Virus record (IMG/VR): IMGVR_UViG_3300014208_001418
Origin: a virus
DNA length: 54,277 bases
Strand: one strand, 5' to 3'
The position numbers were made by a program, and so were the translations under genes. Within the stretch, counting starts at the first letter, position 1. Each line of letters begins with the position of its first letter. The notes under the pieces were generated by a model. It was not told the origin of the DNA and ran no database searches. It saw only the letters and a program-made list of their open reading frames with translations. Positions 1-54,277 of this stretch are shown one piece after another.

Positions 1-190
1 AAAATCAGTTAAGAAGACTTGCAATATAATATAGTACACGTTACATCGATTTAATTTTTTTAAAATAGACTTCTGCTTTCGTATATTGAATCTAAGTTCT
101 ATAGCCAAAGTATATATAGTTTTTATGTTATAGATAGTTTATTAAAGTGTATTAATGGAATAATTAAATATACAAAAAAGAGACTAAAAC

Positions 191-665
191 ATGGTCAGTT
201 TCCTCAACAATCCTTTTTCTTTCACATCCTCCCAACTAAATCGTAATTTATTCACTTCTTTCGACAATTATAATTATAGGTTTATGGAGTTAAAATCATG
301 AAATCAAAATCATCAATAAGTGTGAAACACTTCTGTATAATGGTATTACTGATATTATTAGTATCAACATCATCTACAGCTATTGAAGATACAAACATAA
401 CATTTTCTGATACAAACAGTATCAATGACGTTGTAATATCAGGAACAACAACTCCAGAACCAACATCAACAGCGACAGCCACAGCGACAGTAACTCCCAG
501 AACAACTCCGTCTCAATGTCCCACAGGTCTGATATGGAATTCGACCAGTAACAAATGTGTAGCTCCTCCTGAAACATCAGATGATACCTACATATATATC
601 GCTTGATCATAATTCTTGTTGGTGGAGTAATCTACATAACCAAGTTCAGAAAGCACGGAAAATGA
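191..665 (+). pseudogene. Frameshifted cassette: small TM ORF (191-292) plus secreted Pro/Thr/Cys-rich protein (298-606) whose TM anchor lies in another frame (to 665)
   Basis: After YIYI a shifted frame reads LIIILVGGVIYITKFRKHGK*, paralogous to the C-terminus of 12029-13318. The upstream ORF needs one A removed to end ...IIIIGLWS* like 17043-17162. Confidence 0.65.
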
Positions 666-791
666 AATAGACAAAAAATTCTATTTCATATTTTTTAATT
701 TTTAAGGGTTCTGTTAGCGATTTTTATAGTTTTCTATAGTAAATCTTTATATGCTTATGGGTCAAAAACACATTATATAGACGTGAAATAT

Positions 792-911
792 ATGATAAAA
801 CTATCCACAATAATTTTAATGATTATAGTCCTCCTTGCTTTTCCCGTATCAGCATCAGAATTCATCATGAATTTCTGGAATTATATTAATAATTTAATAG
901 GAATGAAATAA
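792..911 (+). CDS. 39-aa signal-peptide-like small protein
   Basis: MIKLSTIILMIIVLLAFPVSA...; TATA at ~746; below the ORF-track cutoff. Confidence 0.45.
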   Translation: MIKLSTIILMIIVLLAFPVSASEFIMNFWNYINNLIGMK

Positions 912-935
912 AATGAACTCAAAAGGTGATAAACT

Positions 936-3542
936 ATGTCAGATAAGAGAATAATTATGCTAAGGACTCTTTTAGTGTTGTGTATTATTTCAATTCTTGC
1001 AAATACAGTATCAGCAACGGTAATTGATGTCAAAAACATTTATCAAGATTCAAATGGAAACTGGCTGAAAGAGGATGCTGTTAATCTTACGTTTTTTCCA
1101 CGATATACCGTATCTGATGAGGGAACATCTTATGTCATTTCACGCATGGGTGAAAGCGTAACACTACCAAAGCGATCATGGATTTCATATAATTTTTATC
1201 CAGACCGAATAGTTCCAGTTGTGACGATAAACAGCTATTCACAAATTGACCAGCTCGTGACAAAAGTAAATAGTAGTGCATGGTATCTCACAGTTCCATT
1301 TTCAGCATCTAATGTTAGATCAGTCACGGATGACCTCATTGATATGGGAGTTTTCCGAAGAACAACATCGATAAGTGTTCGGGACAGCAATACTACTCCA
1401 AATTCATATTATATCCTTCCTAAAGTCATTGGTGACGATATAAGACTATATTTCAATCCTCAGACGTATTCAGGAGTAGTATATCCACTTATTTTAACAG
1501 AAAATACAATCACAGTCACAAATGCAAGCACGTCAGGATTCACATCAGCAAACGTATCTTTGAATGGTAGCAGGTGGACTGGTTCTGGGCAATTGGCTAT
1601 TAATCTCAATGCATCCTACCTTAATGGCTTGTTAGGTTACTGGTCAATGGACGAGAACACAGGAACGACTATTCACAACGTCAATACCGAATCTGGGAGT
1701 ATCAATACTACAAATCAAGGAACATGGAGCGGAAACACCACGCTCAATTATACTACTGGACAAATAGGAAATGCAGGTTCTTTTGATGGTGTGGATGATT
1801 ATGTTAGTAATACATCTCTTTTTATTTCAGAAAACAATACAATATCGGTATGGGTTAAACCAAATATATTTGTCAATTCAATAGGTATATGGAGTAAAAG
1901 GGGTACAGCTTTAGGTTCAGAATTTTTACGATTATCTGGAACTTCGGGAGCAATCACAATATGGCGAAATAAAGATGGAGCGAACTTGTGGGAACAATGG
2001 ACAACTGGAAATGTATTATCCACCAGTTCATATAACAATATTATAACAGTATATAACGGAACAAATCAAACAATATATGTAAATGGCGTGGCTGTTGTAA
2101 ATACATACACATCATCGTCAAATTCATTATCAAACAATTCTTTTTATATTGGTAGAGACTCAAATACCTATTTCAATGGTTCTATTGATGAAGTCAAAAT
2201 CTGGAATCGTGCATTATCTGCATCAGAAATTGCAGAATTATACAATAGGTCAATGCGTATTCAAGCGATGCCACTCATTTTGAATCAATCAGCATCAGCA
2301 GGAAATGTAATCAATCGAACACGTATTGTCTATTCAGGACAGGATACAGTAAATAATATCTCAATATATGCTCGTCAGAACGGAACAACTGCGTGGAATC
2401 TTATTCAATCTAATATTTCAACGAATACCTGGATGGACTCTATACTATCAAACAATCTTGATTATGGTATTCAGATGCATGGAAATGGAAGCAACACACC
2501 ATTTTTCACAAGTTTAGAATATGATGAAACCCCTGCAAAAATATACTTTGGAACTGGACTTTCAAATAATATTACAGTAAATGGAGTACAGAATTATAGT
2601 CGAGTGGTAAACACAAGTTCAGATGTGATTATAAATATATCTGCAATTCCCACATCAGACTTACTTAATGTCACAATCAACACATGGAACACTACTGGTG
2701 ACTATTACAAAAAATGGAATGAATCTAGCACCAATACAAGCACAACCACTCAGCATATAATCGGTGATTTATTACTAAATACTACCTATCAAATCAAGCG
2801 AGACAGTATAAATTACACAACAGTAACCTCTAACTCAACAGGTTATATTAATTGGACTTATTCAGGAGGATACAGTGAGCATCAATTTGAAATCGAATTA
2901 TACACTCCCACAGCAACTCCCACCGTATCAGATTCAGGTAGTAGTGGTGGATCAGTAAATAATCAGAACCCATTTCCGTGGACTGAAGATGGAGATCATC
3001 CCCCAATAGTCAATACAACATCAGTACCTAGTCCCGAAAAGAAATCCTACATCTTCCGCATTAATATAGACGGAATCTCAGGAAGATTCGAACCCCCCAT
3101 AACAGATATCATAGCTATTAATTTCCAATTCCCAAATGCATTTAGAGGAATTAAAACATTAAAGCTTAATACTATGAATACATACGACCCATCTTTACTT
3201 CACGCATATAAATACTTTGAGATATTCAGCGATTTCCCCATCAAAACAGATTCTTCAATAGAATATCGTTCTTCAACTCCAATAAAAATATATCAATTAT
3301 ATACTGGAGGAGAATGGATAGAAAACAAAAACATCAAAAAAATATCTCCCAATGTCTATAAAATTCCAATCTCTAGCTTAGGCGTATTCACAGTAACTAC
3401 AGTATCTTCAATAACAGCAAATCAAGTATCATTAGGATCTATCTCCCCATTAGAGACGTTCTTCGTCACTCTTATGCAAAGCTTGAAAGCTACAATCAAT
3501 CAATTAATACTCAAAGTCAATGAGATAGAAATGATGTTATAA
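936..3542 (+). CDS. Secreted surface glycoprotein with LamG/concanavalin-like domain and PGF-pre-PGF-like C-terminal domain
   Basis: GGTGA RBS; signal peptide; GLLGYWSMDE...FDGVDDYV...FNGSIDEVKIWNRALSASEI; many NxS/T sequons. Confidence 0.85.
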   Translation: MSDKRIIMLRTLLVLCIISILANTVSATVIDVKNIYQDSNGNWLKEDAVNLTFFPRYTVSDEGTSYVISRMGESVTLPKRSWISYNFYPDRIVPVVTINSYSQIDQLVTKVNSSAWYLTVPFSASNVRSVTDDLIDMGVFRRTTSISVRDSNTTPNSYYILPKVIGDDIRLYFNPQTYSGVVYPLILTENTITVTNASTSGFTSANVSLNGSRWTGSGQLAINLNASYLNGLLGYWSMDENTGTTIHNVNTESGSINTTNQGTWSGNTTLNYTTGQIGNAGSFDGVDDYVSNTSLFISENNTISVWVKPNIFVNSIGIWSKRGTALGSEFLRLSGTSGAITIWRNKDGANLWEQWTTGNVLSTSSYNNIITVYNGTNQTIYVNGVAVVNTYTSSSNSLSNNSFYIGRDSNTYFNGSIDEVKIWNRALSASEIAELYNRSMRIQAMPLILNQSASAGNVINRTRIVYSGQDTVNNISIYARQNGTTAWNLIQSNISTNTWMDSILSNNLDYGIQMHGNGSNTPFFTSLEYDETPAKIYFGTGLSNNITVNGVQNYSRVVNTSSDVIINISAIPTSDLLNVTINTWNTTGDYYKKWNESSTNTSTTTQHIIGDLLLNTTYQIKRDSINYTTVTSNSTGYINWTYSGGYSEHQFEIELYTPTATPTVSDSGSSGGSVNNQNPFPWTEDGDHPPIVNTTSVPSPEKKSYIFRINIDGISGRFEPPITDIIAINFQFPNAFRGIKTLKLNTMNTYDPSLLHAYKYFEIFSDFPIKTDSSIEYRSSTPIKIYQLYTGGEWIENKNIKKISPNVYKIPISSLGVFTVTTVSSITANQVSLGSISPLETFFVTLMQSLKATINQLILKVNEIEMML

Positions 3543-3707
3543 CAAAATACTAACAATTTTTAAAAAACGATATTGTTAATTATTTTTGTTATTAATATCT
3601 TTTATTTTCCAACAAAGCTAATTCCCAATAACGTAAGCTTTATATTCTTTCCAAATAATTCTCAATAAAAGTTATTTAAAATAAAATTAAATAAAAAGAG
3701 AGATCAT

Positions 3708-3935
3708 ATGAGAAATACCGAAATATCAGTATCCCGAAACTTTTCCTTACCTTTATCATTAGTAGTAGAGGTAGAAAAAACAGCAGACGATCCAGAACAC
3801 GGTTATTATAATCGTTCAGACTTTGCAAGAAAAGCATTTCGCAGAGAGCTAGACTTCCAAAGATCACTCAAAGAAGAAAAAGCACTCAAAGAACAAGAAC
3901 AAAAAGCACTCAAAAATAACGGAGTTTCACAATGA
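3708..3935 (+). CDS. Ribbon-helix-helix (CopG/NikR-like) regulator
   Basis: RNFSLP...YYNRSDFARKAFRREL pattern. Confidence 0.8.
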   Translation: MRNTEISVSRNFSLPLSLVVEVEKTADDPEHGYYNRSDFARKAFRRELDFQRSLKEEKALKEQEQKALKNNGVSQ

Positions 3936-5125
3936 ACAAACTATTAACCCTATTAATACTATTAATCCTAATACCCCTATCACTATCTCCAGCCTCAGCC
4001 GAAGACACCTACAACGCTAAAATTCAAATCGAAATATCCCAAGTCAATAACGGAGTAACTTCTTGGTCTGCTCCAATAACCTTCGATCTTAATAAGACTG
4101 ACTCGAAATCCATCTATGGTATATCAGTAAACTATGCTGATATCGGAAACTCCAATTCCTTAATCCTTCTTCGTATCGCAGGAGGTTCCACATCAGACGT
4201 AGCGATGGCAAAGAATCAGCAAGCCTGCATAAAAGGGACCTGTGTAATGAATATCTCTCTACCCATAAACGTTGGAGATGTTCGTATAACATTGATGGAT
4301 ATAATAAAATCCTCTGCCTACTCATCCACTACAACAACCTCTGATAACATAGTAGAACTATACGTTCTCTGTTCCTCAGGCGAAAGACTCATCCTAGATA
4401 GAGACAGTCCCAATAATTATAACCCAACTCTCTGTGTCTCAAAAACAGGATGGTCTACGACCTCATCCAAAAACCTAATCATGTATATGAAACGTAACGT
4501 TATTACACCAATATCCTTAAATGTCGTTACAAATGGTGGATACAAAGAAGAAATAGTAGATGTCAACACTCGAAAATATACTATTACCTCCAACGAAGTC
4601 TACACCTTCAATGTCAAAGCCACTACCCAAGATATATGGGGAGGAAACATCGAAAAGCTCAATACCTATACCTTAACAGTAGCAGGTCTTGGTTCCACGT
4701 CTTCAGTACCCTCAACTCCCTCAACCTCTCCTTCAACTCCAACAAAGTCCTACAGCGTCTTTACAGGAGAACGTCAAGAGATTACTCTTCAGCCTGGATC
4801 ATTCGATGAAGATCCCTCTTTCACAGCATCCCAATTAAGCTCAACTCCCGATAAGTCAATATGGGAACTCTCATTCTTCGAATCAGGGATAACATCAACA
4901 ACATACAACCCCAAAACTGGAACCCCTTTTTCCATCGAATTCAGAGTAAGTGATCGTCCCACTCCAAAAGTCACTGAAGCTGCTCAAACTCCTCCACTAA
5001 CCTCTTACTCAGATACAATCCTATACATAATCATTGTACTCCTGATAATAGCAGCAGCAATATATTATCTCAAAGTCAAAAAATCCCCCTCCAGAGAACG
5101 CAAAATAACAACCAGAGAACCTTAA
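3932..5125 (+). CDS. Type I membrane surface protein, unknown function
   Basis: Signal peptide, PST linker, C-terminal TM plus basic tail. Confidence 0.8.
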   Translation: MNKLLTLLILLILIPLSLSPASAEDTYNAKIQIEISQVNNGVTSWSAPITFDLNKTDSKSIYGISVNYADIGNSNSLILLRIAGGSTSDVAMAKNQQACIKGTCVMNISLPINVGDVRITLMDIIKSSAYSSTTTTSDNIVELYVLCSSGERLILDRDSPNNYNPTLCVSKTGWSTTSSKNLIMYMKRNVITPISLNVVTNGGYKEEIVDVNTRKYTITSNEVYTFNVKATTQDIWGGNIEKLNTYTLTVAGLGSTSSVPSTPSTSPSTPTKSYSVFTGERQEITLQPGSFDEDPSFTASQLSSTPDKSIWELSFFESGITSTTYNPKTGTPFSIEFRVSDRPTPKVTEAAQTPPLTSYSDTILYIIIVLLIIAAAIYYLKVKKSPSRERKITTREP

Positions 5126-5137
5126 AAGAGCCCTTTC

Positions 5138-6337
5138 ATGACCACAATAAACAACGACATCTATTCAGGTATCAACAAAGTCTACTTCCTGACAGCCGAA
5201 GCTGAACCCGTAGATGCAGGCGTTTTCGACATGGACTACGGAGTCGACAAAAACAAATACAGTTCGGGTCAATTTGATCCCTCTGTAGACTTTTTTGATG
5301 ATACAATCTATGAAGGTAGACCATTCTTGAAAGTCTGTTTCATGCATCACGACTTATCCTCCATAGGCCTAAAAATAGGTCCTGGTCACATACATGAACG
5401 CTATTTTATCTCTACAGAACCCAACATCCCTATAACTGACATCTTCCGTCAAACCTCATATGGTAACATCCTAATCTACGGAACTCCCAAATCAATGAAC
5501 CCACCCACCCTCAATGACAATCAGGGACAAATAAAGCTTTGGGAAGTCGAACCTTACCTCTGTAAAGAAGATATCGAACTCCTCATAAACAACATCAATG
5601 CAGTATCCATATTCAAAAAAGAACTAGTAGACGCTAAAGTAAAAGCCCATAACTCCACAACCGAAGCCGTTCTTCAAATGGCTCGTGCAGTCTCCGCAGA
5701 ATCCTCCAATGTAGCTTTCGCAACCGTCATCAAAGTAATCCTTGCTCGTCTCCAACAATACCAGGGGAAGCTCATAGACATGAACGTAGAAGTAACCCAA
5801 CGCCTTCAGAAAGGAATGGAAACTATGGAAGGCCAACTCGATCTTGGAATCCCTTGGAATGATGTCAAAGCCTACGATGTCAAAAACACAATAGAAGACA
5901 TAGGATCCACTATTAATTCCATGACAGCTCTAAAGAACCTAAATCCAAATCCATCTGATAACGTCAAAGAATATGCCCTCAATATGGCTATTGAAATATG
6001 TGGCATCCCCTTCATAAAAGAACACCTGGGTTCTTACAACGAAAATACCCAGCCAAAACATATAAGTACATTCAGCGGGTTATCTACAGAGTACATGAAA
6101 AATCAGTTGGCCGCCAATATCCCTCCTCAAGAAATCGAAGCACAGATGACAAAGTTCGTTGAAAATCTCATGTCCAAATTCAACATAAACGGAAACGACA
6201 TGAAAAAAGCAGTAGAGGAAACTCATCAAGAAATGCTAACTCGAAACCCCAATCACCCTAACTATCAACAGATCCCCTATGCCAACCAATACAATAAACA
6301 ACTCTCTCAGCAATACCCTCAACAGTACTCCCAATGA
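5138..6337 (+). CDS. Hypothetical soluble protein with coiled-coil region and Q/Y-rich tail
   Basis: Long ORF with native codon usage. Confidence 0.75.
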   Translation: MTTINNDIYSGINKVYFLTAEAEPVDAGVFDMDYGVDKNKYSSGQFDPSVDFFDDTIYEGRPFLKVCFMHHDLSSIGLKIGPGHIHERYFISTEPNIPITDIFRQTSYGNILIYGTPKSMNPPTLNDNQGQIKLWEVEPYLCKEDIELLINNINAVSIFKKELVDAKVKAHNSTTEAVLQMARAVSAESSNVAFATVIKVILARLQQYQGKLIDMNVEVTQRLQKGMETMEGQLDLGIPWNDVKAYDVKNTIEDIGSTINSMTALKNLNPNPSDNVKEYALNMAIEICGIPFIKEHLGSYNENTQPKHISTFSGLSTEYMKNQLAANIPPQEIEAQMTKFVENLMSKFNINGNDMKKAVEETHQEMLTRNPNHPNYQQIPYANQYNKQLSQQYPQQYSQ

Positions 6338-7445
6338 CGTAATAATAGAAGTACTCCCCACAATCTCTTATAGTAGTTTATTCTCCGACTCCAACATTTT
6401 TTGGATATTCACAATTGGCATATTCTCCATCCTCTACCTAATCTTAGGTCGCTTTGATACAATCAAAAAAAGCACTCGTACCCTTTTCGCTCTCTCCATC
6501 CCCATCCTCATAGACCTGTTCATATCATTCGGAACCTTCACCTTTACCTTCCCATTCTCCTATTCTTTCACAGTCTCCCACGGAGTAATGTTCCTTAAAC
6601 TCCTAGATTACCTATTTTCCTATGGTCTATACAACGACTACTCCAGTTCTCTCATATCACCCTTCATTCAAAACGCCTCTCCTGTAGCCTCCTCAACCCT
6701 AACCTACCTACTCCTATTCCTAATAAATTCAATCGACACGATCCTAGAATTCATTTTTCTCTCTTATTTAACCTATACCCTTATAACAATCATCGAAAAC
6801 TCTACTCATAAACAAATTAACTATCAACTTCCAATCTCAATCGCAATAGGATTCATACCCGTATTCTTCTATATGATATTCGTTTCAAATCCCATAGAAG
6901 AGACAGCCAAAACAATCATAAACCTCAACGCAACTATAGACTTCTTTGCTTCTTCCTCCTTATTAACCATAGCATTAATGGCATTCTTTATAATCCTAAA
7001 TTTTGTAATCATCTCTCAAATAATCTTCATCGTAGTAGAACTCTGCTTTACCCTATACTCAAACCTAAATTACTCCAAAGCAGGAATAGAATGGCTTTAC
7101 TCCAAACACGGAATCGCATTATCCTTCTCAATCGTTTACTCCCTTATTTTCATGCTACACTCTGATTTCAAGTGGTACTCAGTATTTCCGATTTTACTCC
7201 TTTATTCCTATTTTAAAGACAAATCCTCAACCTACATCAAAAACTCTAAAACTAATCAATTTGAAACTCAACGCATTCAGGACATATCTCGTTCTACAAT
7301 AGAACAATATAATCCTTCTTCTCATCCTCATCCTTTTTCCGAACCCGATCAAATTCATGATGAATTCTCTCTTTATAACATAATCCTTTCCATCCTCGTA
7401 ATAATCATACTAGTCCTCTCCTATTATTGGTACACCCTGCAATGA
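6279..7445 (+). CDS. Polytopic membrane protein
   Basis: Many hydrophobic segments; start uncertain. Confidence 0.75.
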   Translation: MPTNTINNSLSNTLNSTPNDVIIEVLPTISYSSLFSDSNIFWIFTIGIFSILYLILGRFDTIKKSTRTLFALSIPILIDLFISFGTFTFTFPFSYSFTVSHGVMFLKLLDYLFSYGLYNDYSSSLISPFIQNASPVASSTLTYLLLFLINSIDTILEFIFLSYLTYTLITIIENSTHKQINYQLPISIAIGFIPVFFYMIFVSNPIEETAKTIINLNATIDFFASSSLLTIALMAFFIILNFVIISQIIFIVVELCFTLYSNLNYSKAGIEWLYSKHGIALSFSIVYSLIFMLHSDFKWYSVFPILLLYSYFKDKSSTYIKNSKTNQFETQRIQDISRSTIEQYNPSSHPHPFSEPDQIHDEFSLYNIILSILVIIILVLSYYWYTLQ

Positions 7446-7903
7446 AATCATGGGAACAATTAACAACTCAATCAGAAGTTCACGCTTTACTTTCCAAACC
7501 CGAACTCCTAGCCATCGCCGAAATCCTATATTCCGAAAACTCTCAAACCTTCGACTCTATCCTAAACGAATACTCTAAATCCTTCTCTTCCGAAATAACA
7601 CCTCGTCAACTCTACTATAACCTAAACATCCTAATCAAAAACAATATCATCTCAACAGAAGGAGAAAATGGAAAAAAAATCTATACCCTAAACAAAATAG
7701 AAAAAACAACTTACGCCTTCTCTTACACGACATCAATCCTTCTATTACTCTCTATTTTCAATCTTTTATTCTCATTCAGTACTCTCAATATCATCGTAGT
7801 TCTTCTCTTTACAATAGCTCTAGTATCAACTCACTTCGAATATTCTTATCGCTTTTTAAAAAACAACAAATTTCAGCTTCTCATAGAAAAACTCTCAAAA
7901 TAA
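7442..7903 (+). CDS. Winged-HTH protein with C-terminal TM helices
   Basis: ITPRQLYYNLNILIKNNII...KKIYTL; ATGA coupling at 7442. Confidence 0.7.
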   Translation: MKSWEQLTTQSEVHALLSKPELLAIAEILYSENSQTFDSILNEYSKSFSSEITPRQLYYNLNILIKNNIISTEGENGKKIYTLNKIEKTTYAFSYTTSILLLLSIFNLLFSFSTLNIIVVLLFTIALVSTHFEYSYRFLKNNKFQLLIEKLSK

Positions 7904-7942
7904 CGTTCACGCATAGCGTTATACCAACTTTTTGTAAAGCTA

Positions 7943-7990
7943 TACCAAAGCTTTGGTAGTCTAAAACTGAAAGTAAGCTTAATATATACG
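7943..7990 (+). promoter_or_regulatory. 16-bp palindrome plus TATA promoter of the 8074 gene
   Basis: TACCAAAGCTTTGGTA (7943-7958) upstream of GTAAGCTTAATATATA. Confidence 0.55.
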
Positions 7991-8073
7991 ATCACTATCT
8001 TATCGCTTAATCGATTGCGTTAAAAACAATCGAAATTAAAAAATCTTCTCTCTAAAAAGGAGTTAAAAAATAT

Positions 8074-9207
8074 ATGACGAACTCAAAACCCCAAATAAAA
8101 GGAGCGACTATAGTAATAATATTGCTCCTAGCCGTAGTAGGCGCACTAGCTTACAGTACACTGAAAGCACCCGTGCCAACCACAGGTGATATAAACCCAG
8201 CAGACAAATTCTCAGATCAGGTCGGTTCAGCCCCAGGTCAGCAGCCCACAAACATCATCACAACTAACAGTAAATTCGGTGATGACAATGTTGGACAGTT
8301 CCGTCCAGCCGTTTACAACGTAATGGACACGACTGCCACAACCTATACTGTAAACACGATCAGAGTTTACCAGATTGTAGATGGTATTGAAAACTTCTTC
8401 GGGACAGTTGCAACAGTAGTAACTGGTGTGGCACCACGTGGAACAGCATCTAATACTCTCGACATAACAGGATATGACGAAAACAACAATCTATACAAAT
8501 ACGTAGCATATGTCACAGCATCAGATGGCGTTAGAACCTCAGGTCGTTTCGAATTCACAGCCGCCGAAGATGTCGTCAAAACCTATGCAGTCCCTAACCA
8601 GTCAACCCTTATCTTCAAAGTCTACGATGAAGAAAATAGAGGATACCTCTTTACTTCAGGTGAAGAAGATGGAACTGTAGTCGCAGGAACAGCAAAAGCT
8701 ACAGGACAAACATTTGCAAACATGACAGCCAACACTACTGAAGCAGTCGGACAAGGCGGTTATTTCGATTACACAGTCTACTTCTCTCAGAACGGAACAG
8801 CCTCAACAGCAACCCAGTTCGAAGATCAAGTCCTTTTAATGGCAGTCGACGGTCAGGACCTCAGCGATTGGCAGACCCCAAGCATCTCTATCCCAGGCGC
8901 AGTCGTTACTCTCCTCTCACCAGGTCAGTATAACGATAAGATCAAGAACGATGGATATGACTGGATATATAGTATCACTAATGCTGATGGAACTCCACTT
9001 CATATCGACAGCACATGGACAAAAGCAAGAATCCAAGTCTATGCAAAATCAGGCGTAAACCCCTCTGACAATATCGGAATCGCTATGTACACAGGCGGTT
9101 ATTACACCCAGACAGTCGGTGACGGCATGAAGATGGATACTCACAAAGATGACGCATCTCAGACAGCAGTATTCACAGCTCAGACCTTAACCCTCAGCAT
9201 AGATTAA
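8074..9207 (+). CDS. N-terminally anchored or secreted beta-rich protein; candidate major structural/envelope protein
   Basis: Own promoter, AAGGAG RBS, hairpin terminator, biased codon usage; no family recognised. Confidence 0.6.
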   Translation: MTNSKPQIKGATIVIILLLAVVGALAYSTLKAPVPTTGDINPADKFSDQVGSAPGQQPTNIITTNSKFGDDNVGQFRPAVYNVMDTTATTYTVNTIRVYQIVDGIENFFGTVATVVTGVAPRGTASNTLDITGYDENNNLYKYVAYVTASDGVRTSGRFEFTAAEDVVKTYAVPNQSTLIFKVYDEENRGYLFTSGEEDGTVVAGTAKATGQTFANMTANTTEAVGQGGYFDYTVYFSQNGTASTATQFEDQVLLMAVDGQDLSDWQTPSISIPGAVVTLLSPGQYNDKIKNDGYDWIYSITNADGTPLHIDSTWTKARIQVYAKSGVNPSDNIGIAMYTGGYYTQTVGDGMKMDTHKDDASQTAVFTAQTLTLSID

Positions 9208-9222
9208 ATATAAACCACAACC

Positions 9223-9262
9223 TTAATAGTGACACAATCTCATTATTAACTTTTCTTTTTTT
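9223..9262 (+). terminator. Hairpin plus U-tract terminator
   Basis: TTAATAGTGA...TCATTATTAA followed by T-run. Confidence 0.6.
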
Positions 9263-9443
9263 CATAAATTTTCTCGTCATCTCTACAATTCCTATTCACT
9301 ACTTTTTCCAATATCAAGCCTATTCAATCCACTTTTCTCTTTCATTATCTTTTTCTAATCCAAAAATCTTCTCCAAAACTATATATACATCTATCACATT
9401 TCATACATTATAATCCATTAAAACTATATCAGGAAATACTTTC

Positions 9444-9731
9444 ATGTCAAAAAAAAGATCATCAATAAAGTCGATAGAAAAATCGATAGAAAACCTTTCT
9501 CAGGGAGAGAAATTAGTAGGAAGTGTCGCATGGGACATTCTCGACCTAACTCTATTCAGAATCCCAGGATTAGGCACTTTTACCGATATTCTCGCAACCT
9601 ATGTAGCATACAAATTTTGGGGTCCTATCGGTTTATTAGCCTCCGTAGAAGTCCTAGACGTGACAGATCAAGTCGATAGTTTCCTCCCAACAATGACACT
9701 CATTGCACTCTATTCAATAACAAAAAGGTGA
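9444..9731 (+). CDS. Small membrane protein, first gene of the fusexin operon
   Basis: D..RIPGLG..D and D.FLPT hydrophobic motifs; TATA ~9380. Confidence 0.7.
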   Translation: MSKKRSSIKSIEKSIENLSQGEKLVGSVAWDILDLTLFRIPGLGTFTDILATYVAYKFWGPIGLLASVEVLDVTDQVDSFLPTMTLIALYSITKR

Positions 9732-9737
9732 TATAAA

Positions 9738-10184
9738 ATGACTAAACAAAAAGAATCCAAAAAACGTCCACCAGAAATGTTATTATTCGTAGTAGGTATT
9801 ATAACATTATATCTTCTAGCAATAACAATTCCGATTCCGTTTTCCAACAACTCTGACGTTTACATAGATACAGTGGTCAAAAAATCCGTTGACATCATAA
9901 TTCCACAACCATTAACCTTCATTTCCGTAACTGCTAAAGTTCAGCAATCAACTTTCCTATCCGTCCCAAATCTCGGATGTATTGCAGGTTGTTCAGGTTT
10001 AATAACTATAACAGCAACAACTCCATCTTCTTCTGTAACAAAAACAGTTGATCCTATATACCTAACAACTACAACACCTGTTCAAATAATCCTTCGTAAG
10101 GTTCCTCCAACAGAAAAACTCGTAACTCTTACCCTTTACGAAGATGGAATCGTAACCAGTACTAAGGAGATCGTATTACCATGA
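9738..10184 (+). CDS. Membrane-anchored small beta protein, coupled to the fusexin gene
   Basis: GGTGA RBS, N-terminal TM, CxxxC, ATGA overlap. Confidence 0.75.
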   Translation: MTKQKESKKRPPEMLLFVVGIITLYLLAITIPIPFSNNSDVYIDTVVKKSVDIIIPQPLTFISVTAKVQQSTFLSVPNLGCIAGCSGLITITATTPSSSVTKTVDPIYLTTTTPVQIILRKVPPTEKLVTLTLYEDGIVTSTKEIVLP

Positions 10185-11893
10185 ACCCAATAAAACCCAT
10201 ATTTCTATCAATACTCATAATCGCTATCTTAATTCCCTCCTCTGTCGCCTCCACTACAGCAGGATCAGGATTTACTGTAATGTCAATATCCCCATCTAAA
10301 ATAATTTCCAACGATGAAGACTTAAAAACTGCCAATTTCATCGTAACAGTCGTAGCAAACGGAAATTCTCAATCTATCATCGGAGAACTCCTCACCGCCA
10401 ATGACATCAATGCTAAACTCTCCGAATCAGGCTCCTCAGTTCGAGTTTCCTCCCCCTTTAAAATTGAAATGGGTTCAGTCAAAGAAACCCTAACTTACCC
10501 CATCCGTAACACAGGCGCAATTCGTAAATACGAATATGCATATTCATCTGAAGTTAATTTTGTTTCGGAAGCAACATGTCTATCAGGCTATTCATATTGT
10601 TATACAGTCGAGGCAGGTTCCACATGGTGGGGAAAAACATACAGAAGTCTCAATATTCGCCAAGCAAACAGCGCCGTCTCCTCTTCCCTCGGAGAACTCG
10701 ATAATCCAAACATTAATTGGCAGGGCGATATAGTTCTAACAGCAGGACTAACTCGTGTATCAAAAACAATAGGTTCAATCGAATCCCTTGGAGCAGCAGA
10801 TTTCTATAACAGTAACGAGTGGATAGCTCAAGCTACATGGACAGGTTCTTTACTCACAGGGCAAGCAACCCCCAATCCTTCTCTCTATAAAGCAACCTTT
10901 ACTCCCGCCTTTAATCAATGGAGAATCTCCTCAAATTCCTACTATAATGACTATGCATCCTCCCTATCTGCAAAACAAGCATACTTCCCCTCAATGTTAA
11001 GCCAATATACTAAACAAGTGTGTCTTGATTCATACGGTTGTCCATCAGAAACTCCCCTAACAAACGCAATCAGCAATCATAATAGCATTGTAGACATCCT
11101 CTTATCTCAAAACACTAAAGTAACATACACCTCCTCTACAGGAGAAACTCTAGCCCAATCAACATCAGGAACTTCCTACTCAGGTAACGTAATCGAGACA
11201 ACCAATCGTCGTATCTCCAATCCTGTAATCGTGTTCAAAGTCAAAGCATTATCCTTATCTCCCTACATTCCCGTCGGAAAACCACGCATCGAATCAATAA
11301 CAACACCCGAATTCTCTAGCGGTGACAACAATGGAGTAGCAACAGTTCAATTCAAAAATATCGGTACTGAATCAGCAACATTCTCAGCAACATTCTTTGA
11401 TCCCTCAGGAACTTTCCACCCCTCCTCTAATCAAGAATCCTCAAAAACTACATGCCCTGCCCTTTCCCAATGCATCATAAACGTCTTTATCTCCAGTGAC
11501 TCCCCTACCAATGATCGTATCAGTAAAACTGCTACAATGACAGTCTATGACATAAACAAACCTTCCAATTCTGATACAAAAACCTTCGACATAATAATGT
11601 CACCTCCTAAAACCTGTATCCCTAGTTCCACTCGCACCTCAGGAAAACTCATCTATACCTGTAACGCCGACGGTTCAGGGGAAACAGTAATAGAATGCAC
11701 AGGAACAATCTCCCTTCAAAACAGCAAATACATTTGCATAGGTGGTTCAGTAACTCCCAAACCCGGAACAACACCAGTACCGAAAACAATATTCGCAACC
11801 CTATCTGACTTCTGGAGTTCACCCCAGCTAATACTAACTGTTCTAGTCCTTCTAATACTATCGTCTCTAATCTACATCAAATACAAAAAATAA
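10181..11893 (+). CDS. fsx1: Archaeal fusexin (Fsx1/FsxA; HAP2/GCS1 and class II viral fusogen superfamily)
   Basis: Signal peptide; ordered motifs LDNP..LTAG, WTGSLLTG..P, QWRIS..YNDY, PVGKPRI, VQFKNIG..ATFS, 4-Cys domain IV (CIP...IYTCNADG...EC...YIC), C-terminal TM; collinear with Fsx1 as I recall it. Confidence 0.85.
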   Translation: MNPIKPIFLSILIIAILIPSSVASTTAGSGFTVMSISPSKIISNDEDLKTANFIVTVVANGNSQSIIGELLTANDINAKLSESGSSVRVSSPFKIEMGSVKETLTYPIRNTGAIRKYEYAYSSEVNFVSEATCLSGYSYCYTVEAGSTWWGKTYRSLNIRQANSAVSSSLGELDNPNINWQGDIVLTAGLTRVSKTIGSIESLGAADFYNSNEWIAQATWTGSLLTGQATPNPSLYKATFTPAFNQWRISSNSYYNDYASSLSAKQAYFPSMLSQYTKQVCLDSYGCPSETPLTNAISNHNSIVDILLSQNTKVTYTSSTGETLAQSTSGTSYSGNVIETTNRRISNPVIVFKVKALSLSPYIPVGKPRIESITTPEFSSGDNNGVATVQFKNIGTESATFSATFFDPSGTFHPSSNQESSKTTCPALSQCIINVFISSDSPTNDRISKTATMTVYDINKPSNSDTKTFDIIMSPPKTCIPSSTRTSGKLIYTCNADGSGETVIECTGTISLQNSKYICIGGSVTPKPGTTPVPKTIFATLSDFWSSPQLILTVLVLLILSSLIYIKYKK

Positions 11894-12028
11894 CAACCAA
11901 AACCCTAAATACTAATCCAAACAAAACATCATAAACACAGAGGTTCTCAAAACAATGACTAAAAAACCAAACAAACCAAATGCAAAACACATAGCTCCCC
12001 TCGCTCATAGCAATCACGGTGATTTCAA

Positions 12029-13318
12029 ATGAATAAAATAATTAAAAAAATATTTGTAGCACTATCTGTTTTGTTATTCTTATTAATAAATGCTAGTGCC
12101 TTTAGTATATCAGACGCAAAAACTAAAGAACTAATTTCAAGTGAATATGGGACTATTGGTAATATTCTTGGTATTGGTGATAGCACTTATAAAGTAGTTT
12201 ATGACTCTGACACTACCGGTATAATTACCAAGTCATCATCTTTATTCAAACCCGCATCAGTGATTGCCTCAACAATAACAGTAATTGTATCTGTAAAACC
12301 AGCAGGCTCAGGCGTAGTAAAAGTATATGACTATTCCACTATGACGTTATTAGGTACTGTTACATCAACAGGAAGTTTTACCTTTTCCTCAACAGGTTCA
12401 ATAGGAATTGTTCCAATTGCAAACCCAGGATATACTCTTGAAGGTCTATGCGATTATACTGGTTGTTTGAGTGGTGTTTATTGGGGTCCTGTTGATCAAA
12501 TATCTATATGGCAGGTTACAGCAAATTTTAAATCCAATTCTGTAACACCTACTCCTCAACCTGGAGGAATTTGGAGTGTAGATGTAACAGAAGTAAATGA
12601 TGCAGTACAAATAGGTGCATGTGTAGGTTCTTCTGGTGGTTATTATAAATTAAAATCAACAACAAATACAGTATTAAGAAGTAATTATCTTGAATCTAAT
12701 GCATGTAGGTCGAGTAGTGAATCGAAATCTTATTTGTATTCTCTTGAACATGGAAATTGGATCGCTTATGTAACAGACCAAAGTGGAGTAACAAAGACAT
12801 TTAAATCATTTAGTGTAAATCCGACTATTCCCATAACTCCTCAACCCACCAGCACCTACATTCCAATCCCCACTTCTACAGCTCAACCTGGCTCCTATAA
12901 AGTCAACCTTCAATCTAATCCTTCAAACGCCCAAGCATTCGTCAATAACGTCTTTATCGGAAACACACCCGTAGATATTGGATTCACCTCAGGAGAAACT
13001 AAAACTATAACCTACATAAAATCAGGCTATACAACAAAATCCTTCCCAGTTTCCTATAACGAAGTTCAACACAGCGAAACCCTATCTCTATCAGGAACCC
13101 CACAAGGAACAGCAACTCCAACAGGACAACCCACAACACAACCCACAATAAGAACTACTCCTCCCCCATGTCCAACAGGATTAATATGGGATGCAACCAA
13201 TAACAAATGTGTAGCTCCTCCTGAAACATCAGATGATACCTACATCTATGCTGGCATAATCCTCCTTCTTATAGGTGGAGGAGTCTACATAACAAAGTTT
13301 AGAAAACCTAAAAAATAA
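12029..13318 (+). CDS. Mosaic surface adhesin-like protein with PEGA domain, Cys-rich module and TM anchor
   Basis: SNPSNAQAFVNNVFIGNTP..IKSGY (PEGA); signal peptide; TM plus KFRKPKK. Confidence 0.8.
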   Translation: MNKIIKKIFVALSVLLFLLINASAFSISDAKTKELISSEYGTIGNILGIGDSTYKVVYDSDTTGIITKSSSLFKPASVIASTITVIVSVKPAGSGVVKVYDYSTMTLLGTVTSTGSFTFSSTGSIGIVPIANPGYTLEGLCDYTGCLSGVYWGPVDQISIWQVTANFKSNSVTPTPQPGGIWSVDVTEVNDAVQIGACVGSSGGYYKLKSTTNTVLRSNYLESNACRSSSESKSYLYSLEHGNWIAYVTDQSGVTKTFKSFSVNPTIPITPQPTSTYIPIPTSTAQPGSYKVNLQSNPSNAQAFVNNVFIGNTPVDIGFTSGETKTITYIKSGYTTKSFPVSYNEVQHSETLSLSGTPQGTATPTGQPTTQPTIRTTPPPCPTGLIWDATNNKCVAPPETSDDTYIYAGIILLLIGGGVYITKFRKPKK

Positions 13319-13337
13319 CCCCCCATCCCACACAGCT

Positions 13338-14273
13338 ATGAAAACCCAAAAAGTAAGCAAAATCCATAAAATAATAATAGCTTTCCTATCTATTATTATT
13401 TTATCTCTTCTTTTATTCACAACCAACATCTCATCCCTCCTAACCGCTTCCCTAGTTCAATCAGGAACACACGTATACGTAACAGCAACCTATAATGGAA
13501 GATGCGGTAGTGGAACCTCCAATCAAATATCCTTCTACAAAGACAACATAGCGCCTAAATACGGTACTGTTCAAGTCCCATGTTCTGCACCCAGTCCCCA
13601 ACTCTATCTCCAAAACTATGCCTTAACCTATGCAAATCCCTCCATTTATGATACTGTATACCTAAACAATATCATCTATCAGCCTCCTATTTACAATCCT
13701 GATTACCCCACCTCCCCCTTCCTAGAAGACATCTCTCTCATCAACGCTCCCAACATTGATGTCACCATAAACAAGCCTCTTGCAGTCCTACTCACCTTTA
13801 ATTATCCTACTCAAGACACAAATTACAAAGACTTAAACATGACAATAAGCTGGTATAAGTCCTCTCTCCTCGATTCCCTCATGAATCCAATAAAAGATTC
13901 ATCCTTTAAACAAGTCCCCTCATCCCCATCTCCCATATATATCAACTACGAATTCATCCCCACATCTGAAACAGTTTATTTCATTACAGGAACCGTTGTT
14001 ACCCAACAATACACCTTCACAGATTCTTGGTATCTCACATCTGAATCCGTAACTTCCAGAGATGTCAAACAAATAACCTCCTCTCGCCCAATCCCAATAA
14101 CTCCAACCCCAACCCCTACCCCTACCCCCACTCAAACTTATCAACCCACCCCCACCCCCACTCCGACTCAAACTCCCGATCCTAAAACTAATACAGATAA
14201 TTACCCGCTATACATACTGATAATCGCAATCGGAAGCATATCTTTATACATACTAAAATCAAAGAGAAAATAA
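13338..14273 (+). CDS. Membrane protein with PT-repeat stalk and C-terminal anchor
   Basis: N-terminal TM, (PT)n, TM plus KSKRK. Confidence 0.8.
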   Translation: MKTQKVSKIHKIIIAFLSIIILSLLLFTTNISSLLTASLVQSGTHVYVTATYNGRCGSGTSNQISFYKDNIAPKYGTVQVPCSAPSPQLYLQNYALTYANPSIYDTVYLNNIIYQPPIYNPDYPTSPFLEDISLINAPNIDVTINKPLAVLLTFNYPTQDTNYKDLNMTISWYKSSLLDSLMNPIKDSSFKQVPSSPSPIYINYEFIPTSETVYFITGTVVTQQYTFTDSWYLTSESVTSRDVKQITSSRPIPITPTPTPTPTPTQTYQPTPTPTPTQTPDPKTNTDNYPLYILIIAIGSISLYILKSKRK

Positions 14274-14430
14274 ACATGCCACGACTCAAAATAGAAGAAA
14301 CAAAATCATCGTTTATGTGTGATTGAAAGAAAAGTTAATCTTGTTCAGAGAAATAACTGTAAAATTCAATCACACGCAAAACTATATATTGTTTGTCGTG
14401 TATATAGTTTTCTGTTCAGAGGAAAACTGT

Positions 14431-15483
14431 ATGAGTAAAAATGATAAACGTAATTTTAAAATGTCTGATGAACAGAGAAACTATTTATCAGAAATTAGAA
14501 TTGGTACAAAACAATCCGACGAAACTAAAAAGAAAATTTCTAACGCTACTAAAGGGGAGAAAAATCCATTTTTTGGTAAAAAACATTCTGCCGAAACAAG
14601 ATTAAAAATATCTAATAAAGCAAAAAGTAGAATAGTATCAATAGAAACTAGAGCTAAAATGTCTAAAAGTAGGAAAGGTAGAAAACTTGGACCGTTTTCA
14701 GATGAACATAAGAGACGCATTTCAGAAAGCAAAACGGGAAAACATTTATCAGATGAATGTAAAAACAAAATCTCGTTGGCGACAAAGGGTGAAAATAATC
14801 CTTTTTACGGTAAACATCATGGCGATGAAGCGAAGAAAAAAATTTCTGATGCGAATAAAAATAAAAGACTGTCTGATGAACATAAAACAAAAATATCAAC
14901 AAAATTGAAAGGTGTAAAACTTAAACCGCGCTCTGACGAATGGAAGAAAAATATTAGTAAAAGCAAAAAAGGAAGAAAACTATCAGAAGAACATAAAAGA
15001 AAAATATCAGAAGGAAACAAAGGTAAAAAAATATCTGAAGAAACTAGAAAAAAGATGTCTGAGCATCAGATAGGAGAGAAAAATCATATGTTTGGAAGAA
15101 GGGGTAAGGATAGTCCATTATTTGAACGTGTATTTTCAGATGAGACTATAAGAAAAATGTCAGATGCAAAGGCAGGAAATAAAGCTCCAACATGGATAGA
15201 TGGTAGATCATTTCTACCATATTGTCATAAATTTAATAGGCGAATAAAAAAATCAATACGTGATCGTGATAATTATACATGTCAGCTATGTGGATGTATA
15301 GAAAATGGCAGAAAACACCATGTTCATCACATTCATTACGATAAAGAAAACTGTAATCCAGACTTAATAACATTATGTAGCAGTTGTAATTCTAAAGTTA
15401 ATTTTAATAGAGATTATTACGAAAAACTGTTTATGAACAAACTCAATGATAGATGTTTATTATTTTGGAAAACAAACATATAA
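14431..15483 (+). mobile_element. Free-standing HNH homing endonuclease with NUMOD3 repeats
   Basis: Repeated HS.E.K.KIS..KG; RDNYTCQLC..HVHHIHY..N..LITLCSSCN; composition shift. ATG 14431 (GAGG RBS) preferred over TTG 14323. Confidence 0.9.
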
Positions 15484-15532
15484 AAACGCAATGCGCAGTC
15501 TTATATAGCATAAGATTGTTAGATTATACTAT

Positions 15533-16327
15533 ATGAAAATAAAAGTAGAAGATACAAAAAGTTTAACGGGAATTATACTTCTAACAGGAATTTCGACTGT
15601 AATTTTCGGCATCTTCACCAAAGACCTTAACCTACTTTGGTTCTCCCTACCCATAATCTTCTCTCTCATAATCGCAGTCTCCCGCTCCCGCAAGGACATA
15701 GATGATGCAGTTGCCTCAATTGGCATAACCTCTTCCAATATCCGCACTTCAATTCCTCTCGGCGTATCTGCGGGAATCCTTGTCTACATAGTCGGATCCA
15801 TGCTATTATCCTTCACAGATAAAAATACTGCTTCAATCGTTCCCACTTTCGCAATCGCTTCCTTAACTCCCGCTAACACCTTAGTAATTCCTGCTTCACT
15901 ATTCCTAATAATAAACGTTTTCATTCAATGGCTCGTAGTCGCTCCCTCCGAAGAGCTTGGCTTCCGTTTCCTAGCCCCCTACGCTATTTATTCTTTCACA
16001 AAATCAGTACCAGTTGCATTAATTCTCGGAACCTTTGCATGGATATTTACCCATATCCCCACATTCTTAATTCAGGGAGCCTCTTCAGGCATGTATATAG
16101 TTCTATTCATCTTAGGCATCGTAGCTATAGCCTTAATCTATTTCACAGGTGATATAGTCTCAGCATGGATCTCTCACGCTACTTTCAACACCCTTGTCAT
16201 AATTTCTACAGCAGTATTTAGCACCGTAACCTTAATAATACTCGTTTCCCTCTTAACATTCCTTTCAATATTCTACGTGACCTCAGGAGGCTCAAATGCC
16301 AAGAAACAAAGTCCATTCAACTTATAA
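15533..16327 (+). CDS. CPBP (Abi/CAAX type II) intramembrane protease
   Basis: EELGFR, FTH and SHATFN motifs; polytopic. Confidence 0.9.
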   Translation: MKIKVEDTKSLTGIILLTGISTVIFGIFTKDLNLLWFSLPIIFSLIIAVSRSRKDIDDAVASIGITSSNIRTSIPLGVSAGILVYIVGSMLLSFTDKNTASIVPTFAIASLTPANTLVIPASLFLIINVFIQWLVVAPSEELGFRFLAPYAIYSFTKSVPVALILGTFAWIFTHIPTFLIQGASSGMYIVLFILGIVAIALIYFTGDIVSAWISHATFNTLVIISTAVFSTVTLIILVSLLTFLSIFYVTSGGSNAKKQSPFNL

Positions 16328-16931
16328 AACAGATTCTTTATCTCATATCCTTCTTTCTCTAGCTATTTTAATATCCGTTTTTCTCGGATCTCAATCCTTT
16401 CTCTCCTCCTTCCCATCATCCATCTTAATCACTAACGACACTAAATTCACAACCACTTTCACCTCTATCAGTGCCAACCAAGTAACCTTCTCTGACTCAT
16501 CACTCTCCCAATCTATAACTCCTGATGACATTCTTCCCCTCAGGCAAGGCGGTTATATTCGCTTCAAAGCCAACCAAGTTCAAAATCCATCCATCCGCGA
16601 AGCCTTAAAATATTCCCGATACCAATTCAATCACATCCTCTTCTACGAGCAATCCCTAAATCCATGGTCATTTACAGAATCTGATTCAATGGTTTTATCG
16701 ACTAATATACTATCTCAAAGAGTCTCATTGTCGTTCAGTAAAAACCTCAATGCTCTCGAAGTCACTACTCCCACATCACATTACTATGTTTCGCTCCCAA
16801 TAAACTCCTTCGCTCTAGTTACGGATGATGGCAACGCTCTATTATACAAATTATATCGTATAGATGACTCTAATATCAGCATCACTCTTATTGGTCTGTA
16901 TCCATCAAATTCTGCAATCTATCAATCCTAA
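16296..16931 (+). CDS. Membrane-anchored hypothetical protein
   Basis: N-terminal TM. Confidence 0.7.
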   Translation: MPRNKVHSTYKTDSLSHILLSLAILISVFLGSQSFLSSFPSSILITNDTKFTTTFTSISANQVTFSDSSLSQSITPDDILPLRQGGYIRFKANQVQNPSIREALKYSRYQFNHILFYEQSLNPWSFTESDSMVLSTNILSQRVSLSFSKNLNALEVTTPTSHYYVSLPINSFALVTDDGNALLYKLYRIDDSNISITLIGLYPSNSAIYQS

Positions 16932-16956
16932 TAGAACCTTAATAGTTCTATTTTTT
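16930..16956 (+). terminator. Hairpin plus U-tract terminator
   Basis: AATAGAAC...GTTCTATT followed by T-run. Confidence 0.6.
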
Positions 16957-17166
16957 GTCATCATTTCCCCATATAAAATCATAAGACATATTTATATACT
17001 TTAGAATATCAATACATCTAAACATAAAAAGGAGTAATAACTATTATAAACATTTTCATCAATAAAATAACTAACTCAAATGAAAGCATATTCGAATTAC
17101 TTATTCCTGTAATTGGAATTATAATTATAATTATGAGTATGATACTAGGTATATGGAGTTAAAATC

Positions 17167-20100
17167 ATGAAATCAAAAGTTTTTTGTTTACTATCGGATA
17201 ACATAATGAATCCATTTTTGAGGGTACTTGTATCAGTTGTATTTTTGCTGCTCCTTGCTGGTGTGGCATCCGCAACAGTTCAGGTTGTGGCATCGAATAC
17301 GGTACGAGCAAGCAATGATACGAACACATCGGCAGAATATGGTGAGTGGAAATTACAGAAAGTTATATCATTGGAATCACTTGGAAATCTTACAGGGTCT
17401 TTCAATGGTACTTTTAAAGAAAAAGACGCAGGGTCACAATATAGCTTCATAATGAAAAAGAGTGGTGTTAATATATCTGGTACATCAGGGACAAGCACTA
17501 CAAATTATGAAGATACGCTTACAACCCGCACATTTACGTTTTCGACTACATTCAATGCAACTGACACCTTTGAATTATGGGCAAATCCATCTGATGCAGG
17601 GTACAAGATCGGGGATTTCAGGTTGATGTATGATTATGGGTATGATTTGCCGAGTGTGACGATTGGTGATGGTATGTGGGGTGCAAACGGAACGTATGAC
17701 AATACAGTTCAAAACGCTTCAGGTTATCTTACAGTAGCATCTAATTTTTCATCTCCGTATCCTACGGATTATACAACCATGTGGTTAGGATATGAGGGTG
17801 CAGGAACGACATGGAATGACTCTAATGTAACAACTGCAAAGACAGTGACATTCACAGGTTCGCCATCCTGGACTACTGACACATGGGGGAACACAATAAC
17901 CCTGAATGGAAACAATCAATATGGCTCTTACACTTCATCAAATCATTCTGATTTAATGACAATTGTTGGGTGGTTTAATTCTTCAGACTTAGATACCAAT
18001 TCACTTCCACGTATTCTTGATGAACCAGGCGGGTTAATATTTATAAGAAACGATACTAATTATAAAAACCAAATCCAAATTCATTTTAATAAGGCAACTA
18101 CCGCTGGAATATGGTTTAAGAATAATACCATATTCAAAAATACTACTTATAGATATGTATTAAGATATAATCAAAGTAGTACTGATGCTCCAGTATTAAC
18201 CTTAAATGGAGTGAACATTTCTCTTGATACAAACCAAGCTCCTGTTGGTGCAAAAGTGAGTAATGTTGGAACTGGATATATAGGTGATAGTTCTGCACAT
18301 ACAAGAGAATTTACAGGTAAAATTGGTCGTATTGGTTTTTATGATCGGTGGCTTACTGATGCAGAAAGCAAACTTGCCACGTATGGCGGGTTTCATACCA
18401 GGGGGAATTTTACAACATCTATAGTATCATTGGGGGATAATACACCGTTTACTAATTATTATTTTTTTGGAGACCCTACAAATAATCTCACTGTATTTAT
18501 AAATAATAGTGATGATGCTATTTCTTGGTCTGGAGAGTCTGTTTTATCAACAAATCCACCCAATCTAACTTATGGCGAGTTACCAGAATCAAATCAGACT
18601 AAATATATTCAGTTAAGATTTAGTCTCTCAAGTGATATATCTATTTCAAGTTATATAAATAAATTTATATTATACGGAACCACGAATGTTACCCCTTCAG
18701 TTCTATATTTTATCAGCCCGACTAAGGTAAATGCAAGCGAGAATTGGGGTGTGAACTCGACCCAAATATGGATACAGACCACAGAAACATTCAACGAGGC
18801 ACCAATATTGTACTGGCAGGATAAAAGAGGTTCGGAACTACGGGTTGTTACATATATAATGAATCAGAATAACAATACGACTTATAGTTACAACTTTACT
18901 AATTTGGACGATGGTGATTATTTTTATTATGTATCTGCGAACCTTAGTAGTTCAGGAAATGTTTTTACATCTACTTATTACGTATCCATAGATTGGGACT
19001 TGGATCAAACCGTTCAAGGTGTTTATTTATGGCAACAATCAGATGGGCGGTATGTATCTAATACTACTACATCATATCCCCCTAATACCTTTATCGAACC
19101 AGAGTGGAAAGGATGGAGTTCATTGTCTGGTAATCGTGGAAATGGCACTTTAATAAGAAGGTGTTGGAATTCTACAACTAATGATATATATGATAACAAT
19201 GGTGCATGTTCTGGTAGTGATAGTTCCATAAATCTTGCATATACCATTAATAACTGGCATCCATATCTTTATGAATTGAAACGATATGTAAATGCGTCTG
19301 GAACTGCCCATATTACAATAATAAATCGTGATCCTCCTGCGGGATATACTTTTGATAAATCTCTTGGCTATGCAATGCCAATGATGCCACATGTTCAGGA
19401 TATTAAGTATATAAATAACTCTGTTATAAAATTTGGAGTTGATTGTCGATATGGTGGTGCAGGTGTATATCTTGCATCGATGAGCAATTTGTCTAAGAAT
19501 ATTATTAATAATTATGATTCGGGTAGACAGATACAAAACTCTTATTATGATGACGGAAATGCAACTGAAGTATATAGTCCGACTAGTATTTGGTCAGAAC
19601 CTTGGGGCTGGAATCCTACACTTGCGGGAAATATATACACCCAACCTTCAAATGTTACTTCATGTGAAGTCGTGAATAATACAATTACTATAAGTGTTGA
19701 TAAACTTGTTCACTGGAATCCGAGTTATAATAACGGCCTCTATAGTGATTTAGGGGGAGAAGTAACTTATTCTTTTGATGGTGAGAACCCTGTATTAACC
19801 TCAAGATACCTATATACTCATAATGGAAATGTAACTCATTTAAATTGGGCACATGAAACACCGACTTTTTATGGTATAAAAGAATTGACTCATGCTTGGT
19901 TTAGAAATAGTACCACTTTGTTTGAAGAGACACCAATATCCCAGGGATATACAGTATATTATGAATCATCACAAATAGTTTATATTAGTATGCTTAATGA
20001 TTCTGATTGGGGCGTTGGGTTATGGAATAATAGACGTCCGCAAGTAGTTTTTTTTAATTTCTCTTTAAACTCGGACTCAGGAACTGCTTATGACGATGCA

Positions 20101-28430: not shown

Positions 28431-28449
28431 ACATAGGAAAGATAATTAC

Positions 28450-31400
28450 ATGGTAACAAAAGTACGTGCATCTTCAGGACATATACAGTCCTTCAACATC
28501 GATTTAATCATTTCCTCTCTTCTTAAAGAAACTGCCCTCGTAGAAAAGCTCAACGGAGACAAACGATTAACTACAAAACAAGCTTATTCCATAGCTACTG
28601 AAGTCGAAAAGCTCATAGACGAACACAACATCCAATACCTTTCTGCTCCCCTAATCCGCGAACTCGTATGTGCCGTCATGCTCAAAAAAGACTTAGGCGA
28701 AATACGCAGAGTCTACACCCGGGTAGGTCTTCCAATCTACGACCTCTTTAATATCATCACCAATCCCAACATCGAAAATGCCAACCTTGTAGATAATGCT
28801 GAAACAGCACATAAATACGTAGCTGATAAAGTTATGAAAGAAGCATGTTTACTCTTACTCCCACGTCACATCTCTGAAGCTCATCTCGCAGGAGATATTC
28901 ACATCCATGATCTTGAATATTTCATGAGTAGGGGATTTTGCTGTGATTGGGATTTACGCAATTTTTTCTTCTATGGTCTAGATTCTTCTGGAGTGAACAA
29001 AACTAACGTAGCAGGTCCTGCCAAAAACGCTGAAGTTGCTATTCTGCATGCTGCAAAAGTGCTAGGTAGTGCCCAAACAAACTATTCAGTAGATGCTTCA
29101 GAAGACATAATAACTTCAAAAGACGAAATAGTTTCAATAAACAAAATAGGAAGCTTTATCGATTCCTTAATGAATAACAAAGATACAGCAAAAATTCCTG
29201 AAATTAATGGTGAATATATAGACATATCTAATCTAGGCATTAAAGCAGTTGCATTCAATCCTAACACCTTTAAAAACGAATTCAAAACTATAAATAGAAT
29301 AATTCGTCATCCCTGCAAAGATGAACTTTTTGAAATAAAAACAAAATCTGGCAGAAAAGTTAAGACAACAGGAAGTCATAGTGTCTTTAAGTTCATCAAT
29401 AATAAGCCATGCGAAGCATTAGTTAAAGACTTAAATGCTGGTGATGAGCTTGTTATACCAAATCTTTTACCATCATCAAATGAAATAGTTGAAATAGACT
29501 TAATAAAAGAACTATCAAAGCTAGATCGAAAGCTTATAGCAGATATTTTTGTTACAGGAAGTGGATATAAAATCCCAGCTCCTGGGAGAAAACATTATGA
29601 TTGGAATCGTAGAGACTCAATTCCATTAACTTATATATTGGACAACTCAATCAAATTAAACCTTAACTCATGCTATTTAAGAACTCCTCGTTCTGATAAG
29701 AAAATACCAGTTATTATAAAATTAACTCCCGAATTCTATCGATTGATGGGTTATTTCACTTCAGAAGGCCATATTTCTGAAACTTCTTCAGGGTGCCATC
29801 ATATAGGTTTTTCTTTTGGAACTGAGAAAAAACTTGCCTGCGTTGAAGATACAAAGACAGCACTAAAAAATGTTTTTAATCTTGATGGCAAAGAAAATGA
29901 ATATCATAAAAGTGTCACCCAAGTAATTGTAGACTCCAAGATGCTATGCATCTTATTTAAGCATGTTTTTAATACAGGAATTGGTTCCCATAGCAAAAGA
30001 ATTCCTAAATATGTTTTTAATTCATCTGAGGCAAATAAAAAAGAATTCTTAAAAGGATACTTTTGTGATGGACATTCAAGAAGAAGATGGATCGCTTTTT
30101 CAACAGTGTCAGAAATGCTAGCATCTGATTTATCCTACTTACTCCTGCACTTCGGAATCATATCAAGATTTGAAGAAATGACAATGCCTGCGAGAGAATT
30201 TGAAAATAGAATAATAAAAAGCTCAAAGCTTTTTAAAGTCGTAGTTTATGGAAGAGAAAATAAAGAATCTCTGACTTCGATATTGGGAACACGAAACAAC
30301 CTGGACACATACAAGACTGATATTACATTCCCTTCCAGAGAAAACAAAATCATTCAAGGTGATTTATGCTCAGATACTATCAAGTCCATTACAAGAATAA
30401 AGCCATCTACTGAATATGTTTACGATTTATCCATCGATAACTACGAAAACTTTATTGGAGGATTTGGAGGTATAGCTCTTCATAACTCAGGAGGGCAGGG
30501 TTTTTATAATTTCCTAACCTTCGTATCCCCATATCTCAAATCCCGTTCTGAAAAAGAGATTCGTCAACTCATGCAGATGTTTCTCTACGAAATCTCCCAA
30601 ACAATGGTTGCTCGTGGCGGTCAAGTTGTCTTCTCCAGCATACAGCTAACTCCCGGAGTCCCAACTCTCTGGAAAGACAAGCCCTCAGTCTACGCAGGTT
30701 CTATTCACTACGATGAACCATATTCCCTATTCGAAAGAGAAGTACGCATAGCCTTCAAAGTCTTAATGGAACTCATGATCGAAGGCGATTACAATCATCG
30801 TCCTTTTAATTTTCCCAAACCCGAAATCGCCTTCATGAAAGAATTTCTCATCCCCAAAGAAGAAGACGAATTTTATAGAAATGATATGATTCACATACCA
30901 TCATATGATGAACTCTATGACAAAGTCTTCGAACTAACCGCAAAATTTGGCACTCCCTATTTCGATAACATGATCCCTTCCTATCGCACTCACGGAGATA
31001 ACTCCATCGATTGCTACCAGTGCTGTGCCTACTCCTTTACCACAAATCAATCAACTGACAACGAATTCAACAATAAGCTCTACTTCAAAAATAACATCGG
31101 CTTCTCTATGGGAGCTTGGCAAGTCGTAACCATCAACTGTCCTCGTCTTGCCTATCAATCCTCCTCACCCGAAGATTTCATTCAACGCTGGAAAACCCTA
31201 GTTTCCCTATCTGTAGACATCTTCCGTGAAAAACAAAAGTTCATGAACATCCAACTTGCCTCGAATCGTATTCCCTTCGCCCAGCAAAAACCACAGAACC
31301 ACACAACTAAATCCCAATACTCCCTTGTAGACTTCGAAAACCTCGTATGGGAAATTGGCGTAATAGGCATCGATGACGTTGTTCGTCATTTCACAGGAAA

Positions 31401-32046
31401 GTCAATGCACGAATCAACCGATTCCTTTGCCCTAGCCCAATATCTCTGTCTTGAAATGCGTCAAGCCATCGCTGAAGCCTCAACAACCTCAGGCCTTCGT
31501 CTTGTCTTTGCTCGCACTCCAGCCGAAACAACAGCCCAACGCTTCGCAGTTTCCGACATAATAAATCCTCTCTATTCCGATTCTGCCAAATCCATAGTCA
31601 GTGGAGACCTTCCCACAGCTCTCTCCCTCCTTTCCCAAACTAAAGACCTCCCCATCTATTACACAAATGGCACCCACGTTCCCGTTTCCGCCGATTGTTC
31701 CCTTCCCGATAGAATTCGTATCGAAGAAGACTTCTTTGACATTCTCGATGGTGGCAACATTCATCACATCTTCCTAGCCGAAAAGAACTCCTCCCCTCAA
31801 GGCCTAAAAGAATTTGCAATGAACGTCATTCGCAAAACCAAAATCGGCTACTTCTCTTTCACCAAAATCCTAACTTCCTGTTGTGATTGTCATCACGTGG
31901 AAGAAGGAGAAAACAAAACCTGTTTACAATGCGGTTCCACAAACATTGATTACATCTCCAGAATCACAGGCTACCTCAGCAACTGGAAATCGTGGAACAA
32001 GGCTAAGCAACAGGAATTTTGGGACAGGAGAAAGCATAACATTTAA
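28450..32046 (+). CDS. nrdD: Class III anaerobic ribonucleotide reductase with ATP cone and intein
   Basis: GDIHIHDLEY, TPAE, YYTNG, CxxC/CxxC, glycyl-radical RITGY; the track start 28417 is also possible. Confidence 0.95.
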   Translation: MVTKVRASSGHIQSFNIDLIISSLLKETALVEKLNGDKRLTTKQAYSIATEVEKLIDEHNIQYLSAPLIRELVCAVMLKKDLGEIRRVYTRVGLPIYDLFNIITNPNIENANLVDNAETAHKYVADKVMKEACLLLLPRHISEAHLAGDIHIHDLEYFMSRGFCCDWDLRNFFFYGLDSSGVNKTNVAGPAKNAEVAILHAAKVLGSAQTNYSVDASEDIITSKDEIVSINKIGSFIDSLMNNKDTAKIPEINGEYIDISNLGIKAVAFNPNTFKNEFKTINRIIRHPCKDELFEIKTKSGRKVKTTGSHSVFKFINNKPCEALVKDLNAGDELVIPNLLPSSNEIVEIDLIKELSKLDRKLIADIFVTGSGYKIPAPGRKHYDWNRRDSIPLTYILDNSIKLNLNSCYLRTPRSDKKIPVIIKLTPEFYRLMGYFTSEGHISETSSGCHHIGFSFGTEKKLACVEDTKTALKNVFNLDGKENEYHKSVTQVIVDSKMLCILFKHVFNTGIGSHSKRIPKYVFNSSEANKKEFLKGYFCDGHSRRRWIAFSTVSEMLASDLSYLLLHFGIISRFEEMTMPAREFENRIIKSSKLFKVVVYGRENKESLTSILGTRNNLDTYKTDITFPSRENKIIQGDLCSDTIKSITRIKPSTEYVYDLSIDNYENFIGGFGGIALHNSGGQGFYNFLTFVSPYLKSRSEKEIRQLMQMFLYEISQTMVARGGQVVFSSIQLTPGVPTLWKDKPSVYAGSIHYDEPYSLFEREVRIAFKVLMELMIEGDYNHRPFNFPKPEIAFMKEFLIPKEEDEFYRNDMIHIPSYDELYDKVFELTAKFGTPYFDNMIPSYRTHGDNSIDCYQCCAYSFTTNQSTDNEFNNKLYFKNNIGFSMGAWQVVTINCPRLAYQSSSPEDFIQRWKTLVSLSVDIFREKQKFMNIQLASNRIPFAQQKPQNHTTKSQYSLVDFENLVWEIGVIGIDDVVRHFTGKSMHESTDSFALAQYLCLEMRQAIAEASTTSGLRLVFARTPAETTAQRFAVSDIINPLYSDSAKSIVSGDLPTALSLLSQTKDLPIYYTNGTHVPVSADCSLPDRIRIEEDFFDILDGGNIHHIFLAEKNSSPQGLKEFAMNVIRKTKIGYFSFTKILTSCCDCHHVEEGENKTCLQCGSTNIDYISRITGYLSNWKSWNKAKQQEFWDRRKHNI
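29086..30486 (+). mobile_element. Intein (467 aa) with LAGLIDADG endonuclease in NrdD
   Basis: QTNY|SVDA...TTGSHS...LMGYFTSEG...FLKGYFCDG...YVYDLSI...LHN|SGGQG. Confidence 0.93.
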
Positions 32047-32094
32047 AAATCAACCGAAATTATAAAAAAAATAACCTCAGGAGAATCTAAAAAC

Positions 32095-32544
32095 ATGTTT
32101 TTAACAATCAGAACAACAGAACAAATAGCAATTGCCCACTTCGTACACTTAGCAAACCTACATTCGAAATGCAGAAAACTCCACGGTCATAACCTCAGAG
32201 TAGAAGTTACAGTATTTGGAGAAGTCAAAACAGATGGAATGGTAGTAGACTTTAATGCCATAAAATCTGTCATCAAAGAACTCGATCATAAAACCCTGCT
32301 CCCAGATAGCATAGCCAATCTTGATAATATGATCCCTGCAAGTGACTCCCTAAACGTAGAAGTTAATAACAAATCCTATACGTTTCCAGTAGAAGATATA
32401 TTCATTCTTGAAAACACAAGCGTAGTCACTTCAGAGAACATAGCATCATACTTATGGTTAAAATTCAAATCCATGTACCCCAAAGACGACTTCACTATCA
32501 GGATATACGAAAGCGAAAATTCTTTTGTGGAGATTAAACCCTAA
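32095..32544 (+). CDS. queD: 6-carboxytetrahydropterin synthase
   Basis: AH..CRKLHGHN..GMVVDF..LDH..TSEN..YESE. Confidence 0.92.
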   Translation: MFLTIRTTEQIAIAHFVHLANLHSKCRKLHGHNLRVEVTVFGEVKTDGMVVDFNAIKSVIKELDHKTLLPDSIANLDNMIPASDSLNVEVNNKSYTFPVEDIFILENTSVVTSENIASYLWLKFKSMYPKDDFTIRIYESENSFVEIKP

Positions 32545-32729
32545 ATTAATACCCCATTTCTCCTATTTTTCTCTTATTTTTATCCTTTCTTCTCTCCAAA
32601 CTTAATTTATTTTTCCTTCTTCCTTACTTTATTCCTTCTCCACTTTTACAGCTTCAACCCGTCAAATCGACATACATTTATATAGTATATAGTAGTAGTA
32701 GTAATACTCTTAAAAAGGAGTTAAAAAAA

Positions 32730-33116
32730 TACGCCAATCACTCCTTCCTCACGGAAGGGGATTGTTCCGTAAGGAGTAAGGGTAACTGGTTGACAAGGAG
32801 GCATTAAAAAATGCAGAAGTTAGAAGAAAGAAATACATACACACCCACAGATATTCCGCACGTTAGTGGCAACTGTGATCGAATATTAAACAGAGAGGAA
32901 ACTCTCAGTGCATCCGGTTTAAAAACATCTTCTAACAACTCCGATGCGGCTCTAACTGGTTTCAGACTGTTCCAGAACAGAACTCGTGAGTCTCTGTTAC
33001 AAAAACAGTCTATATCTTACAGGAAGAAAACGATTCCAGTTATCGTGAAAACTGGAACTATTATTAAGCAGGGTACGCTATCTGCTATCCCTGCACCCCA
33101 CAAAGATGAAACTTGA
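32730..33116 (+). other. Highly structured leader containing a 101-codon ORF (32811-33116)
   Basis: At least six hairpins; GGAGG RBS; ORF overlaps the next start. Confidence 0.45.
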
Positions 33117-34182
33117 AGAAATAAACACAAAACTCGCATTAACGCCAGAGGAAATAGCTGATTTAAATGGCTGGTTCTCTAACGTTGCAGGAACAACAAA
33201 AATTCCATTAACGCAGATCACGGAGTTTTTCGAATCAAGAACAGAGGAGTCTATCGCCGCAATCGGGCTGGAAAATGTGACTAAAGAACAATTCCTTGAA
33301 TTCGTGAAATCAGCAGTCATGTCTGATGCCCAGCTCGTCTTACCTCCTCCACCGGGAGTCCATATTATCACAGCCCCTCTCGGATGGTTCCCGACAAAAT
33401 CCCGTAATCTCGGTCCAAACAAAATCGAAAAAATGAGCGAAATAATCGCCTATTCTATGATGGAAGGAACTCCTCTCACAACCACTTCAATGATGGCTTT
33501 CGGAGATGAAGCTACCCTCATACGAAACGACATCGATCCAATGCATATATACGATACAGTTGTTTCCTTCAACGCCGAGAAAAAACAGCAAGGCTTCATA
33601 AAATGCTCTATCCATAAAGAAACAAAATTCAACGGTAATCAAATTCAAGCACCGGGATTCCCAGCCAACATCAAAGCGATGGAAAAATACGTTCTTTCCC
33701 AATATCCAACTGTTCCACTCGGAAAAGCCTCAACAAACATCTCAAAGCTCATCCACACAACAAAAGGGCAGGGATCATCAGCAAAGACTTCAAAGCCTTT
33801 CCCAGACTCCACAGACCTTAAAGTCATCCAGGTCCGTATCACTGACTTCATCTCAGGTATCCGCAAAGACAACATTGAATGGGGCAAGTTCAGCGTAGTT
33901 GACTCAACCTTTATACCCACCATAAACCACAAGTCCTTCAACGTATGGGTTGACCCAATGCTCGCCAGAAGAGTCGGTGCAGGCAAAGATTCATTCGTAA
34001 GAATGATCGGCACTCTTCAGCACGATCAGAACCAGCAATTCATAGAAATGAACTGTTGCGCTATCATCGTTGATCGGCTCGTGCCCCTCGTTGAAACAGT
34101 CGCTAACATGAGTGGAATACCAATAGGTCCGGTAACAAATGTTCCTACAGCTACAACAAAAGTACTCTCAACCGTAATCTGA
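33106..34182 (+). CDS. Putative OB-fold ssDNA-binding (RPA-like) protein
   Basis: FSVVDS..FNVWV..DSFVRMIGTL beta pattern; replication context. Confidence 0.5.
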   Translation: MKLEEINTKLALTPEEIADLNGWFSNVAGTTKIPLTQITEFFESRTEESIAAIGLENVTKEQFLEFVKSAVMSDAQLVLPPPPGVHIITAPLGWFPTKSRNLGPNKIEKMSEIIAYSMMEGTPLTTTSMMAFGDEATLIRNDIDPMHIYDTVVSFNAEKKQQGFIKCSIHKETKFNGNQIQAPGFPANIKAMEKYVLSQYPTVPLGKASTNISKLIHTTKGQGSSAKTSKPFPDSTDLKVIQVRITDFISGIRKDNIEWGKFSVVDSTFIPTINHKSFNVWVDPMLARRVGAGKDSFVRMIGTLQHDQNQQFIEMNCCAIIVDRLVPLVETVANMSGIPIGPVTNVPTATTKVLSTVI

Positions 34183-34195
34183 GCAAGAAGTACCT

Positions 34196-35242
34196 ATGCC
34201 ACCCCCCAATTCCCCCTTCGCAAAATCAGAACCTTCACCTGAGATTAGCTTCATGCAAGCAGCCTCAGGTATGGGTTCTCCTTTTTTAACTAACTCATCA
34301 CGGTTAAAAATAGTAACTGCGGAAGAAGCTATAGAAGCGGGATGTCCATTTCGTATCCTAATTTCAGGATCCCCTGGAAGTGCAAAAACGCACTTTGGAT
34401 TAACGTTTCCTCCTCCAATAAAAATCATCGATACAGAAAATCGATATAAGTTAATCCTTCCCAAATTTCGCACCTGTCAAGATTGTGGCGAAAGCTTCGT
34501 TTCAACAGACATCAATTCAAAAACAAAAAAAATTGCAGGAATAAAACAATGTCCTTCCTGCAACTCCCTGAACGTAAAAATCAAAAACGTTTCCAGCATC
34601 CTCTGTAACTCAGGATCCCTAGTAAACGAAGCCTCCCAACTCTTCATAAAACAGCTTGAAGAACACTATACTAAAACAGGAGAATACGGAACTCTCATCG
34701 TTGATAACGTATCAAAAAAATGGGACTGGGACCAAAGCGAATACGCTAAAAAGAAATACGGACACGACCTTGAAACTAAAGATGATCGATTAAGTCCAAT
34801 GAACGATTATAAGTTCATAAACCCAAAGCATAACGAAGAATTCAGAGACCTGATCTTACGTGCCAATTGTCACGTTGTAATGATCGCTACGACCAAAGAC
34901 ACCTATGATAAAAACGATGCTTTCAAAGTAATAGGAAGTCGTCCAGACGGTCAAAAACATAACCCATTCGCAGTAGATTGGGATATTTTCAACATGCAAG
35001 GGCAGATAGCTCTTCAAGACGGAACAATAGTAGGTAATGGAGAATTCACATCCTATCTCAAAAAGAATTCTTTAGCATCTTGCTCTATCAACCCTATCAA
35101 GTTCCTAGACTACAAGAAAATGCTAAAAGCTCGTGAAGCATTCTTAATAGAATGCGGGATAACAGAGGAAAAACCTATATCCCCTTCTGTTATTCCTCCT
35201 CCTCCACCTACAGCTCCCGCAACTCCAGAAATAAAAAAGTAA
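34196..35242 (+). CDS. P-loop ATPase (AAA_24/Sak4-like) with Zn-ribbon insertion
   Basis: GSPGSAKT, IIDTE, TLIVD; CQDC/CPSC. Confidence 0.8.
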   Translation: MPPPNSPFAKSEPSPEISFMQAASGMGSPFLTNSSRLKIVTAEEAIEAGCPFRILISGSPGSAKTHFGLTFPPPIKIIDTENRYKLILPKFRTCQDCGESFVSTDINSKTKKIAGIKQCPSCNSLNVKIKNVSSILCNSGSLVNEASQLFIKQLEEHYTKTGEYGTLIVDNVSKKWDWDQSEYAKKKYGHDLETKDDRLSPMNDYKFINPKHNEEFRDLILRANCHVVMIATTKDTYDKNDAFKVIGSRPDGQKHNPFAVDWDIFNMQGQIALQDGTIVGNGEFTSYLKKNSLASCSINPIKFLDYKKMLKAREAFLIECGITEEKPISPSVIPPPPPTAPATPEIKK

Positions 35243-35277
35243 ATCGCAAAAATTCAAAATAAAAAGGAATAAAACAT

Positions 35278-36285
35278 ATGTCCCAAACACTCGAAAATCT
35301 AAAAACTGATTCAGCATTGCCTGAAATCGCAAATTTAAGCAAACCTGTAGAAACAATAGTAGCTCCCACCCCAGCTCCAACCCTATCCGAACTCGGAATA
35401 GACCAGACCCAAACTATCGGCATCGTCTGTTCCCCAACAGAACTCAAAAACCTCATATCCATGATTTCTCTCCCGAAGAAGCCAAGCGCAGACTTCCCGA
35501 AAATTGTCCTGAACTTCGAAGAAGATCGTGTATGGTGGGGAAACTCACTTAAAGGCTCCTTTTTCATGGTATTCGGTTTCGCTACAGCCGACTCCTTCGA
35601 ACAGATGTGGGGAAAAGGTTCAGTACCAATATCCGTACCCAAATTCCTTGAGCGACTCGAACTCCTACGATCCTATCCAGAAGTAACATTCTGGGTAAAT
35701 CTCAAAACCAAAATCTACGGACTCCAGGCTGAAAACGTCCTCTGTTTCACCTCTTACATCGAAGCAATCAGTGAAATAACCTCTGCTTACTATCCAGAAC
35801 ATCCTAATGTCAAACAGCAGAAATTCCCGATAGACTTCCTTGAAAACGGATACATTCCAAGAATGAAAACAGAAGAAAACGCATTTGTCTACGGCATAGA
35901 CACAGAGGCATCCGAACTCAAAACTATAATAACTCTCGGTGCCGCTAACTCTCGTACCAGCTACCCCATTTCCATCAGCTCCAAAGACATATCCGTAAAC
36001 TTCAATGAGGCCAACAACCCGAAAGAAACAGGCTCCACAAGAAAACGCTTAATCGCAAAGCCCGGCTCTGAACAGCTTCCCACAGATGAAAAGTCAATCA
36101 ACCTGATCATAGGTCCAACGCTAGAAAGTCTAGCTGATAACTTAAAGGGCCCGATCACCCTTCGTTTCGGTAAAACTCCCAAGTCCCCCGTTTATGTTCT
36201 CCACAAAACAAAGAATGAAGCAGGAGGTGTTATAGTAGCTGGCTTCACATTCAGTGGAAAAGAATCAGACGCAACAGGAAAGTGA
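35278..36285 (+). CDS. Putative divergent sliding clamp (PCNA-like)
   Basis: Two repeats of a clamp-like helix/strand pattern; RFC and PolB on the same element. Confidence 0.5.
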   Translation: MSQTLENLKTDSALPEIANLSKPVETIVAPTPAPTLSELGIDQTQTIGIVCSPTELKNLISMISLPKKPSADFPKIVLNFEEDRVWWGNSLKGSFFMVFGFATADSFEQMWGKGSVPISVPKFLERLELLRSYPEVTFWVNLKTKIYGLQAENVLCFTSYIEAISEITSAYYPEHPNVKQQKFPIDFLENGYIPRMKTEENAFVYGIDTEASELKTIITLGAANSRTSYPISISSKDISVNFNEANNPKETGSTRKRLIAKPGSEQLPTDEKSINLIIGPTLESLADNLKGPITLRFGKTPKSPVYVLHKTKNEAGGVIVAGFTFSGKESDATGK

Positions 36286-36379
36286 GGAACAAAAACATGT
36301 CTCAGGTCACAACCTTATCCCAACTTCCTTCCCCTATATTTTTTTTATCTTTTTTAATTCCCATTCAGGAGAGATAAAA

Positions 36380-37483
36380 ATGCAAACCTCCTCCATTTCC
36401 CCATCTCAAGCCTCCTCTCTCTTATTCGGCAGATTCCCACGCTACATAGGCCCTCGTCAATGCCAAGTTCATTCCTATCCTGAACTCCTCTCCCACATGT
36501 CAGCTCAATCAGGCGTAACCAATTGCTTCACATCCGTCTATTCTTTTATCCCAAAATACACTCCCATAATCGATAAACTCTTTCTCGAAGCCGATGACGA
36601 ACCCGCAAAAGCCCTTCGTGCAGGTCAACGCCTCTTCGAAGAATGCACAGAACGCTACCATTTCCCAACTCTCCCTATTTGGTCAGGTAACCGCTCCCCC
36701 CATATCTTTCCCCTCTTCCAACCCGAAGTTCTTCCCAACCCCTCCGATGCTATTAAAAAAGCCGCTTATAAAATAGTTCAAACCTCCAATCAATACCACA
36801 TTGATCCCTACTCCTATAAAAAAATCCCATACATTGACACTCGTGTTCTCGAAGCTCGTCGTCTCTGTCGTTTCCCCAATACCCGTCGTGTTTCCCCTTC
36901 AGGAATTCCCTCCTCCAACAATTGCATAATCCTCGATCCATCCCGATTCCTCGACATGAACATCAAAGAAGTGCAAGACCTCTCCCAAACTCCCCAAACC
37001 AAAAATATAACCTTCTCCTCTGAACCTCCCAGCTCCAAGCTCTCAGACATCCCCGTATCCGATATAAACCTTGATGAATGGGCAGGCAACCAAGTATCCT
37101 CCCCCACATCCCTCGATCCCGAAACAGAATATTATTCCTCCTCCCGCATCCAACCCACTGCTCTCGAATACATGATCGAATCCCTGATAACCCGCCCCTG
37201 CAATCGTCTCTCCCTGCAATCTCCCAACCCTTCCCACCGTGCCCGAATCTCCATCGTAGCCGAACTCAAACACAAAGGTATAGAAAAATCCTTTATAAAA
37301 TACCTTTTCTCCTGCTTCAACCTCTACGATTACGACCAAACCACCACTAGCATCCAAGTCGATCATATCTTTTCCAAAAACTACCTTCCCTTCGGTAGAA
37401 GAATTATGCAAGAGGAATCTCTCTGCAATCCGGAACCCTCCAATCCCAACTGCATCAAATGTCAAAGCAGAAAATACACTTAA
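36380..37483 (+). CDS. priS: Archaeo-eukaryotic primase with fused PriL/PriX-like C-terminal domain
   Basis: DKLFLEAD, SGNRSPH, RLCRFPNT; RPC...PSH.AR; GGAG RBS at 36380. Confidence 0.8.
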   Translation: MQTSSISPSQASSLLFGRFPRYIGPRQCQVHSYPELLSHMSAQSGVTNCFTSVYSFIPKYTPIIDKLFLEADDEPAKALRAGQRLFEECTERYHFPTLPIWSGNRSPHIFPLFQPEVLPNPSDAIKKAAYKIVQTSNQYHIDPYSYKKIPYIDTRVLEARRLCRFPNTRRVSPSGIPSSNNCIILDPSRFLDMNIKEVQDLSQTPQTKNITFSSEPPSSKLSDIPVSDINLDEWAGNQVSSPTSLDPETEYYSSSRIQPTALEYMIESLITRPCNRLSLQSPNPSHRARISIVAELKHKGIEKSFIKYLFSCFNLYDYDQTTTSIQVDHIFSKNYLPFGRRIMQEESLCNPEPSNPNCIKCQSRKYT

Positions 37484-37585
37484 ATACTAAAACCCCTTAT
37501 CAACTCCTATGTCACAAGAAGAAATGAACGCAATCAACAAATATCTCGAAGAGAATTATGAAATGTTAGTAGGATTATCGAAAAT

Positions 37586-37816
37586 ATGAGAACCAAAACC
37601 TCCAGAAGACAAAGTTCCAGACTAAATGCTAATTACCTAATATTCTACTTAGTCGTTATAGCCTTATTATTAATAGGTTCATTTTACGGCAATAATTTAA
37701 TTACATATGTCGGATTAGGCTTATTATTATTTCCTTTTATAATAACCATATCCGTTATCTTAATTTTCATATTCATATTAATCCTTTTTCGCATCCGAAC
37801 ATCCCGACATAGATAA
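37586..37816 (+). CDS. Small 2-TM protein
   Basis: Hydrophobic. Confidence 0.6.
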   Translation: MRTKTSRRQSSRLNANYLIFYLVVIALLLIGSFYGNNLITYVGLGLLLFPFIITISVILIFIFILILFRIRTSRHR

Positions 37817-37874
37817 TCATCTTTAAATACCTATCAGTAGTAGTATCATTGTTATACCCTCAAAGAGGTTAAAT

Positions 37875-38405
37875 ATGACAAAAGAAAAACAAATAATCAA
37901 CCCACCTAGATGTGTTCCTTTCGGACACTGGATAGATGTAGAACGTTTATCAAAAACAGAAATTTCAAAAGAAATTATAGAAACAACAGAGATAAAAGAA
38001 CCTAAACTTCTATATAATCCATTTTATCTTCCCATAGAAGAGAATTCAGGACTTAATATCATAGTAAGAGGAGAAAATCCCAGTCCTTTCATCCTTAAAG
38101 CAATTCTTTCCCTTTATACGCTCTCCTCCAATTCCAAAATAAACATAAAAAGGAATTGCGTAGCTTCAATGACTGACTTGATAAACAATCCCAAAGATAC
38201 CCATAACATCTTCTTTATCAGCGAAGGCATATCAGATGAAATCAGAAACAGCCTAAAATCTCTCATTGTAATCGATACTAAACATAAATTAGAGATAGAA
38301 TATGACAAAACTATTGAAGGAGATATTGCTTTATTACACATCTACAATATGTCCTTCATGCCATGTGATGCATTTATAGTTTCATTAAACGACATCAAAG
38401 ATTAA
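37875..38405 (+). CDS. Hypothetical protein
   Basis: GTA promoter; GAGGT RBS. Confidence 0.7.
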   Translation: MTKEKQIINPPRCVPFGHWIDVERLSKTEISKEIIETTEIKEPKLLYNPFYLPIEENSGLNIIVRGENPSPFILKAILSLYTLSSNSKINIKRNCVASMTDLINNPKDTHNIFFISEGISDEIRNSLKSLIVIDTKHKLEIEYDKTIEGDIALLHIYNMSFMPCDAFIVSLNDIKD

Positions 38406-38478
38406 TCTTTTTTTTCTTTTCTTTTTTCCATTAATCTCTAAGCAATCTTTATATACATTGTAGTAGTAGTAGCATTAT

Positions 38479-38940
38479 ATGACAACACAAATTACAATCT
38501 CTGAAAATAAAATATGTGGTTTTCAGGGAGAATATCTTTTCCTCTCCAACTTCTTTCCTGTAAGAATAGAACACGAAAACATAATATACCCTTCCGTTGA
38601 GAACGCTTATCAAGCCTCAAAAACTCTCGATAAACAATCTCGTTTCAGATTCGTTCATATGACTGCCGCCTCTGCAAAACGAAACGGAAAAACTCTCCCT
38701 CTTCGCCCTGATTGGGAAGAAATAAAAGTTCCCCTTATGAAAACCCTTCTCGTTAAAAAATTCCAGCAAACAACCCTACGAAGAAAGCTCCTCTCCACAA
38801 AAAACTCCCTCATCGAAGAAACTAATTACTGGAACGATACTTTCTGGGGAGTCTGCCGAAACAAAGGTGAAAACAAACTCGGCATCCTCTTAATGGAAGT
38901 TCGCTCTGAAATACAAAACGAGGTAAAAAATGTCGCATAA
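38479..38940 (+). CDS. NADAR (YbiA-like) family protein
   Basis: FLSNF, YPSVENAYQASK, KFQQ, WNDTFWG, GENKLGILLMEVR. Confidence 0.95.
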   Translation: MTTQITISENKICGFQGEYLFLSNFFPVRIEHENIIYPSVENAYQASKTLDKQSRFRFVHMTAASAKRNGKTLPLRPDWEEIKVPLMKTLLVKKFQQTTLRRKLLSTKNSLIEETNYWNDTFWGVCRNKGENKLGILLMEVRSEIQNEVKNVA

Positions 38941-39193
38941 TGCCAAATCATATATCTCTGCCCCCTTACGTCAATTTCTTGGAATAATAAACTCTTGTCC
39001 AATACCCTGTTCACTCTCTCGTATTTGCGATATGCCCTGTTCCAATTTTAAATCTCTCCCAAATCCTATTAAAATCTCCTCTCCAGAACAAAAGTATTCT
39101 ATTATACTCATTGATGACTGCTATAATTATTTCCTACAACGAAGCTCAGCACAGCGAATAACTATTTCATCAGAAGGAAGAATTTTGTTATGA
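38930..39193 (+). CDS. Cys-rich hypothetical protein
   Basis: GAGGT RBS; overlaps neighbours. Confidence 0.55.
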   Translation: MSHNAKSYISAPLRQFLGIINSCPIPCSLSRICDMPCSNFKSLPNPIKISSPEQKYSIILIDDCYNYFLQRSSAQRITISSEGRILL

Positions 39194-39459
39194 AATATAA
39201 AAACAAATTTCTATTATTATATGGTTCGGGTATAGCACTTATTACTGCATCTTTTTTTGCACTATATATAAACTATATTAATTGGAGTTTCATAAAGTCT
39301 ACACTCTATGAAAGCTCATCACCCGCATATTATTCAATGTATGATGAACTGCACTTTTCATATCAGATATTGAACTTTATCAATGGAATACTAATATTCA
39401 CAGGATTATTTCTTGTCAGAAAATCGATCTATAAAACTACTATATCAGAGGAAATATGA
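39190..39459 (+). CDS. Small 2-TM protein
   Basis: Hydrophobic; ATGA coupling. Confidence 0.6.
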   Translation: MKYKNKFLLLYGSGIALITASFFALYINYINWSFIKSTLYESSSPAYYSMYDELHFSYQILNFINGILIFTGLFLVRKSIYKTTISEEI

Positions 39460-40265
39460 AGCTTCAAATCGACATTCACGAACCTAACGATAAGCTTATC
39501 CAAGAAATTCGTTCCTTCTTCCCTCCAGAAGACATTGAAATAACGACTCTTTCTGTCGGAGACTTAAATTACGGTAACGTCTGTATTGAGTTAAAACGCC
39601 TAGACCTAATCTCCTCCCTAAAAACAAACAAAGGAGCTACAACCTCAAACCTAAAGCGTCAAGCTCAAAATATGATGCAATTCCCTGTTCGTGCAGTAAT
39701 CGTAACCCGAACCATCCCCGAAATCTTCATGGACTCAAAATTCATCAAAATCAATCATCCCGAACTCGAAACAGAACCTTTTGATTTTCGTAAGCTAACA
39801 GGTTATTTAGCTTCCCTCTTTGTACGTCATGGAGTTCCTGTCTTTCCCTTCGGAGAATACACCCCCATCAACTATAATGGTCGTATAATATCAGCAGTAT
39901 CTTATTTCATCTATTCTATCCTCATCAAAGGAAACGATAACCGATCCCCTATCATCAATCCCATCCGAGTTCATGCATCTCCCTCTCAAGAACAAGAAGC
40001 AGTTTTACAATCAATTATGAACATTGGCCCCGAAACCTCAAAACTTCTTCTTTCCCATTTCGGTTCAGCCCTCGCAGTTTTCAACGCATCCCAATCCGAA
40101 CTCGAATCAATAAAAGGGATAGGTCCCAAAACCTCATCTCAAATCTTCTCTCTCCTTCGAAGACCTTACATTCCCGAACTCCAAAAAGAAAAAACCCCAT
40201 CCTTGCCAATTCCTCTTCCTATTCACATAGTAAAACCCCTAACACCAGTAACAGATGTGATTTAA
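39456..40265 (+). CDS. ERCC4/XPF-like nuclease with tandem HhH
   Basis: IDIHE, VGDL..CIELK..D, NIGP and IKGIGP. Confidence 0.9.
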   Translation: MKLQIDIHEPNDKLIQEIRSFFPPEDIEITTLSVGDLNYGNVCIELKRLDLISSLKTNKGATTSNLKRQAQNMMQFPVRAVIVTRTIPEIFMDSKFIKINHPELETEPFDFRKLTGYLASLFVRHGVPVFPFGEYTPINYNGRIISAVSYFIYSILIKGNDNRSPIINPIRVHASPSQEQEAVLQSIMNIGPETSKLLLSHFGSALAVFNASQSELESIKGIGPKTSSQIFSLLRRPYIPELQKEKTPSLPIPLPIHIVKPLTPVTDVI

Positions 40266-40267
40266 TT

Positions 40268-40462
40268 ATGGAGGACAATATAACTAAAACTTTAGAATTT
40301 GCATTGACGCTATTAGTTTATACTATGGGAATGATGTTTTTTGAATCAACTGTTTTCGGGTTATTTCAAGATACATATTCTGCAAAAGAATCAGGAATAA
40401 TAATTCTTAAGATGCTATTTCTTTCATCCCTCATATTCTACATAAAAATAAAAAAAGGATAA
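40268..40462 (+). CDS. Small 2-TM protein
   Basis: Hydrophobic. Confidence 0.55.
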   Translation: MEDNITKTLEFALTLLVYTMGMMFFESTVFGLFQDTYSAKESGIIILKMLFLSSLIFYIKIKKG

Positions 40463-40466
40463 TAAA

Positions 40467-40688
40467 ATGCCCTTAGAAATTAAAGTCAAAGAACAAATAA
40501 CAGTACTCGAAATAAAATCAGGAGATAACATCGTAACAATTGAAAGCACAGCAACGCTTCCACCATCCTACAATGCCATCATCTCCAAATTTTTCGAAAT
40601 ATTCCAAGTCGTAAAAGTCGAAACAAGAATACCAGCATCTCAAAAAGACAAAGAATTTTCTGATATTAAATTACCCATAAAAGTATAA
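40467..40688 (+). CDS. Hypothetical protein
   Basis: Operonic. Confidence 0.55.
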   Translation: MPLEIKVKEQITVLEIKSGDNIVTIESTATLPPSYNAIISKFFEIFQVVKVETRIPASQKDKEFSDIKLPIKV

Positions 40689-40700
40689 GGAGAAAAAAAC

Positions 40701-41190
40701 ATGTCACTAAAAGACCTAGCAGTAAAAACATACAGACAAAGTGAAGAACTCAAAGCACAAGAAAAGACTCGAATCAGAATGACCAAAGAAGAAACAAGAG
40801 TGAACAACATACTCAATTTAACAAAAGAAGTCGAACCCATAATTATATCAGAATTCTGTAAAAAATTCACAAAATTCTAAAATTGATTTCTTAGGAATTG
40901 CAAGAAAAGAAGATGATAAGTGTACAAAATACGATGATGGAAATTTCAACAATGTATATTCTATTTTAATGCAGATTGATAATGAAATATTTATAAATGC
41001 ATTTTTTAGCAAACACTCGAAAAACCAAAAAGTTAATGATGTTAAATTCTTTTTCAAAGGACCGAGTTCTATTAATTATCATATAGAAAATCTGGAACAA
41101 CTAGGATCAGCTATTGAAACTGAAGAAAATATTAAAATACGAGAAGAGCAGAATCGTAAAATAATACCACTTATTATAGCTACATTATAG
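40701..41190 (+). pseudogene. Frameshifted hypothetical gene
   Basis: MSLKDLAV ORF (GGAG RBS) stops at ~40879; removing one A near 40872 joins it to the 40969-41190 frame. Confidence 0.55.
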
Positions 41191-41268
41191 CTACACCCGC
41201 TTAGTTCAATTACATTTAAATATCAAGCAGTAGTAGTAGTAACAATTTCAAATTAAAGGAAATAAATT

Positions 41269-41496
41269 ATGGCAAAAATAAACGAAGATTTTAAAAAAGA
41301 TCAGTATAGAGTACAGACAAAACCTAGCGAAGGTTTTCGTAATAATACTTGTCCCTTAAAGCATGATGCTAAAGACTCTAGAGATACTTTATGTTACGAA
41401 CCTTGTATGTGGCAGATAATAAATGAAGACACAAAAGAGTCAGCGTGTGCAATAACTATAATAGGATTATCAATGATACAGAAGGATAAAAAATAA
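41269..41496 (+). CDS. Small Cys-rich (Zn-binding?) protein
   Basis: CPL..C..CMW..CAI; GTA promoter. Confidence 0.7.
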   Translation: MAKINEDFKKDQYRVQTKPSEGFRNNTCPLKHDAKDSRDTLCYEPCMWQIINEDTKESACAITIIGLSMIQKDKK

Positions 41497-42512
41497 TGAA
41501 ATCACAACAAGTATGGTCTGAACAATATCGACCACAAAAATTATCAGATGTCATGGGCCAGGATGCTATATCAGTCTTCCAAGCATTTGTTCGTTTTAAA
41601 AACGTAGTGGATTGTAATTTAGTCGGGCCCGCAGGATGCGGAAAGACTACCACAGTAAAATGTCTGTTTAACGAATTATATGCAGGTGTAAACGATTTTG
41701 GAGTACCCTACGTTGATGAAAATACTCTCATAATGAATGCTTCTGATGAACGCAAGCTTGATGACATTCGTACAAAGGTCATGGGATTCACAACCTATGC
41801 CTCAACTCATCCCGAAGTTCCATTTCGAACAATATACCTAGATGAAGTAGATGGTCTCTTAGGTCTAGCCCAAGATGCACTCAAAGCCATAATCGAAGCC
41901 TGTTCCAAGAACTGTCGTTTCATCCTCTCCTGTAATGATCTCTCCAAACTAATCCTTCCTCTCCAATCAAGAGGTCCCTCTATCCCCTTTTATAAAATCG
42001 CAGATACAGACATGCTTAAAGTTCTCGCTTCAACCTGCACTCAACACAACGTAACAATAACTGAAGATGCAGCAAAGCTCCTAATCCTCTCCTCAGATGG
42101 CGATCTTCGCAAAATGCTCAAATCTCTTCAGATGGCGGCAATGGTCAACCAAAACATAACTATCGAAACAGTCCTCAAATTCATAAACAAAGTCAACGAT
42201 TCCGTCACTGAAAAAATCCTACAATTCGCCTTCGCTAACGATTTCGAATCAGCTCGTCTCACCCTCGAAGAACTTTATTCCTCTTCTCACTACGATGCTC
42301 CCGCCATCCTCGTCTCTATAGGCAACAACGTAGTAAAGCTCCGAGAATCCTTCCCCAATCCCGTAGCTTATTGGAAAGCAACCTCAAAAGTTCGTGATGC
42401 CCTAGTCCAAGTCAAAACCTCAGCTATGCCCTTATTTGTAATCTATGGTCTCATAACGGACTTGATTCTCATTAATAACTCCCCTTTAAAATGTATACAA
42501 ATGAAAGAATAA
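41496..42512 (+). CDS. rfcS: Replication factor C small subunit (clamp loader)
   Basis: WSEQYRP, GPAGCGKT, NASDER, LDEVD, LQSR, GDLR. Confidence 0.95.
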   Translation: MKSQQVWSEQYRPQKLSDVMGQDAISVFQAFVRFKNVVDCNLVGPAGCGKTTTVKCLFNELYAGVNDFGVPYVDENTLIMNASDERKLDDIRTKVMGFTTYASTHPEVPFRTIYLDEVDGLLGLAQDALKAIIEACSKNCRFILSCNDLSKLILPLQSRGPSIPFYKIADTDMLKVLASTCTQHNVTITEDAAKLLILSSDGDLRKMLKSLQMAAMVNQNITIETVLKFINKVNDSVTEKILQFAFANDFESARLTLEELYSSSHYDAPAILVSIGNNVVKLRESFPNPVAYWKATSKVRDALVQVKTSAMPLFVIYGLITDLILINNSPLKCIQMKE

Positions 42513-42527
42513 AGGAGTAATAAAACT

Positions 42528-42764
42528 ATGACGGATCAAAACCCTAATTATGAAGGAACTACTGAAGATCATAGATGGATAACATTGCGAGGTTTCCTGG
42601 GATTACTTGTATTTCTATTCCTGATCACCCTATTATCAAAATACTTGATAAATCATATTGTAAGCATTAAGGAATATTTATTTTATACTTTGCTTTATAT
42701 CATTTGGTTCATCTTCAGTACTGATAAAGTTAAAAATTACTTAAATAAATACATAAAGGAGTAA
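42528..42764 (+). CDS. Small 2-TM protein
   Basis: GGAG RBS. Confidence 0.6.
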   Translation: MTDQNPNYEGTTEDHRWITLRGFLGLLVFLFLITLLSKYLINHIVSIKEYLFYTLLYIIWFIFSTDKVKNYLNKYIKE

Positions 42765-42770
42765 CAAACT

Positions 42771-43118
42771 ATGATAGAATATATAGTATTTCCAAAAACA
42801 AAAAACCTATTAAAAATAACAGCCTCGTCAGTAAATGTCGCAAGAAACAAGTATCTCAAAGAATTCCCTGAATACAAGGAGGAAACTTTGATAATCGTTC
42901 CAACTTCCCATGTTCAATACACAAGAGGATTCTCTCTCGAACAAAAACTCTACAAGATGTCTCTTCCAGAAAAAAGAACCCCCTCAGACCTCATACCATG
43001 GAGTATAGTCTTTGCAGAGTCAGGATCGAGCGGAAGAATGCAAGAAATCAAGCAAGACCTCATGACTGATGGGTGGTCAGAAACACAGTTCGAAATCAAA
43101 CAACTATTACAGGAGTAA
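42771..43118 (+). CDS. Hypothetical protein
   Basis: GGAG RBS. Confidence 0.65.
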   Translation: MIEYIVFPKTKNLLKITASSVNVARNKYLKEFPEYKEETLIIVPTSHVQYTRGFSLEQKLYKMSLPEKRTPSDLIPWSIVFAESGSSGRMQEIKQDLMTDGWSETQFEIKQLLQE

Positions 43119-43123
43119 GAAAC

Positions 43124-43288
43124 ATGTCAATATGGACGAAATATTTCAGAAAAAAAGAAGAACCCAAAGACCAGACCTCAGATGACCTGACAGAGACTTT
43201 CAAACTCTCAAAATCTGATGTTCAGAAAGCAAAAAGCTCAGGAAACATAAACGGTGATCCAGTTTTGAAATTCGGGAAAAACAAATAA
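43124..43288 (+). CDS. Small hypothetical protein
   Basis: GGAG RBS before MSIWTK. Confidence 0.55.
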   Translation: MSIWTKYFRKKEEPKDQTSDDLTETFKLSKSDVQKAKSSGNINGDPVLKFGKNK

Positions 43289-43333
43289 TTTTTCCCAAAT
43301 TCTTTTTTTAATATATTCAATAACATCAGGAGT

Positions 43334-43855
43334 ATGTCTATGATTGTAGGAAAGCAACTATATGATTCTAATATAGAAATTAACTTCATTGACGAAACTG
43401 CTACTATCGACTACGGTTACGATGTTAACGATTATACTCCTATTCCCATTTTTCATGTATTAGCTACTCTTTTTTTACTCCCTATTTGGGCTATTTTCTA
43501 CCTTATCCATCATCTTCTTATCATATCTTTCATTTCTGATTTCAAATCTTTCAATGCTGTTTCATATCTAAGCTTCATGAATCGGCTCTATAAATTTATA
43601 TTTGGCATTAAGATAGCTTTTTACGAAAATGATTTAAAAAAAGATTTCATTTGTATCCATTCTTCGCACAATTTAGAATTTGATTATGAACTAACTGGAG
43701 ATTATGAAAAATATTGCTCTTCTATAGAACTTTATGCTGATGATATAGATAAAAAATGGTGGGGAGAAGTATATCCGCATTTTTCAGGATGGTATTTTGT
43801 AATTAATTTTTCGCAGATACCTAAAGCTGGAACTGCTGAGATAAAATATTTATAA
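43334..43855 (+). CDS. Membrane-associated hypothetical protein; C-terminus apparently supplied by the downstream insert
   Basis: Internal hydrophobic segment; ends SQIPKAGTAEIKYL. Confidence 0.7.
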   Translation: MSMIVGKQLYDSNIEINFIDETATIDYGYDVNDYTPIPIFHVLATLFLLPIWAIFYLIHHLLIISFISDFKSFNAVSYLSFMNRLYKFIFGIKIAFYENDLKKDFICIHSSHNLEFDYELTGDYEKYCSSIELYADDIDKKWWGEVYPHFSGWYFVINFSQIPKAGTAEIKYL

Positions 43856-43951
43856 ATTGTTGACTCAAAAATAAGTTTGTTGAGAATATATGATTGAGTC
43901 AACGAATATGTTATATACATGTAATGCTATTTAAGTCTTTGTTGAGAATAT

Positions 43952-44794
43952 ATGCCAAATTGCTTAATATGTAATAGAAACGTAGAACTACCTGAGAGAC
44001 TCAGATTAGAAAGAGAATTTAGAGAAGATACAGAAAAATATATGGAATATTTAACAGATAATTTTAATTTAACAATAGTAGAAAAAAAAGAATTATCTGA
44101 TGGAATCAAAATATTAAAAGTAAAGTTTTACTGTTCAGATACGATAAAAAGAAAGAGGAGAGAAATAACTGTCTTTTTAAAGCTAAGTGAAAAAAATAAA
44201 AGAGTGGAAGTTATAGGAAATAGTTGCAGACAAGCTTATTTTAAAAAAGTAAAGAAGACTAAAAACGCAGATATACATGCTGAAATTATTGAAAAAAGAT
44301 GTATGGGTTGTAATTCTTTAATTTTAAATAGAGCATCATATGCCGGTTATTGTACTCTTCCGTGTCTTTTTAAACACGATAGTAAGTTATATTTTGAAAA
44401 AATAAAAAAACCTGGGAGAGAATACTGTACAAAAATAGAATTTAAACAATATGGCCTTTTATATTTACCGATGTCAGAGTCAGAGGTTATACATTTATTC
44501 TCCAAATTACATGAAAGCTTAGGTTTTAAATTTATAAAAGAATTAAGAATTCTATTTCCTGACTGTATAGCTATAGATGAACAAAACAATGAAATTAGAA
44601 TCGAATTTGAATATAGAACAAGTAGTTTTTTAACCCATAAGCATGATCCTTCTCTTTGCGATTTGATCATATGTTGGGAGCATGATTGGAAAGAATGTCC
44701 TGTCAAAGTACTTTCTTTTAAAGAATATTTTGAAAACAAAAAGATTACTTCTCAGCCTCCCAAAACAGGAATCGCAACAATTAAGTATTTATAA
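43952..44794 (+). mobile_element. Free-standing PD-(D/E)XK-like endonuclease with Cys motifs (putative homing endonuclease)
   Basis: FPDC..RIEFEY..H.HD..CDLIICWEHDW; foreign composition; duplicated gene end. Confidence 0.7.
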
Positions 44795-44815
44795 TTCAAA
44801 AACATTCTTACTCTT

Positions 44816-45022
44816 ATGTTTCCAAAAATAACAAAAACCCAAGCTGAAATAGGCATAGTAGCAGGATTTTTAATAATAGCTTCACCCATAATTGTAGGCT
44901 TTCCCAATAGCCTCATCTCCACTTCAATTATCGGTTCCCTAATTTCCCTAACATCCTCAGCATTTCTGGGTCACTTAAAATTCAAAGAAAATCAACCTAT
45001 CCCTACATCAGAGGCATTATAA
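44816..45022 (+). CDS. Small 2-TM protein
   Basis: Hydrophobic. Confidence 0.6.
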   Translation: MFPKITKTQAEIGIVAGFLIIASPIIVGFPNSLISTSIIGSLISLTSSAFLGHLKFKENQPIPTSEAL

Positions 45023-45649
45023 ATGTCTTTCAACGAGAATAAAAATAAGCTCGGAGTAGCTCCAGAGCATCAGAAAAATGCTCTCAAATCAAAAGCTAAA
45101 ACTCTTTCAAAAACAGCAATATCGCCATCGTTAATACTCTATCGTGGTGATAAAGTATTTACTCCATTTGAAAATTTAAATAGATTATCAGACTTTAACA
45201 ATAAAACAACTGAAAGTTTAGTTGCATTTGCCAACACGCCAGGACTATATTTTACAGAGTCAAAAGAGAATGCACTTCATTATGGCAAGTTTTTAACTAT
45301 AGTTAAAATATCTCCTAATTCTAACATACTCAAAATGAAGACTCCAATCTCAAAACAACTAGTTCATAAAATTCTACAAACTAATCCAAAACTTTCTAAT
45401 GTCCTTTCTGATTACTCAGAAAATAAAATAGAAGCATATAGAATGCTCATCGATATAATTATGAAAGAAACTGATCCAATAGAACGTCTTAAATCAATTT
45501 GGGGAGATGGACAATTCTCAAATTCAGATTTTGTTAATGCAATGATTAAAAACAAAATTGATGGTATAGAGGTTCAAAAAGAAGGCTACAAACATTACGT
45601 TATCTATAACAAAAACACATTAATCTTACAGAAACAAATAGAGGAATGA
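45023..45649 (+). CDS. ADP-ribosyltransferase-like protein
   Basis: LYRGD, GLYFT..A.HYG, IDGI..HYVIYN, resembling phage polyvalent-protein ART domains. Confidence 0.6.
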   Translation: MSFNENKNKLGVAPEHQKNALKSKAKTLSKTAISPSLILYRGDKVFTPFENLNRLSDFNNKTTESLVAFANTPGLYFTESKENALHYGKFLTIVKISPNSNILKMKTPISKQLVHKILQTNPKLSNVLSDYSENKIEAYRMLIDIIMKETDPIERLKSIWGDGQFSNSDFVNAMIKNKIDGIEVQKEGYKHYVIYNKNTLILQKQIEE

Positions 45650-45658
45650 TTTTTTAAT

Positions 45659-45886
45659 ATGCCAAATATCCAAAAACAAACACTAAGAAATCTTATACAA
45701 GCTGAAAATGAAGCTATCTTCGCATACTCCCAGATAACTCCAGATATGGTTGATGGCACCGAATTTCGTTCTATTGAACACATCCTCCAAGAAGAAAAAG
45801 ATCATCGTGCTATTCTCATAAAAATGCTCGAAAAACGCCTTCAAGAACCCCGAAAAGAAAAACTCTTAGTCGCTTTCCAAAAATGA
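45659..45886 (+). CDS. Short ferritin/rubrerythrin-like protein
   Basis: ENEAI..Y and EEKDH. Confidence 0.7.
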   Translation: MPNIQKQTLRNLIQAENEAIFAYSQITPDMVDGTEFRSIEHILQEEKDHRAILIKMLEKRLQEPRKEKLLVAFQK

Positions 45887-46113
45887 AAACTCTTAAAAGC
45901 TCTCAATCCCCAATTCACAAACAAGCAGACTTATTTGGTGTTATCCCTAAACCTAAAACTCGTATTAAACTTACCCATTTCCAAAAAGAAAAACAATCTG
46001 AGAAAAAGGAAGCCCATACCGCCTTCAAGCTCCTAAAAAGCAGAACAAATTTCCCATTATCTGATCGTCAAAAGCTTCTCCTCAAGATCTATTACAACAT
46101 CTCTATTTCTTAA
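45883..46113 (+). CDS. Small basic protein
   Basis: ATGA coupling; QADLF motif. Confidence 0.6.
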   Translation: MKTLKSSQSPIHKQADLFGVIPKPKTRIKLTHFQKEKQSEKKEAHTAFKLLKSRTNFPLSDRQKLLLKIYYNISIS

Positions 46114-46151
46114 CACCAAAACTTTAAATAGACAGTAGTAGTAGTAGAATT

Positions 46152-46964
46152 ATGAAAAACTCTTTCCCCTTAGTAGTACTATTTTCCATATTACTTATCA
46201 TTTCAACCAGTACTTTAAGCACCTCCAGCATAAACAATCCTACCTTCATCACAACTCCACAAATAGTTGTCAACGTAACTGATCTATTCCCAAATTTCTC
46301 AAACTTGACTATTAGCGAAGACCTTACCTCTTCCAATATCACTGTAGTATCATCTCCAATATTTACCTATACTTTTATAAACAAAACAGATGGAATTAAA
46401 ACAATTTTTTTGTTTAACAACTCTACCCCAATATCTAATAACTCAGTATATCTTATTCAATCACCTCCTATATATCAAACATTATCTTCAAATACGATAA
46501 CATCTGATTCCAATATAACAGTATATGTTTCTATATCACCTGAGTTTTCTTTTATCCAGTTATCTGAAGTACATCAACTCATTTCTCCCGACTTTACTAT
46601 AATATCATCTACCGCTAACTATACGAAAAATGATACTTATGCATACAATACCTTTATATTCAGGAACGTAAATAACTTCTCCTATACAATAAAACCTAAC
46701 TCTACTAACTATGGATCATATAAAATCTATGGAGAATACTACTCCCCTGATTTCCCTCCCTCCTCTTTTAATATAACAACGAATGAATTTACTTTCAACT
46801 CCGACGATATTCTTCTATTTCGAGACTTCGATACTGATCATAACAATCGTCTGAACAGAAAAGAAATCTTATCTGCTCTTAAATCATATTTCGAGACAAA
46901 TATGTCTTTTTCTAACATAGATAAACTCCTGACAAAATATAAAAATAGCGAGGTGCTTTATTAA
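46152..46964 (+). CDS. Secreted protein with cohesin-like domain and EF-hand/dockerin-like C-terminus
   Basis: Signal peptide; DFDTDHNNRLNRKE..YF. Confidence 0.6.
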   Translation: MKNSFPLVVLFSILLIISTSTLSTSSINNPTFITTPQIVVNVTDLFPNFSNLTISEDLTSSNITVVSSPIFTYTFINKTDGIKTIFLFNNSTPISNNSVYLIQSPPIYQTLSSNTITSDSNITVYVSISPEFSFIQLSEVHQLISPDFTIISSTANYTKNDTYAYNTFIFRNVNNFSYTIKPNSTNYGSYKIYGEYYSPDFPPSSFNITTNEFTFNSDDILLFRDFDTDHNNRLNRKEILSALKSYFETNMSFSNIDKLLTKYKNSEVLY

Positions 46965-47896
46965 TGAAAAAGCTACTCTTATTTTTTATAATCTCTTTTC
47001 TCCTAATTCCATCTGTTTCATCAATGTACGTAACTCGGTCTATATTCTATAACGGAACAATGTATGAATCTCCAGTTTTAATTTCAGGAACAGACCGCTT
47101 CCTAAACGTAACATTAACTGCCTACCCCATGTCTGATTTCGATTATCCAGGATTTTATATTCAAGAATATATACCCTATGATATGTCAGTAATATCTACA
47201 ACTGCTGATTTTTCAGAATACAAAGATCACACCCTAACAATTATCTCTCTCCTCCCAACATATTCCTCAGTCTCCTACAAATTAAAACTCCCATCATCTG
47301 ACATAAAAGATGCCTCGATCATCGGAGTTTTCAGAGACGAGAACAAAACAAAATATGACATACCTGAAACTAAAATAAGCTACAGATTTAATTCTATTTC
47401 AGATTCATCAACTCATTCATTTCCTTTAAATCCTACTCCAACACCTCATATTACTATCGCTAAGTCTATAAACTCTACCATAGTCCTTAAAGATTCTACT
47501 ACTATTGAATTACCGGCAAAGCCATCTGATACCGAATCAATTTTCTCCTTTATATTCACCCCAAGTTTTTTTATTCTATTTACTTTAATTCTAAGCCTTC
47601 CTATACTTCTTTATTTCAAAACAAAGTTCAAATCTTTTATAATCCTCAAAGAAATATCCTTCTCAATAAAAGATAAAAAATTAACACTCGATAGCATTCC
47701 TTATCCCGAAAACTTTACTATCAGCATATCAAATCCCTCCAAAAGAGCCTACTTAGCGCACATACAGGACAAATCAAAGACCTTCAGTATCCCAAACAAT
47801 GACACATGCTTACTATCTCATTCCTCTGTAACCTTCTCGTTAAAACTCCTTAAAACCGAAGATGCTTCAGGCATATTGATTATTTGTGGAAGATAA
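46964..47896 (+). CDS. Membrane-anchored protein with cohesin-like domain
   Basis: Signal peptide; IQEYIP..VISTTAD..VSYKL..IIGVF; TM. Confidence 0.6.
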   Translation: MKKLLLFFIISFLLIPSVSSMYVTRSIFYNGTMYESPVLISGTDRFLNVTLTAYPMSDFDYPGFYIQEYIPYDMSVISTTADFSEYKDHTLTIISLLPTYSSVSYKLKLPSSDIKDASIIGVFRDENKTKYDIPETKISYRFNSISDSSTHSFPLNPTPTPHITIAKSINSTIVLKDSTTIELPAKPSDTESIFSFIFTPSFFILFTLILSLPILLYFKTKFKSFIILKEISFSIKDKKLTLDSIPYPENFTISISNPSKRAYLAHIQDKSKTFSIPNNDTCLLSHSSVTFSLKLLKTEDASGILIICGR

Positions 47897-47937
47897 TTAA
47901 ACATCTTTATATACATTGAAGTAGTAGTAGCATTATT

Positions 47938-48333
47938 ATGTCAAAAGAATTACTTGAAAAACTCTCTGAAAACATGAATGAGTATTTCGCCAACTCTCTC
48001 AGGATCAAAGAGATTGAAAAGATACAGGACAGATTTAAGATCGAAAACCTTGAGTTAATGCGTCAGCTCGAACTCTCAACCTATTCTACCGAATCCCTAT
48101 CCATAAATGTCATTCAAAATCACAAAAAGGTAGGCGTAGACGAAAATGCTCTATCAGCCTTAATCGGAAAAGACGTAGTAGATCGTTTAAAGATTGTTCC
48201 AGTAACCGCTATAACCAATGGCATCAAAGACAAAACGCTTCCAGTATCAGCTAACAACTGCATCCTAACAGTTCCAGAAGAACCATACACAAAAATTACA
48301 CTAATAAAACCAACAGCAAAAGTCATATTATAG
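47938..48333 (+). CDS. Hypothetical protein with N-terminal coiled coil
   Basis: Leaderless after a GTA promoter. Confidence 0.7.
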   Translation: MSKELLEKLSENMNEYFANSLRIKEIEKIQDRFKIENLELMRQLELSTYSTESLSINVIQNHKKVGVDENALSALIGKDVVDRLKIVPVTAITNGIKDKTLPVSANNCILTVPEEPYTKITLIKPTAKVIL

Positions 48334-48346
48334 CAATAAAATATAA

Positions 48347-48520
48347 ATGAGCTTTACGCAATTCTTAAAATACACATTTATAATAATATTCATTGTGATA
48401 TTTTCAGCAATATCATATTCTTATATACTTGTGTTAATAAAAACATATCCTGATGCTATTATAATAGCATTTTGGACTTTAATAATTGCAGGAACCCTTT
48501 GTCTCCCTGTTCAGGACTGA
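48347..48520 (+). CDS. 57-aa 2-TM protein
   Basis: Fills the operon gap; hydrophobic. Confidence 0.5.
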   Translation: MSFTQFLKYTFIIIFIVIFSAISYSYILVLIKTYPDAIIIAFWTLIIAGTLCLPVQD

Positions 48521-48526
48521 TTAAAA

Positions 48527-49387
48527 ATGCAAATCTCACCCGACTACATATCTTATCCAACATCTGTATCGAACTTCCTCTTTTTCCCAAGAAAATTTAT
48601 TCTCAAAAAATTACACATCCAGCCTGAAGCAGAAAGAGGACCAGGACTATTAGCAGGAGTACTAGTTCATTCTATTGCTGAACAACTCTTTAAAAACATT
48701 GATCCAAATCAAGCCTCCCTATCTCCTGAAGGTCATTTCATAGATATTGTCAAAAACTTGCGAACAACAAAATGGGATTATAACATCCCTAACGAAAAAG
48801 TTCCAATCATAGACGAGATGCTTCAAAATCTAGCTATGTATACTGCTAGTACCTACAAACTCCTCAAAGCCCAAAATCGGCTCCCTCAATTCATGCCCTT
48901 CTCCCTTGAAGAAGAAATCATCTCTCCAACCCTAAAAATCGGGGCTCGAATAGATCGCATAAATCAATCCAAAAACTTCATCGATTACAAAACAGACGCT
49001 CTATTCCCTGAAATCCTCCTACGTCAAAAATCCTCTTTAACCCCTTCCGAACTCTTCGATTACAACTTTTCCTATACTCATCTCCTCATCCAAGCAGTAA
49101 TAGGAGCTATGCTTATCGAAGAAAAATATGGAGTCCTTCCCTCTCACTGTTCCTTCATGTACCTTCGTTACCTAACTATAACAGGCAATGGCATAATAAC
49201 TGTAACCATCTCCCAAGAGAAAAAAGACCTTGTCATGTCCTACATAGCTAAAATGCTCTCTGACATCCAAAACGACATCTTCCCAGCCTGCACATCAAAA
49301 CACCCACGAGCCTGCTACTTCTATAACTCCCCCTGCGAATTCAAAACAAAATGTGATGCCACTTCTCTATGCATCCTTTCAATATGA
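48527..49387 (+). CDS. PD-(D/E)XK nuclease (RecB/AddB/Cas4-like)
   Basis: GVLVH..E, RIDRI, FIDYKT, Q; C-terminal Cys cluster. Confidence 0.85.
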   Translation: MQISPDYISYPTSVSNFLFFPRKFILKKLHIQPEAERGPGLLAGVLVHSIAEQLFKNIDPNQASLSPEGHFIDIVKNLRTTKWDYNIPNEKVPIIDEMLQNLAMYTASTYKLLKAQNRLPQFMPFSLEEEIISPTLKIGARIDRINQSKNFIDYKTDALFPEILLRQKSSLTPSELFDYNFSYTHLLIQAVIGAMLIEEKYGVLPSHCSFMYLRYLTITGNGIITVTISQEKKDLVMSYIAKMLSDIQNDIFPACTSKHPRACYFYNSPCEFKTKCDATSLCILSI

Positions 49388-49441
49388 GTAAAGAATTATG
49401 AACTGAAAAATAACAACAGTAAATTTTAGTGAGGTAATAGA

Positions 49442-49900
49442 ATGATCCTAAAAGTAACAAAAGCAGATTATAATGATATAATTCATTTGATGGAAACAAA
49501 TAAAGATGTATTTTCGACTGCTGAAATCAGATCAGCAAAACACTTTCTTGAAAACTCAGAAGATGTGAGTTTTTATAAACGAGTAGATACTGCTACAAAT
49601 ATATTGGCGTGTGGCGGATTCAATCCTTGCAGGGAATCAGATAGCGCATTCGAATTATGTTATCTTGTAGTGCACGGAGATTATCAAGGCATGGGAATAG
49701 GAACGAGATTATATAACTATATAGAACGGAAAATAATAGCCTTAAACGGTAAATTGATACTTGCGGAAGCGGGAAGCAAAGAGAAAAACGAGATGTTTTA
49801 TAAAAAGCAAGGTTTTAAAATCGCAGGAATAATTCCTAGATTTTACAGTCCGAAAAAAGATTTAATCCAGTATTATAAAGTCCTAAAAGATAAAACATGA
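49442..49900 (+). CDS. GNAT acetyltransferase
   Basis: V..DYQGMGIG; FYKKQGF. Confidence 0.92.
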   Translation: MILKVTKADYNDIIHLMETNKDVFSTAEIRSAKHFLENSEDVSFYKRVDTATNILACGGFNPCRESDSAFELCYLVVHGDYQGMGIGTRLYNYIERKIIALNGKLILAEAGSKEKNEMFYKKQGFKIAGIIPRFYSPKKDLIQYYKVLKDKT

Positions 49901-52900
49901 AACTATCTATAACGCATATTGATTACAAAAACAGTAATTATTCTACTCCTACGCTTCGTATTTTTGGCAGAGATGAAAACGGTAAACGTGCAATCAAATA
50001 TGCATCAGGTAAGTTCCCTTATTTTTATGCTAAGGCAGATGAAATCTTCGGAATAACCGATAATCGTATCCTTCGCTACGAGAACGCTCCACCAACTCTT
50101 TACGGTGACAAAGTAGTTCGAGTAGTATGCACTAATCCAAATGAAGTGGCGGGCAATCAAGAAAATCATTTTTATGTTCGTGACAACTTTAAATGGTTAG
50201 GCGAATCAGACGTTCTCTTTGCTTCCCGAGCTAAAATAGACCACAAGCTCTCAGGCATTATCGAAACTCCAGAAAAAGACTTCATCACCCTCAAAGATAT
50301 AAAGCCCTCATCAGCTAAAATAAAACTTCGTTCTCACTTCCTTGATATTGAAGCAGTAGGCGGTTCAATCCAAGACATTATCAAAGGAAGATCCCTAATC
50401 CCCTGTCTCACCGTCTACGATACTTACCTAAACACCTATTTCCTCTTCACCACAATCCCACTATCCCAGCGTGACATCGAAACCATAAAACAAAAACTTC
50501 ACGACTTCTGGACCACTTCTCTTGAAAAACTCAAAGCCTCAATTCCTCTCGAACAAGAAGAGGAAAAACGTAAAAAACTCGAAAAGCAAGTCAAATATCT
50601 TGAAAAGAACCTAACTCGCATCCTAGCTTTTAAAATCTCCGTAAAATCCGCCCCCTCCGAATCTCAGATGTTTATAGATTACCTCTCCTTCGTAACCCAA
50701 AATCGTCCTGATGTTCGTTGTGGCTGGAATTCCGTTAAATTCGATGATCCTGCCATAATAAATCGCATGAAAACCCTAAATCTTCCATTCCAGCAACTCT
50801 CTGACGTGGGAGAAGCTTTCATCTCAAAACGTGATGACTGCAATATCTCAGGCGTAGTATTAATGGATTTGATGGATCGTTACGTTAAGCTCCAGCCCGC
50901 TACACCCTCTCATCGTTCTCTCGACTTCATCTCGAAAAAAGAACTTGGAGTCGGCAAACTCATCGCAGGTGGTCATGAACTCTACTCATCTGATCCCGTA
51001 ACCTATCTAGCTTATAACATAGTCGATGTAATGCTAACTGTAGAACTTGACAACCTTCTTCACATAATCGACTTTTATGTAGAAATAGCAAACCTGACCA
51101 ACTCCAACTTAAACGAAACCTCTCGCTCCACCTATATCGACAATCTTATCCTAACCTACTGTAACAACCTTTACGTTCTTCCAACTCGTTCCAAAATCGA
51201 AGGAAAGAAAATGTCAGGAGCCGTAGTCTATTCTCCTACACCCGGACTCCATAAAAACGTTATCCTTCTTGACTTCAAAGGCATGTATCCCAGTATCATG
51301 TCCTCATTAAACATCTCGCCTGAAACTAAATCTCTCACAGGGGATATAATAGCCGCAAATGGGATTCGTTTCGATTCTACTAAAATCGGTATCATCCCTT
51401 TCATCTTGCAAGACTTAGATTCAAGAAGGAATGAACTCAAGAAATTAAAAAAGGAAGCTGAAGATGCTAATGACTTAGAAACGGCTCATGAATATGATCT
51501 AAAACAGAGCGCAGTAAAGATAATATCTAACGCTTTCTACGGGGTCCAAGGTTATTCCAAGTTTAGATTAGCAGATTCGGAAGTTGGAGACAGTGTAACC
51601 TCCACAGGTCGTATGTTATCTACATCTACAAAAGCATTTGTAGAAGGTTTGGGGCATAAAGTAAAAGTTGTATATGGTGATAGTGTAACAAAAAACACAA
51701 GCATTTGGATAAAAAATAAATCAGGAGAAATATATCAAGAAAACATAGAGAATCTATTTAAAACTATAGACTATCGTGATGGGGATAAAGAATATGATTT
51801 TTTGGAAGACTTAAAAACATTGACGATTAATGATATAGATGGTAAATCAGTGTGGAAATCTATAAAATATGTCATGCGTCATAAAACTAATAAACAAATA
51901 AAAAAGGTAACTGCGGGTAAGTTTAGTAGTATTTGTGTGACTGAAGACCATTCTTTAATGGGATATGTGTCTACCAGAAGACTTTTAAAATATAATAAGA
52001 GTAGAATTGCTGAAGTGAAACCGGATGATATAGGCAAAAGATGCAATTCTTTAATAACTATAAAATATATTCCTAGAGATATCATCGAAACTAAAAATTA
52101 TCCCAAAGAATTATATCAGCTTTTGGGATTTTTTGTAGGCGATGGTTCATATAGATATACTTGTCCAAATAAGAACGGTATTAAAACTTTCAATTCTATA
52201 GGTTTGTCTTGTGGAATAGACACAAAAAATATCATTGATAAATTGCTGATTCCATTGAAAAATATGGGATATGTCAATCACTTTTGGGAAAATGAAAAAA
52301 ATAGCAATAATGGAAATTTGCAGGTTAACGGGAAAATCGTAAGATTATTAGATGATTTCAAAAATAGTCAAAATAAAAAGATTATTCCAGAATGGGTACT
52401 AAAAGAAACCCAACAGAATTTATCATATTTTTTAGGTGGTATATTTGAATCTGATGGTTGTATATCTAGACAAAGTAAAAATGATAAAAATTCGGCAATA
52501 GCATTCTCTAATACGAATACTGAAATTTTAGAATCTATACAAAAATGTTTATGGTTCATAGGAGTACCTTCTTCTATATATCTTCATAACGGGGGAAGTC
52601 AAAATGGTATGATTTCACTTATAAACGGTAGACAAGTTTTAAGTAAACTACAGTTATATGATTTGTTCATTAAGAGTACTTTCCTTTTTAAAAAACGAAT
52701 AGAGTTTATAACAGATAGAAAACAAACTCGATTAACTGAACATAATCTTTCTTTGAAAGGAAAGAAAAATGTTACAAATATGGAATATGATTATTCTAAT
52801 AAAATAAAAGTAGAAAATATTGACTATGATGACTATGTTTATGATATTGAAGTAGAAGACACTCATACATTCTTTGCAAATGGATTCTTAGCTCACAACA

Positions 52901-53778
52901 CTGACTCACTTTTCATAGAAGTTTTAGAAAATAACATGACCTATGATCAAATCAATGCTCTTTCCAAAATCCTAGTCGATAAAATAAACGAATTCCTTCC
53001 CAAGCTCCTCAAAGAAAAATTCAATACCGATACTTGTTATTGCAAAATCGAAGCTGACGCCCCATATCACAAACTCGTAATGCTCCCAAAAAAGACAATC
53101 GGCAAAGACGAAGAAGAAACCCAAGCAAAAAAACGCTATGCCGCCTACAAGTGGACTGGAGAAAACAAATTCGAGTTCAAAGCAAAAGGCCTAGAATATG
53201 TCAAAGGCAATACAGCAGACATCACCCGTTATACCCAAGAAAAACTCTTAAAATACATCCTCGACTCAACCGATCTCTCCATAATAACAAAATTCCTCAA
53301 ATCTCTACATACTGACTTCTTTAATGAAGCCTTCCCCATCGAAAAAATCGGCAAACCCTCCTCCATACGTAAACCCCTCTCTGAATACGCCTCAGACATA
53401 CCCATAAAACGTGCTGCTCTCTTCTCCAATCGTTACCTCAACACCGAATTCGAAGAAGGTTCCTCTTTCATCCTCTTCTACCTCCAAAATGCCCGCACAG
53501 ACGTAATCGCCTTAAATTACGGAGAAGTTCTCCCTCCTGAATATCATATCGACATGAATATGACTTGGGAAAAGCTCGTAGTCTCTCCAACTGAAACAAT
53601 CCTTCAAACCCGTAACCTTAAATGGGACGACATCATTAACGGCATCCGTAACATTGAAATGACCTCTGATGTTCTCTCTGAATCAAAAGGACTTCCTCCC
53701 ATAATCATCGAATCCCATTCCCCGAAACAATCCCCAAAACCTCTTACTCCCATCGAAGAATACGACCTCTTCGCATAA
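49897..53778 (+). CDS. polB: Family B DNA polymerase with proofreading exonuclease and intein
   Basis: DIE, WNS..FD, YN..D, DFKGMYPS, K..SN..YG, YGD|TDS, KKRY. Confidence 0.97.
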   Translation: MKLSITHIDYKNSNYSTPTLRIFGRDENGKRAIKYASGKFPYFYAKADEIFGITDNRILRYENAPPTLYGDKVVRVVCTNPNEVAGNQENHFYVRDNFKWLGESDVLFASRAKIDHKLSGIIETPEKDFITLKDIKPSSAKIKLRSHFLDIEAVGGSIQDIIKGRSLIPCLTVYDTYLNTYFLFTTIPLSQRDIETIKQKLHDFWTTSLEKLKASIPLEQEEEKRKKLEKQVKYLEKNLTRILAFKISVKSAPSESQMFIDYLSFVTQNRPDVRCGWNSVKFDDPAIINRMKTLNLPFQQLSDVGEAFISKRDDCNISGVVLMDLMDRYVKLQPATPSHRSLDFISKKELGVGKLIAGGHELYSSDPVTYLAYNIVDVMLTVELDNLLHIIDFYVEIANLTNSNLNETSRSTYIDNLILTYCNNLYVLPTRSKIEGKKMSGAVVYSPTPGLHKNVILLDFKGMYPSIMSSLNISPETKSLTGDIIAANGIRFDSTKIGIIPFILQDLDSRRNELKKLKKEAEDANDLETAHEYDLKQSAVKIISNAFYGVQGYSKFRLADSEVGDSVTSTGRMLSTSTKAFVEGLGHKVKVVYGDSVTKNTSIWIKNKSGEIYQENIENLFKTIDYRDGDKEYDFLEDLKTLTINDIDGKSVWKSIKYVMRHKTNKQIKKVTAGKFSSICVTEDHSLMGYVSTRRLLKYNKSRIAEVKPDDIGKRCNSLITIKYIPRDIIETKNYPKELYQLLGFFVGDGSYRYTCPNKNGIKTFNSIGLSCGIDTKNIIDKLLIPLKNMGYVNHFWENEKNSNNGNLQVNGKIVRLLDDFKNSQNKKIIPEWVLKETQQNLSYFLGGIFESDGCISRQSKNDKNSAIAFSNTNTEILESIQKCLWFIGVPSSIYLHNGGSQNGMISLINGRQVLSKLQLYDLFIKSTFLFKKRIEFITDRKQTRLTEHNLSLKGKKNVTNMEYDYSNKIKVENIDYDDYVYDIEVEDTHTFFANGFLAHNTDSLFIEVLENNMTYDQINALSKILVDKINEFLPKLLKEKFNTDTCYCKIEADAPYHKLVMLPKKTIGKDEEETQAKKRYAAYKWTGENKFEFKAKGLEYVKGNTADITRYTQEKLLKYILDSTDLSIITKFLKSLHTDFFNEAFPIEKIGKPSSIRKPLSEYASDIPIKRAALFSNRYLNTEFEEGSSFILFYLQNARTDVIALNYGEVLPPEYHIDMNMTWEKLVVSPTETILQTRNLKWDDIINGIRNIEMTSDVLSESKGLPPIIIESHSPKQSPKPLTPIEEYDLFA
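51682..52899 (+). mobile_element. Intein (406 aa) with LAGLIDADG endonuclease in PolB motif C
   Basis: YGD|SVT...TEDHS...LLGFFVGDG...FLGGIFESDG...AHN|TDS. Confidence 0.95.
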
Positions 53779-53814
53779 CAACATTTAAATACTAATACAT
53801 TACTACTACTTCTT

Positions 53815-53943
53815 ATGGACAGAAAAACTTCTTCTCAATCTAAAATAGTCTGGAGCGATCTCGATAACTATTGGTCAACTCAATATGAAATAGACTATCA
53901 AATTCCAGTATCCGAATATAAAAATCCAAATATACCTTACTAA
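53815..53943 (+). CDS. 42-aa hypothetical peptide
   Basis: Leaderless, ~31 nt after a TATA box. Confidence 0.4.
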   Translation: MDRKTSSQSKIVWSDLDNYWSTQYEIDYQIPVSEYKNPNIPY

Positions 53944-53951
53944 AGCAAACT

Positions 53952-53978
53952 CTTAAATACTTTGTAGTAGTAGTAGCA
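53952..53978 (+). promoter_or_regulatory. TATA-(GTA)n promoter (representative of 13 copies)
   Basis: CTTAAATACTTTGTAGTAGTAGTAGCA upstream of the tRNA. Confidence 0.75.
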
Positions 53979-53994
53979 TTATGTTAAACAAGTT

Positions 53995-54135
53995 AGTCCC
54001 TTAGTGTAGAGGTCTATCATTTCGGCCTTTGATGATCGGTAAGTATGTCGAAATAGTAAATATATGACTATACAGAATATTCGACACACTGATCAAAGTA
54101 AGCCGAAGACGGCTGTTCGAATCAGTCAGGGACTA
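53995..54135 (+). tRNA. tRNA-Gln(UUG) with 68-nt BHB intron (54033-54100) at 37/38
   Basis: AGTCCCT/AGGGACT acceptor stem, TCGGC/GCCGA anticodon stem, TTCGAAT T-loop, CTTT-GAT/AAAG-TAA BHB; no encoded CCA. Confidence 0.95.
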
Positions 54136-54157
54136 TTTAATTTATATCAGGAAAAAC

Positions 54158-54277
54158 ATGTCAAGAAAAATATCAGGATACAAATTCGCACCTCATAATT
54201 TAGCAAGAATTCCTAAAGTAGTCCCCCTTCTTCAGCAACGCCTAAGCATTCCTGAAATAACAAAGCAAACTGGAGTA
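54158..54277 (+). CDS. Partial ORF, probable HTH protein (truncated by the window edge)
   Basis: LLQQRLSIPEITKQTGV. Confidence 0.5.
   Translation, partial: MSRKISGYKFAPHNLARIPKVVPLLQQRLSIPEITKQTGV

What the first reader, a model, noticed from the sequence alone, without database searches (positions are those of the whole stretch)
10181..11893. HAP2/GCS1-like fusexin (Fsx1 homolog) on a virus-like element
Seen: signal peptide, beta-rich ectodomain, 4-Cys membrane-proximal domain, Pro/Thr linker and one TM. Motifs are collinear with haloarchaeal Fsx1 as I recall it: LDNP..LTAG ~ IDNP..LQAG; WTGSLLTG ~ WNGNLDLG; FNQWRIS..YNDY ~ FENGWRIG..YEDY; PVGKPRI ~ PTGDPDI; FKNIG..TFS ~ VENVG..EFS; CIP..IYTCNADG ~ CNP..IYTCQDNG. 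Known: fusexins unite gamete HAP2, nematode EFF-1 and class II viral fusogens, and Fsx1 was described from integrated mobile elements of haloarchaea and from metagenomes. Inference: this element encodes a membrane fusogen in a methanogen/ANME-type host.
Basis: partly seen in the sequence, partly recalled or inferred. Interest (0 to 1): 0.95.

Follow-up and report, generated by a model that had tools for sequence, protein, structure and literature searches.

The report
Archaeal Fsx1 fusogen on giant replicon
The gene is a genuine relative of the archaeal Fusexin1 / gamete HAP2 membrane-fusion proteins, and it sits not on the integrated conjugation-like elements described so far but on a 148-kb virus-like replicon with its own DNA-replication machinery, so it bears on whether such fusogens began in viruses or in cells.

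Summary
ORF 10181-11893 (570 aa) has a signal peptide, a beta-rich ectodomain, a 4-Cys membrane-proximal domain, a Pro/Thr linker and one TM.

Evidence for Fsx1 membership:
- A family profile matches crystallised Fusexin1 (PDB 7P4L) at E=1.9e-56. A profile of its own 32-member clade alone still gives E=1.3e-24. HAP2 domain III matches at about 4e-5 to 4e-6.
- The protein collection's stored Pfam tag for it is PF28161 "Fsx1".

It is therefore a new member of a known family, not a new kind.

What is new is detail and context:
- Its clade lacks the "invariant" domain III disulfide.
- The ectodomain is nearly uncharged.
- It has no N-glycosylation sequons.
- It sits in a conserved cassette: a small TM protein coupled by an ATGA overlap, then fsx1, then a PEGA membrane protein.
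- The carrier is a 148-kb element with PolB, clamp loader, NrdD and 7-deazaguanine genes. No integrase, VirB4 or HerA was seen.

No capsid or packaging gene was recognised in the 99 kb read. About 49.5 kb remained unread, so "virus" is unproven. The host is not shown; one clade mate lies on a Methanoperedens-binned contig.

The parts
9379..9432 (+). Candidate archaeal promoter region of the 3-gene unit (two TATA-like A/T boxes, CTATATATAC and AACTATATCA, 12-65 nt before the ATG at 9444). A T-run at 9252-9262 follows the preceding gene.
   Evidence: Read directly from the sequence. Inference only; no transcript data.
9444..9731 (+). 95-aa small protein, first gene of the putative unit. Function unknown.
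   Evidence: ORF list. No Pfam family.
9738..10184 (+). 148-aa companion protein: N-terminal TM helix (aa 12-33) plus a 7-strand beta-sandwich ectodomain. Its stop overlaps the fsx1 start (ATGA).
   Evidence: Overlap read. Homologues sit in the same position, with the same 4-nt overlap, in 4 other loci (L010, L003/C2, L012, L013). AF2 pLDDT 74.6. No significant PDB fold match.
10166..10170 (+). AGGAG Shine-Dalgarno-like motif 10 nt before the fsx1 ATG.
   Evidence: Sequence read. Inference.
10181..11893 (+). fsx1 gene: a 570-aa Fusexin1-family class II fusogen (type I membrane protein).
10181..10252 (+). Signal peptide (about aa 1-24).
   Evidence: Hydrophobic segment aa 7-25. Low pLDDT at 18-25. 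The cleavage site is inferred.
10577..10633 (+). Domain II tip: Cys133/Cys140 pair followed by the candidate fusion loop aa 142-151 (TVEAGSTWWG, two Trp at the hairpin tip).
   Evidence: Occupies the profile positions of the 7P4L cd/fusion loop SVTSPV (paper residues S143-V148). Beta-hairpin 139-148/151-161 in the model. C133 is conserved in 118/120 members.
10934..11107 (+). Domain II helical hairpin (helices aa 252-277 and 291-309), counterpart of the Fsx1-specific helical insertion that forms the six-helix bundle in the trimer.
   Evidence: AF2 secondary structure. Feature described for Fsx1 in PMC9259645. The trimer was not modelled.
11267..11605 (+). Domain III (aa about 363-475), an Ig-like beta-sandwich. 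It lacks the family's usual Cys pair (here S409 and A451) and has its own Cys425/Cys431.
11606..11761 (+). Domain IV (aa about 476-527), the Fsx1-specific extra globular domain with four conserved Cys (479, 494, 506, 519).
   Evidence: The profile alignment to 7P4L runs to chain residue 492. Cys conservation. Strands 484-526. Domain IV described.
11762..11893 (+). Pro/Thr linker (aa 528-547), TM helix (aa 548-566), short basic tail KYKK and the stop codon.
12029..13318 (+). 429-aa PEGA-domain type I membrane protein, a recurrent downstream neighbour of fsx1 in this clade.
   Evidence: Pfam PEGA. PEGA proteins lie just downstream of fsx1 in L010, C2, L014 and L015.
298..23988 (+). Co-oriented module of secreted and membrane proteins around fsx1. 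14 of 18 genes have a signal or TM segment. It includes a LamG protein, a CPBP/CAAX protease and a 1970-aa surface protein.
28417..53778 (+). Replication and nucleotide module of the same element: NrdD with intein, QueD/PTPS, Sak4-like ATPase, NADAR, HhH protein, RFC-type clamp loader, PD-(D/E)XK nuclease, GNAT, PolB with intein.

Best explanation
ORF 10181-11893 encodes a Fusexin1 (Fsx1)-family class II membrane fusogen.

Shown: it is a type I membrane protein with domains I-III of the fusexin fold, the Fsx1-specific domain IV and a domain II helical hairpin. It is homologous to crystallised Fsx1 and, more remotely, to HAP2.

Inferred mechanism, by analogy with Fsx1, HAP2 and viral class II proteins: the protein is anchored by its C-terminal TM in a membrane made by the element's host. 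It inserts the Trp-Trp loop at the tip of domain II (aa 142-151) into the opposing membrane. It trimerises around the domain II helices. Domains III and IV then fold back, pulling the two bilayers together until they merge.

It is probably co-transcribed and translationally coupled with a small TM beta-sandwich protein upstream, and it is followed by a PEGA membrane protein. These are candidate regulator and adhesion partners (inferred from conserved gene order only).

Its purpose is the horizontal spread of the 148-kb self-replicating element that carries it. My odds for the mode of spread are: about 45% fusion of the carrier or infected cell with a neighbouring cell, about 30% fusion of a membrane-bound particle (virion or vesicle) with a new cell, and the rest other.
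For: Sequence homology:
- 330 representative relatives at E<=1e-3.
- The 120-sequence profile hits 7P4L Fusexin1 at E=1.9e-56 over 460 positions, and HAP2 from Arabidopsis, T. cruzi and Chlamydomonas at 4.5e-6 to 1.6e-3 in domain III.
- The clade-only profile hits 7P4L at 1.3e-24 and HAP2 at 4.4e-5.
- Stored Pfam label PF28161 Fsx1.

Fold:
- AF2 pLDDT 88.3, pTM 0.81.
- Foldseek: 7P4L 9.7e-25, HAP2 1.8e-17, SFV E1 2.5e-12, EFF-1 8e-11.
- ESM Atlas: the best cluster is plant HAP2.

Features:
- Trp-Trp loop at the homologous fusion-loop position.
- Four conserved domain IV Cys.
- Signal peptide plus TM.
- Complete absence of N-X-S/T sequons (0 vs 9 expected), while two neighbouring surface proteins are sequon-enriched. 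This fits a protein exposed outside an N-glycosylating cell and under special constraint.

Function of the family: the crystallised Fsx1 fuses mammalian cells, and this involves its fusion loop and domain IV (PMC9259645 abstract).

Context: a membrane-protein module next to a full replication module on a 148-kb contig. The companion-fsx1-PEGA order is conserved.
Against: - No experiment exists on this protein or its clade.
- Identity to the one tested Fsx1 is only about 16-18%.
- The domain III disulfide, called invariant in HAP2 and Fsx1, is absent.
- The trimer could not be modelled (size cap).
- The model is in the folded-back shape, and nothing is known about a pre-fusion state or a trigger.
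- The mode of spread is not decided by any data here. No capsid, terminase or portal was found, but neither was an integrase, VirB4 or TraG, in the 99 kb read.
- A third of the element is unread.
Confidence: 0.72

Rival explanations
1. Entry fusogen of a membrane-containing archaeal dsDNA virus or vesicle-borne replicon. Fsx1 sits in the particle's lipid envelope (or internal membrane) together with the neighbouring membrane proteins, and merges it with the membrane of a new host cell to deliver the 148-kb genome.
For: - The element has a virus-like layout. A block of 18 co-oriented genes has 14 with signal or TM segments. It lies beside PolB, clamp loader, NrdD, inteins, homing endonucleases and a 7-deazaguanine pathway.
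- The best viral matches of PolB and RFC are archaeal viruses.
- No head-tail genes were recognised in 99 kb (and stored Pfam).
- In viruses, class II fusogens are typically paired with an upstream companion, and a conserved coupled upstream gene exists here.
Against: - No nucleocapsid, matrix or packaging gene was identified.
- No relative was found in IMG/VR by pattern scan, nor in deposited phage and archaeal virus genomes.
- Moi et al. state that no DNA virus or archaeal virus with a fusexin is known.
- 148 kb is very large for known enveloped or pleomorphic archaeal viruses (own knowledge).
- 49.5 kb are unread and could hold a head-tail module.
Confidence: 0.3
2. The element is a head-tailed archaeal virus, and fsx1 with its neighbours is an accessory (moron-like) cassette. 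It is expressed in the infected cell's membrane to fuse infected cells with neighbours (syncytium-like spread), or to remodel the cell surface.
For: - PolB and the clamp loader are closest (26-33% identity) to the haloarchaeal tailed viruses HCTV-5, HCTV-1 and HVTV-1.
- Size, inteins, HNH/LAGLIDADG genes and the deazaguanine pathway are typical of large tailed viruses (own knowledge).
- The companion-fsx1-PEGA cassette occurs on otherwise unrelated elements, as mobile cargo would.
- The unread 49.5 kb is the right size for a head-tail module.
Against: No capsid, portal, terminase or tail family was detected by Pfam or PHROGs in two thirds of the element, including all large unknown proteins tested.
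Confidence: 0.2
3. The protein keeps the fusexin fold but no longer fuses membranes. It would serve as a surface adhesin, a structural coat protein or an exclusion factor of the element.
For: - Loss of the domain III disulfide in the whole 32-member clade.
- Low identity to the only tested Fsx1.
- The neighbours look like adhesins: LamG, PEGA and CarboxypepD_reg domains.
Against: - All four domains, the hydrophobic tip loop, the helical hairpin, the domain IV cysteines and the TM anchor are retained under purifying selection across a deep clade.
- Hydrophobic or aromatic residues persist at the loop in close relatives.
Confidence: 0.1

Closest known systems
Fusexin1 (Fsx1), archaeal fusexin; crystal structure PDB 7P4L (Moi et al. 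2022, PMC9259645); Pfam PF28161
   Same: - Homologous along the whole ectodomain (profile E=1.9e-56; clade-only profile 1.3e-24).
- Domains I-III plus the extra 4-Cys domain IV.
- Helical insertion in domain II.
- Fusion loop at the same position.
- Signal peptide and C-terminal membrane anchor.
- Carried by a mobile element.
   Different: - Only 16-18% identity.
- Ectodomain net charge -2 instead of -67, so not halophilic.
- One TM instead of three.
- Fusion loop four residues longer, with two Trp.
- The domain III betaC-betaF disulfide is absent, as in its whole 32-member clade.
- Two long helices are predicted where Fsx1 has a four-helix hairpin.
- The carrier is a 148-kb self-replicating element. 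It lacks the XerC/D, HerA, VirB4 and TraG genes that mark the published integrated elements, at least in the 99 kb read.
HAP2/GCS1 gamete fusogens (PDB 5OW3, 5OW4, 6DBS, 6E18, 5MF1; Pfam PF10699)
   Same: - Detectable sequence similarity in domain III (E=4.5e-6 to Arabidopsis HAP2).
- The best ESM Atlas cluster is plant HAP2 (TM 0.53).
   Different: - No PF10699 match in the local Pfam scan.
- No domain IV in HAP2.
- Different domain II.
- HAP2 has the domain III disulfide and Cys-rich domain II.
- HAP2 is a eukaryotic cellular gene rather than mobile-element cargo.
Viral class II fusion proteins (alphavirus E1, bunyavirus Gc, flavivirus E) and C. elegans EFF-1
   Same: - Same three-domain architecture.
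- A gene for a small membrane protein lies directly upstream, as the companion does in viral polyproteins (analogy only).
   Different: - No sequence similarity.
- Those viruses have RNA genomes and infect eukaryotes.
- Here the carrier is a large DNA replicon of an archaeal type.
- The companion is unrelated in fold to prM, E2 or Gn as far as tested.
Haloarchaeal tailed viruses HCTV-1, HCTV-5 and HVTV-1 (about 102-104 kb)
   Same: Closest deposited viral relatives of the element's PolB and RFC-type clamp loader (26-33% identity).
   Different: They have no Fsx1 homologue by tblastn. No head-tail gene has been recognised in the present element so far.

Membership tests
Fsx1 (archaeal fusexin, PF28161) | Significant sequence-profile match to Fsx1 | tested here: met
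   - A2 profile vs PDB: 7p4l_A E=1.9e-56, 195 bits, profile 66-525 vs chain 15-492.
- Clade-only A5 profile: E=1.3e-24.
- Stored Pfam tag PF28161 'Fsx1' for this very protein.
- Single-sequence phmmer found nothing, and the model is missing from the local Pfam copy.
Fsx1 (archaeal fusexin, PF28161) | Class II fusexin fold, domains I-III | tested here: met
   - AF2 pLDDT 88.3.
- Foldseek top hits are the 7P4L chains at about 1e-24, then HAP2, E1, Gc and EFF-1.
Fsx1 (archaeal fusexin, PF28161) | Additional C-terminal globular domain IV with two disulfides | tested here: met
   - Cys479, 494, 506 and 519 are conserved in 105-119 of 120 members.
- Beta strands at 484-526.
- The HMM alignment to the 7P4L domain IV motifs runs up to chain residue 492.
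- The disulfide pairing itself is inferred.
Fsx1 (archaeal fusexin, PF28161) | Helical hairpin in domain II that builds a six-helix bundle in the trimer | tested here: inconclusive
   Two long helices (252-277, 291-309) are predicted at the right place.
Fsx1 (archaeal fusexin, PF28161) | Protruding uncharged/hydrophobic fusion loop (domain II cd loop) | tested here: met
   aa 142-151 (with W149 and W150) align to the 7P4L loop SVTSPV (paper S143-V148) by shared profile positions. They form a hairpin tip in the model. Membrane insertion is not testable here.
Fsx1 (archaeal fusexin, PF28161) | Invariant domain III betaC-betaF disulfide shared with HAP2 | tested here: not met
   - The two columns are Cys in 83-84 of 120 members but S409 and A451 here.
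- All 32 members of this protein's clade (SH-like support 97) lack the pair.
- This protein has its own Cys425/Cys431 in domain III.
- The feature is thus not universal in the family. It marks a subfamily rather than excluding membership.
Fsx1 (archaeal fusexin, PF28161) | Signal peptide and C-terminal transmembrane anchor(s) | tested here: met
   Hydrophobic segments at aa 7-25 and 548-566: one TM here versus three in the crystallised protein.
Fsx1 (archaeal fusexin, PF28161) | Fusogenic activity (cell-cell fusion when expressed) | not testable with these tools
   Needs an experiment. Shown only for the crystallised Fsx1 (PMC9259645).
Fsx1-carrying integrated mobile elements (IMEs) of Moi et al. 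| Integrated element with XerC/D recombinase, HerA, VirB4 and TraG/VirD4 genes | tested here: not met
   - None of these families appears in the window or in the stored Pfam lists of the 99 kb read.
- The contig is 148 kb, with its own PolB, RFC and NrdD.
- Caveat: 49.5 kb are unread.
- A clade mate (L014) does sit next to a tyrosine integrase.
HAP2/GCS1 (PF10699) | Match to the HAP2-GCS1 Pfam domain | tested here: not met
   No PF10699 hit for this protein even at E<=10. There are only profile-level matches to HAP2 domain III. One relative (P0012) carries a weak stored PF10699 hit.
Virus (any realm) | Capsid protein and genome-packaging enzyme | tested here: inconclusive
   - No capsid, portal or terminase family by Pfam or PHROGs in the window or in record positions 46772-145693.
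- Many proteins there remain unknown.
- About 49.5 kb of the contig could not be fetched because the look-ups were exhausted.

The most novel reading that the evidence does not exclude
The 148-kb element is a membrane-bearing archaeal dsDNA virus (or a vesicle-transmitted replicon) that uses Fsx1 as its entry fusogen. That would be the first class II fusexin found in a DNA virus or in any archaeal virus. It would supply the missing link for the 'virus-first' scenario, in which gamete HAP2 and Fsx1 descend from a viral envelope protein. The conserved, translationally coupled upstream TM protein would then be the counterpart of the prM, E2 or Gn companion.
Probability: 0.28. Interest if true: 0.9.

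Novelty: new member of a known kind. Interest (0 to 1): 0.6.

Why it matters
Fusexins link virus entry, somatic cell fusion and gamete fusion. Whether they arose in viruses, archaea or eukaryotes is open; this is the 'virus or the egg' dilemma.

So far, archaeal Fsx1 has been tied to integrated, conjugation-like elements of haloarchaea and to unplaced metagenomic contigs. Moi et al. point out that no DNA or archaeal virus is known to carry one. Here an Fsx1 gene sits inside a membrane-protein module of a large, non-halophilic, self-replicating, virus-like replicon. Relatives lie on similar replicons and on an integrase-flanked island of a Methanoperedens-binned contig.

This gives a concrete system in which the question can be tested: does a fusexin mediate particle entry or cell-cell spread in archaea?

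The work also defines a deep subfamily with four marks: no domain III disulfide, a companion gene, a PEGA neighbour and sequon avoidance. These could guide experiments on regulation of the fusogen.

Tried and rejected
- Direct phmmer of the protein against PDB: no hit.
- Local Pfam: only a Big_1 hit at noise level. PF28161 is not in the local library.
- PHROGs: only a weak unknown family on aa 475-537.
- The 9-sequence profile A1 reached only HAP2, at E=0.44. Deeper alignments were needed.
- IMG/VR pattern scan with A1: 78 pattern matches, none a relative.
The single protein found nothing. A3 found only the 'Ratteibacteria'-binned contig.
- tblastn against deposited phage/archaeal virus genomes and against plasmids: no match.
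- The search for homologous proteins with A2 and with the companion were limited by the word index and added nothing.
- Complex prediction of the Fsx1 ectodomain with the companion ectodomain: 'no answer', score 0.00. This is neither support nor evidence against binding.
- Companion model against PDB: no match at E<=0.001.
- ESM Atlas look-up of the 377-aa membrane-anchored protein 8074-9207, a capsid candidate: poor model and no usable lead.
- Search for capsid and packaging genes: negative in 99 kb.
- A trimer model was not possible (size cap).
- No whole genome is held for the window, and taxon-wide genome searches need a genome handle.
- A Borg-like element was considered because of one-strand coding and low GC. 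It was not pursued: TRF reported seven rows, all short imperfect arrays, and the contig is 148 kb.
Full report
**The observation**

- It has an N-terminal hydrophobic segment (aa 7-25) and one C-terminal TM (aa 548-566) followed by a short basic tail.
- A Pro/Thr-rich linker lies in front of the TM.
- Four cysteines in the membrane-proximal part (479, 494, 506, 519) are conserved in 105-119 of 120 relatives.
HMMER puts each pair on the same profile positions in this protein and in the 7P4L chain.

**Identity**

A single-sequence search of the PDB and the local Pfam copy gave nothing. The local Pfam lacks the Fsx1 model. However, the protein collection's stored annotation tags this very protein, and several relatives, with PF28161, which a later table names 'Fsx1'.

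An exhaustive phmmer search found 330 representative relatives at E<=1e-3, of which 212 were at <=1e-10.

| Profile | 7P4L Fusexin1 | HAP2 |
|---|---|---|
| 120 sequences (A2) | E=1.9e-56 over 460 positions | Arabidopsis 4.5e-6, T. cruzi 1.3e-5, Chlamydomonas about 1.5e-3, all in domain III |
| 32 sequences, own clade only (A5) | E=1.3e-24 | Arabidopsis 4.4e-5 |

The second row shows that the link does not rest on bridging sequences.

**Fold**

The AlphaFold2 model built on the 120-row alignment is confident: pLDDT 88.3, pTM 0.81.

|---|---|---|
| 7P4L Fsx1 | about 1e-24 | 23.6 (rmsd 5.2 A, 396 residues, 18% identity) |
| HAP2 | 1.8e-17 (Arabidopsis) | 19.1-19.6 |
| Bunyavirus Gc, SFV E1 | SFV E1 2.5e-12 | 12-13 |
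| EFF-1 | 8e-11 | 11.6 |

The best ESM Atlas cluster is plant HAP2. The model resembles post-fusion hairpins much better than pre-fusion forms: TM by target length is about 0.5-0.65 against about 0.25-0.3.

**Anatomy against the published Fsx1 description**

Present:
- Domains I-III.
- The extra domain IV with its four Cys.
- A helical insertion in domain II (helices 252-277 and 291-309).
- A domain II tip loop at the position of the Fsx1 fusion loop. Here it is aa 142-151, four residues longer, and carries W149-W150.

Different:
- The ectodomain net charge is -2, not -67, so this is not a halophile's protein.
- There is one TM instead of three.
- The domain III betaC-betaF disulfide, called invariant in HAP2 and Fsx1, is missing (S409, A451). 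It is present in 83-84 of the 120 relatives.

On a FastTree of the 120 sequences the protein lies in a 32-member clade (local support 97) in which every member lacks that pair. In the remaining 88 rows, 83 have it. The tree is a quick one with many long branches, so only this main split is used.

**A side observation that fits surface exposure in an N-glycosylating host**
- The protein has no N-X-S/T sequon, against 9.0 expected from shuffles (0 of 2000 shuffles as low).
- The family as a whole has 182 observed against about 759 expected, and 55 of 120 members have none.
- In the same window the LamG protein (36 vs 20.5) and the 1970-aa surface protein (114 vs 48.3) are strongly enriched. Cytoplasmic replication proteins are neutral.

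**Gene neighbourhood**

*Companion.* The fsx1 start overlaps the stop of a 148-aa gene (ATGA), and an AGGAG motif lies 10 nt upstream. That gene encodes an N-terminal TM helix and a 7-strand beta-sandwich. It has no significant PDB match. It recurs in the same position with the same 4-nt overlap in four other loci whose Fsx1 is 37-42% identical. It was not found upstream of the remoter homologues L014-L016.

*PEGA neighbour.* A PEGA-domain type I membrane protein follows fsx1 here and in L010, C2, L014 and L015, that is in all five longer loci of the disulfide-less clade. It does not follow fsx1 in L016, from the other group.

*Mobility of the cassette.* Beyond this cassette the carriers share little, so the cassette itself seems mobile. 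Two relatives (C2, L010) carry a second, very divergent Fsx1-like gene of about 650 aa just upstream. The window has only one.

*Binding.* The complex-prediction job on Fsx1 plus companion returned 'no answer'. Binding remains a hypothesis from gene order alone.

**The carrier**

The gene lies on ENA contig k141_1704922 of 148,445 bp. Earlier notes of this scan call the contig circular and from groundwater (not checked by me).

- In the window, 14 of 18 genes between 298 and 23988 have signal or TM segments. They include LamG, PEGA and CPBP/CAAX-protease proteins and a CarboxypepD_reg-rich 1970-aa protein.
- The right half encodes NrdD and PolB (both with LAGLIDADG inteins), an RFC-type clamp loader, a Sak4-like ATPase, a PD-(D/E)XK nuclease, NADAR and QueD.
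- By walking the contig I read record positions 46772-145693 (98.9 kb). This added QueC, a radical-SAM protein, FolE, a TGT-like enzyme, an XPD-type helicase with intein, a second AAA+ protein, a GH16-CBM protein and several large unknown proteins.
- No capsid, portal, terminase or tail family was seen by Pfam or PHROGs, and no integrase, HerA, VirB4 or TraG (same calls plus 61, 82).
- PolB and the clamp loader are closest, at 26-33% identity, to the haloarchaeal tailed viruses HCTV-5, HCTV-1 and HVTV-1.
- Fsx1 itself has no tblastn match in deposited phage/archaeal virus genomes or in plasmids, and none in IMG/VR by pattern scan.
- About 49.5 kb could not be fetched.

So 'virus-like' is a fair description, but virus status is unproven. 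A head-tail module could still lie in the unread third.

The context clearly differs from the integrated elements with XerC/D, HerA, VirB4 and TraG reported by Moi et al..

Relatives show both lifestyles. L015 is a similar replicon with RFC, NADAR, YqaJ, RNR, a methyltransferase and UvrD. L014 is an MCM- and integrase-bearing island on a contig binned as Methanoperedens.

**Host**

- The replication proteins are of the archaeal/eukaryotic type (PolB, RFC).
- The sequon pattern fits an N-glycosylating host, here read as archaeal (inference).
- ARAGORN and Rfam did not find the intron-bearing tRNA that other notes place near 54027-54101.
- The only pointer to a methanogen/ANME-type host is the Methanoperedens-binned clade mate. 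Moi et al. caution that fsx1 contigs are easily mis-binned. Indeed another clade mate sits in a 'Ratteibacteria' MAG.

**Mechanism**

Shown: family membership, fold and topology.

Inferred from Fsx1, HAP2 and class II proteins: insertion of the Trp-Trp loop into the target membrane, trimerisation around the domain II helices, and fold-back of domains III/IV that drives bilayer merger.

The role is most likely spread of the element. My odds are:
- about 45% cell-cell fusion, either plasmid-like or by an infected cell;
- about 30% particle-to-cell fusion, by an enveloped virion or a vesicle;
- about 10% a non-fusogenic surface role;
- the rest other.

**Novelty**

The protein is a new member of the known Fsx1 family. 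It represents a deep, disulfide-less, non-halophilic subfamily with a conserved companion-fsx1-PEGA cassette.

The library of papers held no report of Fsx1 on a virus or on a Methanoperedens-associated element. This is absence in that library only.

The most novel reading still open is that this is the first DNA-virus or archaeal-virus class II fusogen.

Noticed in passing
window 10181-11893 versus 936-3542 and 17167-23079: Opposite N-X-S/T sequon biases. Fsx1 has 0 (9 expected) and the whole Fsx1 family has 182 vs about 759 expected, with 55 of 120 members at zero. The LamG protein (36 vs 20.5) and the 1970-aa surface protein (114 vs 48.3) are enriched. The PEGA neighbour is mildly depleted (1 vs 4.9). 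Cytoplasmic proteins are neutral.
   Followed up: partly
G001:C2:28601-30553 (-) and L010:6709-8646 (+): Two related elements carry a second, very divergent Fsx1-like gene (about 650 aa; family profile E=2e-29 in two stretches) just upstream of the companion-fsx1 pair. The two copies are 78% identical to each other. The window has no such paralogue.
   Followed up: partly
L014:10001-14538: A 33%-identical Fsx1 clade mate lies on a 67-kb contig binned as Methanoperedens. An MCM helicase and a RuvB-like ATPase precede it; a PEGA protein and a tyrosine integrase follow it. This is an integrated-island context, unlike the window's.
   Followed up: no
window 298-606 and 12029-13318: The 102-aa ORF at the window start ends with nearly the same Cys-x-Cys stem motif (CPTGLIW...KCVAPPETSDDTYIY) as the PEGA protein, but stops before any TM. 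It looks like a truncated duplicate of that protein's C-terminal stem.
   Followed up: no
window 14323-15483: A NUMOD3-repeat HNH-type homing endonuclease gene sits in the middle of the membrane-protein module. NrdD (28417-32046) and PolB (49897-53778) each carry a LAGLIDADG intein, and the downstream XPD-type helicase (L019:14949-18065) does too.
   Followed up: no
window 53800-54277 / L019:14300-15000: Other notes of this scan mention an intron-bearing tRNA near 54027-54101. ARAGORN (default) and Rfam (E<=0.01) report no tRNA in the window or in this intergenic stretch.
   Followed up: partly
window 32095-32544; L018:7696-8400 and 2692-3300; L020:11293-14471: QueD/PTPS, QueC, a radical-SAM protein, FolE and a TGT-like enzyme are scattered over the element. 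Together they look like a 7-deazaguanine DNA-modification pathway, as in some large viruses.
   Followed up: no
window 15533-16327: A CPBP/CAAX-type intramembrane protease lies within the module whose proteins (Fsx1 included) end in linker-TM-basic tail. Not examined here.
   Followed up: no
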